Notes under the pieces: generated by a model
The model's input: the letters and a program-made list of their open reading frames with translations, nothing else
Databases searched by the model: none
What the model was told of the DNA's origin: nothing
Shown: positions 1 to 64,000 of the stretch, one piece after another
Position numbering within the stretch: the first letter of the stretch is position 1
Layout of the letters: every line of letters begins with the position of its first letter
Made by a program: the position numbers and the translations under genes
Assembly (NCBI GenBank): GCA_041488255.1
Contig: JBGPOV010000006.1
Coordinates: 14,096-78,095, forward strand
Direction: 5' to 3'
Origin: Gammaproteobacteria bacterium
GTDB lineage: Bacteria > Pseudomonadota > Gammaproteobacteria > Burkholderiales > SHXO01
Length of the DNA: 64,000 bases

Positions 1-1128
1 ACGGTCGACATTGAGAAGCAACACGGCACCGGTGGCCTGCGCGCCGATCGCTTGGGAGAGCCTCTCGTGGAACTCGTGACGGTTCGGGAGATCTGTCAGG
101 GCGTCGTGGTAGGCCTGATGCATGAGCTTCTGCTCGGCCCGTTTGTGCTCGGTGATGTCGGAGAGATAAACGTGGAACAGGTCCTGGTCCGGTAACGGGT
201 GAATCTCGCACGACAGTTGGCGCCCGCAGGCCTCGTATTCGAAGCGGTCGATGTCGCGGCGCGAGTGCCTCAGCTCGTCCAAGCGCTCGACCAGATCGGC
301 GGGCAGCAGACGAGCGAAATCCGCGATGGAAGCCTCAGGATCCTCCAGCATCTGCCGCGCTCCGCGGTTGGCATACAGCGGTGTGCCCTCGCTCGACACG
401 CTCAGTATCGGATGTGGATTGCGCTCCGGGAACAGGGCAAGCTGCCTGCGTTTGGTGGATTCGCCGACATAGGCACGCAAGGAATAGCCGGTGAGGACCA
501 GCAGGATGAGGGTGGCCACGCTGAACGCCACCACCATGCTGACGATGGTGGCCACTTCCTCCTGCACGATTCTGCCCCGCTTGTCGACATCGCCGCTGAC
601 GACCGCCAACACCTTGTCCACGCCCGCGTTGATCTCCGCGGCGTGATGGTTGATCGCCGCCAGCAATCCCTGGGCTTTGCGCGGATCCGCGGGCGTGCGG
701 CCGAGCGTGGCATCCAGCTCTGCGGCGAGCCGGTTCAACTCCCGGTAGTGACCTTTGACCTCAGCTATCCGCTCCGGACTGACACCGCTGCGCTCGAGTT
801 GCACGAGGCCCTTCTCGATTCTGCGGGCGTTCGCGCCGTGGCTGGCCCGGAATCGCGCCCTGTCCCCAGTCGCGTAGTAGTCATACAGAATGGGCTCCTC
901 GCTGACCACCGCAAGCTTGAGGTCGAACAGGGTCTCGACGCTGGGTAGGTCATGATCCACGAATCCTGTCGTGGTGAGGTTTACCGAGCGACTGTGCAGA
1001 TAGGTGAAGATCGACAGCAGCAACGCCAGCCCCACGATCGCGGCAAAGACTACGACGACCTGGCTCCTCAAGCGGTCTGTACGTGGAGCGTGTCGCTGCG
1101 GAGCGACTGGTGGGTCGTAAAGCGCCAT
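1..1128 (-). CDS. sensor diguanylate cyclase (2 TM, periplasmic helical sensor, PAS-like, GGDEF), C-terminus cut by window edge
   Basis: Absent from the ORF track because it runs off the left edge. Reverse-strand translation from ATG (cat 1126-1128) gives MALYDPPVAPQRH..., then TM1 VVVVFAAIVGLALLLSIFTYL and TM2 IVSMVVAFSVATLILLVLTG. A PAS-like stretch follows (NPHPILSVSSEGTPLYANRGARQML...FHVYLSDITEHKRAEQKL). The GGDEF onset HQAYHDALTDLPNRHEFHERL lies at nt ~1-110. Confidence 0.8.
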   Translation of the reverse strand, partial: MALYDPPVAPQRHAPRTDRLRSQVVVVFAAIVGLALLLSIFTYLHSRSVNLTTTGFVDHDLPSVETLFDLKLAVVSEEPILYDYYATGDRARFRASHGANARRIEKGLVQLERSGVSPERIAEVKGHYRELNRLAAELDATLGRTPADPRKAQGLLAAINHHAAEINAGVDKVLAVVSGDVDKRGRIVQEEVATIVSMVVAFSVATLILLVLTGYSLRAYVGESTKRRQLALFPERNPHPILSVSSEGTPLYANRGARQMLEDPEASIADFARLLPADLVERLDELRHSRRDIDRFEYEACGRQLSCEIHPLPDQDLFHVYLSDITEHKRAEQKLMHQAYHDALTDLPNRHEFHERLSQAIGAQATGAVLLLNVDR

Positions 1129-1473
1129 GTCTTCGTTGACCGGGGTCTCGGATCAATGCCTTGCGTGGGCACTTGGAGCAAAGCAAGGCAAGTCCTGCGC
1201 CCGCTGCTTGGGACCGGCCCCCGGCAGTTCGCCGGCGAGTTTCGAAGCATGGGCGCGGTGCAACCACAGAACTTCCGTGCGCCGGCATCGCGGCGCTCGT
1301 GGGGTCAGGGCGTGTGGGCCCGTGATTGTGAGCCAAGAGCACAGTTTTCACTAGCCGCCCGGAGCGCGTACACTTTTCGTCACAAGCCAACCCGCGACGC
1401 TGCTGGACCGTCCGGATCCAGGAAGCGGGCGACGCTGCCGTCCGCCGGAAGCGGGACATCACGGAGGATCAAG

Positions 1474-2868
1474 TTGCGCACCGATCCGATAGAACACATC
1501 GTCGTGCTCATGTTGGAGAATCGCTCCTTCGATCAGATGCTGGGAAGTTTGCAAAGCATCTACCCGCAGCTCGAAGGCGTGGATGCTACGGCCGAAGCGA
1601 GGGTCAACCTCGGAGGTGACCCCACGCGCACTGTGGCGCAACGGCCCGTATTAAGCCGCGTGACCAAGCTCGATCCGATGCACGAGACGCCGAATGTGCT
1701 GCGTCAGATCACCGATGGGTGCAGCGGCTTCATCGCGGATTTCCTGCAGGCGTACCCGCAGGCCACCGATCAACAGCTGCAGGACGTCATGGGTTACTAC
1801 CCGGCAGGCCCCGGTTCGCTGACGGTGCTGCATGCGCTCGCCCGGTCGTTTACGGTGTGCGATCACTGGTTTTGCTCGGTTCCGGGCCCAACCTGGACCA
1901 ATCGGCTGTTCCTGCACACCGGCACGTCGCTGGGGCGCGTGAAAATGCCCGGCGACTCCTTGGATCTCAACCTGCACTGCTACGACCAGCCGACCATCTT
2001 CCAGCTGCTCCATACCGCGGGGCGGTCGTGGAAGATCTACCACCATGGACTGCCCCAGAGTCTGGTCCTCACCCGGCAATGGGACTACCTCGACCACTAC
2101 CGCGACGTGGACCAGTTTTACGTGGATGCCGCCGGGCCGGCGCAGGAATTTCCCGGCTACGTCTTCATCGAACCCGACTACTGCGGCCCGGACCAGAACG
2201 ACCAGCACCCGCCGTCCGACGTGATGAACGGCGAGGCCTTGATCGCCCGCGTCTACAACGCGCTCAGAGGCAATGAAGCCTTGTGGCGCACTAGCCTGTT
2301 GGTCATTTTGTACGATGAACACGGCGGGTTTTACGACCACGTCGCTCCGCCCGCGGCGGTGCGACCGGACGATCACACCGAGGAGTTCACCTTCGATCGG
2401 CTCGGCGTCCGGGTCCCGGCTCTGCTGATCTCGCCCTGGGTGGCACCGGGCGTCGTGGCCAACGTCTTCGATCACACTAGCCTGCTGAGATACCTATCGG
2501 ACAAATGGGGTCTCGCGCTGTTGGGGAACCGAACCGCCCAGGCGAATTCCTTCGCAGATGCGCTTCTCGCGCTGGACGCCGCACGCACGGACGCTCCCCC
2601 TTCGGTGCCCGTTCCCGCCGTCACGCGAAGCGAATCCTCGCAATTCGTCCTGGATGCGAACGGCAGAGCGCTGGTGGGCTACGGCCAACGCCTCCAAACA
2701 CAACCATACGGCCGTGACAGTCTCACCGTGCCAATCTCCACTCCTTTGGGCCGACAGGACGCGGCGGCGATCGAAGCGGCAAAGGCAGGATTCGCACGGG
2801 CCATCCGAACCGGGCAAGCCAGTTGGTCTAGACAGGAGCCTGCAGGCGGACGGTTCGGGCGCGCGTAG
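1474..2868 (+). CDS. phosphoesterase family protein (phospholipase C / AcpA acid phosphatase family)
   Basis: Frame of ORF 952..2868. Family hallmarks: IEHIVVLMLENRSFDQMLG, PGPTWTNRLFLHTGTS, NDQHPPSDV, ILYDEHGGFYDHVAPP. TTG at 1474 sits 6 nt after GGAGGA, and the upstream 174 codons are Arg/Gly-rich and look non-coding. No signal peptide is seen. Confidence 0.8.
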   Translation: MRTDPIEHIVVLMLENRSFDQMLGSLQSIYPQLEGVDATAEARVNLGGDPTRTVAQRPVLSRVTKLDPMHETPNVLRQITDGCSGFIADFLQAYPQATDQQLQDVMGYYPAGPGSLTVLHALARSFTVCDHWFCSVPGPTWTNRLFLHTGTSLGRVKMPGDSLDLNLHCYDQPTIFQLLHTAGRSWKIYHHGLPQSLVLTRQWDYLDHYRDVDQFYVDAAGPAQEFPGYVFIEPDYCGPDQNDQHPPSDVMNGEALIARVYNALRGNEALWRTSLLVILYDEHGGFYDHVAPPAAVRPDDHTEEFTFDRLGVRVPALLISPWVAPGVVANVFDHTSLLRYLSDKWGLALLGNRTAQANSFADALLALDAARTDAPPSVPVPAVTRSESSQFVLDANGRALVGYGQRLQTQPYGRDSLTVPISTPLGRQDAAAIEAAKAGFARAIRTGQASWSRQEPAGGRFGRA

Positions 2869-2915
2869 GTTCCTGTAGGCCCGGATGCAGCGCACGCGGA
2901 ATCCGGGTACGAGAG

Positions 2916-5018
2916 CTAGGCCACCGCGTAGACGACCGCATCCACCGCGCGACACCCTTCGCCCCGACTCCCCACCAGCACGGGATTGACATCCACGGTG
3001 GTCACCGCGGCTTTGACATCGCCCATCATCCGACCCACGGCGACCGCGGCCGCGCAGAAGGCATCCACGTCCATCGGCGGCTCGCCGCGCACCCCACCAA
3101 GCAGCGGTGCGATGCGCAACCGTGAGAGCGCGCGGCGCACCCCCGCCACGTCGAAGGGCGGGAGCAGCAGCTCGACGTCGGGCATCGCCTCCACATACTT
3201 GCCGCCGTCGCCGGCCAGAATCACGGGGCCGAACACCGGATCGATGCGCGCGCCGATCATCATCTCGCGCCGACCCGCCAGCATCTTCTCCAGCAGGATG
3301 CCGTCGACGCGCGCGCCCTGCTCTTGCAGGCGGCGCTCGATGTCGACGAACGCGTCACGGACCTCTTGCTCCGTGCACAGATGCAAACGCACCAGTCCGA
3401 GTTCGGACTTATGCACCACGTCGGGCGAACAACCCTTCGCCACCACCGGCGCGCCTAGCGCGGCCAGAGCCTGTGCGGCTTCGTTTACAGTGCGGCACAG
3501 CCGGTGCTCGACGACGGGCACGCCGAATCGTTTCAGCAGGGCCAGGCTGTCCGCTTCATTCAATAGCCGCGCTTGGCCGGCGTCGCGGGCCAGGACCGTT
3601 TGCGTATTCGCCCCCGCATGCACTGCGGCCCGCATCAGCTCCAGGTGCGACAGGAACTGGTTCAGCGCCGCCACCGCTTCGCTCTCCGTAGCGAACACCG
3701 GTAGGCCTGCGTCCCTGAACCTGGCCGCAATGCTCGGCTGCGGCGCGGCCGCCACCAGCGGCTTGCCGGTCTGCGCCGCGACAGCCGCGGAGTCACGCGC
3801 GAACGCCTCCACATCGTAGCCCTGCCCCGCCACCGGGATGCCGATGAGGAAAGCGTCGGCCGCCGGATCGCGGGCGAGCACCGGGAGGATGTCGCTGAAC
3901 AAGCGGCTGTTGGAAAGCAGGGCGGCAGTGACGTCGACTGGATTGGTCGTGGTCGCAAAGCTCGGAAGGATTGCGGCGAGAGCCGAACGGGTTTCCTGGC
4001 TCAACTGCGCCATCGGCATCTCGGCCGCGCTCGCCGCATCAGCGGTCATCACGCACACGGCGCCGGAATTGCTGACGGCCACCAGTCGCCGCCCTCGCGG
4101 CTGCCAACCCTTCAGGTACAGGTCGGTGGCGTGGACCAGCTCGCCCACGTCCCGGGCCCGCCAGATACCCTGCTGCTCGAAGAACGCATCCACTACACGG
4201 TCCTCGTTCGCGAGCGCCCCGGTGTGCGAACGCGCCGCTTCCTGTCCGGCCCGAGTGCGCCCCGCCTTCAGCGCGACGATGGGAAGGCTCCGCGTATGCG
4301 CGATGCGCGCCATGTTTTCCAGCGCAGCGGCATCACTGATGCTTTCCAGGTACAGCAGCAGAAGCTTCAGGTCCGGTTCCTCGGCCACCACCGAGGCGAG
4401 CTCCGCTGCGGTCACGTCGCAGTCGTTGCCGGTGGCGTGGACGTGGCGCACGCCGATGCCGCGGCTGCGGAGCAATCCGTAAGGGACCACGCTCATGCCC
4501 CCGCTCTGGCTCACGATCGCCACCGGGCCGTCTTGGGGCGGAGCCTCGAGGAACATGGTGGAGAAGCTGAGCACCGCGCCGGAAGCGAAGTTGGCCAGGC
4601 CCTGCGAGTTGGGTCCGATCACACGCATGCCGCTAGCGCGCCCGAACTCGACCATGCGTTGCTGGTTGGCGCGTGCAGCCGGGTCGCTGGTCTCGCCGAA
4701 GCCGGAGGCCATGACGATGGCGACCTGCACACCGGCGCCAGCGCACTGCTCCACCGCTTCGACGGCGAGCTCGCCGGGCACGACGATGACGGCAACCTCC
4801 GGCGTCTCCGGCAGCGCCGCCAAGCTCGGATAGGCCTTGAAGCCCTGCACCTCGCCGCGCTTGGGATTGACGGGATAGACCTTGCCTTTGAAGCCGAAGC
4901 GCGACAGGTACGCGAGCGGACGGCCGCCGATCTTGTTCGGGTTCTCGGACGCGCCGATGACGGCGACGGACCTGGGAGCGAGGACTGTGCGCAAGCGCAC
5001 TCTCGCGGTCTCGCTCAT
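2916..5018 (-). CDS. acetate--CoA ligase family protein (ADP/NDP-forming acyl-CoA synthetase, CoA-binding + ATP-grasp)
   Basis: 700 aa. N-terminal CoA-binding motif PRSVAVIGASENPNKIGGRPL, succinyl-CoA-synthetase-like middle and C-terminal ATP-grasp (LNEADSLALLKRFGVPVVEH). The ATG overlaps the upstream stop (ATGA at 5015-5018). Confidence 0.85.
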   Translation of the reverse strand: MSETARVRLRTVLAPRSVAVIGASENPNKIGGRPLAYLSRFGFKGKVYPVNPKRGEVQGFKAYPSLAALPETPEVAVIVVPGELAVEAVEQCAGAGVQVAIVMASGFGETSDPAARANQQRMVEFGRASGMRVIGPNSQGLANFASGAVLSFSTMFLEAPPQDGPVAIVSQSGGMSVVPYGLLRSRGIGVRHVHATGNDCDVTAAELASVVAEEPDLKLLLLYLESISDAAALENMARIAHTRSLPIVALKAGRTRAGQEAARSHTGALANEDRVVDAFFEQQGIWRARDVGELVHATDLYLKGWQPRGRRLVAVSNSGAVCVMTADAASAAEMPMAQLSQETRSALAAILPSFATTTNPVDVTAALLSNSRLFSDILPVLARDPAADAFLIGIPVAGQGYDVEAFARDSAAVAAQTGKPLVAAAPQPSIAARFRDAGLPVFATESEAVAALNQFLSHLELMRAAVHAGANTQTVLARDAGQARLLNEADSLALLKRFGVPVVEHRLCRTVNEAAQALAALGAPVVAKGCSPDVVHKSELGLVRLHLCTEQEVRDAFVDIERRLQEQGARVDGILLEKMLAGRREMMIGARIDPVFGPVILAGDGGKYVEAMPDVELLLPPFDVAGVRRALSRLRIAPLLGGVRGEPPMDVDAFCAAAVAVGRMMGDVKAAVTTVDVNPVLVGSRGEGCRAVDAVVYAVA

Positions 5019-5377
5019 GCCGGTTCGAAGTACGGGATGAGTTTGCCCGCAAACGAGACGAAGCGGCAGCGCACGCGCTCCCCGATGCGAAGCCGGGGAG
5101 CCCCGTGCGCCATCAGGCGGAAGCCCTCGTCTGCGTCCACCAGGACGATCAGATACGGGGCGTGGGCGCGCAACTCTTCGCTCGGGGCCCGGGTCACCAG
5201 CGTGGCCGCGTGCACAGTACCCAGGCCCGTGGCTTGCCGGTCAACCGGCGGCACCGACCCGCAGCGCGGACAGAAGCCACGGCGGAAATACCACCGATGG
5301 CCGCAGGCCGAACAGCTCTGGAACGCGATGCCCTCGCCGCCCGTGATCCAGTCCAGCGCCGCCGATGCCTGGGTCAT
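5015..5377 (-). CDS. Zn-ribbon/OB-fold protein (DUF35 family), thiolase partner
   Basis: Internal ATG at 5377 (cat 5375-5377) gives a 120-aa protein, MTQASAALDWITGG.... It carries a rubredoxin-like CSACGHRWYFRRGFCPRCGS motif and an OB-fold tail. It overlaps the thiolase stop (ATGA) and the downstream start. Confidence 0.8.
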   Translation of the reverse strand: MTQASAALDWITGGEGIAFQSCSACGHRWYFRRGFCPRCGSVPPVDRQATGLGTVHAATLVTRAPSEELRAHAPYLIVLVDADEGFRLMAHGAPRLRIGERVRCRFVSFAGKLIPYFEPA

Positions 5378-6507
5378 CGCGCTTCCATCACCAGGCTGAC
5401 GTGAGACGACAGAACGCCGCCGTCGCCGTGCAGCAGCGCAAGCGATGCGTCCTTCACCTGGCGCGCTCCCGCGCGGCCGGTCATCTGATGATGCGTCTCT
5501 ACCAGGTGCGCCATCGCGCCGCCGCAGCCGCAGTGCCCGTAGGACAGCAGGCCGCCGTGGGTGTTGAGCGGCAGCCGCCCGTCGCGGTTGAAATAGCCCG
5601 CGCGCGCGGTCTTGCCCGCCTGCCCTCGCGCCGCGAGACCGATCTCCTCCAGCAGGATGGTAAGGGTGATGGTGAAGCTGTCGTAGATGGCGGCGTAGCA
5701 CACGTCGGAGAGCGTGATCCCGGCGCTCTCGCGCGCCCGCTCGACGCTGGCCTTCGCACCGAATTCGGTCAGACTGGGTGCGCCGGTCACGTACTGGTGG
5801 GTATGCGCCTGCCCGGCTCCCAGGATGCGCACGCGGAAGCCGCTGGTCGGCTCACGGCCCACGACGAATGCAACGCCGCCGTCGGACACCGGGCAGCAGT
5901 CGAGCAGCTTGAGCGGGGACGCGATCGGCTTGGACGCAAGCACGTCCTGCGCTGTGATCGACTCGCGGAACTGGGCGCCCGGGTGGGTCACCGCGTTGCG
6001 GCGCATCAGCACCGCCAGCTCCGCCAGGTCCGCCTCGGTGGTCCCGTGCTCGTGCATGTAACGCGAGGCCACCAGCGCATAGTAGGCCGGAATGGTCGCG
6101 CCCAGCGGGACCTCGTACTCGGCATGGCCGACCTGCGCCAGCGTTTGCACGGCCGCGTCGCGGCTCTGGGCGGTGAGGCGGTTTTCGCCTGCCACCACCA
6201 GAACGTTGCGCGCCGCGCCCGCTTCCACCAGGTTGTGCGCCAGCATCGCCATGGCGAACCCGGTGGCGCCCCCCACCAGCATGGCATGGGCGTAAGTCGG
6301 GCTGAGCCCGAAGTGCTCGACGAACGTGGTCGAGAGCATTAGATGCGGGAAGGTCGTGGAGTACCCGCACAGCAAGCCGTCGACGTCGGCGCGCTCGAGT
6401 TGGGCATCGGCCAACGCCGCGGCCGCCGCTTCGCTCATGAGGTCGAGCGTCGTGCGACCCGGAAGCTTGCCGAACGGCGTCAGGCCGACACCGGTGACGT
6501 AGCTCAT
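5374..6507 (-). CDS. thiolase-like protein (SCP-x / nonspecific lipid-transfer type)
   Basis: ATG at 6507 gives 377 aa, MSYVTGVGLTPFGKLPG.... It has thiolase-like N and C halves (LLDCCPVSDGGVAFVV; NTHGGLLSYGHCGCGGAMAHLVE). The rest of the 618-aa track ORF is an upstream read-through into the neighbouring gene. Confidence 0.85.
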   Translation of the reverse strand: MSYVTGVGLTPFGKLPGRTTLDLMSEAAAAALADAQLERADVDGLLCGYSTTFPHLMLSTTFVEHFGLSPTYAHAMLVGGATGFAMAMLAHNLVEAGAARNVLVVAGENRLTAQSRDAAVQTLAQVGHAEYEVPLGATIPAYYALVASRYMHEHGTTEADLAELAVLMRRNAVTHPGAQFRESITAQDVLASKPIASPLKLLDCCPVSDGGVAFVVGREPTSGFRVRILGAGQAHTHQYVTGAPSLTEFGAKASVERARESAGITLSDVCYAAIYDSFTITLTILLEEIGLAARGQAGKTARAGYFNRDGRLPLNTHGGLLSYGHCGCGGAMAHLVETHHQMTGRAGARQVKDASLALLHGDGGVLSSHVSLVMEAR

Positions 6508-6509
6508 GC

Positions 6510-7565
6510 TCAGACGGTGGCCACGGGGGTGGCGGGCGAGCCCACGGCGCCGGGCAGACGCAGGGGCGGCGCGGTGAGCAGAAAGCGGTAGCGCCCGTGG
6601 CTGCGCAGCCAGCTGGCGAGCTCGGTCAAGTACCAGATCTCCCCCAGGTTCACCCCGAGCTTGAACAGGCAGTGCTCGTGCAGCGGCAGCATGGCGCAGC
6701 GGCCCGGATGAGGCACGGCGGGATGCGCTTCCACCGCGTAGTTGTCGGCGATCAATGCCACCAGCCCGCTGTCGGTGACCCACTGGAGCAGCCTCTGGTC
6801 GCGACCGTCCAGCGCGGCACACGAGTTCTCCAGGGTATGCGCGTCGGGCTGCCGGTTCATCTCCAGGAGCAGCTGCGAGAAGCCGGTGTGCAGGCAGACC
6901 ATGTCGCCCGCCTCCACCGCCACTCTGTCTGCAGCCAGAATCCGCATGAGCTGGTCGTAGCCGACTGCCACGCGCTCGCGGCCCACGTGAGCATGGAGGT
7001 CGATCATCACCCCCCGCCCCTGCACGCACTTGGCCGCCATGTTCTCGATCCCCAACGCGCCCGCGCGGGATGTGGATTTCGCCGGCACCGTGTCGATGCC
7101 GCCCGCGTCCGACACCGAGCTCGGGCCGACGATATCGACTCCCGGTCGATACCCGTTGTAGAACACCGGCTCGGCCGTGCCGTCGCCATCGGCATCGAAC
7201 AGCTGCCCGACGTGCGCCAAGCTGTCCCACTGCGTGGAGTACTGCAGATGCAGGATCGCCACGTCGTCGTTGATTACGTCGGTCGCATCCGGGTTATCGT
7301 TGCGAACCTGGTAGATGAAGTTCGGCCGCCCGCCGCGGATGGTCGGGCGCAGGACGGGCGGATACCTGCGCGGGTTGAGCACGTTGCCCCCGGGGTAATC
7401 GAGCGGCAGGCTGAGGCAGAAGCTGCGCCCCTCTCTCACTTCGGCCACCGCCTGCTTCACTTTCTCGGGGGTGAGCAGATTGAGACGACCGAGCTGGTCG
7501 TCAGGTCCCCAGTCCCCCCACGTAGAGCCTTCCGGACGGCGTTTCCAACGCGGTGATGTGCTCAT
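6510..7565 (-). CDS. cyclase family protein (PF04199-like, variant metal motif)
   Basis: 351 aa, WGPDDQLGRLNLLTPEKV...GRSFCLSLPLD. The stretch LHLQYSTQWDSLAHVG occupies the position of the HxGTHxDxPxH motif. It is the first gene of a four-gene minus-strand operon with 2-nt and overlapping junctions. Confidence 0.7.
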   Translation of the reverse strand: MSTSPRWKRRPEGSTWGDWGPDDQLGRLNLLTPEKVKQAVAEVREGRSFCLSLPLDYPGGNVLNPRRYPPVLRPTIRGGRPNFIYQVRNDNPDATDVINDDVAILHLQYSTQWDSLAHVGQLFDADGDGTAEPVFYNGYRPGVDIVGPSSVSDAGGIDTVPAKSTSRAGALGIENMAAKCVQGRGVMIDLHAHVGRERVAVGYDQLMRILAADRVAVEAGDMVCLHTGFSQLLLEMNRQPDAHTLENSCAALDGRDQRLLQWVTDSGLVALIADNYAVEAHPAVPHPGRCAMLPLHEHCLFKLGVNLGEIWYLTELASWLRSHGRYRFLLTAPPLRLPGAVGSPATPVATV

Positions 7566-7732
7566 GCGGGCGTCCTGCGACCTGAGGGGGTTGTTTTCGC
7601 GCCATGGTGTGGGGGCCGTGTTACCTTGTCAAGGACGCGTTTTCTGTTGTGCAATATGAAACTGTTGCCAACACGCAGCGCGGCAAAAGTCGGCCTGACA
7701 TACACCGTCGGATAACGCAAGACGAGAAGAAA

Positions 7733-8938
7733 ATGGATCGAGACTTCCTCAGCCGACATGCCCATAGCCTCGCCGACATGCGACGGCTGGCGCAGCGGCG
7801 CCTGCCGCGCGTCGTGTTCGATTTCATCGACGGCGGCGCCGAGGACGAACTGGCACTGCGCCGCAACGAGGCGGCTTTGGCGCAGACCCTATTGTTGCCG
7901 CGCCCGCTGCAAGGCACCTCAGCGCGGGATCAATCGGTCGAGCTGTTCGGACAACGGCTGAACGGACCCGTGCTGGTGGGACCTACCGGGCTTGCCGGAC
8001 TGCTCTACCCGCGGGCCGAAGTGGCCTCCGCGCGCGCCGCGGTCGCGGCCGGAACCGTTTATACGATGAGCCATGCCTCGACCGTGGCGATCGAGGACCT
8101 CGCGCGCGAGGTCAGCGGCAATCTCTGGATGCAGGTGTTCGTCTACCGGGATCGTGAGCTCACTCGCGCATTCACCGAGCGCGCGCATGCCAGCGGCTAC
8201 CGAGCGCTGGTCCTGACCATCGACAATCAGGTCCCCGGCTGGCGCGAGCGCGACATGCGCAACGGATTCACTGTCCCCCTGAGGTTGGGCCTGGGAAACA
8301 TCCTGGACATGGGCCTGCACGTGCGCTGGCTCTTACGGATGGCCCGAGGGCCCAGGTTCACCCTCGCTAACTACAGCCGGAAGGGTGACTCCGACATCAT
8401 GTCGCTGGCGGCGAAAATGGGCAGCCTGCTCGATCCGGGCGCAAGCTGGATAGACGTGGAGTGGCTGAGGCGGCTGTGGGATCGGCCGCTGCTGCTGAAG
8501 GGCATCCTGCACCCGGAAGACGCGCGCCGAGCCATCGCTCTGGGCGTCGACGGCATCATCGTATCGAACCACGGCGGGCGGCAGCTCGACGCCGCCCCCG
8601 CCTCGGTGGAGGCCCTGCCGGCCGTCGTGGATGCAGTCGCGGGGCGCGTGCCGGTGCTCCTGGATGGCGGAGTGCGTCGCGGCTCGGACGTGCTCAAGGC
8701 GCTGGCACTGGGCGCCAGTGGGTGCCTGATCGGCAGGCCCCAGCTCTGGGGTGTGGGCGTCGCCGGTGAAGCGGGGGTCGCCTGGGTGCTCCAGCTCTTG
8801 AGGAGCGAGATCGACCGGGTGATGGCAATGTGTGGCTGGGACCGCCTCGCCGACGTCGACCGGTCCGCCCTGTTCGCTCCGCCGCGGGGGCGCGGCGCGG
8901 AAGTATCGCCTACTGCGGCGGAAACTCCACGTGCCTGA
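7733..8938 (+). CDS. FMN-dependent alpha-hydroxy-acid dehydrogenase/oxidase (LldD / mandelate dehydrogenase family)
   Basis: In-frame ATG at 7733 gives 401 aa: MDRDF...LADMRRLAQRRLPRVVFDFIDGGAEDELALRRNEAAL, then ...IIVSNHGGRQLD...LDGGVRRGSDVLKALALGA. It is divergent from the cyclase/thiolase operon. Confidence 0.85.
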   Translation: MDRDFLSRHAHSLADMRRLAQRRLPRVVFDFIDGGAEDELALRRNEAALAQTLLLPRPLQGTSARDQSVELFGQRLNGPVLVGPTGLAGLLYPRAEVASARAAVAAGTVYTMSHASTVAIEDLAREVSGNLWMQVFVYRDRELTRAFTERAHASGYRALVLTIDNQVPGWRERDMRNGFTVPLRLGLGNILDMGLHVRWLLRMARGPRFTLANYSRKGDSDIMSLAAKMGSLLDPGASWIDVEWLRRLWDRPLLLKGILHPEDARRAIALGVDGIIVSNHGGRQLDAAPASVEALPAVVDAVAGRVPVLLDGGVRRGSDVLKALALGASGCLIGRPQLWGVGVAGEAGVAWVLQLLRSEIDRVMAMCGWDRLADVDRSALFAPPRGRGAEVSPTAAETPRA

Positions 8939-9195
8939 TGAAGACGGTCTTGCCGTCGTCGTTCTTGACCGCGTTGCACCGGATCACGTAGGGCCAGCTG
9001 GTAGACGGGCTGGGCGGGTAGCGCAGGCGGCGCGCTTCCCGCCGCTGCAGGATGCGACGCAGCGGGTCCGCGCCGGCGGCCGGGCCTCCGGCTTCCTCCT
9101 CGACGCCGACAGGGACAGATCCGCGCTGGCCGGGCGCAAGCCCGGCCGCGCTGAGCGGCCGCCGGGCGTCGCGCCGGCAGCCGGATGCAAGACGA

Positions 9196-9591
9196 TTACT
9201 TCAGGTGCGCATTGACCAGCTTGGTCATCTCGAACATGGACACCTGCCTCTTGCCGCCGAAGACAGCCTTCAGCTTCTCGTCGGCATTGATCATCCGCTT
9301 GTTGATGGCGTCCTGCAGCTTGTTCTTCTTGATGTAGTCCCAGATCTTCTTGGTGACCTCGGTCCGGGGTATCGCCTTCTCGCCGACGACTGCGGCCAGC
9401 ATGGCGGTTGGGGTCATCGCCTTCATGAACGCTGCGTTTGGCTTGCGCTTCGCGCCGCTTTTCTTCTTGGGCGCAGCCTTCTTCGCTGCCGGCTTCTTGG
9501 CCGGGGCTTTCTTCGCCGGCTTCTTGGCGGGCCTCTTCGCCGCCGATTTCTTCGCCGGAGCCTTCTTCGCTGCGGTCTTCTTCATGGCCAT
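9196..9591 (-). CDS. SWIB/MDM2 domain protein with histone-H1-like Lys/Ala/Pro-rich N-terminal tail
   Basis: ATG at 9591 is preceded by GGAGGTATAAGCAC. The 131-aa protein has a tail MAMKKTAAKKAPAKKSAAKRPAKKPAKKAPAKKPAAKKAAPKKK. The SWIB fold follows: MTPTAMLAAVVGEKAIPRTEVTKKIWDYIKKNKLQD...MFEMTKLVNAHLK. Confidence 0.8.
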   Translation of the reverse strand: MAMKKTAAKKAPAKKSAAKRPAKKPAKKAPAKKPAAKKAAPKKKSGAKRKPNAAFMKAMTPTAMLAAVVGEKAIPRTEVTKKIWDYIKKNKLQDAINKRMINADEKLKAVFGGKRQVSMFEMTKLVNAHLK

Positions 9592-9963
9592 GTGCTTATA
9601 CCTCCACTCAAGTCGAATTGCCGTTGTGCGTGAATCTTGAGCCGCCCGCCATTCGGCTCTGGCGCGGCAGCGACAGAATGCCGAGGGGTGCATGCCGTGT
9701 CAACAGTTAAATGTCGTCAAGGCGCCGATGCGCGGGCGCCGCAGCCGAGCGTCGCAAGGCAGCTACGCGCGCAGGCAGCGCGTGCAACGCCAGCGCGGTT
9801 GCACTGATCCCCGCGCCGGACGGGGCTTTGCGCTGGTCGAACGCGCTATCCCGCGCGCATAGCCATCGCGCACGATGGCCGCGAGCGCTGGGAAACGCCC
9901 AGGGAATTTACGCTGCAGCTGCCTGCCGAGGTATCTTAGCGGTATGAAGCCGTCGTCTCGCCG

Positions 9964-10584
9964 ATGACGTTGGAAGCGCTGCGCGCATTCCTGTTCGGGG
10001 TAGCGATCGCCGCGCCGGTCGGCCCCATCGCGCTGCTGCTGATCCACACTGGCCTCAACCACCGGCTGTCGGCGGCGCTCTCCGCAGCGCTGGGCGTGGC
10101 GCTGGCCGACTTCACCTATGCCCTGCTCGCGCTGGCGACGGGGGCAGGCCTGGTCAGGCTCCTGCACGCGCATCAAAGAGCTTTCCAGCTCGCTTCCTCG
10201 GGTCTGCTGATCGTGCTCGGCCTCTGGCTGGCCACGAGGGCGCTGCGCGAGACGGTAATGCCCACGGCCGGGGCCGAGCCAACGACTCGCGCTCCGGGCC
10301 TGATCCAGCTCTATCTGCTTACCCTGGCCAACCCGCTTACCATCCTGCTGTTCGCGGCCTTCTCGGGGCAGATGTCGGTGCACGGCGGTGTCGGCGCGGT
10401 GCTGTACGGCTCGCTTTGCCTGTTTCTCGGCAGCCTGGCCGTGCAAACGGGCTATGCCAGTTTCGGCGCCGCTCTGCGGCGCTGGGTCACGACCCCGAGT
10501 GCAGTGCGCAAGATCAACGCGATGAGCGGCGTTGCGATTGCCGCCTTCGGCGCGTGGGGAATCGGGTCCGTAATCGGCGGGTGA
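9964..10584 (+). CDS. LysE/RhtB family amino-acid exporter
   Basis: 206 aa with about six hydrophobic helices and a family-typical N-terminus, LRAFLFGVAIAAPVGPIALLLIHTGL. ATG start confirmed at 9964. Confidence 0.8.
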   Translation: MTLEALRAFLFGVAIAAPVGPIALLLIHTGLNHRLSAALSAALGVALADFTYALLALATGAGLVRLLHAHQRAFQLASSGLLIVLGLWLATRALRETVMPTAGAEPTTRAPGLIQLYLLTLANPLTILLFAAFSGQMSVHGGVGAVLYGSLCLFLGSLAVQTGYASFGAALRRWVTTPSAVRKINAMSGVAIAAFGAWGIGSVIGG

Positions 10585-10628
10585 CGAACACCGCACCGGT
10601 GCTACTCGCGCTGGGAAATATATGTTTG

Positions 10629-10646
10629 CTCGCGCTCAGTCGCGAG
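10629..10646. terminator. possible shared hairpin between convergent LysE-type gene and msrA
   Basis: CTCGCG-ctcagt-CGCGAG (6-bp stem) in the 105-nt convergent spacer. On the minus strand it is followed by an A/T-rich run (caaacatatattt). Weak. Confidence 0.3.
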
Positions 10647-10689
10647 CCAGCGACAGTTCCCGTCGCAGTGCGCCAAGGCGTCAAGGACG

Positions 10690-11256
10690 CTAGCGCTTCA
10701 GACGCTCCAGAAAGGTCTTGCGGAACTTCGCGACCTTTGGTGCAACCACGAACTGGCAATAGGGCTGCTGCGCGTTGCGCTGGAAATACTCCTGGTGGTA
10801 ACCCTCGGCCATGTAGAAGGTCCCGGCGGGCGAGACCTCGGTCACGATGGGATCGTCGTACAGCCGCTGTCGGGAGAGCTCCGCGATGACCTGCTCGGCG
10901 ATGCGCTTCTGCTCCGCGGAATGATAGAAGATCGCCGACCGGTATTGGGTGCCCTCGTCGTTGCCCTGCCGGTTGAGCGTGGTCGGGTCGTGGATGACGA
11001 AGAACACGTTCAGCAGGTCCTCGTAGCTCGCCAGCTTCGGGTCGAAGGTGATGCGCACCACCTCGGCGTGACCGGTTCCTCCCGAGCACACGGCCGTATA
11101 GGTCGGGTTAGCAGTGTGCCCGCCCATGTAGCCCGACTCCACGCTCTCCACGCCCTTCATCTGGTCGTAGACGGCCTCCAGACACCAAAAGCAGCCGCCC
11201 GCCAGGGTGGCGATTTCCTTGCCCGACGGTGGCGTCGAGTTGTCGCTGTCTTCCAT
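10690..11256 (-). CDS. msrA: peptide-methionine (S)-S-oxide reductase
   Basis: [54 protein letters not shown]. The track start at 11259 is GTG and the adjacent ATG is at 11256. Confidence 0.95.
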
Positions 11257-11426
11257 CACGGGTGGCCTCGGTTGACCGGATCAGTGTAGCAGGCACAACA
11301 GGCGCCGACACGCCGGCCAGCGGTGTGTTTGCGGCCCACCCGGTATCGGTCGCCCGGTTAGAATGCGCTTAGCCTCGCTGCGTCCTGGTTCGAGCCCACT
11401 TCTACCACGAAGGCTGGGGAGACCAC

Positions 11427-11825
11427 ATGCCCAAACTCGTTCAGCAGTCGGTCGTCCTGCCCGCCCCACCCGAGCGCTTGTACGACATGTACCTGGATCC
11501 CGCGGCTCACGCCGCGTTCTCTGGGGCGCCGGTCAATATCAGCGCCGTGCCCGGATCCGTGTTCGAGGCCTTCGGCGGCGCTCTGTCAGGGCGCATGCTC
11601 GCGACTGTGCCCAGACGCATGATCGTGCAGACTTGGCGCGCCAATCACTGGAAGCCGGAAGACCTCGACTCCACGTTGGTATTGACCTTCTGGCCGGACC
11701 CGGCGGGCGGGCGCATAGAACTGGTGCACGTGAACGTCGCCGATCACGACTTTGACGGCGTCACCGAAGGCTGGAGGAAGTACTACTGGGACCCCTGGCA
11801 CGGGTTCCTGACCCGAAAAAAGTAG
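11427..11825 (+). CDS. SRPBCC / AHSA1 (Aha1-like START-fold) domain protein
   Basis: 132 aa; [32 protein letters not shown]...RIELVHVNV...[14 protein letters not shown] is typical of the family. ATG follows GGGGAG. Confidence 0.7.
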
Positions 11826-11841
11826 GCGCCGGGATGTTGCG

Positions 11842-12300
11842 ATGATCGGGCTGCTCCAGCGCGTCAGCCAGGCCCGCGTCGAGGTCGAGGGCCAGATCGT
11901 CGGCGCCATCGGGCCAGGCCTCATGGTGCTGGTCTGCGCAGAACGCGGGGACGGCACAGCCGAGGCCGACCGCCTCCTGCAGCGGCTGCTCAACTACCGC
12001 GTGTTCTGCGACGCGCAAGGCAAAATGAATCTCGGCGTGCGCGAGGTCGACGGCGGTCTGTTGCTGGTACCGCAGTTCACGCTGGCGGCGGACACCCACA
12101 AGGGGAACCGCCCCAGCTTCACACCCGCTGCCCCGCCCGAGCACGGACACGCGTTGTTCGAGTACATGCTGACGCGCGCGGGTGAGCTTTATTCACGGGT
12201 TGCGGGCGGGCAATTCGGCGCGCACATGCAGGTCACGCTCACGAACGACGGGCCGGTAACGATCTGGCTTCGGGTGGACCCGCCGGGCGCCCACGGGTGA
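11842..12300 (+). CDS. dtd: D-aminoacyl-tRNA deacylase
   Basis: [37 protein letters not shown]...[21 protein letters not shown]...[18 protein letters not shown]. Confidence 0.95.
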
Positions 12301-12488
12301 GGCGGGACAGCAGTCCGTTCCATGCAATGTCGTGTGAGTTTGCGACTGCGTTTCACGTCCCGTGTCCTGGGTAAACTAAAGGTAGATGAGCCGTAGCCGA
12401 TATGATCGCGGTGTAGGGCTGGCTGTCGGGCTTGGCCGGTGTCGAGCAACCTAGGAGAACAAGCCCCATTTGGCAAGGAGGGAACATC

Positions 12489-13148
12489 GTGAAGAAGGTT
12501 GCTAGGATCCAGCTGGCCGTGCTGACGAGTGCCGCGGCCCTGTTCGCAGGCTCGGCCTGGGCCGCCGATTCCAACGGATCGGGCGTATACATTGGGATCG
12601 GCGCGGGCGCGTCCTTCGCCAATATCGACCAGGACAATATCAACGCTTCACTGCTTTCGCTCGGCGCCACCAGCGCGACGACGAGCACGAGCGAGAACAG
12701 CGTTGCGTACAAAGGGTTCGTTGGCTACAGCTTCAACCGATACATCGCGTTGGAGGGCGGCTATTTCAATCTCGGCACATTCAAGTTCAACTCGACCGTC
12801 TCGCCTCCCGGGACCCTGAATGGCGAAGTGAAGACGAGCGGATTCAACCTCGATGCGGTGGCGAGCCTTCCATTCACGCAGACCTTCAGCATATTTGGAC
12901 GCGGCGGCGTGCAAAACGCGAAGTCGACAGTGAATTACGCGGGTACCGGTTCCGTTGTCGTCCTGACGCCCCAGACCAGCGAATCCAAGACAAGCTGGGA
13001 CGCCGGCGCCGGCGTGGCCTTCGAGTTCGCAAAGGGACACGTGGGACTGCGCGTGGAGTGGGAGCTCTACCGGGTCCCGGATGGCACGAACACCGACACC
13101 ATGTCTAACGTCAACGTGTTCGGCGTCAGCGTCTATTCCAAGTTCTGA
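12489..13148 (+). CDS. outer-membrane beta-barrel protein (OmpA-membrane/OmpW-like small porin family)
   Basis: GTG at 12489 follows AAGGAGGG. Signal peptide VKKVARIQLAVLTSAAALFAGSAWA/ADS. Alternating beta-strand pattern (YKGFVGYSFNRYIALEGGYFNLG) and a C-terminal aromatic end, ...FGVSVYSKF. Confidence 0.7.
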   Translation: MKKVARIQLAVLTSAAALFAGSAWAADSNGSGVYIGIGAGASFANIDQDNINASLLSLGATSATTSTSENSVAYKGFVGYSFNRYIALEGGYFNLGTFKFNSTVSPPGTLNGEVKTSGFNLDAVASLPFTQTFSIFGRGGVQNAKSTVNYAGTGSVVVLTPQTSESKTSWDAGAGVAFEFAKGHVGLRVEWELYRVPDGTNTDTMSNVNVFGVSVYSKF

Positions 13149-13293
13149 CTCCTGTCGTCCTGGCGGGCCAGTGGCTCGCTGGGGCGTCTGTACGTTCTTC
13201 GCCGCCTGTCGTCGCGGCGCGGCTCGATGCCCCAGTTCGGGTGAGTCGCATCGAGGACCCCTCGGCGCAGCACGTTTGCCCTGCAGGTAAGGC

Positions 13294-14019
13294 TCAGCGC
13301 ACCGCGCGGACCTCCGCCCGGTCGAGTCTGACGAAACGAAAGCCGCGGGCGAGCAGGCGCTGCACGCCTTCCGCTAGCCCCTCGGCGGTGTCCGACGCGG
13401 GCTTGTTCATGTGGGCGATGATGATATCGCCGCTCTTCACATGGTCGAGCCTGGCGATGATGACCGCCCGCGGCAGCGTTGCCCCGGCATCTGCATTCAC
13501 CGAGAACCCGGCGATCCGATAACCCATAGCCTGGATCGCCTTGATCGCCGCGGGATCGTACTCGGCCGTCGCCCCGCGATACCAGCGCGGCGCCTCGCCC
13601 GTCGCCATCTCGACGGCGCTGGCTCCGCTCAGGACCTCCCGCTCCAGATGGGCCAGGTCGGGACTGCCGGGGACACCGAACACGCTGCGGCCTTCGCCGA
13701 CCACGGGCGCGACGTGATTGGCGCCGTGATCCTCGATCTCGAACAGATCGGAATGCGCCTTCAGCAGGGCGACCCCGGCCGGGTTGCGGTCCAACCATCT
13801 CTTTGTCGCGAAGATCGTGGCCGGGATCTGGTGCGCGATCAGAAAGCGGATGAGATCAGCGTCGAACTGGCCCCCACAGGCGTCCAGCGTCAGTGCGACC
13901 ACTTTTTCGTGGTCCTGCGCAGGCAGTGCGATGACCTGGTGCACCTCGACCGGGCGCAGGCCGGCAGCCGCCGGCGCGGCGAACACCAGAGCTGCGATGC
14001 AGAAGAATGTGCGCTTCAC
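13294..14019 (-). CDS. polysaccharide deacetylase (NodB homology) family protein, secreted
   Basis: GTG start. Signal peptide KRTFFCIAALVFAAPAAAG, then VALTLDACGG, IPATIFATKRWLDRNP, FEIEDHGANH and IIIAHMN. Confidence 0.8.
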   Translation of the reverse strand: MKRTFFCIAALVFAAPAAAGLRPVEVHQVIALPAQDHEKVVALTLDACGGQFDADLIRFLIAHQIPATIFATKRWLDRNPAGVALLKAHSDLFEIEDHGANHVAPVVGEGRSVFGVPGSPDLAHLEREVLSGASAVEMATGEAPRWYRGATAEYDPAAIKAIQAMGYRIAGFSVNADAGATLPRAVIIARLDHVKSGDIIIAHMNKPASDTAEGLAEGVQRLLARGFRFVRLDRAEVRAVR

Positions 14020-14094
14020 GTACTCGATAACGCCCCAGCTGGGGTCCGGTTGATGTGATCCGACGAGCGGGAATCATGTCTCACCAGCACCATC

Positions 14095-14130
14095 TGTCAC
14101 AGATTGTGTCTCTGCCACAATGGTGTGACA
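14095..14130. repeat. 36-nt imperfect inverted repeat TGTCACAGATTGTG-N7-CACAATGGTGTGACA
   Basis: Read directly in the 382-bp spacer between the deacetylase gene and the DUF748 gene. It is immediately followed by AAAGGAGGAcgccATG (14143). Confidence 0.6.
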
Positions 14131-14163
14131 AAGGAGGACGCCATGATTGTCTGCCTGCGTCAG

Positions 14164-14220
14164 CTGCTGCTCGGGCTCGCGTCTGCTACTCGGGCTCGCG
14201 GTTGCTGTCTCGGGCGCCAG
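14164..14220. repeat. three tandem ~19-20-nt direct repeats (core CTCGGGC(T)CGC)
   Basis: CTCGGGCTCGCG occurs at 14170 and 14189, and CTCGGGCGCC at 14209. Each is preceded by TGCT(G/A/G). Confidence 0.6.
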
Positions 14221-14401
14221 CGCCCGGTGCCGCCAAGCTGCGTGCAGGCTGAGCGCGGCCGGACGCGGTGGGTCGGACCACAATTCCACGGGAGGCTAAG
14301 GCGCACCGGCTGTCCCGGCAGCGGATTTTTGTCCATAATCAACGCACACCTGCGAGGTTGTCGGGCGCTCTGCAACGACCATTCGATCCGAGACACCGGG
14401 G

Positions 14402-17400
14402 ATGAGACTCCTAAGCCTGTTAAGCCCGTTTTCACGCACGTCTGGCGAGCGCTCGCTGGGCGCGTGGTTCCGGCGGCGCAGGCAAGCCAGTGCTGGGGTC
14501 GGCAAAAAGCTGCTCAAGGTTGCGCTCTGGGCGCTCGGCCTGATTGTGTTGTTCGCTCTGGTCGGGTTCTTCGCGGTGCCGCCCATCGCCAAGCACTACC
14601 TGGTCAAGAACCTGTCCGAGCTGCTGGGCCGGCAGGTCGCGATTCAAGAGATCAAGATCAACCCCTTCGCCCTGAGCGCGGCGGTGCGTGGTGTCTCGAT
14701 TAAGGAGCCCGCCAGCCCCGAGGTGTTTGTGTCCTTCCAGGAACTGTTCGTCGATCTGCAGGCCGAATCCCTCATCCGGCGCGGACCGATCCTGAGGGAG
14801 ATCCGGCTCGATCGCCCGTATGTTCACATCGTCCGCCGCGACGACGGCAGCTACAACTTCTCCGATCTGGTGGCGAAGTTCACCAGCGGCAGCGGGCCCG
14901 AGAAACCGGGTGCAGCCACAGGGGCGGCCAAGAAAGCCCAGCAACAGCCTCGCTTCTCGCTCAACAACATCCAGGTGCTCGCGGGCAAGGTGGTGTTCGA
15001 CGACCGGCCCAAGAAGGCCGAGCACGCGGTGACAGAGATCAATATCGCCATCCCCTTTCTCTCCAACTTGCCCTACCTGGCGGACAGCTACGTCCAGCCG
15101 TCGTTCTCGGCCAAGGTCAACGATACGCCGATCGCGCTGACCGGCCGCAGCAAGCCGTTCGCCACCCCTCCGGAGGCGCAGCTCGATCTGGACATCTACT
15201 CGCTCGATATCCCGCGCTATCTCGAGTATCTGCCGGTCAAGCTTCCGTTCAAGATCGCATCGGCGCTGCTCGAGACGCGGCTTACTGCCAGTTTCACGCT
15301 CTATCCGGACAAGCCTCCGCTGTTGGAGCTCTCCGGCAAGGCGGCGCTGGACAAGTTCGCGATGACTCAGCTCGACGGGCGCGCGTTGCTCAGCTTCGCC
15401 CGGCTCGAGGTCCCGGTGCAGTCGGCCGCCGTGTTCGCGCGCGACGTCAAGCTTGGAAATGTCGTTCTGCGCAGCCCCGAGGTGTTCGTCCGGCGCGAAC
15501 ACGACGGGACCCTTAACTGGGTGAGTGTCGTCCCGAAGCGGGAGCAGGCGGGGACCGGCTCGCAGCCGCCGCAAGAACAAGAAGCAGCGCGCGACGAAAC
15601 CGATCAGCCGATGAAGCTCCGCGTCGAGGAGGTCAGGGTCGAGAACGGTCAGATTCATTTCGCCGACGACGCCGCGCCCAAGCTGTTCAAGACCGACATC
15701 GCGGACCTGCTGGTCGTTTTCCGGAAGTTCGCGCTGCCGCAGGTCGACCCGGCCACGCTGGAGGTTTCATTCGGTACAAAGTTCGGAGAGAGCTTCAAGC
15801 ACACGAGCATGCTGTTCGCTTCGCCGCTCAATATCGACGGGAGCCTCGAAGTGAGCGGCGTGAAGCCCAAGAACTACTCGCCTTACTACGCGCCTCTGGT
15901 CCGCTTCGACGTCGAGGAAGGCACGCTGGACCTGTCCACCCGGTTTCGCGCGGCGCAGACTGGCAAAACGGTCAACGCGACGATATCCGGGCTGCAAGCC
16001 TCGCTGAGCAAGCTGCGCCTGCGCAAGCGTGGCGCAAAGGAGGATTTTCTATCTGTGCCCGCCGTCGACCTGAAGGGCGTGGACATGGACGCGGTGAAGC
16101 ACACGGTCGAGGTAGGCGAGCTTTCGAGCAAGCAAGCGAAGGTGCGTCTGGTACGCGACAAGGACGGCACGATCGATCTCACTCGGCTCACCGCGCAGGA
16201 CGAGAGCGCCACGGCGCCCGCGCCGCCGCCGACGGCGAAGCAATCAGCCGAAACGTGGCAGTGGCTGGTAAAGAAGATCGCTCTCGACCGCTACGCGGTG
16301 AGCTTCGAGGACCAGGTGCTGGCGCAGCCGGTCACTCAAGTGGTGGAGCCGATCAAGCTCAGCGTGGACAACCTGTCCAACCGCCCCGGCTCAAAGGCCA
16401 ACGTCGCCCTAGCCATGGGCGTCAACAAGACCGGCAAGGTGCTGGCGTCCGGACTGGCCGGAATCAACCCGCGGGGAGCGGATCTAAACGTCGACGTGCA
16501 GAGCATAGACCTGGTTCCACTGCAACCCTACCTCGAGGAGAAGCTCAACATCCTGATCACCAGCGGCGAGGTCATGGTGCGCGGAAGGTGGCAGCTTACG
16601 GCGCCAGAACCGGGCCCCCGGACCGTCGTCTTCAAGGGCGATGCGGGGATCAACAACTTCGCCTCCGTAGACAAGGCCACATCCCAGGATTTCCTCAAGT
16701 GGAAGTCGCTCTTCGTCGGTGGAATCGACACCACCTACCGCGCCTTCGCAGTTGGGAAGGCGATCTTCGCTCGCGAATCCGATACGGCTGCGCCCGAGGC
16801 CCCCTTCAGACTGCAGATTCAGGAGGTGGCGCTGTCCGACTTCTACTCGCGCCTGATCATTTATCCGACCGGCAGGCTGAACGTGCAGAACATCCTGGCC
16901 AGCGGCGGCACCGCGCAGTCGGCGGACGAGACAGCCACCGCCCAGGCCGAGGCCCGTGCGGCGGACCAAGCTCCGCCTCCGGCCAAGAGCGACAAGCCGG
17001 CCAAGCCGCCAGGTAAAGGCGACAAGCCAGTCAAGCCCCCGGCCGCAGAGGCCGAGGGCGCACCGGCTGTGCCGCCGCCGTCCATCGCTATCGCCAAAGT
17101 CACGCTCCAGGGCGGCAACGTGAACTTCACCGACCTGTTCGTCAAGCCGAACTACTCGGCCAACCTGACCGAGATCGGCGGTTCTGTGACGGGGCTGTCG
17201 TCGCAGTTGAACACCACCGCCGATGTGGACCTGCGCGGCCGTTTCGCTAAGACTGCGCCAGTCGAGATCAAAGGCAAGATCAATCCGCTGCTGCAGAACC
17301 CATTCCTCGACATCAAAGCCAACGTGCGCGACATCGAGCTCGGGCCCTTGACCCCCTATTCCGGGAAATACGTGGGCTATGCCATCGAGAAGGGCAAGAT

Positions 17401-18274
17401 GTCGTTCGACGTCGCCTACAAGATCGAAAACCGCAAGCTCGCGGCCAGCAACCGCCTCACGCTCGACCAGCTCACCTTCGGCGAGAAGGTCGACAGCCCC
17501 ACGGCGACCAAGCTGCCGGTGCTGTTCGCGGTGGCGCTGCTCAAAGATCGAAACGGTGTGATCGACGTAAACATGCCCATCAGCGGGTCGGTGGACGATC
17601 CCAAGTTCAGCGTCGGCGGCATCGTGCTGCATATCATCTTCAACTTGATCGAGAAGGCGATCACCGCGCCTTTCGACTTGATCGGCTCGCTGGTTGGAGG
17701 AAGCGGCGCGGAGCTCTCGTACGTGGCATTCGAGCCAGGCCAGGCGGCGATAACTCCGGCTGCCGGAGATAAGCTCACCAAGCTCCAGAAGGCGCTTTTC
17801 GAGCGTCCGGCGCTTAAACTCGACGCGAGCGGTCGCAGCGACCCGGACAAGGATCGCGAAGGGCTGCGCCGGCATCGCTTCGACCAGCAGATGAAGGCGC
17901 AGAAACTCAAGGACCTGGTGAAGAAGGGCTCGTCGGCGGCCTCGGTGGACGAGGTTAAGATCGAGCCCCAAGAGTACGAGACCTACCTGAAGCGCGCCTA
18001 CAAGGAAGCGAAGTTTCCGAAGCCGCGCAACCTGATCGGTATCCAGAAGGACCTGCCGAACGAGGAAATGGAAAAACTCATGCTGACCAACACCGCGGTC
18101 ACCGACGATGATCTCATCCAGCTTGCCAACCAGCGCGCGCAGGCCACCAAGAACTTCATCACCCGTGGGGACCAAGTGCCGGTGGACCGCGTGTTCCTCC
18201 TGGCGCCCAAGCTGGAGGCCGCCAAGGGGGAGGACAAGCTCCCCGGTAGCCGCGTCGACTTTTCGCTCAAGTGA
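14402..18274 (+). CDS. DUF748 domain / AsmA-TamB-like giant envelope protein
   Basis: 1290 aa with an N-terminal anchor KLLKVALWALGLIVLFALVGFFAVPPIAKHYL and repeated beta-rich DUF748-type segments (IQEIKINPFALSAAVRGVSIKEP; NIQVLAGKVVFDD). An internal Pro/Lys-rich linker is present, and the C-terminal region carries VDVNMPISGSVDDPKFSVGGIV. Confidence 0.8.
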   Translation: MRLLSLLSPFSRTSGERSLGAWFRRRRQASAGVGKKLLKVALWALGLIVLFALVGFFAVPPIAKHYLVKNLSELLGRQVAIQEIKINPFALSAAVRGVSIKEPASPEVFVSFQELFVDLQAESLIRRGPILREIRLDRPYVHIVRRDDGSYNFSDLVAKFTSGSGPEKPGAATGAAKKAQQQPRFSLNNIQVLAGKVVFDDRPKKAEHAVTEINIAIPFLSNLPYLADSYVQPSFSAKVNDTPIALTGRSKPFATPPEAQLDLDIYSLDIPRYLEYLPVKLPFKIASALLETRLTASFTLYPDKPPLLELSGKAALDKFAMTQLDGRALLSFARLEVPVQSAAVFARDVKLGNVVLRSPEVFVRREHDGTLNWVSVVPKREQAGTGSQPPQEQEAARDETDQPMKLRVEEVRVENGQIHFADDAAPKLFKTDIADLLVVFRKFALPQVDPATLEVSFGTKFGESFKHTSMLFASPLNIDGSLEVSGVKPKNYSPYYAPLVRFDVEEGTLDLSTRFRAAQTGKTVNATISGLQASLSKLRLRKRGAKEDFLSVPAVDLKGVDMDAVKHTVEVGELSSKQAKVRLVRDKDGTIDLTRLTAQDESATAPAPPPTAKQSAETWQWLVKKIALDRYAVSFEDQVLAQPVTQVVEPIKLSVDNLSNRPGSKANVALAMGVNKTGKVLASGLAGINPRGADLNVDVQSIDLVPLQPYLEEKLNILITSGEVMVRGRWQLTAPEPGPRTVVFKGDAGINNFASVDKATSQDFLKWKSLFVGGIDTTYRAFAVGKAIFARESDTAAPEAPFRLQIQEVALSDFYSRLIIYPTGRLNVQNILASGGTAQSADETATAQAEARAADQAPPPAKSDKPAKPPGKGDKPVKPPAAEAEGAPAVPPPSIAIAKVTLQGGNVNFTDLFVKPNYSANLTEIGGSVTGLSSQLNTTADVDLRGRFAKTAPVEIKGKINPLLQNPFLDIKANVRDIELGPLTPYSGKYVGYAIEKGKMSFDVAYKIENRKLAASNRLTLDQLTFGEKVDSPTATKLPVLFAVALLKDRNGVIDVNMPISGSVDDPKFSVGGIVLHIIFNLIEKAITAPFDLIGSLVGGSGAELSYVAFEPGQAAITPAAGDKLTKLQKALFERPALKLDASGRSDPDKDREGLRRHRFDQQMKAQKLKDLVKKGSSAASVDEVKIEPQEYETYLKRAYKEAKFPKPRNLIGIQKDLPNEEMEKLMLTNTAVTDDDLIQLANQRAQATKNFITRGDQVPVDRVFLLAPKLEAAKGEDKLPGSRVDFSLK

Positions 18275-18285
18275 GGTAAGCCGAA

Positions 18286-18579
18286 ATGAAACAGACCATC
18301 GCATTTCTGATCACCAGCCTGGCGCTGGCAGCCCATGCGGCGGACCAGAAGAAGCCCGAGCCGGCGCCGGCGCCGGCCACAAAGGACAACTTCTTCGAGC
18401 GCGCCGCTAAGGCAATCGGGAAAGACGCCAAGAGCGCGGTGCACCAGGCCGGTGAGGCATACGGCAAAGCCGGCAAGGACATCGGGCACGGCGCCAGCAA
18501 GACGGTCAAAGACGTCGGGCACGCGATGAAGGAGAGTGCCGACAAGACCGGCAAGGAAGTCAAGGAGACGGTCAAGTAG
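18286..18579 (+). CDS. small secreted protein with five 11-residue Lys/Gly-rich repeats
   Basis: ATG lies 11 nt after the DUF748 stop, with a GAGG SD. Signal peptide MKQTIAFLITSLALAAHA/AD. The 11-mers are AAKAIGKDAKS, AVHQAGEAYGK, AGKDIGHGASK, TVKDVGHAMKE and SADKTGKEVKE. Confidence 0.6.
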   Translation: MKQTIAFLITSLALAAHAADQKKPEPAPAPATKDNFFERAAKAIGKDAKSAVHQAGEAYGKAGKDIGHGASKTVKDVGHAMKESADKTGKEVKETVK

Positions 18580-18864
18580 CTCGTGGGGCCACCTCTCTGT
18601 CCTCTGGGGGCTAGCTCGGCAACACAGGGTCCGAGCAGCGCGCGGCAGCGATGCTCCGATCAAGCGGTCACCGAGTCAGTTACGGTGGAGTTTGCCTCCC
18701 CTAAACGTGTCGGTAGGATGCGACGACTGGACTCTCTCCATGGGCCGGCCGTCACAGGTGCTCGACGAGCGCGTTCACCCCCCCTGTCGCCGTTCGCCCA
18801 GGGCTGCATGACAGCCGGAAAGAATGGGCGCAAGATATCGGAGATTTTGCGGGGGACGCCGCGT

Positions 18865-19902
18865 ATGAGAGTTCTGCTGGCCACGCATGCGGGTCTGTTT
18901 GCGGACGCGTTTAGCGGATCGCTGACCAAGCTCGCGAGCCGGGTCCAAGTGGAACGCTGCGACCCGGAGCGCGTGGAGGAGCCCGACCCCGAGGCGGGCT
19001 TCGCTCTGGTGCTCATCGACGCCGACGCGGCCCCGGGCCGCGCTGCCAGCCTGGTGCGCAGCTGCCGCGACCGCCTCCCCGGGGTGCCGGTGGTAGCGCT
19101 CGCCAGCGGTCTAGACGAGAGCGTTATAGCCGGGATCATGAACGCCGGCGCCCAGGCCTACCTTCCCAAGAGCTACCGCGAGGCGCAGGCGCTTGGGGTT
19201 CTACAGATGGTGCTCGGCGGCGCGAGCCATCGACCGCATGCTGACCGCGGCCACCTCGCAGCAGATGGTCGGACGCCCGCATTCGTGGCGGACGAGGGCA
19301 CGAGCCGCCGGCTTGGCCCGAATCCGTACAGCCTTACCGAGCGGGAACTGCAGGTGCTCACCCAGGTGTGCGAGGGGCGGTCCAACCTAAACGTCGCCAA
19401 GCGCCTGGGCATCACGGAAGGAACGGTCAAGATCCACCTCAGCAACTCCTATAAGAAACTGGGGGTGGAAAACCGCACGCAGGCCATCCGCATCGTCGAG
19501 CGTCTGGACCATGTGCAGAACATGGCGCTGGAGGAGGCCGAGCAAGGTCTGTCGCTGCGCGACTGGCTGCTGCCCCACATGTCGGACGAGTCCCATCACA
19601 AGGGGGAGATCCTGTTTCGAAAAGGAGATCCGGCACGCGCGCTGTACTACATCCAGCAGGGCAAGGTTGCACTGCCGGAGATCGGTAAGCAGATGGCCGA
19701 GGGGGCGTTGTTCGGGGAGATCGGCATCTTCGCGCCCGAGCATTCCCGCACCTGCACAGCGCGCTGTGAGACCGACGCCCGCCTCTTCTGCCTGACCGCG
19801 GAGCGGGCGAAACGCCTGTACTTCGAAAACCCTCAGTTCGCCTATCACGTGATGCAACTGATCGCGCGACATCTGCTCGAAGATCAGTCCCGCCGGCACT
19901 GA
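18865..19902 (+). CDS. transcriptional regulator: atypical receiver + LuxR/GerE HTH + C-terminal cyclic-nucleotide-binding domain
   Basis: In-frame ATG at 18865 gives 345 aa. The REC-like region is MRVLLATHAG...VLIDADA...VVALAS...YLPK; the acidic pair is replaced by THA. LuxR HTH: LTERELQVLTQVCEGRSNLNVAKRLGITEGTVKIHLSNSYKKLGV. cNMP domain: GEILFRKGD...LFGEIGIF...SRTCTARCETDARLF. Confidence 0.8.
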   Translation: MRVLLATHAGLFADAFSGSLTKLASRVQVERCDPERVEEPDPEAGFALVLIDADAAPGRAASLVRSCRDRLPGVPVVALASGLDESVIAGIMNAGAQAYLPKSYREAQALGVLQMVLGGASHRPHADRGHLAADGRTPAFVADEGTSRRLGPNPYSLTERELQVLTQVCEGRSNLNVAKRLGITEGTVKIHLSNSYKKLGVENRTQAIRIVERLDHVQNMALEEAEQGLSLRDWLLPHMSDESHHKGEILFRKGDPARALYYIQQGKVALPEIGKQMAEGALFGEIGIFAPEHSRTCTARCETDARLFCLTAERAKRLYFENPQFAYHVMQLIARHLLEDQSRRH

Positions 19903-19938
19903 CGCGCCCCGACCGCGCGGCGCTCAGCCGCATCCGCC

Positions 19939-22317
19939 ATGAACCCGCGTGCCTTTCTAGGGGCGTCCTGGCTGGCCTGGCGGCATGCCCTCATCGCCGG
20001 TCTAGTGCTGGCGATCCTCGGCGCCGGGCTAACCATGACGCCCGCGCTTTGGCCGCTGCAGGAGAGTTTCGACCTGTGGCTCCTGTTCAAGCTGCGCGGC
20101 CCCAAGGCCCCCCCTGATGACATCGTGCTGGTGACCATCGACCAGCAGTCGTCCGAACGCATCACGCTGCCCATCGACCCCGAGGCGCGCAACCGCTGCC
20201 TCGATCTCAGGGTCGGAGATGCGCCTGCCTCGCACGAACGGCTGCCTCCGCCGCACCTGGTGATGCGCTGGCCCCGCTGTGTGCACGCACTGGCCGTCCA
20301 GGCGCTGGCTGCGGCCGGGGCGCGCGTCATTGCACTGGACATCTCTTTCCGGCCTCTGGTGCCGGGCGGTTCGGAGAAGGGTCTGCGGCTGAGTGAAGAC
20401 CAGGACCGCGCCTTGGCCGATGCGATCGAATCGGCCGGCAACGTGCTGATCGCGCAATGGCTCGATCCCGTCCGGATGAAGCGGGAGCCCATAGCGGGAG
20501 ACGCACGCGCCGAGCCGGCTGAACGGCCGGCCGCGGTGAGCCCGCTGATCGAGTCCGCCGCCCTGGGCACCGCGCCCTTGCGTTTGGCGTATGGGCAGGC
20601 GGGCCGGGTCAATGGGTTCGCCGCCTTCAGCCAGGAAGACGGGCCGATGTCGAGCATGCCGGCCCTGCTGCTCCAACGCTCCGTCGCGGAGGTGCACTCG
20701 GACCTCGTGCGCCTGATAGCCCAGGCCAGTCCTGAAGACGCCGAGCTGCTGCCGCGCACGCCGGAAGCGCTCGACCAGCGCCGGCCTTTGCAGGCCACTT
20801 CGCTGCTGTTGCGGCATCTGGTTCGATCGCAGCCGAGCCTGGCGGACGCTTTGCACGATTCCCTGGAAGGCCGCGACGGCGCGGGACTGCCTGCCCGGCG
20901 CCGCGCCGCCCTGCGGGCGCTGGTGGATCTGTATGCCGGCGACGCAGTTCGTTATCTGAACTTCTACGGCCAACCCGGGACGTTCCCTAGCGTGAGCTAC
21001 GCGGACGTCCTGAAGCTCGCATCGCGCAGCGGCGCACAACTTTCTCAGGAGCTGCGCGGCAAAACCGTGATCGTCGGTTACGTGGACTTCACCCCCGCAC
21101 AACGCGACGACCACTACCCGAGCGTCTACACCACCAGCGACGGGGTCAAGCTCAGCGGCAGCGAGATCCTGGCAACAGCGGTCGCCAACCTTGCGTCGGG
21201 CACCAGCGTGAAGCTCTTACCGCTTGCCTCGCGAACGCTGGTAGCCGTCGGTTTCGGCCTGGCGCTGGCTTTGTTGCTCCTGGTCCCGCCTCCTCTGCGC
21301 GGTCTTATCACCGGGTTCGCGCTGTGCGCTGCCTACCTCGGGCTCGCGCTGCTGCGGTTCCGGCTCGCATCGTTATGGCTACCGGTGCTCGTTCCGGTCA
21401 CGATCCAGGCACCGGCCGGCATCTTGTATGCGGCGGCCTATCACTACCGCGAGATGCGGCGCAAGCGCGATGAGCTGCGCAGGCTGTTCGGCAAGTTCGT
21501 TCCGGACCTGGTGATCGAAGGACTGCTGGAGAACCGAGCCCGGCTGGACACAGTGAACGAGCCGGTTTACGGGGTGTGCCTGGCCACCGACGCGGAGCGC
21601 TTTACAGCGCTGGCCGAAGGCATGCATCCGTCGCAGCTGGCGCGGTTTCTGAACCGTTACTTCGAGGCCGTGTTCCCGCCCATCACCGAAAAGGAAGGGG
21701 CGGTGGTCGACTTGATCGGCGATGCGGTCCTGGCGTTGTGGAGCGGACGGGAGGCCGACCGCAGCCTACATGTGAAGGCGTGCGAGGCGGCGCTCGAGCT
21801 GATGTCGGCGGTCGACCGGTTCAACGCGGCTTCGCCTACGCTCCGGCTCCCGACCCGCATCGGGATCTCGGGTGGCGAAGTCGCAACGAGCCCGATGGGC
21901 GCGGTCAACCACTTCGAGTTCCGCCCGGTGGGGGACGCCGTGGTGACTTCGGTTCGCCTGCAGGAGCTAAACAAGCTATTGGGCACGCGCATCCTGGCAT
22001 CGGAGCCGATGATCCGCGGGCTCGACGCGCTGCTGGTGCGAGACTTGGGGGTGTTTCAGCTGAGGGGCAAGAGCCTGCCCACCCACGTTTTCGAGATCGC
22101 AGGCGAGCGCGAGAGCGCCAGCGCCTATGTTATGCAGCTGTGCCTGGAGTTCGCGCTGGCCTTGGACGCGCTGCGTGGGGGCCGGCACGAAGCCGCCCTG
22201 GAGCGCTTCAGGGCGACTCACGACCGCTATCCTCAAGACGGGCCCACCGCTTTCTACGTGCACTGGCTGTCCTCCCACCCGCTGTGGGGCGGCGGCGCGA
22301 TCCGACAGTCCCCCTGA
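19939..22317 (+). CDS. CHASE2 sensor domain-containing class III nucleotidyl cyclase
   Basis: 792 aa. N-terminal TM, then a CHASE2-type periplasmic region (LLFKLRGPKAPPDDIVLVTIDQQS...VIALDISF...NFYG...VIVGY). Three TM helices follow (aa ~430-510). The cyclase homology domain reads VCLATDAERFTALAE...VVDLIGDAVLALW...RIGISGGEV...GDAVVTSVRLQE. Confidence 0.85.
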   Translation: MNPRAFLGASWLAWRHALIAGLVLAILGAGLTMTPALWPLQESFDLWLLFKLRGPKAPPDDIVLVTIDQQSSERITLPIDPEARNRCLDLRVGDAPASHERLPPPHLVMRWPRCVHALAVQALAAAGARVIALDISFRPLVPGGSEKGLRLSEDQDRALADAIESAGNVLIAQWLDPVRMKREPIAGDARAEPAERPAAVSPLIESAALGTAPLRLAYGQAGRVNGFAAFSQEDGPMSSMPALLLQRSVAEVHSDLVRLIAQASPEDAELLPRTPEALDQRRPLQATSLLLRHLVRSQPSLADALHDSLEGRDGAGLPARRRAALRALVDLYAGDAVRYLNFYGQPGTFPSVSYADVLKLASRSGAQLSQELRGKTVIVGYVDFTPAQRDDHYPSVYTTSDGVKLSGSEILATAVANLASGTSVKLLPLASRTLVAVGFGLALALLLLVPPPLRGLITGFALCAAYLGLALLRFRLASLWLPVLVPVTIQAPAGILYAAAYHYREMRRKRDELRRLFGKFVPDLVIEGLLENRARLDTVNEPVYGVCLATDAERFTALAEGMHPSQLARFLNRYFEAVFPPITEKEGAVVDLIGDAVLALWSGREADRSLHVKACEAALELMSAVDRFNAASPTLRLPTRIGISGGEVATSPMGAVNHFEFRPVGDAVVTSVRLQELNKLLGTRILASEPMIRGLDALLVRDLGVFQLRGKSLPTHVFEIAGERESASAYVMQLCLEFALALDALRGGRHEAALERFRATHDRYPQDGPTAFYVHWLSSHPLWGGGAIRQSP

Positions 22318-22340
22318 CACTGCCCTGTGGACCGCTCCGG

Positions 22341-22391
22341 TATGACGAAGCCCGCGGATTGCATACCTATGACGAAAGTTAGCTTGCATAC
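22341..22391. repeat. two tandem copies of TATGACGAA-N(8-10)-TTGCATAC in an AT-rich spacer
   Basis: Copies at 22341-22366 and 22368-22391. The second TTGCAT could act as a -35 (17 nt to TTAGAT), about 90 nt upstream of the ATG at 22483. Confidence 0.55.
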
Positions 22392-22482
22392 AAGAAAAAA
22401 AGGGGTTTAGATGGGATTTGCTTTCGGTCGTGATGCTTAGCCTTTAACGGGCCGGTAAGGCTCGGCGGGGAGGGGGTTAAGG

Positions 22483-25400
22483 ATGTTGCGGTCGGGCGTC
22501 TCGAGCGCTTCGGCCTTGGCGCTGGGGTGCGTTGTCCCAGCGCTCGTGGTGGTGTGCGCAACGCCCACGCGCGCGACGGCTGCCGACGCGCCTCCCACAT
22601 GCACGCCCGTGGTGGCGCGGATCGTCTCCATGCAAGGCATCGTCGAAGTGCGCCGCTCCGGGCAGCAGAACTGGTCTGCGGTCACCCGTTTGGATACGCC
22701 CGTGTGCCAGGGGGACCTGCTGCACGCCGGACCGCGCAGCCGTGCCGCGCTGGTCATTCTTCCCGAGAAGTTCGTCCGGCTCGACCAGAACTCCACGGTG
22801 AGCATCAGCATTGCGGGCGAGGAGACCATCGTCGAGTTCTTCCAGGACGAGACCACGCCCAAGGACGCCTGCGGTGCGGGCTATTTCATCACCCGCTTCC
22901 CGCGCAAGTTCAAGGTCCGCACGCCGTTCGTGAATGCGGCAGTGGAAGGCACCGAGTTCCTCGTCAGCATGAGCTGCACCGCGACGTCGCTGGCGGTGTT
23001 CGAAGGCAAGGTCAGCGCCGAGACGCTGCTCGCCAATGTGCAGCGCTTCATCCTCAGCAGCGGCGAAGCCATCTCCGCTGGCCCCGGCGAGCCGCCAGCG
23101 ATCAAGGTGCTGATCAAGCCGGTCGATGCGGTGCAGTGGGCGCTGTACTACCCCCCGCTGAGCGAACCCGGGCCAGGAGTGGGGCCGGATCAGCAGTGCG
23201 ACCAGCCCGCGCCAGACGAGAGTAGCCGCTGCCTCATAGTGCGCGCCGAGCAACGCTTGCGCGTCGGACGGGTGGACGAAGCCGAGGCCGACATCGACGT
23301 GTCGCTTAAGTTGATTCACGACAACAGCGATGCGGAGGCCCTACTCTCGGTCATCAGCGTGGTCAAGAATGACAAGCAAAGGGCTTTGGCATTGGCCCAG
23401 CACGCCACCCAACTCGGCCCGGTAAATCCGCGCGCCTGGATCGCGCTGTCCTACACGCAGCAGGCAAGTTTCAAGTTGGAGGATGCCCTTACCAGCGCCG
23501 AGCGCGCCGCCGAGCTAGAGCCACGCAGTTCCATCGCGCTAGCGCGCGTGGCCGAGCTCATGCTGTCGCTTGGCAAGGTCCGCTCCGCCGAGCGCGCTGC
23601 CCAGGCGGCCGTGGACGCCAACGCTGATGACAGTCGGGCGCATACGATCCTGGGCTTTGTGCACTTGGCGGCGATCGACATCAAGAAAGCCAAGGCCGAC
23701 TTCGAGGCGGCCATCGCGCGCGATTCGAGCGATCCTCTTCCCCGCTTGGGGCTGGGGCTGGCCATTATCCGCAAGGGCAACCTAACGGCGGGCCGCGAGC
23801 AAATCGAGATCGCCGTCGCCCTGGACCCGACAAACTCGCTGCTCCGCAGCTATATGGGCAAGGCCTACTACGAGGAGGACACCAAGGCGCGCGACCGGCT
23901 CGCCTCCACGCAGTTCGGCTTAGCCAAGCAGCTCGATCCTAAGGACCCTACGCCCTGGTTCTACGACGCGATCTTAAAGCAGACGCAGAACCGCTCCGTC
24001 GAGGCCCTCGAAGAGTTCCAGAAGTCCATCGAGCTCAACGACAACAGAGCGGTGTACAGATCGAAACTGCTGGTGGATGAAGATCGCGCGACGCGCGAGA
24101 CGAACTTGGCGCAGATCTACCAGGACCTCGGCTTCAATCAACCGGCCCAGATCGAGGCGTCGAAATCTGTCTCGTTTGATCCCTCCAATTACTCTGCGCA
24201 CAGATTTCTGTCCGAAGCCTCCAGCCCCGTCGAGCGGCAGGAAATCACTCGTGTGAGCGAACTTCTAAAAGCCCAGCTGCTGCAGCCCTTGAACCTGAAT
24301 CCTCCTCAACCCCAGGCCGCTTTCGCGCAGCTCGGAATCCTTCCCAGCGCGACTCAATTTGCGCCCGGTTACAACGAGTTCAGCCCCCTATTCGAAAGCA
24401 ACGGTTTGCATCTGTTCGCGACCGCCCTCGCAGGCAACGAAGAAACCCTTGGCGATGAGGTCGTGGTGTCAGGTTTGGTCGACCGACTCTCCCTGAGCCT
24501 GGGACAGTTCCACTACCAGACTCAGGGTTTTCGACCGAATAACGACCTTACGAACAACATATATGACGCTTTCGCCCAGATCGCCCTCACACCCAGCATC
24601 AACCTCCAAGCAGAGTACAGGACTCGTGATGCGGAGGCCGGCGACAGAAGCCTGACCGGCGATCCGACCATATCCGACCCGGGATTCCGGCGGAACTTGC
24701 AGCACGACGTCGCTCGGCTAGGTGCGCGCGTCGACCTCAGCGAGCGGTCTACAGTCCTATTCTCGGGAATTCACGCCAAGAGAGAGGAGAGTCTGTTCTT
24801 TCCCGATTTCTTTGGCATGCAGCTCACCAGCAGCGGGACAACCGAGACGGACCAGGGCGAAGCGCAGTGGATCTACAAGGGCTTCGGGGGCTCACTGGTC
24901 ACGGGCCTGGGAGCGTACGACGGCAACGCGCAACAGCAGGACCAGTTTTCTCCGGGCCCCTGCCCGTTCCCGCCATGCGAGCTAACCTTCGGCACAAGGG
25001 GACAGAACGCGTACCTCTTGTGGAGCTTCCAGCCCGCGCCCGCTATGTTGTTGGTATTGGGAGGCTCTTACGATCACGTCAACGAAGCGAACCTGGACGT
25101 TGAGAAACTCAGCCCGATGGCGGGCTTCTATGTCCGTCCACTCAGCTGGCTGTCTTTTCGCATGGCTGCTTTCCAGTCCGTGAAACCGGCGCTGGTTGCC
25201 GACCAGACGATCAGGCCAACACAGATCCTGGGGTTCAGCCTGTATTCCGATGATTTCAACGGAACGGTGGCAAACGGCTTTGCCATCGCTGGAGATGCGC
25301 GCCTTGGCTCTGACGCGCTGGCGGGCGTCGAGGCCTCCCGGCGTTCACTGTCCATCCCTCTGGATGCAGTTGGCTCCCCATTCTTCCTGAATTCGACAGA

Positions 25401-25848
25401 GAGCGCCTTGGGCGCGTATCTCGCATGGACGCCGCGGCGTGACGTTGCAGTCTCGCTCAGATGGCTCCGAGAGAATTCGACCCGGCCGGCAGCGGATGTG
25501 GCCGACGTGGGACTGCCCTCGCAAGTGACCAATGATTTGTTTCCCCTGAGCGTGCGTTTTTTCACCGCTGGCGGTTTCATTGCAGGCGCCACGGCAACGT
25601 ATGTCAAGCAATACGTGGCGAGCACATCTTTCCCTCCAACCAATCAGGCGAACAGCGACTTTTCTTTGGTCGACCTCTTTCTCGGCTATCGATTGCCGGA
25701 GCGTCGTGGCCTGATATCCCTAACTGTCAACAACCTCTTTGATAAGGAGTTCTCTTTCTATGATTTGAATTTTCTGACAACGGAACCGTTGAATCCGCGC
25801 TTTACCCCCGCGAGGACCTTCTTCGGGCGAATCGCGCTGTACTTCTGA
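22483..25848 (+). CDS. FecR domain + TPR repeats + C-terminal outer-membrane beta-barrel fusion protein
   Basis: 1121 aa.
- Signal peptide: ...VVVCATPTRATA/AD.
- FecR-like region: IVSMQGIVEVRRSGQQNWSAV...GDLLHAGPRSRAALVI...VRTPFVNAAVEGTEFLV.
- TPR region, aa ~250-560: AWIALSYTQQASFKLEDALTSAERAAELEP..., LGLGLAIIRKGNLTAGREQIEIAVALDP.
- Beta-rich C-terminal ~550 aa ending GRIALYF (terminal Phe, an OMP signature). Confidence 0.75.
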   Translation: MLRSGVSSASALALGCVVPALVVVCATPTRATAADAPPTCTPVVARIVSMQGIVEVRRSGQQNWSAVTRLDTPVCQGDLLHAGPRSRAALVILPEKFVRLDQNSTVSISIAGEETIVEFFQDETTPKDACGAGYFITRFPRKFKVRTPFVNAAVEGTEFLVSMSCTATSLAVFEGKVSAETLLANVQRFILSSGEAISAGPGEPPAIKVLIKPVDAVQWALYYPPLSEPGPGVGPDQQCDQPAPDESSRCLIVRAEQRLRVGRVDEAEADIDVSLKLIHDNSDAEALLSVISVVKNDKQRALALAQHATQLGPVNPRAWIALSYTQQASFKLEDALTSAERAAELEPRSSIALARVAELMLSLGKVRSAERAAQAAVDANADDSRAHTILGFVHLAAIDIKKAKADFEAAIARDSSDPLPRLGLGLAIIRKGNLTAGREQIEIAVALDPTNSLLRSYMGKAYYEEDTKARDRLASTQFGLAKQLDPKDPTPWFYDAILKQTQNRSVEALEEFQKSIELNDNRAVYRSKLLVDEDRATRETNLAQIYQDLGFNQPAQIEASKSVSFDPSNYSAHRFLSEASSPVERQEITRVSELLKAQLLQPLNLNPPQPQAAFAQLGILPSATQFAPGYNEFSPLFESNGLHLFATALAGNEETLGDEVVVSGLVDRLSLSLGQFHYQTQGFRPNNDLTNNIYDAFAQIALTPSINLQAEYRTRDAEAGDRSLTGDPTISDPGFRRNLQHDVARLGARVDLSERSTVLFSGIHAKREESLFFPDFFGMQLTSSGTTETDQGEAQWIYKGFGGSLVTGLGAYDGNAQQQDQFSPGPCPFPPCELTFGTRGQNAYLLWSFQPAPAMLLVLGGSYDHVNEANLDVEKLSPMAGFYVRPLSWLSFRMAAFQSVKPALVADQTIRPTQILGFSLYSDDFNGTVANGFAIAGDARLGSDALAGVEASRRSLSIPLDAVGSPFFLNSTESALGAYLAWTPRRDVAVSLRWLRENSTRPAADVADVGLPSQVTNDLFPLSVRFFTAGGFIAGATATYVKQYVASTSFPPTNQANSDFSLVDLFLGYRLPERRGLISLTVNNLFDKEFSFYDLNFLTTEPLNPRFTPARTFFGRIALYF

Positions 25849-25886
25849 AGACGTTCATCAACCACACCAGCAACAGGAGAGCAACC

Positions 25887-26198
25887 ATGGTATCACTACC
25901 CGGCGATATGTCACCAATCAATAAGGACGTCATCGACTACCTTCAGGTCTTATTCGATAGCAACGGTGGAACTAACCCCTCGAACGTGCGCACGATAGTG
26001 TTCTTCTTCGACGATAAGGATCCCCAATGCTATCACCGACCGGGGATGCCAACCGCGAAAAAAATCCCAGGCGGAAACATCAATGAGCAGGCAAAACAGG
26101 TTTCCCGACTAGACGAGGTGACGGTTGTGGTATTCCAGAAAAACCCCACGTGCTTTTGGAAGGTGATTAACGGGTCACATCGTCTCTACTGTGGCTAG
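25887..26198 (+). CDS. hypothetical small protein (103 aa, 3 Cys, no signal peptide)
   Basis: ATG lies 7 nt after AGGAGA and 38 nt after the barrel-protein stop. Composition is normal for a protein. The C-terminus is NPTCFWKVINGSHRLYCG. G+C is lower than the flanks. I recognise no family. Confidence 0.5.
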   Translation: MVSLPGDMSPINKDVIDYLQVLFDSNGGTNPSNVRTIVFFFDDKDPQCYHRPGMPTAKKIPGGNINEQAKQVSRLDEVTVVVFQKNPTCFWKVINGSHRLYCG

Positions 26199-26221
26199 CT
26201 AGGATCTCGGCTACTTTAGGT

Positions 26222-26277
26222 GAGCGCTGACCAATTTCACCCCTCTCGAGCCTGCAGACGCAGTGAGGTCAGCGCTC
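26222..26277. repeat. 11-bp perfect inverted repeat GAGCGCTGACC-N34-GGTCAGCGCTC
   Basis: Read directly in the 164-nt spacer between the 103-aa ORF and the DyP gene. Confidence 0.6.
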
Positions 26278-26362
26278 GATGCGTACTCAGCAAGAGCTAC
26301 CCCAAGGTGACCACACGCAGTCCGACGCTTGGGCCGTGTCGCAAAGCGGCCAAGGAGGAAAC

Positions 26363-27820
26363 ATGGCTGGTATACTAGACACCCCCCTCGATCTCGACAA
26401 ACTTTCTCCTGCTCAGTGGGCATTGCTCGAAGACCTTCAAGGCAACATTCTCAAAGGCCACGGGAGAGATCACGCGGCCCATATTTTCCTGCACTTTGAC
26501 AGTGCGGATGGCGCGAAGGAGTGCCTGAAGCGGTTGCGAGGGCTGATCACTTCTGCAGGCGACCAGGTTCGTGTCTGGCAACGACTGCGCTCATCAAAAG
26601 CAGCAACACAAGCGGACCCTGGCTTACACACCATCTCCGGACAACTGTTCTTGAGCCTCGCCCTGTCCTGCAAGGGCTACGAAAAGCTTGGGATTAACCC
26701 GGATTCGATTCCCCAGGATCCGGCGTTCAAAGCTGGCATGCGGGGCCGACCCAGCTTACAGGATCCCCCCCCAGAACAGTGGACCATGCTAAAAAAAGAC
26801 GGCGGCAAAGCGCTTGAGGAGATCCACGCCCTGGTAATTGTGTCTTGCGACACACCTGAGGTCACTAAGCTCTACAAAGACATGATCGTGCGGCGATCGG
26901 CTCCGCACGCACGAGAGTTGGGCACAGAAACTGGAAGAGCGCTTCGAAACGCGGCGAGGCAACGGATCGAGCACTTTGGTTACGTGGATGGCATGAGCTC
27001 GCCAGTGTTCGTGCTCCAAGATCTGGAGGGGAGTCAAAACACCTGGAATCCGCTCTCACCTCCAAGCGTGGTTTTGGAAAGATGTCACGGCGGGGACGAG
27101 AACAGCTTCGGGAGTTACTTGGTGTTCCGTAAGCTGGAGCAGAATCCGCGCATGTTTGCCGGGCTGGAGATCGCCCTTGGCAAAGCGGCGGGAAAGACCT
27201 CCGATGAGGCTGGTGCTATGGTGATTGGCCGGAAGAAGGATGGTACGTCCTTGACGCTCTCCTCCGCGACGCCGTCAAATCCCCCCTCGAACGACTTCGA
27301 TTATCGTAACGACACTCATGGGAACGTATGTCCCTTCAATGCTCACGCGAGAAAACTGAACCCTCGGGGAGCGACGATTCCCAGCGATCCCCAACAAGGG
27401 GTGGGCGGGGAACGTCAGCATTGGATTGTCCGTCGTGGGATCCCATACGGCGCTCGCAAGGATGACCCCACCAAGCCTGCATCACCTGAATCACTCAGAG
27501 AACGGCCGGAGTGGGGGCAGGTGGGCCTTCTTTTCATGTGCTATCAGCGGAGCATCGAAACCCAATTCGAGGAACTTCAAAGCCACTGGGCGAACGATGC
27601 CTGGTTCCCGCTCGAACCAACCGAGAAGCTCAAGGGTGTCGATCCGCTGATTGGATCGCGAGACACGCGTGAGATGGAGAACGGGAAGCCCTTACTACAG
27701 CAGCCCTTGTGGCCATCCAGGTCGGGAAACATGGTACCGTTTGAGATTCCTCAATGCGTCAGGCTGCAGGGAGGAGAGTATTTTTTCGTTCCCAGCATTT
27801 CGTTCATCCGAAAACTCTAG
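26363..27820 (+). CDS. DyP-type (dye-decolorizing) heme peroxidase, long form
   Basis: ATG at 26363 follows AAGGAGGAAAC and gives 485 aa. DyP hallmarks: LQGNILKGHGR, GxxDG motif FGYVDGMSSP, proximal-His region CPFNAHARKLNPR, RRGIPYG, GLLFMCYQRSIETQFEELQ, and a C-terminal GGEYFFVPS. No Tat or Sec signal. Confidence 0.8.
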   Translation: MAGILDTPLDLDKLSPAQWALLEDLQGNILKGHGRDHAAHIFLHFDSADGAKECLKRLRGLITSAGDQVRVWQRLRSSKAATQADPGLHTISGQLFLSLALSCKGYEKLGINPDSIPQDPAFKAGMRGRPSLQDPPPEQWTMLKKDGGKALEEIHALVIVSCDTPEVTKLYKDMIVRRSAPHARELGTETGRALRNAARQRIEHFGYVDGMSSPVFVLQDLEGSQNTWNPLSPPSVVLERCHGGDENSFGSYLVFRKLEQNPRMFAGLEIALGKAAGKTSDEAGAMVIGRKKDGTSLTLSSATPSNPPSNDFDYRNDTHGNVCPFNAHARKLNPRGATIPSDPQQGVGGERQHWIVRRGIPYGARKDDPTKPASPESLRERPEWGQVGLLFMCYQRSIETQFEELQSHWANDAWFPLEPTEKLKGVDPLIGSRDTREMENGKPLLQQPLWPSRSGNMVPFEIPQCVRLQGGEYFFVPSISFIRKL

Positions 27821-28102
27821 TCTTTGAGCCACCGCTTAACGGTGAGACGATCCGTGCTTAGCTAGAGTGCAGAGCAGCCTCGGGCTAGCGCGTGCGTTGC
27901 GCTGGGCTCGATGCACCCATTCATGCGCGAACAGCTGCCCAAGGCGCGGGTCCCCGGAGGATGCTCGCAGGATGGGCCACAGAATTGCAGGCCCTGACGC
28001 ACACCGAAGAGTTATTCGGCGATGCACACAGCATCGGCCAGCTTTCGTAGCGGGCAGGGTCGTGGGTCGCATCGCCTCGGCTCCTGGGAAGCCGCTCCAG
28101 CC

Positions 28103-29356
28103 CTATGCCCGACGCGCGACGAGCACAGCGTTGGAGCCACCGAACGCAAAGGAGTTGGAAAGCGCGTACTCTAGCTGCGGCGCTTGCCGTCCCGCGCACG
28201 GCACGCAATCGAGGTCGCACTCGGGGTCCAGCATGGTCAGATGCGCGGTGGGCGGCAGGCGCCGCTTTTTCAGCGCCAGCACTGTGATCGCGAATTCGAG
28301 CGCTCCGGCCGCGCCGACCAAGTGTCCATGCATCGATTTCGTCCCGCTCACCGCCAGACGGCGAGCGTGGCCGCCGAACGTCTGCTTGATCGCATCGATC
28401 TCGATCTTGTCCCCCGCGAGCGTGGCAGTGGCGTGCGCGTTGATATAGCCAACCGCTTCCGGCTGAAGCCCGGCGTCTGCGAGCGCCGCGCGCATGGCCC
28501 GCACCTGGCCGTCGACCGCCGGCTGCGTGAGGTTGTGCGCGTCGCTAGACGCACCGTACCCTACCACCTCGGCAAGGGGCTGCGCGCCGCGCGAGCGCAT
28601 CGCCTCCTGCGCCTCCATCACGATCGCCACCGAACCCTCCCCGAGCACGAAACCGGTGCGGTCTTTGCTGAACGGACGGCTGGATGCCGCCGCGCCGTCG
28701 GCATGTTCCTTCGCGAGCACGCCGAGTCCGTCCCAGGCCGTGATAGCTCCGTCGTTCAGCATCGACTCGGTACCGCCCGCCAGGGCGCAATCCAGGTAGC
28801 CATCGCGGATCGCGCGAAACGCTTCGCCGATTGCCACGCCGGACGATGAACAAGCGATCGAGTAGGTGATCGAGGGGCCGCGGATCCCATAGCGCATGGA
28901 GATGTGGCTAGCCGGCGCATTCGTCATGATGAGAGGAACAGTGGACGGCTTAGCCTTGCGGGATTGTCGCTGGTAGTAGAGACGGTAGGCCTCCTGGATC
29001 GCGCTCGAGCCCCCAAGTCCGCAGCCGATGTAGATGCCAGCGGCGGCCGGGCCCCGGTCCTCCACGAGCAGCTTCGCGCCCGCCAGCGCGCGATGGGCGG
29101 CGATGACCGCCATCTGCGAGACCCGGTCCATGACAAAGAGCTGGGCCTTGGGGATCACGCCGGACGGATCGCACTCGGCCTGCGCAAGTAGAACATCGGC
29201 CCCGAACTCCGCAGTCCCGCTGCGGACCTTGCGGATCGCAGACTCGCCGGCGTACAGCCGTTCGAACACGCCATCGGGGTCGCCGCCATGCGGCGAGACG
29301 AGCCCGAGGCCGGTGACGAATACGCGTCGGCGGGCCGCAGTGGCTGGTTCAGGCAC
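28103..29356 (-). CDS. beta-ketoacyl-ACP synthase (KAS I/II, FabF/FabB-like paralogue)
   Basis: VFVTGLGLVSPHG, active-site Cys in YSIACSSSGVAIGEA, INAHATATLAGD, GTKSMHGHLVGAAGALE, NSFAFGGSNAVLV. The start is uncertain. GTG at 29356 overlaps the ACP stop (GTGCCTGA) and the track start is GTG at 29398. Confidence 0.9.
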   Translation of the reverse strand: MPEPATAARRRVFVTGLGLVSPHGGDPDGVFERLYAGESAIRKVRSGTAEFGADVLLAQAECDPSGVIPKAQLFVMDRVSQMAVIAAHRALAGAKLLVEDRGPAAAGIYIGCGLGGSSAIQEAYRLYYQRQSRKAKPSTVPLIMTNAPASHISMRYGIRGPSITYSIACSSSGVAIGEAFRAIRDGYLDCALAGGTESMLNDGAITAWDGLGVLAKEHADGAAASSRPFSKDRTGFVLGEGSVAIVMEAQEAMRSRGAQPLAEVVGYGASSDAHNLTQPAVDGQVRAMRAALADAGLQPEAVGYINAHATATLAGDKIEIDAIKQTFGGHARRLAVSGTKSMHGHLVGAAGALEFAITVLALKKRRLPPTAHLTMLDPECDLDCVPCAGRQAPQLEYALSNSFAFGGSNAVLVARRA

Positions 29357-29588
29357 CTTTGGTTTGGATGAGTTCGTCGACCAGTGCCGCCCCGTCACCC
29401 AGCGTAGTGAAGTTCGCGCGCTCGTCCGGGATGTCGATTCCGTACTTGTCCGCGACGTCGAACATCAGCTCGGCGGCCGATAGGGAATCGAGCCCGAGCT
29501 CAGCAAGCGTCGCCTCTGGCCGGATCGTGTCCGGCTTGACGTCGTGCCTCTCAATGAGCACTTGCTTGATGTAATCGTACGAACTCAT
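29349..29588 (-). CDS. acyl carrier protein (phosphopantetheine-binding), dedicated
   Basis: MSSYDYIKQVLIERHDVKPDTIRPEATLAELGLDSLSAAELMFDVADKYGIDIP contains the DSL serine motif. An alternative ATG lies 9 nt upstream at 29597. Confidence 0.85.
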   Translation of the reverse strand: MSSYDYIKQVLIERHDVKPDTIRPEATLAELGLDSLSAAELMFDVADKYGIDIPDERANFTTLGDGAALVDELIQTKGA

Positions 29589-29759
29589 GGTGCGCATCCA
29601 TTGGTGGGTTGCGGCTCGGAAAGTGGAAATATACCATGGCGATCGTGCGCTGGCGCCCGGCACCCGGTCCGGGTGCCGGTGTCGGCCCGGCGGGCGTCCC
29701 GGGATGCCGGTCGAGCTGGCCGCCCACCTTCAAATACCTCTGATCGGCCGGCCCGTCCA

Positions 29760-30596
29760 ATGCGTTTTCTGTTCCGAATCATCGCCGCTCTTCCGCTGCG
29801 CACAGTACAGGCGCTGGGCGCGGCGCTGGCACGCCTGGCCTTCGCCCTGTCGGCCCGCGAGCGGCGCAGGCTCGAACAGAACATGCGCTACGCCGGCTAT
29901 GACGACCCGCTGCTTCGGAGCGCGGCGATCGCGGAGGCGGGTAAGACCCTCCTGGAGATGCCCTGGCTCTGGACGCGGCCCCAGGACGAGGTCGTCAGGC
30001 TCGTGCAAGACGTCGAGGGGGAGGCCTTGGTCGACGAGGCGCGGGCGCAGGGCAAGGGCATCATCTACCTCACGCCGCATCTGGGCTCCTTCGAAGTTGC
30101 CGCCCAGTATGCCACCACCCGTGCGCCCATCACGGCGATGTACCGGTCACCGAGGCAAACTGGACTCGAGCCCTTGATTCGAGCTGGCCGGGCGCGCGGC
30201 GACGTCCGGCTCGCGACCGCGGATATGAAAGGGGTGTTCACGCTATTGCGCGCACTGCGCAACGGCCAGTGGGTCGGCATCCTTCCTGACCAGGTGCCCA
30301 GCCAGGGCGAAGGCGAGTGGACCGAGTTCTTCGGCCGTCCCGCCTACACCATGACGCTGACGCACCGGCTCCAGAACAGCACCGGGGCCGTCGTGGTCCT
30401 CGTGTTCTGCGAGCGCTTGCCACAGGGCAGGGGTTACCGGATTCATCTCGAGCCGCTCCCGCCCCTGGACCCGGGCGAATCGCCGACGCGCCAGCTCAAC
30501 CGCGGGCTCGAACGCCTCATCCGCAAGTGCCCGGCGCAATACCTCTGGTCCTACAACCGTTACAAGGTTCCGGCGGGCGTGACACCCCCCGCCTGA
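29760..30596 (+). CDS. LpxL/HtrB-family (lysophospholipid/lipid A biosynthesis) acyltransferase
   Basis: ATG at 29760 gives 278 aa: MRFLFRIIAALPL...GKGIIYLTPHLGSFEVAA (HX4E/D-type acyltransferase motif), ...GILPDQVP...FFGRPAYTMTLTHRL...CPAQYLWSYNRYK. It is divergent from ACP-KAS. Confidence 0.85.
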   Translation: MRFLFRIIAALPLRTVQALGAALARLAFALSARERRRLEQNMRYAGYDDPLLRSAAIAEAGKTLLEMPWLWTRPQDEVVRLVQDVEGEALVDEARAQGKGIIYLTPHLGSFEVAAQYATTRAPITAMYRSPRQTGLEPLIRAGRARGDVRLATADMKGVFTLLRALRNGQWVGILPDQVPSQGEGEWTEFFGRPAYTMTLTHRLQNSTGAVVVLVFCERLPQGRGYRIHLEPLPPLDPGESPTRQLNRGLERLIRKCPAQYLWSYNRYKVPAGVTPPA

Positions 30597-30757
30597 AGCA
30601 TCATTGCGACGCCACGAACGTCGAGCGTCGGTTCGCATCCAGTGGCGAGACTCAGACCATCCATAGGAATCTCGACATCGCTTGGTTGTGGGAAAGCAAC
30701 GCGTCGCGCGCCACCACCACTGCGCCCCGCAATGCGGTCTCGGCCGGACAGCGGTCT

Positions 30758-31888
30758 TTATTCATGCGCCAGCCAGTCGCGGTTCGCGACTGTTGCGACG
30801 GCCGTTCGTGCGGCAAGGGCCGCGCCTCCGGCACGGGGGCCAAGGCGCGAGGTATCCGACTGCGCCGTGGCAACAGCGGGCGGAAGCTCGGCCGCAATGA
30901 GGTCAAACAGCCAGCGCAGCATGCGGTCTCCCCCCGCGAACAAGTTGGCCACCAAAACCGTCCCGGCCACGCTGCGACGCGTAATTTTCACCTGCTGACC
31001 CGCGGTAAATGCCGGGTTGCCGTGGATTTTGCGCAGAGTGAGGAGCGCCATGCCGATGGCCCACAGGCAGAACTTGCGCAGACCTCGCTCATCGCGTGGA
31101 AGCAGCAGGGTGTACGCAAGGGCATTGCGCAAGTGCCAGTGTGCAATGCCGATGAGCTTGCGCAGCGCATGAGCAAAAGCGACGTCGTGGTGTCCCCTGG
31201 AGAGGTTCTTCAGATCGAACCCGAACTCGCGGAACACGTCCTGCGGCAACCAGCATGCGCCCCGGCTGCGGTCCTCCCAAAGGTCCTTGAGGATATTGGT
31301 CATCTGCAGGGCCTGGCCAAACGACACCGCCAACACCAGCAGCTGCGGCCGGTTCCGTGCAATGTCGTTTGAGTAGTCGCAGAACAGCTCGGTCAGCATC
31401 TCGCCCACCACCCCGGCGACGTAATAACAGTAAGCATCGAGATGCGGCAGATCGGGGAGCCCGGCCCTGCTCTGGTTGGCCTGGAACCAGGCCATGCCCT
31501 CGCCCATGATCGCGACGCATCGCTCCAACACCGCGCGCTGAGCTGGCGTGAAACTATGGGTGACGCGGATGACCACGGCGCTGTTGCGGACCAGGTCCCG
31601 CTCGGCCTCGATGGTTCTGCTGGACAGCAGCAGATGGAGCTTGGCCGCGAACGGCTCGGCAGGGGAGCGGCCGGCGACGACGTCGATAAACTGCTCGGCG
31701 AAATGTCGCTTCTGCTCAGCATCCAGCGCGACCTCGTCTTCGATCGTGTCGGCGATGCGGCACAGCAGGTACCCATTGGTCACGACCTTGCACAGCTGCG
31801 CCGGCAGCTGGGGGATGGTCAACGCGAACGTGCGCGACACGCCATGCAAAATGTGCATCTGGTAGGCTTCGTCCGAGACAATCGCCAT
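30758..31888 (-). CDS. squalene/phytoene synthase family protein (squalene-synthase-like farnesyl-diphosphate farnesyltransferase)
   Basis: 376 aa; SRTFALTIPQLP, first Asp-rich motif CRIADTIEDE, YCYYVAGVVGEMLTELF, QMTNILKDLWEDRSRGACWLP. Confidence 0.8.
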   Translation of the reverse strand: MAIVSDEAYQMHILHGVSRTFALTIPQLPAQLCKVVTNGYLLCRIADTIEDEVALDAEQKRHFAEQFIDVVAGRSPAEPFAAKLHLLLSSRTIEAERDLVRNSAVVIRVTHSFTPAQRAVLERCVAIMGEGMAWFQANQSRAGLPDLPHLDAYCYYVAGVVGEMLTELFCDYSNDIARNRPQLLVLAVSFGQALQMTNILKDLWEDRSRGACWLPQDVFREFGFDLKNLSRGHHDVAFAHALRKLIGIAHWHLRNALAYTLLLPRDERGLRKFCLWAIGMALLTLRKIHGNPAFTAGQQVKITRRSVAGTVLVANLFAGGDRMLRWLFDLIAAELPPAVATAQSDTSRLGPRAGGAALAARTAVATVANRDWLAHE

Positions 31889-32067
31889 GGTCAGCGTGTT
31901 CCGTCAAGTCTGCCGTGCTTTGAGCCGGTGCGACGGCTTAGTGTAACGCGATGCCGCGCTTCACGATGTTGGCTAGCGACGCACTCCGCGCAGCCTCTGA
32001 GTCACGCTGTAGCGCGCGACTCTGTATTGCAGTATCAAGGGTACCGTCGCGCCGGCTCGGCGCGCAC

Positions 32068-33021
32068 TTAAGAAGCCGCGTCGCGCTGCGCAGGCTTGCC
32101 GGCCAGCAGCGTCTTCGGCAGGTTGAAAGTAACCGTCTCCTGCACGCCGTCCAGCTCCCGCGTGGCGGTCACGCCGAACTGGTGCAGCCGCTCGAGCACC
32201 TTGTGCAAGAGCACCTCCGGCGCCGACGCCCCTGCCGTGACGCCCACCCGCTTCACGCCGACAAACCAGCTCGGATCGATCTCGGCTTCGTCCTGGATCA
32301 GATAGGCAGCAAGCCCATGCTGCGTGGCCACTTCACACAAGCGGACCGAGTTCGAGCTGTTGCGGGCGCCCACCACCAGCAACATGTCCACTTCGCAGGC
32401 CAGCCGCCGCACGGCGTTTTGCCGGTTCTGGGTCGCATAGCAGATGTCGTCTAGCTCCGGCCCCTGGATGGCGGGGAAGCGCCGTTTTAGCGCCGCGATG
32501 ACCTCGCGCGTGTCGTCGATACTGAGCGTCGTCTGGGTTACGTAGGCCAGGCGCTGCGGGTCGATGACATTGAGCGCGGCTACGTCGTCGAGCGTCGAGA
32601 CGACCTGCACCGGGCCGGTCACCGACCCCATGGTGCCATCGACCTCTTCGTGCCCAAGATGGCCGATGATGATGATCTCGAAGCCCTTGGCGCTGTAGCG
32701 CTGCGCCTGAAGATGCACTTTCGTCACCAAGGGGCAGGTGGCATCGATGATTTCCAGCCCCTGGCGTTCGGCATGCTGCACGATGGCGTTGGACACGCCA
32801 TGGGCGCTGAAGACAATCACCGAGCCGGACGGGACCAAGTCCAGGCTTTCGACGAAAACCGCCCCGCGCCTCTCGAGGTCATCGACCACGTATCGGTTGT
32901 GGACAATCTCGTGGAACACGTACACCGGCGTGCCGAATATTTCGAGAGCGCGCTCCACGATCTCCACCGCCCGCACTACGCCTGCGCAAAAGCCTCGCGG
33001 CTGAGCAAGAAGAATTTCCAT
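32068..33021 (-). CDS. ispH: 4-hydroxy-3-methylbut-2-enyl diphosphate reductase
   Basis: MEILLAQPRGFCAGVVRAVEIVERAL...VYVFHEIVHNRYVV...IVFSAHGVS...DATCPLVTKVH...VVGARNSSNS. Confidence 0.95.
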   Translation of the reverse strand: MEILLAQPRGFCAGVVRAVEIVERALEIFGTPVYVFHEIVHNRYVVDDLERRGAVFVESLDLVPSGSVIVFSAHGVSNAIVQHAERQGLEIIDATCPLVTKVHLQAQRYSAKGFEIIIIGHLGHEEVDGTMGSVTGPVQVVSTLDDVAALNVIDPQRLAYVTQTTLSIDDTREVIAALKRRFPAIQGPELDDICYATQNRQNAVRRLACEVDMLLVVGARNSSNSVRLCEVATQHGLAAYLIQDEAEIDPSWFVGVKRVGVTAGASAPEVLLHKVLERLHQFGVTATRELDGVQETVTFNLPKTLLAGKPAQRDAAS

Positions 33022-33255
33022 TATCGCTTCCTCTGCTGCGTAGCCTCCCTAAAGGCTGCGCGGCGTGAGTAAGTCTTGATTTTACAACGCTTGTTGCCGG
33101 CGGCGAAAGAGCACAGAACTTTGAACCGGGCCCTGGCGGTTTCACGCAACCTTCTCGATCACCCGCAACTCTCCTCGCACAACTCTGCAGAACAATAAGG
33201 CTGGCCCGAATAATCGTTGCTACGAGCGGCTGGTCACGCTGGAAGAAAAGGGCAA

Positions 33256-34455
33256 TCAGACCAGGCTGACGCGCGCGAATTTGCGCTTGCCGACCTGGAC
33301 AACGAACCGCTGCCCCTTGCCTAACGCCAGGCCCCTGTCGCTCACCTTCTCGCCGTTGAGCCTGACTCCGCCCTGGTCGATCATGCGCCCCGCCTCGGAG
33401 GTGCTGGCCGTGAGCCCAACCCGCTTGAGGATCTGAGTCAGAAGCAGCGGTTCCCCAACCAGCGCAATGGTGTGTTCGGGGATCTCTTCGGGCATCTCAC
33501 GTTCTCTGAAGCGGGCGTTGAAGTCTCGAGCGGCGTTGTGGGCAGCGTGAGGCCCGTGGAATCTCGCGACGATCTCCGTGGCGAAGTCAAACTTCACATC
33601 GCGCGGGTTAGCGCCCTGCTCCACAGCCCGTTTCTTCGCCTCGACTTCCGCAATCGGCTGCAAGGATAGGAGCTCGATGTAGCGCCACATCAGATCATCC
33701 GAGATGGACATGATCTTGCCGAAGATCTGATTCGGCGGCTCGTTGATGCCCACGTAGTTGCCCAGCGACTTGGACATCTTGTTCACGCCATCCAGCCCCT
33801 CGAGCAGCGGCATGGTCAGGATGCACTGGGGCGGCTGAGCGTAGTGTTTCTGCAGCTCGCGCCCCACCAGCAGGTTGAACTTTTGATCGGTGCCGCCCAG
33901 CTCGATGTCCGCGCGCAACGCCACCGAGTCGTAACCCTGTACCAGCGGATAGAGGAACTCGTGGATGGCAATCGGTTGGTTGCCGCGGTAGCGCTTGCCG
34001 AAGTCATCGCGCTCAAGCATGCGCGCCACTGTATGCTTGGCCGCGAGTCGAATGAGGTCCGCCGCACCCATCGGGTCGAACCAGGTCGAGTTAAATGCGA
34101 TCTCGGTCCTGTCCGCCTCGAGGATCTTGAACACCTGGTCCTTGTAGGTCTTGGCGTTGTCCTCGATCTGCCCGCGCGACAGAGGCGGTCGCGTGGCGTT
34201 CTTGCCGGCGGGGTCCCCGATCATCCCGGTGAAGTCGCCGATCAGGAAGATCACATGGTGGCCGAGATCCTGGAACTGGCGCATCTTGTTTAGCAGCACC
34301 GCGTGCCCGAGGTGCAAGTCGGGTGCGGTCGGGTCGAAGCCCGCCTTCACGCGCAGCGGCCGGCCCGACTTGAGCCGGTCCACCAGCTCATCCTCCACCA
34401 GGAGCTCTTCGCAGCCGCGCTTGATGACCTTCAGGCTTTCCTGGACGCCAACCAT
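33256..34455 (-). CDS. tyrS: tyrosine--tRNA ligase
   Basis: ATG at 34455 gives 399 aa. HIGH motif DLHLGH and KMSKS present, with a C-terminal S4-like domain ([14 protein letters not shown]). The 546-aa track ORF is an upstream over-extension. Confidence 0.95.
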
Positions 34456-34669
34456 GAGTACCCTAGACACGAACATCCTGGACCAGCGACGGCGGGTTAG
34501 AGAGCTTGGATTTGCACCCCATCGCCCGATCGTGGCTTTTCTGCTACCCTTCAGCCCGTTTGCACTCGACCGATGGAAAAAGGAGAACGGGATTCTAGCG
34601 GAAAAGACTCTCGGCCTCACCCCTCCCGCCCGGCAACGAGGGCGTGTCTCGCGCCGCGGGCTGGTGGCA

Positions 34670-35911
34670 ATGGCCGTCCTGCCACTGTTGGGAGTCGTCG
34701 CGGCCTTCGGCATCGCGCCGGACACGGCAACCGAGACCGTCGTTCTCCACCGGGTGATCCAAGACATGCGCCTAGTCCCCCCAGTGGAGACTGCAGCCGA
34801 GGCGTCCACCCAGTATTGGCGGGAGGAGCGGATCCAACGCGGCGATACGATCGGCTCGCTGCTGGCCCGCCTCCAGGTTACCGACCCCGACGCCATAGCG
34901 TATCTGCGCGGAGCGCGTCACGTGCGCTCCCTGTATCAGCTGGTTCCGGGCCGCAGCGTGCGCGCCGTGACCACGGACGATGGCGAGCTGGTCAAGCTAG
35001 GCTATCTCCAAGGCGACGGCACCGAGTTGATAGTGCAGAAGCGCGGGCGGGATTTCTTTGCCCGTGAACAGGCGCTGCCCACCGAGCGACGGCTGCTGAT
35101 GAGTTCGGGTGAGATTCAGTCGTCGCTGTTCACTGCAACGGATGCGGCCGGCCTCAGCGACGGCATTGCCGTGCAGCTGGCTGATGTCTTCTCGAGTCAA
35201 GTGGACTTTCACCGCGATCTGCGGCCCGGCGATCGCTTCGCCGTGGTGTTCGAGGCGTTTTATAACAACGGCGAGTTTGTGCGCAGCGGTCGCATCGTGG
35301 CAGCCGAGTTCACCAACGCAGGCCGCATCTCCCGCGCTGTCTACTACCGGGATCCGCAAGGCCGCGGCGGGTACTACACGCCCGAGGGCAAGAACATGCG
35401 CAAGAGCTTCCTGCGCTCGCCGCTCGAGTTCTCACGCGTCAGCTCCGGGTTCTCTCTCTCCCGGTTCCATCCCGTGTTGAATACCTGGCGTGCTCACAGG
35501 GGCGTCGACTACGCTGCGCCCGCGGGCACGCGGGTAAAGGCTACGGCGGATGGCTACGTGCAGTTCGTGGGACGTCAGGGTGGCTATGGGAACCTGATCG
35601 TACTGCGTCACAAGAACGAGTACAGCACTGCGTACGGACACCTGTCGGGGTACGCCAAGGGATTGCGCGTAGGGCAGCGCGTAAACCAAGGCGACGTGAT
35701 CGGCTCTGTGGGCATGACAGGCCTGGCCACCGGTCCGCATCTGCACTACGAGTTTCGCGTGAATGGCGTGCATCAGAATCCGCTCAGGCTCGCGCTCCCG
35801 CCGGGACCGCCGATCACCGCAGAACTACGGCCCGCCTTCGAGGACGGACTGCGGCCGCTGCTGGAGCAGCTGGACCTCATCCGCGGGATGAATCTAGCGG
35901 CGATCAACTGA
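34670..35911 (+). CDS. M23 family metallopeptidase (OapA/LysM-like N-region + LytM domain)
   Basis: [19 protein letters not shown], then [14 protein letters not shown], then the M23 core [20 protein letters not shown]...GNLIVLRH...YGHLS...[15 protein letters not shown]. The start is uncertain. In-frame candidates are ATG 34454, GTG 34532, ATT 34589 (6 nt after AAGGAG) and ATG 34670; the most conservative is given. Confidence 0.85.
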
Positions 35912-35930
35912 CGACTAAAATAAACAAGAA

Positions 35931-35951
35931 AGGGGCCATGTGTGGCCCCCT
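35931..35951 (-). terminator. rho-independent terminator (serves erpA; hairpin shared with convergent M23 gene)
   Basis: AGGGGCCA-tgtg-TGGCCCC(C)T forms a 7-bp GC stem. On the minus strand it is followed by TTCTTGTTTATTTT. Confidence 0.65.
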
Positions 35952-35974
35952 TCTAGTCTGGCTTGACGCCGAGA

Positions 35975-36325
35975 TCAAGCGGAAAATGACGAACCGCAGC
36001 CGCAGGTCGAGGTGGCGTTCGGGTTTTTGATCACGAACTGCGCCCCCTCGATGCCTTCCTGGTAGTCGATCTCGGCGCCCACCAGGTATTGATAGCTCAT
36101 CGGGTCGATCAACAGGGTCACCCCGTTCTTGACCATCGGAGTGTCGTCCCCGCTGATGCTCTCGTCGAAGGTAAAGCCGTATTGGAAGCCCGAGCAACCC
36201 CCGCCCGTCACGAAGACGCGCAGCTTGAGATCGGGATTGCCTTCCTCCTCGATCAACTGTTTTACCTTGTTGGCGGCGGCATCCGTGAATACCAACGGTG
36301 CCGGCATTTCGGTTACTGCGTTCAT
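35975..36325 (-). CDS. erpA: iron-sulfur cluster insertion protein (A-type carrier)
   Basis: 116 aa; [44 protein letters not shown]...[16 protein letters not shown]. Confidence 0.9.
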
Positions 36326-36362
36326 GCTTAGACTCCTGGATCAACCTACTATATTGCAAAAG

Positions 36363-36391
36363 ATTATCGGCTCCATCACAGATGGGGTCAA
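36363..36391 (-). promoter_or_regulatory. sigma70-type promoter candidate for erpA
   Basis: Minus strand reads TTGACC-17 nt-GATAAT, about 35 nt upstream of the AGGAG SD and the ATG at 36325. Confidence 0.5.
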
Positions 36392-36418
36392 CCGACGAGT
36401 AATCAACACTCCAGCGGA

Positions 36419-36826
36419 TCAGCTGCTGGGCAGGGGTTTCACCGTCATGGCCTTGGGCGCCGGGCTCTCCTCCTGATGCACCAGCCGACCCTGAACTACA
36501 GCACCGAGCTGGATTTCCAAGGTCCGATAGTGAACGTCTCCAGTGACATTGGACTTGGCCTGCAGCTCGACATACTCGGAGCCGAAGACCGGGCCAATCA
36601 CGGTCCCGTTGATCACGGCGTGGGAAACGCGGATCTCCCCTTCCACCCGGGCGCGCTCGCTGAGGACCAGGGTGCTGGGCTGGTCGTCCGCGGTCAGGAC
36701 ATTACCCTTCACGCGCCCGTCGACCCGCAACCCACCGCTGAAGATCACGTTCCCTTCGACCGTTGTGCCGTCGCCGATCAGGCTGTCTATCCGGGTCTGC
36801 GGCTTGCTCGTTTTGCCACCAAACAT
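36419..36826 (-). CDS. bactofilin (polymer-forming cytoskeletal protein, CcmA-like)
   Basis: ATG at 36826 lies 7 nt after AGGAG. Beta-helix repeats: IGDGTTVEGNVIFSGGLRVDGRVKGNV...RVEGEIRVSHAVINGTVIG...VTGDVHYRTLEIQLGAVVQGRLV. Confidence 0.85.
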   Translation of the reverse strand: MFGGKTSKPQTRIDSLIGDGTTVEGNVIFSGGLRVDGRVKGNVLTADDQPSTLVLSERARVEGEIRVSHAVINGTVIGPVFGSEYVELQAKSNVTGDVHYRTLEIQLGAVVQGRLVHQEESPAPKAMTVKPLPSS

Positions 36827-36836
36827 TCGCACTCTC

Positions 36837-37583
36837 CTAGGAAAGATTAACAGTCTGAGACGACTTGGGCGCCTCGGTGCCGTTTTCCAGCACGCGCACC
36901 TGCACGCGTTTGACCGTCGCCTCGGGGGGAACGTGGAATACGCCCTCCACCCGCTGGTAGAACTTGAAGCTCAGGTTATAGGGGTTGCCTTTCTCGCCCT
37001 CGCGCGGAAAGACCAGCACTTGCGTATCGCCGTCCTGCTCTAAATCCACCACCAGCTGCAGCTTCCCCTGGAACTCTCGGCTGCGCGTGCGCGCCTGCAC
37101 CACCAGCAGCTGGTAGCGATACTCGCCTGGCAGCGCGTCGGGACGCACGCGGAAGCGGTTGATGCTGATGCCAGCGGCGGACTCCCCACTCGTGGTCATC
37201 AGGGTCTGAAAGAAAGCCAGATCTTCCTTGAGCAACGCGTTCTCGTCGGTAAGCGTCTTCATCTGGCTGGCCAGATTCCCATGAGTGGCGTGCTCGATCT
37301 GCATCTGGCGCTCCGTGGCCGCGAGCTGGCTGCGCAGCTCCGCATTTTCGTCCCGCAGATGGGTCACCTCTTCGCTCAGCCGCTCCTGCTCAGCCGCTGC
37401 CTGGCTGCTCTGGAACCCGGCCAGGTTGCGGCCGGCATCGTAGGTAAACCAAGCCACGCCCAACATGGCACCTAGGGCCACCGAGATCAGGCCCCAACGC
37501 AGGTACCAGGGGGCCTGCGTGTGGACGGCGACGCGCGGGGCGGCGATGCCAAACCGGCGCTTCAGCTGTCGGATCACCGTCAC
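36837..37583 (-). CDS. membrane-anchored coiled-coil protein (DUF6776-like), bactofilin-associated
   Basis: GTG start overlaps the argC stop (GTGA). One TM ([23 protein letters not shown]), a coiled coil ([31 protein letters not shown]) and a beta-rich C-terminal half. The family name is from memory. Confidence 0.6.
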
Positions 37584-38608
37584 GGCAAAAGCGCGAGCAT
37601 TTCCAGTCCCTTTGTCTCAGGCAGTCCGAACATGATGTTCATGCACTGCACCGCTTGGCCGGAAGCTCCCTTCACCAAGTTGTCGATCACAGCCAGCACG
37701 ACGACGATGTCCCCGCTCCCAGGACGATGCACAGCTATGCGGCACTCGTTGGCACCCCGGACCGAGCGCGTGTCCGGCTGGCTGCCCGCCGGCAGCACGT
37801 CGACGAAGGGCTCCTGCCCGAAGCGCCGCTCGAACAGCGACTGCGCATCTACCTCCTGCGTCATCCTAGCGTACAGCGTCGCGTGAATCCCGCGGATCAT
37901 GGGCGCTAGATGCGGAATGAAGGTAACGCCGACCTGGCGCCGTGCGGCCCGCGCGAGCCCCTGCAAGATCTCTGGAAGGTGCCGGTGACCGGCCACGCCA
38001 TAGGCCTTGAAGTTATCGGCGGCCTCGGAGAAAAGTGTATGCACCTCCGCCTTGCGGCCCGCACCGCTCACCCCTGACTTCGCATCCGCGATCAGGTGAC
38101 CAGCGTCCACAACCCCGGCCTCGACCAGCGGCAGAAAGCCAAGCAGGACCACTGTGGCGTAACAGCCCGGAGCCCCCACCACCCGGGCGCGCCGGATCTG
38201 CTCCCGATTCATCTCCGGCAAGCCATAGACCGCCTCCTCGGCCAGCTGGGGACAGGTATGCGGCATGCCATACCACTTCTGCCATTCAACCAGATCTTTC
38301 AGCCGGAAATCCGCCGCCAGGTCGATCACGCGCACTCCGACTTCGACCAGCCGTGGCGCCTGCTCCATGGCCACACCCCGGGGGGTAGCGAAGAACACCA
38401 CATCACAATGCGAAAGGTCAGCCGCAGCCGGGTCCGAAAACCTCAGGTCGACACGCCCCCGCAGGCTGGGAAATAGATCCGCAACCGGCATACCAGCCTC
38501 CTTACGGGAAGTGATCGCAGTGAGCTCGACCTCGGTGTGGCGGGCGAGAATTCTCAAGAGTTCTACCCCCGCGTAGCCTGTTCCCCCCACGATACCGACC
38601 TTGAGCAT
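37580..38608 (-). CDS. argC: N-acetyl-gamma-glutamyl-phosphate reductase
   Basis: [21 protein letters not shown]...GAPGCYAT...[21 protein letters not shown]. Confidence 0.95.
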
Positions 38609-38691
38609 TATCCAATATTCCCTTTAATCAATCTGTTATAGGTCAACCTTCATGCCGCATCATAAACCCAAACGGGCCATGCATGGGCAAC

Positions 38692-38720
38692 AAAAAAGCC
38701 GCCCCGCAGGCGGCTTTTTT
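38692..38720 (-). terminator. rho-independent terminator after rpsI
   Basis: AAAAAAGCCGCC-ccgca-GGCGGCTTTTTT is a perfect GC stem flanked by A- and T-runs (bidirectional shape), 17 nt downstream of the rpsI stop. Confidence 0.85.
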
Positions 38721-38736
38721 GGTCTCGAGCACCGGG

Positions 38737-39132
38737 TTAGCGTTTCGAGAACTGTTTGCGCCGGCGGGCCTTATGTAAACCGACCTTCTTGCGTTCTACC
38801 TCTCGCGCGTCGCGCCTCACAAGGCCCGCCTTCTTCAGAACCGGCTTGAGGGCCGCATCGTAGTTGATCAGTGCGCGGGTAATACCATGACGCACCGCAC
38901 CGGCCTGGCCTGATTCGCCGCCGCCCTGGACATTTACGGAGATATCGAAAGTGGTCAGGTGGTTTGCGAGGGTCAGCGGCTGGCGCACGATCATGCGGCC
39001 GGTCTCCCGCGAAAAGAAGTCGTCAACAGGCTTGCCGTTGACCGCGATCTGGCCCTTTCCGGGCCGAAGGAAGACGCGCGCTACGGCGCTTTTGCGGCGG
39101 CCGGTCCCATAATAGTGCTGCTGAGTTGCCAT
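38737..39132 (-). CDS. rpsI: 30S ribosomal protein S9
   Basis: ATG at 39132; [27 protein letters not shown]...[19 protein letters not shown]...[18 protein letters not shown]. Confidence 0.97.
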
Positions 39133-39178
39133 GCTCACATCCTGGACGCGGTAGAGCCTTTAGGTTACGGGGTCCCTA

Positions 39179-39616
39179 TTAGTTGCTGGTTAGATTGAGT
39201 TCCTGGGGTTGCTGAGCCTGGTGGGGATGTTCCGGCCCTGCGTACACCTTGAGCTTGCGATACATCGTACTGCCCAGCGGCCCCTTGGGCAGCATGCCCT
39301 TGACGGCCTTTTCTATGATACGGGTCGGGAATTTCGCCTGCAGCTTGGCAAAGGTCGTAGTCTTGAGCCCGCCCGCATACTGGCTGTGCCGGTAATAAAG
39401 TTTGCTTTCGGGTTTGCGGCCGGTCACGCGCACTTTCTCAGCGTTGATCACAACAATGTAGTCGCCTGTGTCCACATGGGGCGTGAACTCTGCTTTGTGC
39501 TTCCCACGCAAGCGTCTCGCGATCTCGACGGCCAAGCGGCCGAGCACCTTGTCGGTTGCGTCGATCAAATACCAGTCGCGCTTGACCTCGTGGGGCTTGG
39601 CCGAAAAGGTCTTCAT
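39179..39616 (-). CDS. rplM: 50S ribosomal protein L13
   Basis: [62 protein letters not shown]. Confidence 0.97.
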
Positions 39617-39682
39617 GAAAAAATCGCTTGATTCCCAAGGTTCTGGACCGAAGAAAGGGTCCCGATCGAAACGAAGGGGGGC

Positions 39683-39712
39683 ATCTTAGCGGCAACGATT
39701 AGTGTCTGTCAA
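39683..39712 (-). promoter_or_regulatory. sigma70-type promoter candidate for rplM-rpsI
   Basis: Minus strand reads TTGACA-18 nt-TAAGAT, about 65 nt upstream of the rplM ATG. Confidence 0.5.
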
Positions 39713-39855
39713 ACAAGCGGATTTGATCTCCGGCGCCGGCCCCGAAGCCGGTGCGGGTTATTCCGAATGGGAGTCCAGAAGCCGTTCCAGGATATAATTT
39801 TGCTTTGCATCAACCGCCTTTTACCCGCTTTTCCGCGGCTGCCGCCGCGCACCTC

Positions 39856-41046
<1,191 letters not shown>

Positions 41047-41068
41047 CGCCGCGTGCGGTGGGCCGCAG

Positions 41069-41824
41069 CTATTCCTTCTGGAGCTCGGACTCCGGGTTGT
41101 CCGGGCGCGCGATGAAGGAGGCCACTACCAGGCCCACCTCGTACAGCAGACACAGTGGCAGCGCCAGCAGGATCTGGGATGTGACGTCGGGCGGCGTGAC
41201 AACCGCAGCCACGATGAAGGCGCCCACGACCACGTACGGACGGACGTGCCTCAGCTTCTCGACCGAAACGACGCCCATCCTGACCAGCAGAATCACTACG
41301 ATCGGCACTTCGAAGGTAACGCCGAAAGCCAGGAACATGTTGATCACAAAGCTGAGGTAGGTGCCGATGTCTGGCATCCACTCCACGCCGGCTGGGGTGA
41401 AGGCTTGCATCACTCGGAACACGGTCGGGAAAACCAGAAAGTAAGCAAAGGCCATCCCGCACACGAACAGGAGCGTGCTCGCGATCACCAGCGGGGCAAC
41501 CAGGCGCTTTTCGTGCGCGTACAGCCCGGGCGCGACAAATGCCCATACCTGGTAGAGCAGGAATGGCAGCGAAACGACCACCGCCGCGAGAAAAGTGACC
41601 TTGAACGGGATGAAGAACGGGGAGGTGATCTCGGTGGCGATCATGCGCCCGCCCTTGGGAAGCTGTGCGAGCATCGGCTCCGAAACCAGATGATAGATGT
41701 CCTTCGCCCAGGGGACCAGACAAACAAACACCACGAGCACCGCAATGACAGACCAGAGCAAGCGGTTACGCAGTTCGACCAGGTGGGACAGGAAACCCTC
41801 TTGTCCCTGCTCGTTCTCGCTCAC
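41069..41824 (-). CDS. tatC: twin-arginine translocase subunit TatC
   Basis: GTG start; FLSHLVELRNRLLWSVIAVLV...FLLYQVWAFVAPGLYAHEKR...TPPDVTSQILLALPLCLLYE. Confidence 0.95.
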   Translation of the reverse strand: MSENEQGQEGFLSHLVELRNRLLWSVIAVLVVFVCLVPWAKDIYHLVSEPMLAQLPKGGRMIATEITSPFFIPFKVTFLAAVVVSLPFLLYQVWAFVAPGLYAHEKRLVAPLVIASTLLFVCGMAFAYFLVFPTVFRVMQAFTPAGVEWMPDIGTYLSFVINMFLAFGVTFEVPIVVILLVRMGVVSVEKLRHVRPYVVVGAFIVAAVVTPPDVTSQILLALPLCLLYEVGLVVASFIARPDNPESELQKE

Positions 41825-41883
41825 GGTTTCACAGCAAAGGAAGGGGCCGCCGGAAATAGGCTCGCGCGCACGGACGTGACCGG

Positions 41884-42489
41884 CTACGTCTGTCCGCGTG
41901 TAGTAGGCTCAACGCCGGCGTCCAGGCCTAGCTCGAGCTGCGGCGAAAGATTTTCGTTCTCGCCGCGCTGCACACCTGCCCCCGCTATCGGCGGAGACTC
42001 GACTCGGGGCATAACAGGCAGTGGGCTCGGGCTGTCTGTCGCAGGAAGCAGAGCCGGTGAAACGCCCGCCTGCGACGCGGAGCCGTCTAACTGCCCGCCG
42101 TGGTCCGGTCCGGGCAAAGCCGTGCCCATGTGCGGCGTCGGCGTATCGAAGACCGCTTGCTTGAGCTCGTCCTCGGTCTTCTTGAGTTCGGCGCCCGTGC
42201 CCTCGAGCGCAGCTTGAGCGTCCCGGAACTCTTTCTGCGCGTCCTCCATGCCGGTCTTCACGCTGTGCTCGATCGAGCGCGCGGCGTCCTCCACGGAGGA
42301 CTGCAGCTTCTTGAGTTCGGCCAGCTCCATCTCGCGGCTGATGTCAGCCTTCACTTCGGCGACGTAGCGCTGAAAGCGGCCGAGCAGGTGGCCGGCGGTG
42401 CGTGCGACGCGTGGCAGACGCTCGGGCCCGATCACGATCAGCGCCACTACGCCGATGACGACTAGCTCGGAGAAGCCGATGTCGAGCAT
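41884..42489 (-). CDS. tatB: twin-arginine translocase subunit TatB
   Basis: MLDIGFSELVVIGVVALIVIGPERLPRVARTAGHLLGRFQRYV, followed by a long acidic/Pro-rich tail. Confidence 0.9.
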   Translation of the reverse strand: MLDIGFSELVVIGVVALIVIGPERLPRVARTAGHLLGRFQRYVAEVKADISREMELAELKKLQSSVEDAARSIEHSVKTGMEDAQKEFRDAQAALEGTGAELKKTEDELKQAVFDTPTPHMGTALPGPDHGGQLDGSASQAGVSPALLPATDSPSPLPVMPRVESPPIAGAGVQRGENENLSPQLELGLDAGVEPTTRGQT

Positions 42490-42520
42490 GTGAAGGCGCT
42501 GCGGCCGAGGCGGATAGGGA

Positions 42521-42754
42521 CTACGAATGCGTCTTGTCCTTGACTTCCCCCTCCATGGTCTGCCCGGTGTTCGGAGGCTCGAGCTTGGCCGCGACCGAGG
42601 GCTCCGCCTTGTCCTCCTCGGTCTTCATCCCTTCCTTGAACCCCTTGACCGCGCCGCCCAGGTCAGCACCCAGGTTGCGCAGCTTCTTGGTGCCGAAGAT
42701 CAACACGACCACCACCAGCACGATCAACCAGTGCCAGATGCTAAATGAGCCCAT
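42521..42754 (-). CDS. tatA: twin-arginine translocase subunit TatA
   Basis: [43 protein letters not shown]. Confidence 0.95.
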
Positions 42755-42808
42755 CTCTCGCTCCTCTTGGATCCAATCAATTCCCGGCGCGCTTCGGCTG
42801 CCTACCGC

Positions 42809-43171
42809 TCAACTTCTGGAGCGCGGCAGCATGGAACCCAGCGGCTCCCCGCCTCCGATGATGTGCAGGTGGACATGGTCGACTTCCTGCCGTCCTACGC
42901 GGCCGGTGTTCACGATCAGCCGGAAGCCGTCCTTGGCCCCCTGCTCGCGGGCCAGCTTCGGTGCCAGCACCATTATCTTTCCGAACAAGTCCCGGTGCCC
43001 ATCCGCTAGGTCCATCATCGAGGCGATGTGCCCTTTGGGAACGATCAAGAAGTGCACTGGCGCCAGCGGGTTGATGTCGTGGAACGCTAACACCTCCTGG
43101 TCCTCGTACACTGTGCGCGAGGGGATCTCCCCCCGCACGATCCGGCAGAAAATGCAGTTCGCGTCTTGCAT
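42809..43171 (-). CDS. histidine triad (HIT) nucleotide-binding protein
   Basis: ATG at 43171 gives 120 aa: MQDANCIFCRIVRGEIPSRTVYEDQEVLAFHDINPLAPVHFLIVPKGH...VDHVHLHIIGG. Confidence 0.9.
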   Translation of the reverse strand: MQDANCIFCRIVRGEIPSRTVYEDQEVLAFHDINPLAPVHFLIVPKGHIASMMDLADGHRDLFGKIMVLAPKLAREQGAKDGFRLIVNTGRVGRQEVDHVHLHIIGGGEPLGSMLPRSRS

Positions 43172-43277
43172 GCGGGTCGGCGCTAGTTCCAGGGCGCGGT
43201 TTGTGTCAGCCGACAGCCCGCCCATCGGGCCGGCATGACGCAACGGTCAGCCCGCAGCGAACGGCTACCCGACGCGG

Positions 43278-43601
43278 TCAGTCCCGGCGGGAGGCCTTCT
43301 CGTCGATGCCGGAGATCCCCTCGCGCCGACGCAATTCAGCCAGCACATCGTTGGGCCCCAGCCCGTGGAAGCTCAACATCACCATGGTGTGAAACCAAAG
43401 GTCGGCGGTTTCCCGCACGATCTGCAGTTTATCACCGTCCTTCGCCGCCAGCAGTGTCTCCGCCGCCTCTTCCCCGATCTTCTTGAGGATGGCGTCGTTG
43501 CCCATCGCCAGCAGCCGCGCGACGTAAGACGAGGTCGGGTCAGCGACCTTGCGCGATTCGATTGTCTGCGCCAGGCGGTTGAGGATGGAAGCATCGATCA
43601 T
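43278..43601 (-). CDS. hisE: phosphoribosyl-ATP pyrophosphatase
   Basis: [34 protein letters not shown]...[13 protein letters not shown]. Confidence 0.93.
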
Positions 43602-43627
43602 TTAGGTCTCCCCGGCCGCTGACCGCC

Positions 43628-44035
43628 TCAGGTTGGATAGATCTCGTCCGGGTGTTTCAACATCGGATCGGTCACCACCCAGCGGCCCTTCTCGTAGCGA
43701 CGAAAGAAGCAGCGTTCGCGGCCGGTGTGGCAGGCGATCCCTCCCTGCTGCTCCACGCTGACCAGGACCGCATCGCCGTCGCAATCCAGCCGCAGCTCTC
43801 TGACTTTCTGCAGGTGGCCGGACTGCTCGCCCTTACGCCACAGCCGCTGGCGCGAGCGAGACCAATAGTGCACCTCGCCGGTTTCGACGGTGAGCGCCAG
43901 CGCCTGGCGGTTCATCCACGCGAACATCAGAACGCGGCCGGTTATGGCGTCCTGGGCAATTGCTGGCACAATCCCCTCGGCCGACCAGGCGATCTCGTCC
44001 ATCCAGTCCTTCTCCCGTTCCTGTTTCGCGCTCAT
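43628..44035 (-). CDS. hisI: phosphoribosyl-AMP cyclohydrolase
   Basis: ATG at 44035 gives 135 aa: ...[58 protein letters not shown]...[28 protein letters not shown]. The upstream part of the track ORF lies in the repeat array. Confidence 0.93.
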
Positions 44036-44080
44036 GGTAGCGCCTCTCCGGCTGATGCTGTCACGCTGGTTACCTCGGTG

Positions 44081-44877
44081 GCTCATGCGGCCGCCTCCGC
44101 GGGCGCGTCGGAGGGCGGAAGAGGGGCCCCAGCTTGCTGGGGATGCGCGTCGCAGCGTGGAAGCCGTGTCCCTGCTCCGCGTTCCACCGGCCCCCGGACT
44201 CGGTCTCTCGAAGAGTTGCCCGGCTCCCGACGTGCCGAAGGCTGGGGGCGGAGTCCGGGCAGAGCGAGCGCATCCCGCAACGCCGTGCCGGGCAAGCTTC
44301 GCGCTCCTGCAAACGGGCCTGCGGCGAACGGATCGCGCTCGCGCGGGCAGGGGCGCTGAAGGCCGCATGTGACTTCGTCTGCTCGGGTCGCCACGCGGCC
44401 ACTCCGCCCCAAGCTTGCGCCCGCCGGGAGCGGCCGCACCCCGCAGACGCGCGAGGGCTGCGGTCGACGCGCCTTGCCCGGCCCCTGCTCCGCGTTGCGC
44501 CGGCCCCTGCTCGGGAGCTCATGCGGCCGCCTCTTCGAGCGGGTCGCACAGCATCGTGCGTCGGCGGCTGCGCGCACTCGCCTTGCTCGCATCCCCGCGC
44601 AAGCGCGGGCGCGTCGAAGGGCGGAACAGGGTTCCCTTTGGGATGTGACCCCGCAGACGCGCGAGGGCCGGCGGGCGACGCGCCTTGGCCGGCTCCACGG
44701 TCGCATCCCCACAAGTGGGGCCCCTGCTCCGCCTTGCGCCGGCCCCTGCTCGGGGGCTCATGCGGCCGCCTCTTCGAGCAGCAGCGGGTCGCACAGCACC
44801 GTGCGTCGGCGGCTGCGCGCACTCGCCTTGCTCGCATCCCCGCGCAAGCGCGGGGCCCCTGCTCGGGGGCTCATGCG
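44081..44877. repeat. degenerate tandem-repeat / REP-like hairpin array in the hisF-hisI spacer
   Basis: - GCTCATGCG, the hisF stop context, occurs at 44081, 44517, 44756 and 44869.
- GGCCCCTGCTCGGG(G/A)GCTCATGCG occurs three times.
- Units at 44517-44609 and 44756-44854 are near-identical (one 6-nt indel, one mismatch; period 239 bp).
- A second block, CCCCGCAGACGCGCGAGGGC..., occurs at 44439 and 44649.
- Hairpins: CCCCAGCttGCTGGGG (44127-44142), CCCCGCGCaaGCGCGGG (44593-44609), CCCCACaaGTGGGG (44707-44720) and CCCCGCGCaaGCGCGGGG (44838-44855).
- Three of the hairpins are preceded by TCGCAT, and one is followed by the inverted form ATGCGC. Confidence 0.9.
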
Positions 44878-45641
44878 CGCACCTCGATTCCGCGTGCAGC
44901 CATGTACTCCTTGGCCTGACGTACGGTGTACTCGCCATAGTGGAAGATACTCGCGGCCAGTACCGCATCCGCGTGCCCCTGAACCACCCCTTCAACCAAG
45001 TGCTCCAGGCTGCCAACGCCACCGCTGGCGATGATCGGGACCTCGAGCGCATCGGAAAAGGCGCGAGTGAGCTCGAGGTCGAACCCGTGGCGCGTGCCGT
45101 CGCGGTCCATGCTCGTGAGCAGGATCTCGCCCGCACCCAGCTGCTGCACGCGGCGGCCCCAGTCTAGCGCATCCAACCCTGTTGGACGGCGCCCCCCGTG
45201 AGTGAACACCTCCCAGCGGGGGAAATCCGAGCTCGCCACGCGTTTGGCGTCGATTGCGACCACGATGCACTGGGAGCCGACCTTGCCGCTGGCGCGTACG
45301 ACTAGCTCGGGTTGGAGCACCGCCGCCGTATTGATGCTCACCTTGTCGGCCCCGGCATTGAGGAGATCTCTCACATCATCCACCGAGCGCACCCCGCCGC
45401 CGACGGTGAGCGGGATGAACACCTGCGCCGCAACACCCTCGATGATGCCCAGGATCAAACCGCGCTCGTCCGAGCTGGCGGTGATGTCGAGAAAGCACAG
45501 CTCATCGGCGCCCTGCTCGTCATAGCGGCGCGCGATCTCGACCGGGTCGCCGGCATCGCGCAGCCCGACGAAGTTCACACCCTTCACCACGCGCCCGCTG
45601 GTTACGTCCAGGCAGGGGATGATGCGCTTGGCCAGACCCAT
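44871..45641 (-). CDS. hisF: imidazole glycerol phosphate synthase, cyclase subunit
   Basis: [56 protein letters not shown]... Confidence 0.97.
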
Positions 45642-45746
45642 GGCTGCGTTACTCGCGACTCGCGAACCTTGTCAAGAAGACCGTCTGTGCAACGGGGTTA
45701 GTGGCGAGATCTCGTGCTTGCGATCGGAAGAGGGTCGGCTGACCGA

Positions 45747-46505
45747 TCAGGACGCCTTCGCGCCCTTGCCGGAGAGTTTGTCGGCAAGCTTCTGTGCTTC
45801 CGCAAAGTTCAGGGTCCCCTCGTAGATCGCCCGTCCGGTGATGGCGCCGACGATGCCTTCCTGCTCCACCGCACACAGGGCTTTGACGTCGTCGAGGTTG
45901 GCGATGCCGCCGCTGGCGATGACCGGGACCGAGAGAGAACGCGCCAGTTCGACGCTGGCATCGACGTTCAGACCCGTGAGCATCCCGTCACGGCCGATGT
46001 CGGTGTGGATGATCGCTTCCACGCCGTAGCCCTGGAACTTCTTAGCCAGATCGACGACATCGTGACCCGTCATCTTGGACCAGCCGTCGACCGCTACCTT
46101 GCCGTCCCTCGCGTCGAGCGCGACCATCACGTGACCCGGAAACGCGTAACAAGCGTCGTGCAAGAACCCTGGCGTCTTGACGGCGGCGGTACCGACGATG
46201 ACGTAGCTGATGCCATCATCGAGATAGCGTTCGATGGTGTCCAGGTCCCGGATGCCGCCACCGAGCTGCACCGCGATGGCGTCGCCCACGGCCTCCACGA
46301 TGGCCTTGATCGCTGCCTCGTTTCTGGGCCTGCCCGCGAACGCCCCGTTCAGGTCGATCAGATGGAGTCGGCGCGCGCCCTGCTTGGTCCAGTGCTGGGC
46401 CATGGCGCCGGGGTCCTCAGAAAACACCGTGGCCTTGTCCATGGCGCCCTGTTTTAGGCGCACGCAATGCCCATCTTTCAGGTCAATAGCCGGAATGAGC
46501 AGCAT
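45747..46505 (-). CDS. hisA: 1-(5-phosphoribosyl)-5-[(5-phosphoribosylamino)methylideneamino]imidazole-4-carboxamide isomerase
   Basis: [20 protein letters not shown]...[13 protein letters not shown]...VQLGGGIRD...[14 protein letters not shown]...VIASGGI. Confidence 0.97.
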
Positions 46506-46626
46506 GCAGCAGGCAGGAAGCAGCGGATATGCGCAGGCGGGATCAGGCGGGGCGGCGCGTGGGCCGTGATGTCATGCCTGCCCATCATACAACAGACACT
46601 CTACCGGGAAAAAGTCCACTGGCCGA

Positions 46627-47313
46627 TCACTCACCGATCAGCGGCATCTCCAGGGCGCGGGGAGAAGCGGTAAGGCGGCCGTCCCACTGCACGAAGTTGG
46701 ACAGCAGCTTGAGCCCAGGCTCTTGGCTCTTCTCCGGGTGGAATTGCATGGCGAAGAGATTATCCCTGGCCACCGCGCATGTGAAGGGGAACGGGTACAG
46801 GCTGTAGCCCGCGATCAACGAGCGGTCGCGCGGCACGGGGTAGTAGCTGTGCACGAAATAGAACCGGCTGCCCTGCGGAATCCCCCGACACACGGGGTGT
46901 TCCAGGGTCTGTTGCACCTCGTTCCACCCCATGTGCGGCACCTTTAGCTTCTCGCCGGCGGCACCGACCAACCCTCTAGCAGGGAAGCGCACCACTCGGC
47001 CGGGGAGCAGACCCAGGCCCGCCACGTCGCCCTCCTCGCTCACCTCGAACAGCATTTGAAGACCGATGCAGATGCCCAGGAACGGCTTGCTGCGCGCCGC
47101 CTCGAGCACAGCGGGGCGCAGGCCTCTGGCATCGAGCTCGCGCATGCAGTCTGGCATGGCGCCCTGGCCCGGAAACACGACGCGGCGAGCCCTGCGAACG
47201 TCATCTGGCTGACTGGTCACCACCACCTTCAGCCCTGGCGCAACGTGCTCCACGGCCTTGGACACCGAGCGCAGGTTGCCCATTCCATAGTCGACGACAG
47301 CGATGTCGATCAT
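46627..47313 (-). CDS. hisH: imidazole glycerol phosphate synthase, glutamine amidotransferase subunit
   Basis: MIDIAVVDYGMGNLRSVSKAVEH...VVFPGQGA...FLGICIGLQMLFE...VPHMGWN...FYFVHSY. Confidence 0.97.
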   Translation of the reverse strand: MIDIAVVDYGMGNLRSVSKAVEHVAPGLKVVVTSQPDDVRRARRVVFPGQGAMPDCMRELDARGLRPAVLEAARSKPFLGICIGLQMLFEVSEEGDVAGLGLLPGRVVRFPARGLVGAAGEKLKVPHMGWNEVQQTLEHPVCRGIPQGSRFYFVHSYYPVPRDRSLIAGYSLYPFPFTCAVARDNLFAMQFHPEKSQEPGLKLLSNFVQWDGRLTASPRALEMPLIGE

Positions 47314-47374
47314 CCCGGCTCCATGCGGTCGAGGAAACGACGCGGCTTCGCGCGGTTACAGGCTAATCCCGAGT

Positions 47375-47962
47375 TCACAGACTGCCCTTCGTCGACGGGA
47401 GCATCCCCTGCATGCGCGGATCCAGTTCCACCGCCATGCGCAGCGCGCGCCCAAAGGCCTTGAACGCGGTCTCCGCCTGATGGTGGGCGTTGCCGCCCTT
47501 GAGGTTGTCCACGTGCAAGGTCACCTGCGCGTGGTTGACGAAACCCTGGAAGAACTCATGGATCAAGTCCACGTCGAACTCTCCGATCAGAGCGCGCGTG
47601 AACTCGAGGTTGTACTCCAGACGGGGTCGGCCCGACAGGTCCACGACCACCCGCGACAGTGCTTCGTCGAGCGGCACATAGGCATGCCCGTAGCGGCGGA
47701 CGCCCTTCTTGTCCCCCACGGCGCGGGCGAACGCCTGGCCGAGCGTGATGCCGACGTCTTCCACCGTGTGGTGAGCGTCGATGTGCAGGTCTCCCTTGGC
47801 CGCGATCTCCAGGTCGAGCATGGCGTGGCGCGCTACTTGGTCCAGCATGTGATCGAAAAAGCCGATGCCGGTGGACAGCACGGATTTGCCCGCACCGTCC
47901 AGGTCGATCTTGACGGTAATCTGGGTTTCCAGGGTGTTGCGGGTGATCTGGGCCTGGCGCAT
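47375..47962 (-). CDS. hisB: imidazoleglycerol-phosphate dehydratase
   Basis: [16 protein letters not shown]...[16 protein letters not shown]...[14 protein letters not shown]...[18 protein letters not shown]. Confidence 0.97.
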
Positions 47963-47974
47963 GGTCGACGGAGG

Positions 47975-49054
47975 TTAAGCGGCCTGCAAAAGGCTCTGCT
48001 GCAGGGCGCTCAGAAACTGGTTGTTCTCGTCGGGTGTGCCCACGGTCACCCGCAGGCAATCGGTCAGGCTCGGGTGCGAGCCGCTCAGGTTCTTGATCAG
48101 GACCCCGCGCGCCCTCAGGCCGGCACAAACCACGTCGGCCCGAGGCACGCGGAACAGGATGAAGTTCGCATCGCTCGGAAATGCGCGCACCCCGGGCAGC
48201 GACTGTAGCCCTGCCAGCAATCGCGCGCGCCCGTTGCAGATCTCGGCCGCCTGCGCCTCGAGAACGTCGGACCGCTGCAGAACACGCGCCGCGATCTTTT
48301 GCGTCAACACGTTCACATTATAGGGCAGGCGCAGCTTATCCAGCTCCGACAGCCACTCCGGCCGGCCGATGAGCATGCCCAGTCGCAGTCCCGCCAGCCC
48401 GAGCTTGGACAGCGTCCGCATGACAAGCAGATTGGAATGGCGTGCGAGCTGGGGCAGAAAGCTACGGCCCGCGAAGGCATGGTAGGCCTCATCCACCACG
48501 ACCAGCCCTGGGGCCGCTTCGATCAGCGCGTGGATCGCCTCGGCGTCGAACAGATTGCCGGTGGGGTTGTTGGGGTAGGCGATAAAGGTCAGGGCGGGCC
48601 GGTACTCGCGCAGCGCGGCCAGGACTCGCACGATATCCAGGCTGAAGTCCGCCGCTAGCGGGACGCCCACGTAACGGATGCCGGTGAAGGTGGCAACCAT
48701 GCGAAACATCACGAAGGAAGGTTCGACGCCCATCAACACCGCCGCCGGCCGGTTCACCGCCAGCGCCAGGATCTGGATCAGCTCATCCGAGCCGTTTCCA
48801 AGCAGCAGGTCCATTCCGTCGGGGACGCGCATCGCCTCGCGCAACTGCACCTTCAGCCCCGCGGCCCCCGGATCGGGATAGCGATTCAGGCTGGTCTCCG
48901 AAGCCAGGTCGGCGATCTGCGCGCGCAATTCTGCCGGCAGGCCGTATGGGTTCTCCATGGCGTCCAACTTGATCAACCCTCGGCTGTCTGGGACGTGGTA
49001 GGCGGAGATCGCCCGCACCTCGTCGCGGATCACCGATCTCGGTGCCTTATCCAT
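47975..49054 (-). CDS. hisC: histidinol-phosphate aminotransferase
   Basis: 359 aa; [13 protein letters not shown]...NRYPDP...[10 protein letters not shown]...[10 protein letters not shown]...[14 protein letters not shown]. Confidence 0.95.
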
Positions 49055-50348
49055 GCAGGCGGTATTGGGCCGATCTGGCGTGAGCCGGCAGGCCCTCGCC
49101 CGTAGCGAGCTCGGCGGCGATGGGGCCTAGCGCATGCGCGCCCTCGCGCGATATCTGTATCACGCTAGTGCGCTTCTGGAAGTCATACACGCCGAGCGGA
49201 GAGGAGAAGCGTGCCGTGCGCGCGGTGGGCAGAACGTGGTTGGGCCCCGCGCAGTAGTCGCCCAGCGCCTCCGAGGAGTATTTGCCGAGGAACACCGCGC
49301 CGGCGTGCCGGATCTTGGGCAACCAAGCTTCGGCGTCCTCCACCGAGAGCTCCAAGTGCTCGGGCGCGAAGCGGTTGGCGATCTGGCACGCCTCGTCTAG
49401 ATCCCTCACCTTGATCAGTGCCCCGCGCGCGGACAGCGACGCGCTGATCACGTCCTTGCGCGGCATATCGGCGAGCTGGCGCTGGATGCTTTCCGCAACC
49501 GCGTCGATGAAAGCGGCGTCGGGACACAGCAGGATGGCTTGCGCCATCTCGTCGTGCTCGGCCTGGGAGAACAGGTCCATGGCGACCCATTCCGGATTGG
49601 TGCTGCCGTCGCACAGCACCAGGATTTCGGAGGGGCCGGCCAGCATGTCGATACCGACCACCCCGAACACCCGACGCTTCGCCGCTGCCACATAGGCATT
49701 ACCCGGTCCGACGATCTTGTCTACTGCGGGAACCGACTCGGTGCCGTAGGCCAGCGCGCCCACCGCCTGAGCGCCGCCGATCGTGAACACGCGGTCCACG
49801 CCACAGATGGCAGCAGCCGCCAGCACCAAGTCGTTCGTCTCACCACCGGGCGCCGGCACGACCATGACGATCTCACCTACTCCAGCGACACGCGCCGGCA
49901 TCGCGTTCATGAGCACGGTCGACGGATAGGCGGCCTTGCCCCCCGGGACGTAGATCCCGACCCGCTCGAGTGGCGTCACCTGCTGGCCCAGCCGCGTGCC
50001 GTCGGCTTCGGTGTAGCTCCAGGACTGCACGACCTGGCGCTCGTGATAGGCGCGGATGCGGCCAGCGGCTAGGACCAGGGCGTTGCGTCGCGCCGCGGGC
50101 AGAGCGGCAAATGACCGCTCCAGGTCCGACTTGGCCAGCCGCAGCGTGGACATGTCGCGGGCCTGGACACGGTCGTAGCGTCGGGTGTACTCCAGCACGG
50201 CGGCGTCCCCGCGCTGCTTCACGTCCGCAAGGATGGCCGCGACGGTGTGGTCGATCCGCTCGTCCTGGGTGTTCTCAAATGCGAGCAACCTATCGAGCAG
50301 CGCCTCGAAGTCGGGGCTGGTGGTGTCTAGCCGATTAAGCCGCAACAT
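49047..50348 (-). CDS. hisD: histidinol dehydrogenase
   Basis: 433 aa; [28 protein letters not shown]...[12 protein letters not shown]...[11 protein letters not shown]...SQAEHDEMA...[13 protein letters not shown]. Confidence 0.97.
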
Positions 50349-51000
50349 GTGCCGAGGGCCGCTCCACCGCCCGCGTGAACGCGTCCAGCAGGGGTTGCAG
50401 CACGTCGTCTTTGAGCTTCAGGGCCGCCTGGTTGACGATGAGCCGCGCGCTGACGCGCATGATCTCTTCCACGGCTACCAACTGGTTAGCGCGCAAGGTG
50501 TTGCCGGTGCTGACGAGGTCCACGATGGCGTCGGCCAGGCCAACCAGGGGCGCGAGCTCCATGGAACCGTACAGCTTGATCAGGTCAACGTGCACGCCCT
50601 TGCCGGCGAAGTGCTCGCGTGCGGTCTTAAGGTACTTAGTGGCTATCCGCAATCGGGCGCCCTGGCGCACCGCCGCCGCGTAATCGAAGCCGGCCGGCAC
50701 CGCCACCATCATCCGGCACTTGGCAATCTGCAAGTCGAGCGGCTGGTACAAACCCTCGACGCCCTGCTCGTGCAGGGTGTCCTTCCCCGCTATACCCAGA
50801 TCGGCGGCGCCATAGCGGACGTACGTGGGCACATCGGAGGCGCGCACGATGATGATGCTTACGTCCTCGCGGTTGGTACCAAGGATCAGACGGCGCGAGG
50901 TCTCAGGATCCTCGTCCGGGTAGATCCCGACCGACGCGAGCAACGGGAGCGTCTCGCTGAAGATGCGCCCTTTCGACAGGGCTATGCTGATGCGGTTCAC
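50335..51000 (-). CDS. hisG: ATP phosphoribosyltransferase (short, HisZ-dependent form)
   Basis: GTG start; 221 aa; [18 protein letters not shown]...[26 protein letters not shown]...[13 protein letters not shown]. Confidence 0.95.
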
Positions 51001-51063
51001 AATCGCTGTAGCTCAAAGGACAGATTCTACTCTACAGCGGAGCAACACCTTGAACCGCAAAGC

Positions 51064-51098
51064 ATGTCCTGAGCTTCGCCGAAGGGACGGCAGGACAT
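51064..51098 (-). promoter_or_regulatory. nested hairpin in the murA-hisG spacer (possible partial terminator or leader structure)
   Basis: ATGTCCTG-ag-CTTCGcCGAAG-ggacgg-CAGGACAT: an 8-bp outer stem and a 5-bp inner stem. On the transcribed (minus) strand it is followed by GCTTTGCGGTT. A second inverted repeat, GCTGTAG-N-CTACAGC (51006-51038), abuts the hisG GTG. Confidence 0.35.
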
Positions 51099-51235
51099 CC
51101 GAAACGCATCAACCCACGAAGGACAGATGACACTCGAGGCAAGCACTTTAACAGCGAACAAGCCGTGGCCAAAACTGGAAACCGCTAACATACGTAACGA
51201 CGTAAAGGGAAGAGCTCGTCAGCGACGCGACCGCT

Positions 51236-53531
<2,296 letters not shown>

Positions 53532-53532
<1 letters not shown>

Positions 53533-54431
53533 TAGTGCCTCCGCATCATCTGCACGAACACGTCCTCCAGATCGGCCTGCAGCACCTCTAGCTCCTGCAC
53601 TTCAATGCGTTCCGCCCGCAGGGCCGACAGCACGTTCTCGATTTGGGCATAGCTGTCGAGCGCGAGAGTGCGGCTGCCCCCGTCGTGGGCGACGGCGTTG
53701 GCGGCGAACGAGGCAGGCAGGCGGTCGGGTGCAAGACGTAGTCGCAGTCGCACACCGGCGACCTCGCACAGCAGATTGCGGGTCGTGTCCAACGCCACGA
53801 TGAGCCCCTGCTTGAGCATGGCAATGCGGCTGCACAGGGCCTCAGCCTCTTCGAGATAGTGAGTGGTGAGCACGACGGTGTGTCCGGCCTGGTTGAGTTC
53901 CCGAACGAAGCGCCACAGGCCCTGGCGCAGCTCTACGTCTACCCCCGCGGTCGGCTCATCCAGGATGATCACCGGCGGCTTGTGCACCAGCGCTTGGGCC
54001 ACCAGCACGCGGCGCTTCATGCCACCCGAGAGCTGCCGCATGTTGGCGCAGGCCTTGTCTGTGAGATCCAGCCGTTCGATGATTTCGTCGATCCACGCGT
54101 CGTTCTCCCTGAGTCCGAAGTACCCCGACTGGATGCGCAGGGTTTCGCGCACCGTGAAAAAGGGGTCGAACACCAGCTCCTGCGGAACGACGCCGATCAG
54201 GCGCCGCGCATGCTGGTACTGAGCCACCACGTCGTAGCCCATCACCCGCAGCTGACCGGAGTCGGCCCGCGCTAACCCGGCAAGGATGCTGATCAGGGTG
54301 GTCTTGCCCGCGCCATTCGGGCCCAGCAGACCGAAGAATTCGCCCTGCGAGATCTCCAGACTGACCCCGTCCAGGGCGTGCACGGCTGCGAAGCGCTTAT
54401 GGACCCGCTTGACCTCGATTGCGAGAGGCAT
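53532..54431 (-). CDS. ABC transporter ATP-binding protein (ABC-2 system)
   Basis: Walker A GLLGPNGAGKTT, signature LSGGMKRR, Walker B VIILDEPTAGVD, plus a C-terminal accessory domain. Confidence 0.9.
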
Positions 54432-54461
54432 GGCCGGCGCGCTGCCGTTACGGAGGGCAGC

Positions 54462-54743
54462 TCATACGCCGGGGATGAGCTCCCCGACGTCGTAGAGCGT
54501 GATGAGTGATCTCAGGTTCTCGGTCAGATTCTCGAAGCGGATGCGACGGCCGCTGGCAATGCCGTCTCGGACCCATGCCAGCAGCAGCCCAACCGCCGAA
54601 GAGTCGGCGCGGGTGACGCCAGACAGATCGACGCGGATCTCGGGACCCTCGAAGCGCCGTCTCGCGTCCTCGAGCAGAGACTCGACGGTGGTCAGGGTCA
54701 CCGGGCCGTGGACCCGAAGGCAGCCGTCGGAAAACTCAATCAT
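54462..54743 (-). CDS. mlaB: STAS-domain lipid asymmetry maintenance protein
   Basis: ATG at 54743 gives 93 aa: LRVHGPVTLTTVESLLEDARRRF...RVDLSGVTRADSSAVGLLLAW. Position follows mlaC. Confidence 0.75.
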   Translation of the reverse strand: MIEFSDGCLRVHGPVTLTTVESLLEDARRRFEGPEIRVDLSGVTRADSSAVGLLLAWVRDGIASGRRIRFENLTENLRSLITLYDVGELIPGV

Positions 54744-54759
54744 GGCGAGGGCCACGGCG

Positions 54760-55419
54760 CTACTGTTGCTTCTTCGTTCCCGCAGGGGACGCGCTAGTCT
54801 TCTCCTGCAGGGACTTGATGAGCCCATCGATGCCGCCCTGCCGGATCTCCTCGGCGAAGGTGCTGCGGTAAGTGGTGACCAGGCTCATCCCCTCGACCGT
54901 CACGTCGTAGATCCTCCAGTCGGTAGCGGATTTGTACATGCTGTAGTCGACGCTCAACGGCTGCCCGCCGTTGGGCACTTTAATCTCGCTATGGACTTGC
55001 ACGTCGTCATCCGCGGGCTGCGCCCGCAGCGGTTTGACTTCGATCGTGATGTTCGCATAGGCGCCGTAGGCGGCACTGTAGGTGCGTATCAGCAGGCGAT
55101 GGAACTGCTCGACAAGGGTCTTTTGCTGCTCGGGCGTGGCTTGCCGCCAACCGCGTCCGACCGCAAGGCGCGTCATGCGCTCGAAGTCGAAGTGCGGCGC
55201 AACCTTCTGCTCGAGCAACTCGGCAAACTTTGCCTGGCTGCCGGCTCGCAGCTCTTGGTCCTGACGCAAGGCGGTCGCCACCTCGTCGGCGACCGTCTTC
55301 ACCAGTTTGTCGGGCGCTTGCTGGGCCAGCGCCATCCCGCTCGCGCCGAGCCCTATCACCAGCACCAGGCCGGCCACCCAGCCTCGCAGCCCGGCTGCCA
55401 ACTTGCTTACACCCTCCAT
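54760..55419 (-). CDS. mlaC: phospholipid-binding periplasmic protein (Ttg2D/MlaC family)
   Basis: Signal peptide ...LVIGLGASGMALA/QQ, then FDFERMTRLAVGRGWRQATPEQQKTLVEQFHRLLIRTYS...WRIYDVTVEGMSLVTTYRSTF. An alternative ATG is at 55437. Confidence 0.85.
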   Translation of the reverse strand: MEGVSKLAAGLRGWVAGLVLVIGLGASGMALAQQAPDKLVKTVADEVATALRQDQELRAGSQAKFAELLEQKVAPHFDFERMTRLAVGRGWRQATPEQQKTLVEQFHRLLIRTYSAAYGAYANITIEVKPLRAQPADDDVQVHSEIKVPNGGQPLSVDYSMYKSATDWRIYDVTVEGMSLVTTYRSTFAEEIRQGGIDGLIKSLQEKTSASPAGTKKQQ

Positions 55420-55483
55420 CCCGTCACCTCGCCGCATTGTTATGGTTACACCGCCCTCGCCTTGTGTTGCGTCACGCCCGGCG

Positions 55484-55954
55484 TCATTTCTTCGTTCCGC
55501 CCTCCGCCGCCTTTCCATAGAGGAACTGGCCGATCAGCTTCTCCAGCACCACTGCCGACTGAGTGAGCTTGAGCTCGTCCCCGTCCTTGAGATTGGTGCT
55601 CTCGCCGCCTGCATCCAGGCCGAGGTACTGCTCGCCGAGCAGGCCCGAGGTCAGGATCGACGCCGACGTGTCCTTGGGAAACCCATAGCGCTTATCAATT
55701 CGCATCGTTACTCTGGCGGTAAACTTTTGATCGTCGAAGGCAATGCTCATCACGCGCCCGACCACCACCCCCGCGCTCTTCACCGGTGCCCGCGGCTTGA
55801 GGCCGCCGATATTCTCGAACTGGCCGAACACGATATACCCGTCCGACGCGGACACACTGGTGGCATTTCCCACCTTGAGCGCCAGTGTGAGCAGGGCGGC
55901 TACTCCAGCGGTGACGAACACTCCGACCCATAGATCTACTGTGGTACGTTTCAT
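55484..55954 (-). CDS. mlaD: outer-membrane lipid asymmetry maintenance protein (MCE domain)
   Basis: ATG at 55954; MKRTTVDLWVGVFVTAGVAALLTLALKVGN...FENIGGLKPRAPVKSAGVVVGRV. Confidence 0.9.
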   Translation of the reverse strand: MKRTTVDLWVGVFVTAGVAALLTLALKVGNATSVSASDGYIVFGQFENIGGLKPRAPVKSAGVVVGRVMSIAFDDQKFTARVTMRIDKRYGFPKDTSASILTSGLLGEQYLGLDAGGESTNLKDGDELKLTQSAVVLEKLIGQFLYGKAAEGGTKK

Positions 55955-55956
55955 GG

Positions 55957-56751
55957 TCAAACCCCGGTGAACATGAAGGAGGTGAGGACAAAGTCCAGGG
56001 CCAGCACCACCAGAGCCGAGGTCACCACCGTGCGCGTCACGGCATAGGAGACGCCCTCGGCGGTGGGCGGTGCGTCGTAGCCTTCGAACAACGCGATCAG
56101 CGTGACAGCCACACCGAATACACCGCTCTTGATCACCCCGTTGAGGATGTCCTCACGCAGATCCACGTTGGCTTGCATCTGGGACCAGAAGGCACCCGAG
56201 TCCACGCCGATGATCACCACGCCGATGAGGTAGCCGCCAAAGACGCCCAAGGCGCTGAAGATGGCCGCCAGCAGCGGCAGGGAGATCGCGCCGCCCCAGA
56301 AGATCGGGGACAGCACCCGCGCAAAGGGGTCCACTGCCATCATCTCCATGGCCGACAGCTGTTCGGTCGCCTTCATAATTCCGATCTTGGCGGTGATAGC
56401 CGAGCCGGCACGGCTGGCGAACAGCAGCGCCGATACCACCGGCCCCAGCTCGCGCACCAGCGCCAGCGCCACCAGTGTGCCTAGCGCCTCGGCCGACCCG
56501 TACCTCTTTAGAGTCTCGTATCCCTGCAGCCCGAGCACCAGCCCGACGAACAGCCCCGAGACGATGATGATGATCAGCGACAGCGTGCCCGTGAAGTAGA
56601 TCTCGTTAAGGGTCAGTTGAGGCCGGCGAACACACTCGCTCGAACGGCTCAGCACCAGCCCGGAGAAGCGGGTAGCGGCACCCAGCTTCCAAACGGCCTC
56701 GATCACGACATGGCCGATTTGGCGCAGCCCCCGATCGAGTGCCCCGATCAT
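55957..56751 (-). CDS. mlaE: lipid asymmetry maintenance ABC transporter permease
   Basis: 264 aa; YFTGTLSLIIIIVSGLFVGLVLGLQGY...ELGPVVSALLFASRAGSAITAKIGIMKATEQLSAMEMMAVDP. Confidence 0.93.
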   Translation of the reverse strand: MIGALDRGLRQIGHVVIEAVWKLGAATRFSGLVLSRSSECVRRPQLTLNEIYFTGTLSLIIIIVSGLFVGLVLGLQGYETLKRYGSAEALGTLVALALVRELGPVVSALLFASRAGSAITAKIGIMKATEQLSAMEMMAVDPFARVLSPIFWGGAISLPLLAAIFSALGVFGGYLIGVVIIGVDSGAFWSQMQANVDLREDILNGVIKSGVFGVAVTLIALFEGYDAPPTAEGVSYAVTRTVVTSALVVLALDFVLTSFMFTGV

Positions 56752-57557
56752 GGCCGGGGCTCCAGCCCGAGATCGCGGGCATAGGCTGGCGCCGGATAGT
56801 GAAACGGTACGGGCCCGTCGGTGTCACCGTGAACGAACTGATGGACGAACGGCTCCCGCGAGCCGCGCAGCGACTCGGGTGTGCCCTGCGCAACGATCAC
56901 CCCGGCCGACACGAAATAAACGTAATCTGCGATGTTGAACGATTCCTCCACATCGTGGGTGACGACGATCGAAGTCGCCCCCAGCGCATCGTTGAGCCGG
57001 CGGATCAGATTGGCGATGACACCGGTGGAGATCGGGTCCAGTCCGGTGAACGGCTCGTCGTACATAATCAGCATCGGGTCCAGGGCGATAGCTCGGGCCA
57101 GCGCCACGCGCCGCGCCATGCCGCCGGAAAGCGCCTCCGGCTTGAGCTCGGCGGCACCGCGCAGGCCCACCGCGTTCAACTTCATCAGCACCAGGTCCCG
57201 GATCAGGGACTCCGGGAAACGAGTGTGCTCACGCAGCGGGAAAGCCACGTTGTCGAACACCGAGTAGTCGGTGAACAGCGCGCCGAACTGGAACAGCATG
57301 CCCATGCGACGGCGCAGCGCGTACAACTCGCGGTGCGACAGCTGCTGGATGCGCTGTCCGTCCACCGAGATGCTGCCATGGCTCGGGCCCAGCTGACCGC
57401 CGATCAGCCGCAGAATGGTGGTCTTGCCCGAACCGCTCAGCCCCATGATCGCCACCACCTTGCCGCGCGCGATCGCCATGTCGATCCCTGTCAGTACGGG
57501 ACGCGCATCATAGCGAAACTCGACGTCGCGAAGTTCTACGAGACTGTCTGCGCTCAC
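56748..57557 (-). CDS. mlaF: lipid asymmetry maintenance ABC transporter ATP-binding protein
   Basis: GTG at 57557 gives 269 aa. There is no nearby ATG, and longer versions add about 100 Arg/Ala-rich residues. Walker A GLSGSGKTT, signature LSGGMARRVALARA, Walker B LIMYDEPFTGLD. Confidence 0.9.
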   Translation of the reverse strand: MSADSLVELRDVEFRYDARPVLTGIDMAIARGKVVAIMGLSGSGKTTILRLIGGQLGPSHGSISVDGQRIQQLSHRELYALRRRMGMLFQFGALFTDYSVFDNVAFPLREHTRFPESLIRDLVLMKLNAVGLRGAAELKPEALSGGMARRVALARAIALDPMLIMYDEPFTGLDPISTGVIANLIRRLNDALGATSIVVTHDVEESFNIADYVYFVSAGVIVAQGTPESLRGSREPFVHQFVHGDTDGPVPFHYPAPAYARDLGLEPRP

Positions 57558-57825
57558 GGAAGGGATCTGGCCGGGAAACGCGCCGGATTGTACCCCGGTT
57601 TCAAAGGCTCGGTCGCGATCTCCCGCGCGTTGGCTTGCATCTTGCTGAGATTTGCCGCACTGTGGCCGCGCGGGTAGCCCGGCAAGCGCTGACAGGCTGT
57701 CAAGAAACTGAGGGCAAATGCTGCGTGCCAACGGCATCGGCATGCGGGCTAACGTTCGACCAACCGCTGTGCGCGCGCGTGCGCCGCAGCGTCTCGACCG
57801 ACAACCGACACCCGAACCGGAATGC

Positions 57826-58578
57826 ATGACGATTTCGACCGAAACTCCCCCGGCTCTGCGCTTCACGCGCGTGAACAAGTGCTACCGGTCCACCGTTGCA
57901 CTCGACGACTTTTCGCTCACCGTCGCGGCCGGGCAGACCTTCGGACTGGTTGGCATGAACGGGGCCGGCAAGACTACGCTGATCAAGTGCCTGCTCGACT
58001 TCTCGGAGGCGGACCGCGGCACAATCGAGATCTTCGACGTGTCCAGTCATCTGACCCGCTCGCGCAGCCGCCTCGCGTTTCTGCCGGAGCGGTTCAACCC
58101 GCCTTATTATCTGACGGGCAGAGATTTCCTCCGCTACATGCTCCAGTTGCAGGAAGTTGCGTACCAGCACGACCAAGCGCAGCGCATTTTGCTCGCGCTC
58201 GATCTGGACCTCTCCGCTCTGGCCAAGCCGGTGCGCGCATTCTCCAAGGGCATGACGCAGAAGTTGGGACTGGCCGCTTGTCTGCTCAGCCGCAAGGATC
58301 TCTATATTCTGGACGAGCCCACCAGCGGTCTGGACCCGAAGGCGCGCGCGCTGCTCAAAGACCAGCTCCGGGCCGCGCGCGACGAGGGCAGGACCATCTT
58401 CTTCACCTCGCACACGCTGGCCGACGTGGACGAGCTGTGCGACAGGATGGCGGTGATCCATCGCGGAGAGCTGCGTTTCGCAGGGACGCCCGGCGAGTTG
58501 CGCGAGCGCCATGCAGCTGCGACTCTCGAGCAAGCCTTCCTGGCCTGCATCGGGGCGGGCGCGCCCGCGGCAGCCTAG
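57826..58578 (+). CDS. ABC transporter ATP-binding protein (no adjacent permease gene)
   Basis: ATG at 57826 gives 250 aa. Walker A GMNGAGKTT, signature-like FSKGMTQK, Walker B LYILDEPTSGLD. Divergent from mlaF. Confidence 0.85.
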   Translation: MTISTETPPALRFTRVNKCYRSTVALDDFSLTVAAGQTFGLVGMNGAGKTTLIKCLLDFSEADRGTIEIFDVSSHLTRSRSRLAFLPERFNPPYYLTGRDFLRYMLQLQEVAYQHDQAQRILLALDLDLSALAKPVRAFSKGMTQKLGLAACLLSRKDLYILDEPTSGLDPKARALLKDQLRAARDEGRTIFFTSHTLADVDELCDRMAVIHRGELRFAGTPGELRERHAAATLEQAFLACIGAGAPAAA

Positions 58579-58654
58579 GCACCCGGCCTCCTAGGACCGC
58601 AGCGGACGATCTGGCAGAATAATCCTCGCTCTCAGTGGTCGGCGAGCACACGAC

Positions 58655-60112
58655 GTGGACACTGCCGCACCGATCAAACCCGATCTGCTCATCGTTGACG
58701 ACGATCCGCTGATCACGGATACGCTCGATTTCGTATTGGGCCGGGACTTTAACGTCCACGTGGCCGACTCGCGGGCGCAGGTGAAAAGCTTGCTCCGCCA
58801 GCTCGAAACCCCGCCCGAACTGGCACTAGTCGACTTGGGGCTGCCCCCCACGCCCCATCGACCCGACGAGGGCTTCCGGCTGATCAACGAATTGCTGGCG
58901 CTGTCGCCGGACATCAAGATCCTGGTACTGTCGGGCCAGAACGACGAACAAAACGCGCGCCACGCGCGGGCGCTGGGTGCAATCGAGTTTGTAACGAAAC
59001 CCTGCGAGCCCGACCGGCTGAAAGAGCTGCTGCTGAAGGCGCGCACCATCACGGCGGCCGAACGGGTTGCCGAAGGCGTCGAGCCGGGCATTATCGGCTC
59101 CGGCCCGGCCATCGCGAAGCTCAAGCAACAGATCCGTCAATATGCGGACTCGCCCTTCCCGGTGCTGATCGAGGGCGAGTCCGGCAGCGGCAAGGAGCTG
59201 GTTGCCGTCTCCCTGCATCGGCAAAGCCCGCGCGCCATCAAGCCGTATCTAGCGCTCAACTGCGCCGCCATCTCTCCTAGTCTGGTGGAGGCCTCCCTGT
59301 TCGGCCACGCCAAGGGCGCGTTCACCAGCGCCAACACGGCGCGCGCCGGCTACTTTGAGGACGCGCGCGACGGCAGTCTGTTCCTGGACGAAATCGGTGA
59401 GCTGCCGCTGGAGTTACAGGCAAAGCTGCTGCGCGTGCTGGAGAACGGCGAATATCAGCGGGTGGGCGAGACGCAGGGCCGGCACAGCCAGGCGCGCGTT
59501 ATCGCCGCCACCAACCGCGATCTGCGCCAGGAAATCAAGGCTGGCCGATTCCGCGCCGATCTTTACCATCGGCTCAGCGTGTTCACCGTAACGGTGCCCC
59601 CGCTGCGGGACCTGGGCGACGATAAGCGCAAACTGCTCGGCTATTTCGCGGAATTCTACGCGGAGCAAAGCGCGGCAGCTGCGTTCAAGCTCGATCCCCA
59701 CGCCGAGCAGCTATGGATGGATTATGCCTTTCCGGGCAACGTGCGGGAGCTGCGCAACATCGTCATCCGCCTCACCACCAAGTACGCAGGCGAAACAGTA
59801 AACAGCGAGCAGCTACTGGCCGAGCTGGACCCGGAGGAAGGGCAGGAGCCGTCGACGACCGCCTTGCAAGCCGATGATCACCGCAGTGCCGTGGAGACCG
59901 CCAAACGGCTGCTGCTGACGCAGAGGAATTTCCGCTTGGACGAAGCTCTGCGGCGTTTGGAGCGCAGTTACGTCGAGGCGGCTCTGGCTCTCACCAATGG
60001 CAATTTGAGCCAAGCGGCCAAGCTGCTCGGCGTACATCGCACCACGCTGTACAGCCGCATGCAGAACTACGGTGCGCAGATCGCGAACGAGCGTAACGCG
60101 CCTGATCAATGA
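58655..60112 (+). CDS. sigma-54-dependent response regulator (NtrC family; PrsR-like receiver)
   Basis: GTG start. REC: LLIVDDDPLI...LALVDLGLPP...ILVLSGQND...FVTKP. AAA+ sigma54 module: VLIEGESGSGKELVA, GAFTSA, LFLDEIGELP, RVIAATNRDL. C-terminal Fis-type HTH: NLSQAAKLLGVHRTTLYSRM. Confidence 0.9.
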   Translation: MDTAAPIKPDLLIVDDDPLITDTLDFVLGRDFNVHVADSRAQVKSLLRQLETPPELALVDLGLPPTPHRPDEGFRLINELLALSPDIKILVLSGQNDEQNARHARALGAIEFVTKPCEPDRLKELLLKARTITAAERVAEGVEPGIIGSGPAIAKLKQQIRQYADSPFPVLIEGESGSGKELVAVSLHRQSPRAIKPYLALNCAAISPSLVEASLFGHAKGAFTSANTARAGYFEDARDGSLFLDEIGELPLELQAKLLRVLENGEYQRVGETQGRHSQARVIAATNRDLRQEIKAGRFRADLYHRLSVFTVTVPPLRDLGDDKRKLLGYFAEFYAEQSAAAAFKLDPHAEQLWMDYAFPGNVRELRNIVIRLTTKYAGETVNSEQLLAELDPEEGQEPSTTALQADDHRSAVETAKRLLLTQRNFRLDEALRRLERSYVEAALALTNGNLSQAAKLLGVHRTTLYSRMQNYGAQIANERNAPDQ

Positions 60113-60122
60113 CCCACGACCG

Positions 60123-61649
60123 ATGTACTACGCTTTCTTCGGGCTGAAACAGCCCCCGTTCAAGATCACCCCCGATACCGACTTCTTCTTTGAAGGCGGC
60201 AATCGCGGTGCGGTCCTCGAGGCCCTGATCTACGCTGTGACCCACGGCGAGGGCATCGTCAAGGTCACCGGCGAAGTGGGCAGCGGCAAGACGATGCTCT
60301 GCCGCGTGCTGCAGGCGCGCCTGCCGAAGTCGGTCGAGGCCGTGTACCTGGCCAACCCCAGCGTCTCGCCTGAAGAGATCCTGCATGCCATCGCCTTCGA
60401 GTTGCAGCTGCCGATCGCGCGGGACGCAGGGCGGCTTGTCGTTATGCACGCCCTCAACGAGTACTTGCTCGCGCGCCACGCCGAAGGCCGACAGGTAGTC
60501 ATCTTCCTCGAGGAGTCCCAGAGCATGCCGCTGGCCACGTTGGAGGAGATCCGGCTCCTGTCCAACCTCGAGACCAAGCAGCACAAGCTTCTGCAGATCG
60601 TGCTCTTCGGGCAGCCGGAACTGGACGAGAATCTGGGCAGGGCGCAGATCCGCCAGCTGCGCGAGCGGATCACCCACAGCTTCTCACTCGGGCCCCTCAA
60701 GTCAGAGGAAGTGCGGGCCTATATCGCGTTCCGCCTGCGTGCGGCCGGCTACCACGGGCCCGACCTCTTCGCTCCGGCCGTCATCCGCTACATGACGCAG
60801 GCCACCGCCGGACTGACCCGGAGAATCAACATCGTGGCTGACAAAGCCCTGCTCGCTGCCTTCGCCGAGAACACTCACAACGTGACGTCGAAGCACGTCC
60901 GGGCCGCCGTTTACGACAGCGAATTCAGCAGCAGGGCGGCCCGCCGCGGTAGAAGCAGTTGGTTAGCGCCCACTGCGGCCTTTCTGCTGGGGGCTCTGGC
61001 CGTTGCCGTGCTTTACCTGGCCTACAATCGCCTCGCCGACAACGCGGCGGCCCGTGTCCCGGGTAGCAATGTGACTGCGGGGCACCCACTTGTCCTCGAA
61101 CCCCGGTCGGTGAAGCCGATGACCGGCGGTCCGGTTCCGAGCGACCAGCCCGCGGCATCCGACACGCCGAACGCACCAGCGGTTCAGACGATGCAGACGC
61201 CGCCGCTGCAAGCCCCGACCCCGGCTGCGCTTGGGCCCCCCCCGACGGCAACATCCGAAGCGTCAGGGGACCCGGACCGATTCAAGTTGAGCCCCAGCCT
61301 GTCCCCCCATAGCGACCTGTTGGAACAACGCTTGCTTGCGACCGAGCGCTGGTTAGAGGAGGCGCAGGGGGACACCTTCAGCATTCAACTGCTGGGGTCA
61401 AACGACCCCGCGCTCTTGAGGAACTATTTCGAAACCCTTGGCAAATATATTGAACTAGAAAAAGTTTTTGTGTACCGTACCCTTGCGAATCAACAGCCGT
61501 CCATGACGGTTTTATACGGAGCCTTCGGCAACCGGGCGGACGCCGTTAGATCCCTTGAGGCGCTGCCCGACGAGCTGAAAGTCAACCGGCCCTACATTCG
61601 CACGGTACAGGGCATTCGTTCCGAGATCGGCCTGAGGAAACCGTCCTAA
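60123..61649 (+). CDS. ExeA/GspA/MshM-like AAA ATPase with TM segment, Pro-rich linker and C-terminal DamX-type SPOR-like domain
   Basis: ATG at 60123, 10 nt after the regulator stop.
- N-terminus: MYYAFFGLKQPPFKITPDTDFFF.
- Walker A: VTGEVGSGKTML.
- Also LLQIVLFGQPELD.
- TM: WLAPTAAFLLGALAVAVLYLAY.
- C-terminal domain: FSIQLLGSND...VFVYRTLANQQPSMTVLYGAFGNRADAVRSLEALPDELKVNRPYIRTVQGIRSEI. Confidence 0.8.
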   Translation: MYYAFFGLKQPPFKITPDTDFFFEGGNRGAVLEALIYAVTHGEGIVKVTGEVGSGKTMLCRVLQARLPKSVEAVYLANPSVSPEEILHAIAFELQLPIARDAGRLVVMHALNEYLLARHAEGRQVVIFLEESQSMPLATLEEIRLLSNLETKQHKLLQIVLFGQPELDENLGRAQIRQLRERITHSFSLGPLKSEEVRAYIAFRLRAAGYHGPDLFAPAVIRYMTQATAGLTRRINIVADKALLAAFAENTHNVTSKHVRAAVYDSEFSSRAARRGRSSWLAPTAAFLLGALAVAVLYLAYNRLADNAAARVPGSNVTAGHPLVLEPRSVKPMTGGPVPSDQPAASDTPNAPAVQTMQTPPLQAPTPAALGPPPTATSEASGDPDRFKLSPSLSPHSDLLEQRLLATERWLEEAQGDTFSIQLLGSNDPALLRNYFETLGKYIELEKVFVYRTLANQQPSMTVLYGAFGNRADAVRSLEALPDELKVNRPYIRTVQGIRSEIGLRKPS

Positions 61650-61745
61650 CCGGACCGCTCAGGCCCCGGCCGGCCGCCCGGCGGCGCACACTACAGGCGC
61701 GCCGCGGGCCTACACGACAGCTACCAGTCCTCAGACTAGGCGAGA

Positions 61746-63602
61746 ATGCACAATCGCGGCTTCGGCCACCCCGGAGGAACAGTGAACGCTCGAAAGACCA
61801 GCGGCCCGAGGCAGGCCAGCGGAACCCCGAGGCGCGCGGACGTCTGGTGTGGCGCCGTCGGGCTCACGCTGCTGCTCGCGGCCTGCGCCTACAAGCCTAC
61901 GATCCCGCCGTCCACGGGTCACATCAGTCACGAGTCGGTGGCGCCGCCCGGGGAGGCCGAGAAAATCCTGCCGCCGGTCACAAACGCCACATACGTGCCG
62001 CCGCCGACGCCACGCGCGAAGACCCCGACTTACAGCGTCGTGGTGCACGAGGTGCCAGTCAAGGAACTGCTGCTAGCTCTCGCTCGCGACACCAAGGAGA
62101 ACATCGACATCCACCCTGGGCTGCAGGGACTGGTAAGCCTGAACGCAATCGACGAAACGTTGCCTTCGATCCTGGACCGCGTCGCGAAGCAGGTGAACAT
62201 GCGCTACCGGGTCGAGGGCAAGACCATCGTGGTGAGTCCAGACACGCCGTACTTCAAGACGTACAAGGTCAACTACGTCAATATGACGCGCGACACCGCC
62301 TCCAACATTGCGGTGAGCGGACAGATCAGCGGAGCGGGGGGCGGCGGCGTGACGACTGCGAGCGGGGGCACGTCCTCGACTTCGGTCATTACCACCTCGA
62401 AGAACAATTTCTGGGAAGTGCTTTCGGAGAACCTACACAGTCTCCTGAAGTCCACGCGGGCGCTGGCACAGAGCGCGGAGGACCGCCAAGCGCAGGCCGA
62501 AGCCGCGCGCGCGGCGAGAGAGGAGCGGCTGGCGCAGGCCGAGGCTGTAGCCCGTGCGGGCCAGAGTGCCACCAACCTGTTCGAAAAGGTGTTCGGCTCC
62601 TCCCCCTCCAGTGCTGTCACCGACGTCAAGCAGGACATCGTGGTCAACCAGGTCGCCGGCACCGTCTCGGTTATGGCGACCGAGCGGCAGCATCAGCTGG
62701 TCCAGGAGTACCTGAATGCCATCGGGTCCTCGTCGCAGCGGCAGGTGCTGATCGAAGCGACGATCGCAGAGGTCTCGCTATCCGACCAATATCAGGCGGG
62801 CGTGGACTGGAGCAAGCTGGCCATTGGTGCGGGCTTCGGCGTGAGCCAGGCGTTGAGCACAGCCACGGTCATCGGCGGCGCTCCCGCGGCCGGGCTGACG
62901 CTTAGCTACTTGAGCAATACCAACGGAAACGGCGTGTCGGTTACCGTCAAAATGCTGGAGCAGTTTGGCAAGACGCGGGTGCTGTCCAGCCCCATGCTCA
63001 TGGCGATGAACAACCAAACCGCGCTTCTCAAGGTAGTCGACAACATAGTGTATTTCCAGATCCAGTCGCAGATCAGTCAAGGTTCCGCGACCTCAACCAA
63101 CCTTCAGTCCGTTACAACTACCCCGCAGACCGTGGCGGTTGGCTTCATCATGAGCATGACCCCGCAGATCAATGACAACGGCGTCGTTACCCTCACCGTG
63201 CGCCCCACCATCTCGCGGGTTGAGCAGTTTGTTCCCGATCCCAACCCGGCACTTACCACGGCCCCGAACGGTCAACCGCTGAACCCTCCGCTGAAAAACC
63301 TGGTGCCACAGATCACGGTCCGCGAGATGGAGTCGGTGCTCCAGCTGGTGAGCGGGCAGACCGCTGTCCTAGGCGGGCTCATCACAGACGATGTCAAGCG
63401 CGCCACGGCTCAGATCCCTGGGCTCGGGAACATACCGCGGGTAGGTGAAGCCTTCCAATACCGTGACGATACCGTGGTCAAGAGCGAGCTGGTGATCTTC
63501 ATCCGACCGACGGTTGTGAAGAACCCTTCGCTCGACAGCGAAGAGCTCAAGCACCTGCGCAAGTTCCTCCCGGAAGTGGACCAGACCGGGCAGAATCCAT
63601 GA
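61746..63602 (+). CDS. secretin (type II/type IV-pilus family; MshL-like lipoprotein)
   Basis: Lipobox LTLLLAAC/AY. N-domains: VHEVPVKELLLALARDTKENIDIHPGL. Secretin core: QVLIEATIAEVSL...FGKTRVLSSPMLMAMNNQTALLKV...VLGGLITDD...IPGLGNIPRVGEAFQYRDD...ELVIFIRPTVV. Confidence 0.9.
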   Translation: MHNRGFGHPGGTVNARKTSGPRQASGTPRRADVWCGAVGLTLLLAACAYKPTIPPSTGHISHESVAPPGEAEKILPPVTNATYVPPPTPRAKTPTYSVVVHEVPVKELLLALARDTKENIDIHPGLQGLVSLNAIDETLPSILDRVAKQVNMRYRVEGKTIVVSPDTPYFKTYKVNYVNMTRDTASNIAVSGQISGAGGGGVTTASGGTSSTSVITTSKNNFWEVLSENLHSLLKSTRALAQSAEDRQAQAEAARAAREERLAQAEAVARAGQSATNLFEKVFGSSPSSAVTDVKQDIVVNQVAGTVSVMATERQHQLVQEYLNAIGSSSQRQVLIEATIAEVSLSDQYQAGVDWSKLAIGAGFGVSQALSTATVIGGAPAAGLTLSYLSNTNGNGVSVTVKMLEQFGKTRVLSSPMLMAMNNQTALLKVVDNIVYFQIQSQISQGSATSTNLQSVTTTPQTVAVGFIMSMTPQINDNGVVTLTVRPTISRVEQFVPDPNPALTTAPNGQPLNPPLKNLVPQITVREMESVLQLVSGQTAVLGGLITDDVKRATAQIPGLGNIPRVGEAFQYRDDTVVKSELVIFIRPTVVKNPSLDSEELKHLRKFLPEVDQTGQNP

Positions 63603-64000
63603 GTTTGCTGCTCCAAGCCTTGCAAAAGGCGGCGAAGAATCGTGAGACCGTAGCGCCGGCGCCGGAGCCCGTCGACACCGAACCCTCTCGGCCGGAGCCG
63701 GCCGAGAGCGCGCTTGCGGCCGACCTGAGCGTCGAAGCGGCGCCGGTGCAAAAGCCGAGCGAGCCGGAGCTGGCGCTAGAGGATGAGGAGCTGTTCGGGC
63801 CTGATGAGATAGCCCCCGCAACCGCCACCGAGCGCTTCGAGCCCTTTGCGGCGCCGTCCCCATCCTCGGTTCAAGCCGCGACCATCCTCCGGGCAAGCGA
63901 AACGCAGACCGCCGGCTGGGTCGACTGGGTGCGCGATCACCCCGTGCACACATTCGCCATGGTGGCTGGCGTTTTCATGGTCTTCTACGGCACCTACGTC
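63599..64000 (+). CDS. GspB/MshN-like secretin-associated protein, N-terminal part (continues beyond window)
   Basis: The ATG overlaps the secretin stop (ATGA at 63599-63602). The N-terminus MSLLLQALQKAAKNRE resembles the GspB/MshN-type opening. An acidic/Pro-rich linker follows, then the start of a TM segment (HTFAMVAGVFMVFYGTYV) at the window edge. Confidence 0.55.
   Translation, partial: MSLLLQALQKAAKNRETVAPAPEPVDTEPSRPEPAESALAADLSVEAAPVQKPSEPELALEDEELFGPDEIAPATATERFEPFAAPSPSSVQAATILRASETQTAGWVDWVRDHPVHTFAMVAGVFMVFYGTYV

Follow-up and report, generated by a model that had tools for sequence, protein, structure and literature searches.

Do the five adjacent genes at 18865-27820 of the 64,000-nucleotide stretch of DNA analysed here (the window) form one signalling path from the outer membrane, via an inner-membrane cyclase, to transcription? 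The source organism belongs to an uncultured Burkholderiales lineage represented by metagenome-assembled genomes only. All five genes (g1 to g5) lie on the forward strand with spacers of 36, 165, 38 and 164 nt, an arrangement given in the initial annotation and confirmed here from the open reading frames, all of which are intact and full length (Table 1). Every domain call made in that annotation holds. We find that the five genes are a real and widely conserved envelope-to-cyclic-nucleotide signalling cassette, which is a distant relative of the NsrA-CyaK-Clr pathway of Sinorhizobium meliloti. The three-tier wiring proposed earlier is supported by strong synteny and by homology to NsrA, but the view of the module as undescribed and of the small protein as an orphan output could not be retained.

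Table 1. Features of the cassette and its surroundings (positions in the window).
Feature	Position	Strand	Details
Conserved non-coding block, candidate promoter or operator	18801-18839	+	GGGCTGCATGACAGCCGGAAAGAATGGGCGCAAGATATC; upstream of g1
g1, regulator	18865-19902	+	345 aa; Pfam, NCBIfam, family alignment
Segment g2-g5, missing from sister locus L097	19930-28040		about 8.1 kb; L097 gene order
g2, CHASE2 receptor fused to class III nucleotidyl cyclase, inner membrane	19939-22317	+	792 aa; Pfam
Conserved block in g2-g3 spacer, candidate internal promoter/operator for g3-g4	22378-22482	+	alignment
g3, FecR-TPR-barrel protein	22483-25848	+	1121 aa; Pfam, AlphaFold2 model
g3, conserved N-terminal part	22483-24200	+	signal peptide (residues 1-33), FecR beta-sandwich (43-210), TPR solenoid (244 to about 575-600)
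Replaceable low-GC block (barrel, small protein, enzyme)	24200-27900		between conserved flanks
g3, variable C-terminal part	24201-25848	+	last TPR helices and 22-strand barrel (residues 641-1120), ending ...RIALYF
g4, putative barrel-partner protein	25887-26198	+	103 aa; AGGAG 8 nt upstream
Inverted repeat, g4-g5 spacer	26222-26277	+	GAGCGCTGACC, 34 nt, GGTCAGCGCTC; read from sequence
g5, C/D-type dye-decolourising (DyP) haem peroxidase	26363-27820	+	485 aa; AAGGAGG upstream; Pfam, NCBIfam

The g3 product has Pfam matches to FecR (3e-8) and to several TPR models; Plug and STN domains gave no Pfam match, the N-terminus being made up of FecR and TPR. The AlphaFold2 model (pLDDT 89.2, pTM 0.87) places 22 strands in the C-terminal part with a barrel pLDDT above 90, in agreement with the outer-membrane barrel deduced in the initial annotation. 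In Foldseek searches, the best PDB matches of this barrel are the TonB-dependent transporters PqqU, FptA and FecA (E 1e-13 to 1e-16), BtuB-BtuG is also among the fold matches, and the C-terminal residue is Phe. The model shows g3 as a predicted secreted outer-membrane protein whose plug-less 22-strand barrel resembles TonB transporters and is joined, on its periplasmic face, to a TPR solenoid and a FecR fold.

Full-length comparison aligned g3 with S. meliloti NsrA over 954 columns (hhalign probability 99.6%, E 7.7e-24, 22% identity), and BLASTP matches between the two are weak but colinear. Both proteins share a signal peptide, FecR, TPR and a C-terminal outer-membrane barrel, and g3 shows sequence and neighbourhood features of an NsrA-type receptor: a secreted FecR-TPR part, a C-terminal barrel, homology to NsrA over the full length and a neighbouring CHASE2 cyclase. 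In S. meliloti, NsrA and the cyclases CyaK/CyaD1/D2 are needed for signal-dependent, Clr-mediated cAMP responses (PMC7529298, PMC13001267). The pathway is described by Garnerone et al. (2018, J Bacteriol 200:e00019-18, as cited in PMC13001267) and Sorroche et al. (2020, PMC7529298), with NsrA acting in the perception of a proteinaceous signal (PMC7529298). On pSymB, nsrA directly adjoins cyaK, and as in the window a CHASE2 class III cyclase gene accompanies the receptor gene and the reader of the output is a cNMP-binding transcription factor. The two systems differ in gene order (nsrA lies upstream of cyaK, whereas in the window the cyclase gene precedes the barrel gene), in the regulator (Clr is an unlinked Crp-type factor, g1 a linked pseudo-receiver-LuxR-cNMP fusion) and in the genes that follow, as no small Cys-hairpin partner or enzyme gene comes after nsrA on pSymB.

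A cAMP gene cluster of Campylobacterota likewise comprises a CHASE2 adenylate cyclase, a phosphodiesterase, an outer-membrane protein with a FecR domain and a TPR protein, for which one pathway has been proposed (PMC9239204). By its description, that cluster encodes the TPR protein separately and includes a phosphodiesterase, while the window cassette carries FecR, TPR and barrel on one polypeptide and has no phosphodiesterase in the cluster. Since the pathway type has been shown genetically (NsrA to CyaK/CyaD to cAMP to Clr) and the clustering has been noted in Campylobacterota, the module is therefore not undescribed; the neighbourhood of FecR and CHASE2 genes, which had been suggested earlier, is real. 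A FecR-domain envelope protein is also encoded beside a CHASE2 sensor in the Burkholderia BiofilmReg operon (response regulator, LysM-FecR periplasmic protein, CHASE2 histidine kinase and DUF4136 protein; PMC5192318), but there the FecR partner is soluble or peptidoglycan-binding and lacks a barrel, and the CHASE2 protein signals as a histidine kinase to a true response regulator. Fec-type signalling shares with the cassette the FecA-like 22-strand barrel fold, a periplasmic FecR-fold domain and a route from the outer membrane to transcription. However, g3 is devoid of the plug, the N-terminal signalling domain and the TonB box, its FecR fold forms part of the barrel protein and does not reside in the inner membrane, and an inner-membrane cyclase with nucleotide output takes the place of sigma factor release. 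Neither an inner-membrane FecR anti-sigma factor nor an ECF sigma factor was found among g1-g5 and the scanned flanking genes.

The g2 product has Pfam matches to CHASE2 (7e-25) and Guanylate_cyc (2.9e-8; catalytic domain at about residues 545-725), shares 28% identity with CyaK of S. meliloti (E 9e-20) and has 2w01 as its best PDB match. Both metal-binding Asp residues are kept, and the motifs TDAERFT and IGDAVLA are conserved. At the base-specifying pair, Asp occupies the canonical Lys position and Arg the Asp/Thr position; the adenine-specifying combination of Lys with Asp (or Thr/Ser) that is canonical for adenylate cyclases was not found in g2. The first position is acidic or amide (Asp, Glu, rarely Asn or Gln) and never Lys in 54/54 barrel-linked cyclases, and the second is Arg in nearly all 54. 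Among the transition-state residues, Arg is retained and Asn is replaced by Val, a substitution restricted to the window, L008 and L061, with Ser in L073 and Asn in almost all other family members. CyaK, by comparison, has the canonical Lys/Ser, Asn and Arg. This putative cyclase family, with Asp/Glu and Arg in place of Lys and Asp/Thr and with a clade around the window that also lacks the catalytic Asn, is one of the new points of the analysis.

The Val at the Asn position and a weak Pfam cyclase score (33.9 bits vs 73.6 for CyaK) suggest that the output of g2 may be low or absent. Both observations would suit a window copy that is decaying or non-catalytic, with a pseudo-enzyme cyclase in a cassette heading for the loss seen in the sister locus L097. 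That locus contains an AsmA gene, a 93-aa gene, g1 (96% identity) and a ketoacyl synthase gene on the reverse strand, and lacks g2-g5, with the junction about 25 nt past the g1 stop. However, the reading frames of the window are intact, the metal-binding Asp residues and the Arg of g2 are retained, and the non-coding blocks are conserved. Furthermore, g2 and its L006 orthologue share 81% identity without frameshifts and several lineages have the Val variant in common, which points to purifying selection; decay of the cassette is in our judgement improbable.

The open frame of g1 extends back to a GTG at 18583, and its start was taken as 18865 because of the homologue alignment and an invariant ATGAG that is preceded by a conserved non-coding block. 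The protein consists of a pseudo-receiver (residues 1-125), a LuxR/GerE helix-turn-helix (156-210; Pfam GerE, 2.9e-18) and a C-terminal cNMP-binding domain (243-321; Pfam cNMP_binding, 3.8e-15), and the Pfam search gave no Response_reg match. The family alignment bears out the earlier statement that a DNA-binding protein here carries a cNMP domain with an intact phosphate-binding cassette (FGEIGIF...RTCTA; Gly-Glu ... Arg-Thr), of which the Arg-Thr is conserved. This Arg-Thr is PKG/CgrA-like and, by analogy, hints at cGMP. In the receiver, the Asp-Asp acidic pocket is Thr-His and variable across the family, the conserved Thr is Ala, and the phospho-Asp and Lys are retained; loss of the acidic pocket is consistent with the absence of a histidine kinase for this domain, to which the initial annotation had drawn attention. 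With NarL/FixJ response regulators, g1 shares the GerE/LuxR helix-turn-helix, but this is located mid-protein instead of C-terminally, and the acidic-pocket set of NarL/FixJ receivers (Asp-Asp, phospho-Asp, Thr/Ser, Lys) is incomplete. In CRP/FNR regulators, a cNMP domain is followed by a Crp-type helix-turn-helix, whereas g1 has the reverse order and a helix-turn-helix of LuxR type. A further new point is the rarity of the pseudo-receiver-LuxR-cNMP fusion, for which 5.8e9 proteins yielded about 115 clusters. Such LuxR-cNMP regulators are tied to the cassette in one subclade only, and as L097 retains g1 without g2-g5, g1 need not depend on the g2 cyclase.

A count of the neighbourhoods of g3 homologues, as called for in the initial annotation, found a CHASE2 cyclase gene directly upstream and on the same strand as the barrel gene in 46 of the 64 loci with enough upstream sequence to be informative, and anywhere in the locus in 54/64. 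A cNMP-binding regulator was encoded nearby in 30/77 loci (22 of Crp type, eight of LuxR-cNMP type), and the labelled neighbourhoods of relatives have the same gene order. Carriers of the cassette include cultured Nitrosomonas and Nitrosospira strains. Synteny of this extent is far beyond chance and speaks against mere neighbours without a functional link, a reading that we regard as highly improbable. The same holds for a Pycsar-like anti-phage system built from the cyclase and cNMP domains. Weak generic PADLOC matches to PycC (3.8e-12 for g2) and to cNMP-containing effectors were obtained, but these stem from folds common to class III cyclases and cNMP domains, the cNMP domain here is part of a DNA-binding protein, and no TIR or membrane-disrupting effector is encoded. 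A Pycsar system would pair a pyrimidine cyclase with a killing effector, a TIR or membrane protein, that cNMP activates, and was rejected with generic PycC/cNMP matches as the sole resemblance.

We consider it fairly likely that the window encodes an NsrA-type cell-surface signalling cassette. A cue at or through the barrel would alter how the FecR/TPR arm contacts the CHASE2 domain in the periplasm, a mechanism already proposed for NsrA and CyaK/CyaD, and the g2 cyclase would respond by producing a cyclic purine nucleotide. The Asp/Glu and Arg at the base-specifying positions of the cyclase family and the PKG/CgrA-like Arg-Thr of the regulator suggest that the product may be cGMP and not cAMP. 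Binding of the nucleotide by g1 would change transcription, with the conserved non-coding blocks, one ahead of g1 and one between g2 and g3, among the likely targets.

Downstream of this core, the cassette is variable. The N-terminal part of g3 is 84-98% identical to L006/L008 and the C-terminal part 22-44%, with GC3 values of 0.84 and 0.72, respectively. Identity to L006 collapses from about g3 residue 575 as far as the ketoacyl synthase gene but amounts to 81-92% in the flanks, and GC falls from 0.65 to 0.57 in this block, with GC3 also lower. Barrel, small protein and neighbouring enzyme appear to act as one swappable block, which is new here. We hypothesize that barrel, g4 and enzyme (here DyP) are exchanged jointly between lineages and would thereby give a transduction core that is otherwise conserved its specificity.

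The g4 product has no Pfam match and ends in the motif NPTCFWKVINGSHRLYCG, a Cys-x6-NG-x6-Cys hairpin. This motif occurs in 29/68 ORFs immediately downstream of a barrel gene vs 20/4788 other ORFs. The small protein had been called an orphan; relatives exist (eight among 1.84e9 representatives), among them a homologue at the same position in L003 (E 3.6e-13), and the position just after the barrel gene is conserved. The distant locus L003 also has an ECF sigma factor gene nearby. Variation of the g4-family proteins tracks that of the barrel but not that of FecR/TPR: in 39 pairs the FecR/TPR parts are at least 70% identical while the barrels stay below 45%, and none of these pairs has a small-protein type in common; L088/L089 combine a 66%-identical barrel with a 40%-identical g4. 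Judged by motif enrichment and co-variation, g4 is a conserved barrel partner and probably not a mere output, as which it had been listed. The g4 family, newly recognised here, is a hypervariable group with a Cys…Gly…Cys hairpin end, whose genes always follow the barrel gene immediately and whose members vary in step with the barrel. Its members comprise 70-270 aa, many with lipoprotein signals and others with Sec signals, and tandem barrel and small-protein pairs occur behind one cyclase. The absence of a signal peptide from g4 itself makes an encounter with a periplasmic or outer-membrane partner harder to account for. In the NsrA-type cassette, g4 could serve as a barrel-specific accessory protein, that is a lid, plug, co-receptor or cognate ligand.

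SusC/SusD and BtuB/BtuG are pairs of a TonB-type barrel and a cognate downstream lipoprotein, and Slam combines TPR and a barrel beside lipoprotein substrates. Common to these systems and the cassette is a large barrel gene followed by a specific, fast-evolving, often lipidated partner gene; their partners have no sequence homology to g4, however, and they mediate cargo import or display without cyclase coupling.

The co-variation of barrel and small protein against a conserved FecR/TPR part, cyclase and regulator, including the 39 discordant pairs and the tandem pairs, could also be explained by a pherotype-like self-signal comparable to agr and com peptide/receptor variants. The hypervariable small protein, possibly matured by the enzyme, would be released and sensed by its cognate barrel, in keeping with the proteinaceous NsrA signal (PMC7529298) and with variable enzymes (peroxidases, subtilases) able to modify or cleave peptides. 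However, the cassette encodes no exporter, the sizes and lipoprotein anchors of the partners suit a structural partner better than a diffusible signal, and beyond the closest relatives the enzyme slot is not maintained, so that we give this explanation little credence. Equally speculative is its extension to a polymorphic recognition cassette of barrel, small Cys-hairpin protein and enzyme, in which each barrel would recognise a co-inherited, released and perhaps enzyme-modified small protein and report it as cGMP via the conserved FecR/TPR-CHASE2 relay. If true, pherotype or kin recognition based on the outer membrane would exist in Gram-negative bacteria and be widespread among Burkholderiales and ammonia oxidisers.

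The enzyme slot is occupied in the window by g5, which has Pfam matches to DyP_N and Dyp_perox_C and scores 98.3 bits with NCBIfam TIGR01413, just below the cut-off of 100.5. It aligns with DyP2 (4g2c, 1.4e-73; from residue 17) and AnaPX (5c2i, 7e-70), with GYVDG, AHARKLNPRG and VRRG corresponding to GYVDG, AHIRKTNPRG and ARRG of DyP2; the GXXDG distal Asp, distal Arg and proximal His of the DyP fold are all present. The protein lacks a signal peptide, and its GC3 is 0.63. Close relatives encode a DyP, an animal haem peroxidase, a Peptidase_S8 (subtilase) or an unknown protein in this slot, of which the Peptidase_S8 proteins carry signal peptides and the animal haem peroxidases do not. DyP as an output of the pathway is uncertain, as the slot varies in close relatives, yet in L090 a DyP-like gene again follows a g4-like gene.

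These enzymes and small partners could alternatively be cargo of a secretion or surface-display module, with barrel and TPR arm mainly acting as translocon or assembly factor for the small protein, and perhaps the enzyme, and with the cyclase reporting or regulating traffic. Models for such a module are Slam with its neighbouring surface lipoproteins, SusC/SusD pairs and the Oar-dependent export of PopC, a subtilase that PopD holds. The resemblance of the barrel to 22-strand transporters, with no plug domain detected, the lipoprotein signals of many small partners, their co-variation with the barrel and the frequently secreted-type enzyme in the next gene (Peptidase_S8 with signal peptides) fit this arrangement, and TonB-transporter-dependent protease export has a published precedent (PMC6434023). 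However, NsrA, to which g3 is homologous, functions in signal perception (PMC7529298), signal peptides are lacking in g4, DyP and animal peroxidase alike, and the tight, widespread linkage to a cyclase and cNMP regulator is unexpected for a pure export device. Pfam and NCBIfam searches also revealed nothing related in sequence to components of Slam, TPS or Oar, and a primary role in secretion seems rather unlikely.

For the NsrA-type cassette, candidate regulatory sites were sought in the non-coding DNA. A promoter/terminator scan made no calls above shuffle background, the block in the g2-g3 spacer was not called by the consensus promoter scan, and the g4-g5 spacer as a whole folds no better than shuffles (z -0.1). 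The block upstream of g1 is kept in 5 loci with otherwise diverged upstream sequence. The g2-g3 spacer block aligns in the window, L008, L087 and L086, the 5' part of the spacer not being conserved, and contains promoter-like hexamers, a strong ribosome-binding site and the near-palindrome CTTGCATACAAG (22383-22394), which occurs once in the window.

The cassette comprises five forward-strand genes separated by spacers of 36, 165, 38 and 164 nt, encoding a regulator (g1), a CHASE2 cyclase (g2), a FecR-TPR-barrel protein (g3), a small protein (g4) and a DyP peroxidase (g5). The spacers agree exactly with the initial annotation, and every domain named there was recovered with Pfam and NCBIfam. 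The open frame of g1 extends back to a GTG at 18583; its start is placed at 18865 because homologues begin at the equivalent position and a conserved non-coding block precedes an invariant ATGAG. The ATG of g5 at 26363 is preceded by AAGGAGG, and solved DyPs align from residue 17. Envelope-lipid genes flank the cassette on both sides (14402-18579 and 28103-33021), including genes for a 1290-aa AsmA/DUF748 protein, a 97-aa secreted Lys/Ala-rich protein, ketoacyl synthase, lipid A acyltransferase, squalene/phytoene synthase and LytB, and this context is kept in the syntenic relative L006 and at the locus of P0005, a protein retrieved in our searches.

Features of the cassette and its flanks, with identity to the syntenic relative L006/L008 and GC3 (0.81-0.84 is the range for g1, g2 and the N-terminal part of g3)
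Feature	Position	Strand	Length	Content or context	Identity to L006/L008	GC3
AsmA					81%	
Conserved block	18801-18839		39 nt	~25-60 nt upstream of g1 start; kept in five loci, surroundings diverged		
g1	18865-19902	+	345 aa	GerE, cNMP_binding (Pfam, NCBIfam)	89%	0.81-0.84
g2	19939-22317	+	792 aa	CHASE2, Guanylate_cyc (Pfam, NCBIfam)	81%	0.81-0.84
Conserved block, g2-g3 spacer	22378-22482			3' two-thirds of spacer; strongly kept in four relatives		
g3	22483-25848	+	1121 aa	FecR, TPR (Pfam, NCBIfam)		
g3 signal peptide	residues 1-33			AlphaFold2 model		
g3 FecR beta-sandwich	residues 43-210			AlphaFold2 model		
g3 TPR solenoid	residues 244-600			AlphaFold2 model		
g3 22-strand barrel	residues 641-1120			AlphaFold2 model		0.72
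g3, N-terminal part	residues 1-550				84-98%	0.81-0.84
g3, remainder	~residue 575 to end				22-44%	
g4	25887-26198	+	103 aa	no domain match (Pfam, NCBIfam)	~20%	0.63
g5	26363-27820	+	485 aa	DyP (Pfam, NCBIfam)	non-homologous (animal haem peroxidase in L006/L008)	0.63
Ketoacyl synthase					89%	0.81
Lipid A acyltransferase					92%	

The AlphaFold2 model of g3, built on 116 homologues, reached a pLDDT of 89.2 and a pTM of 0.87, and its top PDB matches are TonB-dependent transporters (PqqU, FptA and FecA). The model and these matches bear out the barrel with a periplasmic FecR and TPR part that had been proposed from the sequence. The barrel is predicted to belong to the FecA fold class; plug, signalling domain and TonB box are all absent from g3. 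The proposed wiring from this barrel via a CHASE2 cyclase to a cyclic nucleotide-binding regulator is essentially right and the finding is real, but the module can no longer be called undescribed, given the precedent of NsrA, a member of the NsrA, CyaK and Clr signalling pathway of S. meliloti, and the homology of g3 to NsrA. The nsrA gene on pSymB lies immediately upstream of cyaK; its product, a "FecR domain-containing protein" of 1190 aa, shows FecR and TPR domains and a weak trace of a barrel. NsrA was reached by way of cyaK, and its homology to g3 is visible by profile comparison only: tblastn of g3 against plasmids at E 1e-5 gave no match although NsrA sits on pSymB, and BLASTP of g3 against NsrA gave only weak colinear matches, whereas a profile of g3 homologues aligned with NsrA over 954 columns at 99.6% probability. 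This alignment identifies g3 as a distant NsrA homologue, and the 28% identity between g2 and CyaK identifies g2 as a CyaK-like partner. The cassette therefore belongs to a known kind: cell-surface signalling of the NsrA type, directed at a CHASE2 cyclase. Furthermore, a LysM-FecR protein and a CHASE2 histidine kinase are encoded together in a Burkholderia operon (PMC5192318), and in Campylobacterota the genes of CHASE2 adenylate cyclases are reported to cluster with those of a phosphodiesterase, a TPR protein and an outer-membrane protein with a FecR domain (PMC9239204). NsrA is so far the single example defined by genetics.

More than 4000 protein clusters share the architecture of g3, and a scan of species-representative genomes confirmed at least 561 relatives. 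Hosts among the relatives listed include Burkholderiales metagenome-assembled genomes, many Nitrosomonas and Nitrosospira, Chromatiaceae, Methylococcales, Nitrospirota and Desulfobacterota. Synteny was counted in the best 77 loci of these at least 561, 64 of which have enough upstream sequence. In 46 of the 64 loci, the gene immediately upstream of the barrel gene, on the same strand, encodes a CHASE2 cyclase; with the whole locus counted, the figure is 54. Second tandem copies account for several apparent exceptions, in which one cyclase gene is followed by barrel 1, small 1, barrel 2 and small 2; the remaining exceptions found are barrel and small-protein pairs with no cyclase within the fetched flanks. 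A cNMP-binding transcription factor occurs near the barrel gene in 30/77 loci; a Crp-type factor is located ~0.5 kb downstream in 22/77, and a g1-type regulator upstream in 8/77, all in Burkholderiales-type genomes. Synteny, on which the initial annotation had made the module depend, is thus clear for g2-g3-g4, whereas the linkage of g1 is clade-specific.

The small protein g4 had been described as an orphan, a label that does not hold in view of its relatives and their conserved place after the barrel gene. In 68 loci the ORF following the barrel gene encodes 50-270 aa and starts a few to ~200 nt (mostly 1-30) past the barrel stop. These proteins have a hypervariable N-terminus, some with lipoprotein or Sec signals and others, such as g4, without, and a common C-terminal type, e.g. 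NPTCFWKVINGSHRLYCG in the window, GSTCITYVSNGTLITYCW and NPTCAIWVVNGQARQVCW. The strict motif C-x4-9-[NDG]G-x4-9-C near the end is present in 29/68 post-barrel ORFs compared with 20/4788 other ORFs, several of the latter 20 being extra copies. g4 matches the equivalent gene of the distant locus L003 with E 3.6e-13, and eight true relatives of ~100 aa were found among 1.84 billion representatives. Neither Pfam nor NCBIfam holds a model covering the family, the sole match in a word-indexed search was g4 itself, and a metagenome scan gave no relative with g4 as query and relatives at only 30-39% identity with the barrel as query. The structure prediction of g4 (pLDDT 63.6) was too weak for a fold search. 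A 1531-aa repeat protein (P0244) was rejected as a spurious relative; it matches g4 residues 17-52 five times via a short repeated motif (FDGQGGTNPSN...YFY), probably by chance likeness rather than homology. The small protein is a conserved barrel partner, and this barrel-linked family goes beyond the literature searched, as does the replacement of barrel, partner and enzyme as a block.

Shifts in GC3 along the window coincide with the boundaries of this block seen in the identity to L006/L008. The enzyme slot of other close relatives is filled by Peptidase_S8 genes or by a gene for a 707-aa protein of unknown type. Contigs encoding g4-like proteins (40% identity) encode a barrel 66% identical to that of the window; DyP, a possible functional member of the cassette, sits in the variable slot, yet a DyP-like gene comes directly after one g4-like gene elsewhere. 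Among 2278 locus pairs, small-protein homology was found in 77-100% of pairs with a barrel identity of at least 60% and in none below 50%, and none of the 39 pairs with FecR/TPR parts at least 70% but barrels less than 45% identical had a common small-protein type. Taken together, the identity, GC3 and locus-pair patterns argue that barrel and small partner are exchanged and evolve jointly, while the transduction core that they sit on stays conserved. Nearly all barrels of the family are paired with a CHASE2 cyclase and with this previously unnoticed, co-varying partner, which provides a concrete specificity hypothesis, and carriers of g3-like proteins include cultivable Nitrosomonas and Nitrosospira as experimentally tractable organisms. 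The cassette is present in Nitrosomonas aestuarii Nm36, N. marina Nm22 and Nitrosospira multiformis Nl12.

The g2 cyclase, with its periplasmic CHASE2 domain at about residues 29-440 and its cytosolic domain at about residues 500-792, keeps both metal-binding Asp residues and the catalytic Arg. In all 54 barrel-linked cyclases the Lys position is occupied by an acidic or amide residue (Asp, Glu, rarely Asn or Gln) and never by Lys, and the Asp/Thr position is nearly always Arg; CyaK, in contrast, has Lys and Ser at these specificity positions. An acidic residue combined with Arg would suit guanine, and these non-canonical residues, likewise beyond the literature searched, hint at cGMP. The top solved match of the g2 cyclase is 2w01, the structure of Cya2 from Synechocystis, which is a guanylate cyclase and carries Glu in place of the Lys. 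The transition-state Asn is replaced by Val in the window, L008 and another comparison locus (L061), so that g2 activity may be reduced; orthologues that bear the Asn include that of L009. The closest local matches to the g2 catalytic domain, cyclases of Azospirillum, were considered as members of the same subfamily and placed outside it owing to their canonical Lys/Thr/Asn/Arg residues and ShlB-type barrel neighbour. Rhodospirillum centenum gcyB and gcyC, described as "non-catalytic guanylyl cyclase subunits", share one operon with the cGMP receptor CgrA (PMC4681086), and we suspect that they are related.

Throughout the g1 family, the Asp-Asp pocket and the conserved Thr are missing from the receiver-like domain; the phospho-acceptor Asp and the Lys remain. 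The domain is a pseudo-receiver, in keeping with the lack of a kinase. The phosphate-binding cassette (FGEIGIF...RTC(T/S)A) is conserved, and its Arg-Thr is a signature of PKG. The same Arg-Thr is a signature of the cGMP-specific CgrA (PMC10187061). The combination of GerE and cNMP-binding domains is rare (~115 clusters in 5.8 billion proteins), and the LuxR-cNMP pseudo-receiver regulator, also beyond the literature searched, represents an additional architecture among cyclic-nucleotide transcription factors. By residue analogy, the Asp/Glu and Arg pair of the cyclases together with the Arg-Thr of the receptor pocket suggest a circuit based on cGMP, a type with few known examples in bacteria.

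The conserved block upstream of g1 may be a promoter or operator, and that in the g2-g3 spacer could serve g3-g4 as an internal promoter or a site for a regulator. The latter contains the near-palindrome CTTGCATACAAG (22383-22394), which occurs once in the window. Promoter and terminator scans remained at or below shuffle background, and an Rfam scan gave no match. In the g4-g5 spacer, two perfectly matching 11-nt arms (GAGCGCTGACC / GGTCAGCGCTC; 26222-26277) form an inverted repeat around a 34-nt loop; no T run comes after it, and the spacer fold is unexceptional. PADLOC returned only generic fold-level matches on the cassette. The sister locus L097 (10001-11180, versus 19903-28103 in the window) differs by a clean indel of ~8.1 kb: it encodes AsmA, a 93-aa product, g1 (96% identity) and ketoacyl synthase in this order, and g2-g5 are entirely absent, with the junction ~25 nt past the g1 stop.

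Several further arrangements were observed. In L034, L040, L056, L009, L079 and L042 the barrel and small-protein pair is tandemly duplicated behind one CHASE2 cyclase, and the pairs of one locus differ in small-protein type. Upstream of the cyclase/barrel/small-protein trio in L003 (4530-7420), and divergent from it, are genes for an ECF sigma factor and a Ser/Thr kinase-TPR protein. The assembly that contains L087 has a second copy, L085 (2305-11020), with its own small protein, two phage-type integrase genes upstream and no adjoining cyclase; the FecR/TPR part of L085 shares 84-90% identity with that of the window. Locus L098 on Azospirillum sp. B510 plasmid pAB510c (5906-10495) encodes a CHASE2 cyclase whose Lys/Thr/Asn/Arg residues are canonical and, after it, a POTRA barrel of the ShlB/FhaC type, indicating that the outer-membrane barrels paired with CHASE2 sensors fall into more than one class. 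Furthermore, ~22 Nitrosomonas-type loci encode a conserved ~250-aa protein (MSVKSFISAEAHLAKLGY...; e.g. L040 14126-14878, minus strand) immediately past the small-protein gene and on the other strand.

Follow-up and report, generated by a model that had tools for sequence, protein, structure and literature searches.

How signals pass without TonB from the cell surface to sensors in the inner membrane is poorly understood in Gram-negative bacteria, and for CHASE2 domains the cue that is sensed is still a mystery in the field. The locus considered here lies in a 64,000-nucleotide stretch of betaproteobacterial DNA (hereafter the window) and raises the question of what is done by a 1121-aa protein that joins a FecR-type domain, a TPR region and a C-terminal beta-barrel. 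An initial annotation of the same DNA had recognized these three parts, placed the protein in the outer membrane, found no polysaccharide synthesis genes nearby, likened the arrangement to the exopolysaccharide exporters PgaA and BcsC, and knew of no characterized protein built in this way. Our analysis agrees with the architecture, the location and the absence of synthesis genes, but neither with the likeness to PgaA and BcsC nor with the claim that a characterized counterpart is wanting. We favor as probable the hypothesis that the protein acts in the outer membrane as a sensor or co-receptor of the NsrA family and has as its partner the CHASE2 cyclase whose gene lies just upstream; passing a cell-surface signal to this adjacent cyclic-nucleotide cyclase is its most likely function.

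Domain Architecture of the 1121-aa Protein

The ORF (22483..25848, + strand), as read from the window sequence, starts with an ATG that has a GGAGG-type ribosome-binding site about 9 nt on its 5' side, and the protein of the closest genome relative (L004) has the same N-terminus, MLRSGVSSAS. More than 100 full-length homologs (about 1100 aa) are 42–61% identical to the 1121-aa protein, which argues against a chance ORF. A scan for promoters and terminators gave a number of sites no higher than expected by chance.

The tripartite organization is borne out by Pfam matches to FecR and TPR families and by an AlphaFold2 model (44 sequences in the input alignment; mean pLDDT 84.9, pTM 0.79) with a beta-sandwich at aa 43–209, 17–18 helices at aa 244–600 and 22 beta-strands at aa 641–1120. 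The last of these spans makes the beta-rich C-terminal part about 480 residues long, compared with the roughly 550 initially estimated. The putative signal peptide, read by eye, has a basic N-region, a hydrophobic core and an A-T-A/A site after residue 33, in a region of low pLDDT and low conservation. That the N-terminal region is of the FecR type was confirmed with Pfam model PF04773, which matches aa 80–177 with 34.4 bits against a cutoff of 24 (E 3e-8). C40 and C75 are conserved cysteines of this domain, and C239 and C250 are conserved slightly past its end. Several TPR models match aa ~308–523 (TPR_2, E 2e-11), about eight repeats can be counted, and conservation within the protein is highest in this region (mean majority fraction 0.72). 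Both Foldseek and searches of PDB sequences match it to the TPRs of OGT and to consensus TPR proteins; a profile search of PDB sequences returned TPR proteins only, with no solved structure that spans the FecR and barrel architecture. The near-invariant residues S592, E593, L595, Q596, P602 and P607 lie around the linker that follows, in which pLDDT is 57–59 over aa 621–640. The coordinates of these and neighboring features are collected in table 1.

Table 1. Features of the locus, in window coordinates
Feature	Position	Strand	Basis
LuxR/GerE HTH + C-terminal cyclic-nucleotide-binding regulator	18583..19902 (start codon uncertain)	+	Pfam
CHASE2 sensor + class III nucleotide cyclase, 792 aa, putative inner-membrane partner	19939..22317	+	Pfam
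Conserved block TTCGGTCGTSATGCTTARCCT in the intergenic region between cyclase and target ORF	22423..22443	+	Comparison with L004 and L055
Predicted Sec signal peptide, aa 1–33	22483..22581	+	Cleavage after A-T-A; sequence reading
FecR-type beta-sandwich, aa 43–209, predicted periplasmic	22609..23109	+	Pfam PF04773, AlphaFold2 strands
TPR/helical-repeat region, aa 244–600, predicted periplasmic	23212..24282	+	TPR Pfam matches, modeled helices
Linker between conserved helix SELLxAQLLQPLN and barrel strand 1, aa 601–640	24283..24402	+	
Predicted 22-strand outer-membrane beta-barrel, aa 641–1121 + stop codon	24403..25848	+	DSSP strands, Foldseek
Putative swapped lower-GC cassette: last TPR helices, linker, barrel, orf103, DyP gene	24084..28093	.	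blastn, GC
orf103, small protein, no signal peptide, conserved C-terminal Cys pair	25887..26198	+	Sequence, homologs
DyP-type heme peroxidase, 513 aa, no signal peptide	26279..27820	+	Pfam DyP_N + Dyp_perox_C

The Barrel Resembles That of TonB-Dependent Transporters

The C-terminal half is modeled as a barrel of 22 strands as assigned by DSSP, most of them with pLDDT above 90. In the model the strands are connected by 2–5 residues on the periplasmic side and by 2–28 residues on the outer side, and such short periplasmic and longer outer connections are the usual pattern of outer-membrane proteins. Together with the modeled barrel and the C-terminal sequence RIALYF, this pattern supports the location predicted in the initial annotation, and we infer that the protein resides in the outer membrane. 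Two of the outer loops, L2 (aa 681–688) and L7 (aa 901–928), match the TPR region in conservation.

The best PDB matches of the barrel in Foldseek are all TonB-dependent transporters, namely PqqU (E 9e-16), FhuE, FpvA, FecA and BtuB, with E values from 1e-13 to 9e-16, TM-scores normalized to the target of 0.46–0.60 and sequence identities of 10–16%. The barrel shares with these proteins its 22 long strands and an NLFDK...F-type C-terminal ending, and PF00593 is recorded, weakly, for many of its homologs. Unlike them, the 1121-aa protein has no plug domain, TonB box or STN domain, and its N-terminal part is composed of FecR and TPR regions. The plug model PF07715 has no Pfam match in the protein at E up to 0.01, and since there are only ~40–60 residues between the TPR region and strand 1, there is no room for a plug or STN domain. 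The model thereby points to a barrel that resembles a plug-less version of the TonB-dependent transporter barrel and not that of the PgaA/BcsC export porins.

The latter comparison was prompted by the placement of periplasmic TPRs ahead of an outer-membrane barrel at the C-terminus, an order that PgaA and BcsC do share with the 1121-aa protein. However, the barrels of PgaA and BcsC have 16 strands and their genes are located in synthase operons, whereas here there are 22 strands, an added FecR domain and a cyclase partner. Neither PgaA nor BcsC is among the 50 Foldseek PDB matches listed for the barrel, and the PgaA model TIGR03939 reaches 18.3 bits against a cutoff of 366.65, in the TPR region only.

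A FecR domain combined with a barrel like that of TonB-dependent transporters, and the label "TonB-dependent receptor" that some databases attach to family members, could also suggest a fused form of Fec-type cell-surface signaling, in which the TonB-dependent transducer and the FecR regulator are one protein controlling an ECF sigma factor. We consider this highly improbable. Plug and STN signaling domains are missing along with the space for them, the FecR domain comes straight after the signal peptide, and no ECF sigma, TonB or ExbBD gene is found among the four genes called on each side on the same strand. With neither a cytoplasmic anti-sigma domain nor a transmembrane helix, and with no adjacent ECF sigma gene, the protein does not qualify as a FecR-type anti-sigma regulator.

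Homology to NsrA of Sinorhizobium meliloti

On pSymB of S. meliloti 2011, the ORF directly upstream of the CHASE2 cyclase gene cyaK, which we take to be nsrA (SMb20775) from its matching size and context, also consists of a FecR domain, a TPR region and a C-terminal part, and its neighbor encodes CHASE2 and cyclase domains. In 2018, Garnerone et al. (J Bacteriol 200:e00019-18) reportedly described NsrA as a protein of the outer membrane that partners CyaK, a CHASE2 adenylate cyclase of this species. The profile of the window family aligns with the pSymB ORF in hhalign at 99.7% (E 9.4e-26) over 963 aligned columns, from columns 56–1106 of the profile to residues 59–1203 of the ORF, and the barrel alone aligns with the NsrA barrel at 98% (E 3e-13), with 58 bits in hmmsearch. 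A tblastn search of the plasmid collection with the full 1121-aa protein at E 1e-5 gave no match; the rhizobial NsrA homologs were reached with the N-terminal half as query at E up to 1.

A characterized protein with this arrangement therefore does exist, and it is homologous to the window protein from end to end (PMC7529298, PMC13001267). NsrA is an outer-membrane beta-barrel protein with its barrel at aa 600–1200 (PMC7529298), signal perception through CyaK (SMb20776; PMC5498481) needs NsrA (PMC7529298, PMC13001267, PMC10463352), and the addition of a peptidic signal elicits an NsrA response (Sorroche et al. 2020, PMC7529298). The two proteins have in common the order of signal peptide, FecR domain, TPR region and C-terminal barrel of ~500 aa, a conserved motif in barrel loop L7, and a gene that adjoins one for a CHASE2 class III cyclase. 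They differ in that the cyclase gene is upstream here but downstream in S. meliloti, in that their hosts are Betaproteobacteria and Alphaproteobacteria, respectively, and in the likely reader, a LuxR-type cNMP-binding regulator here versus the CRP-type Clr in the NsrA system. The window also has no symbiosis context, and its cyclase has unusual catalytic residues. Judged by sequence comparison, the 1121-aa protein is a newly found, distant member of the NsrA family, a kind of protein that is known but thinly studied. As its identity to NsrA is ~22–25%, a shared function, in which it would take part in signal-dependent cyclase activation as NsrA does, is an extrapolation across classes.

Pairing with CHASE2 Cyclases

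The cyclase gene of the window (CHASE2, E 7e-25; Guanylate_cyc, E 3e-8) is separated by 165 nt from the start of the ORF on the same strand, a decisive piece of context that the initial annotation overlooked. Its catalytic residues are non-canonical, with Asp for Lys in VVDLIGD and Val for Asn in GDAVVTSVR; the activity of the enzyme may be weak, or its product another nucleotide. Preceding it is the LuxR-type regulator gene (GerE, E 4e-18; cNMP_binding, E 7e-15), which is syntenic in L004, L005, L055, L061 and L084 and whose product is the probable readout of the cyclase signal. The conserved intergenic block, a possible promoter or operator, does not vary between the window and L004, nor in L055, which is more distant. 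Also encoded upstream is a 1290-aa DUF748/AsmA-like protein (syntenic in L004, L005, L055 and L061), and downstream of the locus are a KS gene and a lipid A-type acyltransferase gene.

The pairing is common to the family, which is large. In 58 of 72 informative family loci, a CHASE2 cyclase gene precedes the family gene on the same strand, at a median gap of ~250 nt; a nearby CHASE2 gene is absent in 10 of the 72, where a search for an alternative sensor found none. On the downstream side, among 40 family loci, the next gene encodes a CRP-type cNMP-binding regulator in nine, an S8 peptidase in three and a peroxidase in one, the last figure showing that a peroxidase is not a constant downstream neighbor of the barrel. 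The module is a common one among environmental Betaproteobacteria, where nitrifiers of the genera Nitrosomonas (N. europaea, L027) and Nitrosospira carry it, and it occurs as well in Desulfobacteria, Nitrospirota and Acidobacteriota. The FecR-only matches found in our searches are all 119–370 aa long and come in many cases from short contigs or are labeled partial; in one case on a long contig (P0265 in L089), the neighboring genes are fragmented as if by frameshifts.

FecR-domain proteins have independently been reported together with CHASE2 sensors in Burkholderia (PMC5192318) and in Campylobacterota (PMC9239204). In the former, periplasmic LysM-FecR proteins adjoin CHASE2 histidine kinases (the BiofilmReg operon, PA4035-type), so that a FecR envelope protein is again next to a CHASE2 sensor, but these systems rely on LysM/peptidoglycan anchoring and a histidine kinase output instead of an outer-membrane barrel (PMC5192318). 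The Campylobacterota cluster has the three functions in split form: its CHASE2 cyclase is accompanied by a FecR protein of the outer membrane, and the TPR part, fused in the 1121-aa protein, has a gene of its own (PMC9239204).

Apparent Exchange of the Barrel

Sequence identity between close relatives is 80–86% in the periplasmic half and only ~30% in the barrel. In blastn comparison with L004, nucleotide identity is ~82% up to position 24083, is lost beyond it, and resumes at 28094 with 87%. For L083, L084 and L085, the matching stretch runs out at 24100, 24095 and 24141, respectively. Similarity to four relatives thus stops at one junction (window ~24083–24141), which comes after the codons for a conserved RSxLLxDED, and GC content drops from 0.65 to 0.50–0.60 in the cassette.

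The genes that follow the barrel differ along with it. The orf103 gene, with a ribosome-binding site (AGGAGA) 6 nt upstream, has homologs that immediately follow the barrels of L087, L086 and L088 (two copies in L088), the three that are most similar to the barrel of the 1121-aa protein; its sole other match in the 88 loci is a weak one in L074 (E 4.5e-4), and BLAST detects no similarity between orf103 and the 136-aa ORF of L004. Small ORFs vary with barrel type. The DyP-type peroxidase of the window (TIGR01413, E 5e-28) and the one encoded downstream of P0079 in L087 share 37% identity (E 1e-86). In place of orf103 and DyP, the barrel is accompanied by An_peroxidase in L004 and by S8 peptidases in L085. 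From these sequence comparisons, the barrel half looks like a swappable cassette, and the barrel, orf103 and DyP seem to descend jointly from another lineage. Such a mosaic may be a new feature of NsrA-like proteins.

As a tentative idea, which we think possible but would not presume, NsrA-like proteins could be plug-and-play trans-envelope receptors that keep a FecR/TPR transducer matched to its CHASE2 cyclase and interchange barrel cassettes at a fixed junction, each cassette bringing its own accessory protein and enzyme (DyP, animal-type heme peroxidase or S8 peptidase). In some cases spare cassettes may be carried beside tyrosine recombinase genes. If this holds, one cyclic-nucleotide pathway would be re-targetable to different surface cues.

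Two other functions were considered. An envelope-state sensor or tether would couple the condition of the outer membrane (its integrity, the state of its lipids or LPS, or the inter-membrane distance) to the CHASE2 cyclase with no specific external ligand. Such a periplasm-spanning bridge could well be made of an anchor in the outer membrane, a TPR solenoid and a FecR domain at the far end, and in the window clade envelope genes flank the locus (DUF748/AsmA-like upstream, acyltransferase and KS downstream). We nevertheless find it unlikely, because the extreme diversity of the barrel and its apparent exchange as a cassette are better explained by changing ligand specificity, or by selection on a surface-exposed part, than by a generic tether; the envelope-gene synteny, moreover, is confined to a few loci, and NsrA responds when a peptidic signal is added (PMC7529298).

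Alternatively, the plug-less barrel could mainly move a substrate as a gated import or export channel, with the FecR/TPR arm as a dock or chaperone; what it carries could be a peptide, or else a product tied to the small ORF and the peroxidase or protease inherited with the barrel. Besides the missing plug, this explanation, which takes in the PgaA/BcsC-like exporter of the initial annotation, could draw on the TPR-then-barrel layout of those porins and on the variable genes that accompany each barrel type. In our view it has little chance of being correct: the strand number and best structural matches are unlike PgaA and BcsC, the partner conserved across phyla is a sensor cyclase, and orf103 and DyP are unlikely as cargo since they have no signal peptide. 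The genes around the ORF, which encode DUF748, LuxR-cNMP, CHASE2 cyclase, orf103, DyP, KS and acyltransferase proteins, contain no polysaccharide synthesis genes, just as first noted, and the operon is without a synthase, glycosyltransferase or ABC/secretion gene.

A Model for Signaling across the Envelope

For the NsrA-family sensor or co-receptor that we favor, we propose the following mechanism. After Sec export, the plug-less 22-strand barrel would insert into the outer membrane and leave in the periplasm an arm formed by the FecR beta-sandwich and the TPR solenoid of about eight repeats. A surface cue would be bound by the loops or lumen of the barrel, or be admitted through it, and would alter the contact of the arm with the CHASE2 segment that the inner-membrane cyclase is predicted to expose in the periplasm (aa ~40–440). 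The cyclic nucleotide produced would be read by the LuxR-type regulator and so change transcription. The domain architecture, fold, NsrA homology, gene pairing and mosaic junction come directly from the analysis; that the FecR/TPR arm and CHASE2 touch physically, that the signal travels inward and that a ligand starts it we infer. The barrel would be the specificity module, exchangeable together with small accessory genes through recombination at the conserved junction (aa ~526–550).

To our knowledge, NsrA is the sole studied example of its kind, known from genetics in one symbiont only. The window protein adds a confident structural picture, in the form of a model, of a FecR domain, a TPR region and a plug-less 22-strand barrel in one chain. 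The family appears to evolve by exchanging its barrel while the transducer stays, and if this is true, it would offer a natural experiment for finding ligands and for learning how a signal crosses the periplasm.

Domain architecture and predicted structure

The target ORF carries a GGAGG-type ribosome-binding site ~9 nt 5' of its ATG, and the three-part FecR/TPR/C-terminal barrel arrangement proposed in the initial annotation is borne out. Comparison of the N-terminal region with FecR models gave a Pfam match to PF04773 at aa 80-177 (E 3e-8, passing the curated cutoff), several TPR models cover aa ~308-523, and no Pfam model matches aa ~580-1121, most of which AlphaFold2 predicts to form a barrel of 22 strands. 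The model, built on a 44-sequence family alignment (A1), is confident (mean pLDDT 84.9, pTM 0.79). Counted from a periplasmic N-terminus, all periplasmic turns of the predicted barrel are 2-5 residues long and the outer loops 2-28, which is the normal outer-membrane pattern, and the conservation of C40, C75, C239 and C250 across the alignment fits a periplasmic location.

In a Foldseek comparison with the PDB, TonB-dependent transporters rank first (PqqU 9c4o at E 9e-16, FhuE, FpvA, FecA, BtuB and others) and the helical part matches the TPR of OGT; PgaA and BcsC are absent among the 50 matches listed. NCBIfam gives sub-threshold, TPR-driven matches only, with PgaA scoring 18 bits where the cutoff is 367. 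The comparison with export porins of the PgaA/BcsC type thus fails, since the strand number is wrong, the family model is not matched and the operon content is unsuitable. A fused Fec-type TonB-dependent transducer would share the transporter-like barrel, and this reading fails too: no plug domain was found in the target, in which just ~40-60 residues separate the TPR region from strand 1, an STN domain and an anti-sigma domain are lacking, and none of the four genes called on each side encodes an ECF sigma factor. A profile search of PDB sequences with the family yields TPR proteins only, so this architecture is not represented by any solved structure.

More than 100 full-length homologs (~1100 aa, 42-61% identity) are found in databases, mostly in MAGs of Burkholderiales and other Betaproteobacteria, under no more specific names than "FecR domain-containing" or "TPR repeat protein"; many have a precomputed match to PF00593, the TonB-dependent receptor barrel. 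A full HMMER scan of the barrel alone against 1.84 billion cluster representatives gave 2137 matches with E of 1e-3 or lower, of which 752 reach 1e-30 or lower, the best being just 42% identical over the barrel. Most of the matches listed are ~1080-1150 aa long with the barrel C-terminal, and therefore the three-part fusion is the usual form in a large family that has hardly been studied. At one locus on a long contig (L089, contig_30871, 731-12326), the DUF748, cyclase and target-homolog genes are each in several pieces; frameshift errors typically cause such breakage, and short "FecR-only" database proteins should therefore not be taken for naturally split forms.

Relationship to NsrA

NsrA is the outer-membrane beta-barrel partner of the Sinorhizobium meliloti CHASE2 cyclase CyaK (SMb20776; PMC5498481). 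Signal perception via CyaK requires it, and its barrel spans aa 600-1200 (PMC7529298; also PMC13001267, PMC10463352). Rhizobial relatives were reached from weak tblastn matches of the target N-terminal half on rhizobial megaplasmids. In Rhizobium sp. BG4, a 1213-aa "FecR domain-containing protein" abuts a CHASE2 cyclase, and on pSymB of S. meliloti 2011 its ortholog, a 1219-aa ORF, is followed directly by a 649-aa CHASE2 plus cyclase gene; both proteins run from FecR through TPR to a long C-terminal region. We take nsrA to be the gene immediately upstream of cyaK. The size, the barrel range and the CyaK neighborhood of the pSymB ORF all fit, and this ORF is probably NsrA.

The target aligns collinearly with the BG4 protein over aa 16-568 (BLASTP, 25% identity, E 7e-13). 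The 44-sequence family profile matches the pSymB ORF with an hhalign probability of 99.7% (E 9.4e-26, 963 aligned columns, profile 56-1106 against residues 59-1203), and the barrel columns alone match the two rhizobial barrels at 98.0% (E 3e-13; hmmsearch 58 bits) with a conserved loop-7 motif. The initial interpretation holds only in part: the target is a new, distant member of the NsrA kind of CHASE2-cyclase partners in the outer membrane, neither an exporter nor an unprecedented architecture. In BG4 (L001, pRPC2), a divergent "Pycsar system effector family protein" gene (6205-6744) lies directly upstream of the NsrA homolog/CHASE2 cyclase pair.

Gene neighborhood and family pairing

The initial annotation overlooked the CHASE2-cyclase gene directly 5' of the target, on the same strand with a gap of 165 nt, and the regulator gene before it. 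We fetched 79 genome loci encoding relatives, including Nitrosomonas europaea, Nitrosospira, Desulfosarcina, Nitrospirota, Acidobacteriota and Gammaproteobacteria; at least 582 candidate stretches were confirmed. Among the 72 informative loci (cyclase match present, or upstream sequence long enough to judge), a CHASE2-cyclase homolog lies upstream on the same strand in 58 (median gap ~250 nt), elsewhere in the flank in four, and is absent in ten, in which a search for an alternative sensor found none. In 9 of 40 loci, the first sizeable downstream gene encodes a cNMP-binding regulator of the CRP type. Based on these counts and regulators, the conserved unit combines a FecR/TPR/barrel protein of the outer membrane with a CHASE2 cyclase and a transcription factor that binds cNMP. 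Related pairings include the CHASE2 cyclases of Campylobacterota, whose gene cluster also encodes an outer-membrane protein with a FecR domain and, separately, a TPR protein (PMC9239204), and a LysM-FecR protein of Burkholderia paired with a CHASE2 histidine kinase (PMC5192318). A second target-like copy accompanies a single CHASE2 cyclase in 13 of the 79 loci; it is a full-length tandem paralog, ~40-46% identical to the query, in 12 and a fragment at a contig end in L028. One cyclase may be fed by several outer-membrane sensors.

The DUF748/AsmA-like gene is syntenic in L004, L005, L055 and L061. A 21-nt block, TTCGGTCGTGATGCTTAGCCT (22423-22443), ~40-60 nt 5' of the target start, does not vary between the window, L004 and L055, a more distant locus, and may be a promoter or operator; just 5' of it, the window has the direct repeat TTGCATAC...TTGCATAC, which L004 also carries except for a single mismatch in copy one. 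Two Nitrosospira loci (L024 and L047, 12060-15109, minus strand) hold family copies without an adjacent CHASE2 gene, and there a gene for a TIR-domain plus TPR protein (~770 aa) follows ~1-1.5 kb downstream, on the other strand. A 193-aa ORF in the window (27867-28448, plus strand) runs into the 3' end of the KS (FabF-like) gene on the minus strand (28103-29398), has only a sub-threshold Pfam match and is probably not a gene.

Features of the window, the target protein and related loci (L-numbers denote genome loci encoding relatives)
Feature	Location	Strand	Remarks
DUF748/AsmA-like protein	14402-18274		1290 aa; just upstream of regulator gene
LuxR/GerE HTH protein with cyclic-nucleotide-binding domain	18583-19902	+	Pfam
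CHASE2 sensor fused to class III cyclase domain	19939-22317	+	Pfam
Target	22483-25848	+	1121 aa; real ORF
Signal peptide	aa 1-37		AlphaFold2; disordered
Beta-sandwich	aa 43-209		AlphaFold2
17-18 helices	aa 244-600		AlphaFold2
Linker	aa 621-640		AlphaFold2; short, low confidence
22 beta-strands	aa 641-1120		AlphaFold2; pLDDT mostly >90
Mosaic lower-GC block	24084-28093		starts inside target at aa ~534, ends at 3' end of minus-strand KS gene
orf103	25887-26198		L087 homolog directly 3' of P0079, 28% identical
DyP peroxidase	26279-27820		L087 homolog 3' of P0079, 37% identical, E 1e-86
orf103 homologs	L087:4443-4754; L086:10465-10764; L088:10511-10801 and 10880-11239
Animal-type haem peroxidase	L004:11792-13576		after barrel
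S8 peptidases	L085:6899-9064 and 9983-12271		after barrel
Protein of no assigned type	L084:12195-14318		707 aa; after barrel
Region of second family copy, same assembly as L084	L083 (JBFONC010007818.1):2305-6507 and 7259-10618
Full-length tandem paralogs	L005, L007, L008, L026, L031, L033, L034, L038, L042, L051, L054, L074

The barrel as a proposed exchangeable cassette

The closest genome relative, L004 (a Burkholderiales MAG), shares ~82% nucleotide identity with the window over 14739-24083, covering the DUF748, regulator and cyclase genes and the target to aa ~534; no similarity is detectable across the mosaic block that follows, and 87% identity resumes at 28094. The two proteins share 84-98% identity as far as aa 500 and 22-44% in the barrel. 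GC drops from ~0.65 to 0.50-0.60 across 23800-27800. Similarity to L083, L084 and L085 stops at the same place (24100, 24095 and 24141), just 3' of the codons for a near-invariant RSxLLxDED motif, and in every pair of seven close relatives identity is 80-90% at first, drops to ~50% at aa ~520-540 and lies at 20-40% past aa ~600. Family-wide, the FecR/TPR arm is the best-conserved part (majority fraction 0.65-0.72, against 0.45 for the barrel), periplasmic-part and barrel identities are uncorrelated over 946 pairs (Spearman 0.07), and the nearest neighbors by the two parts agree for just 8 of 44 sequences. The window barrel is closest (42-43%) to members with the most distant N-terminal halves (47-55%). 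The shared sharp junction, the GC shift and the discordant relatives are not explained by gradual fast divergence of the barrel. From these sequence comparisons, we read the barrel as a putative specificity module exchanged by recombination.

Other genes appear to travel with the barrels. The barrel most similar to that of the window, P0079 in L087, is followed by homologs of both orf103 and the DyP peroxidase, and across 88 loci searched orf103 homologs adjoin the three most similar barrels (L087, L086, L088), the sole further match being weak (L074, E 4.5e-4). This ~100-aa family has no Pfam match and no signal peptide, and shares the motifs IDYLQ, GxNPxxVR, RLDxVT and a C-terminal TC...C. 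In the close clade, a small ORF comes after each barrel variant, together with a large enzyme or protein, and both differ between barrel types; it is curious that two unrelated haem peroxidases (DyP in the window and L087, animal-type in L004) occupy one position. The L083 copy is 82% nucleotide-identical to the window in its N-terminal half and upstream intergenic region, beginning at window-equivalent 22340, and its barrel differs; there is no cyclase gene, and two genes for tyrosine recombinases (Phage_integrase) closely precede the copy, which could be a mobile cassette or one kept in reserve.

Proposed mechanism

The NsrA model is the best explanation for the target. An outer-membrane-anchored barrel would perceive or admit a surface cue, the FecR/TPR arm would pass it on to the CHASE2 domain that the neighboring cyclase exposes in the periplasm, and the cyclic nucleotide would then work via the LuxR-type, cNMP-binding regulator of the locus. 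The analyses above show the architecture, the fold, the homology and the gene linkage; from the model we infer the contact between FecR/TPR and CHASE2, the existence of a ligand and the direction of signaling. The window cyclase domain (aa ~540-720) retains both metal-binding Asp residues and the Arg; Asp replaces the substrate Lys (VVDLIGD) and Val the catalytic Asn (GDAVVTSVR), positions at which CyaK has canonical residues. These substitutions make its product, and even its activity level, uncertain. The Asn to Val change is common to the window and L004 and is not seen in L005 or most other family-linked cyclases.

A ligand-independent sensor of envelope state is a less likely alternative. 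It would suit a locus with a DUF748/AsmA-like gene on its upstream side and genes for a lipid A acyltransferase and a KS on its downstream side, but it accounts less well for barrel diversity. We know of no published description of a cassette-like barrel of this kind, which may be new. The protein is of value for its confidently predicted structure, for how broad its family is and for this cassette-like barrel.
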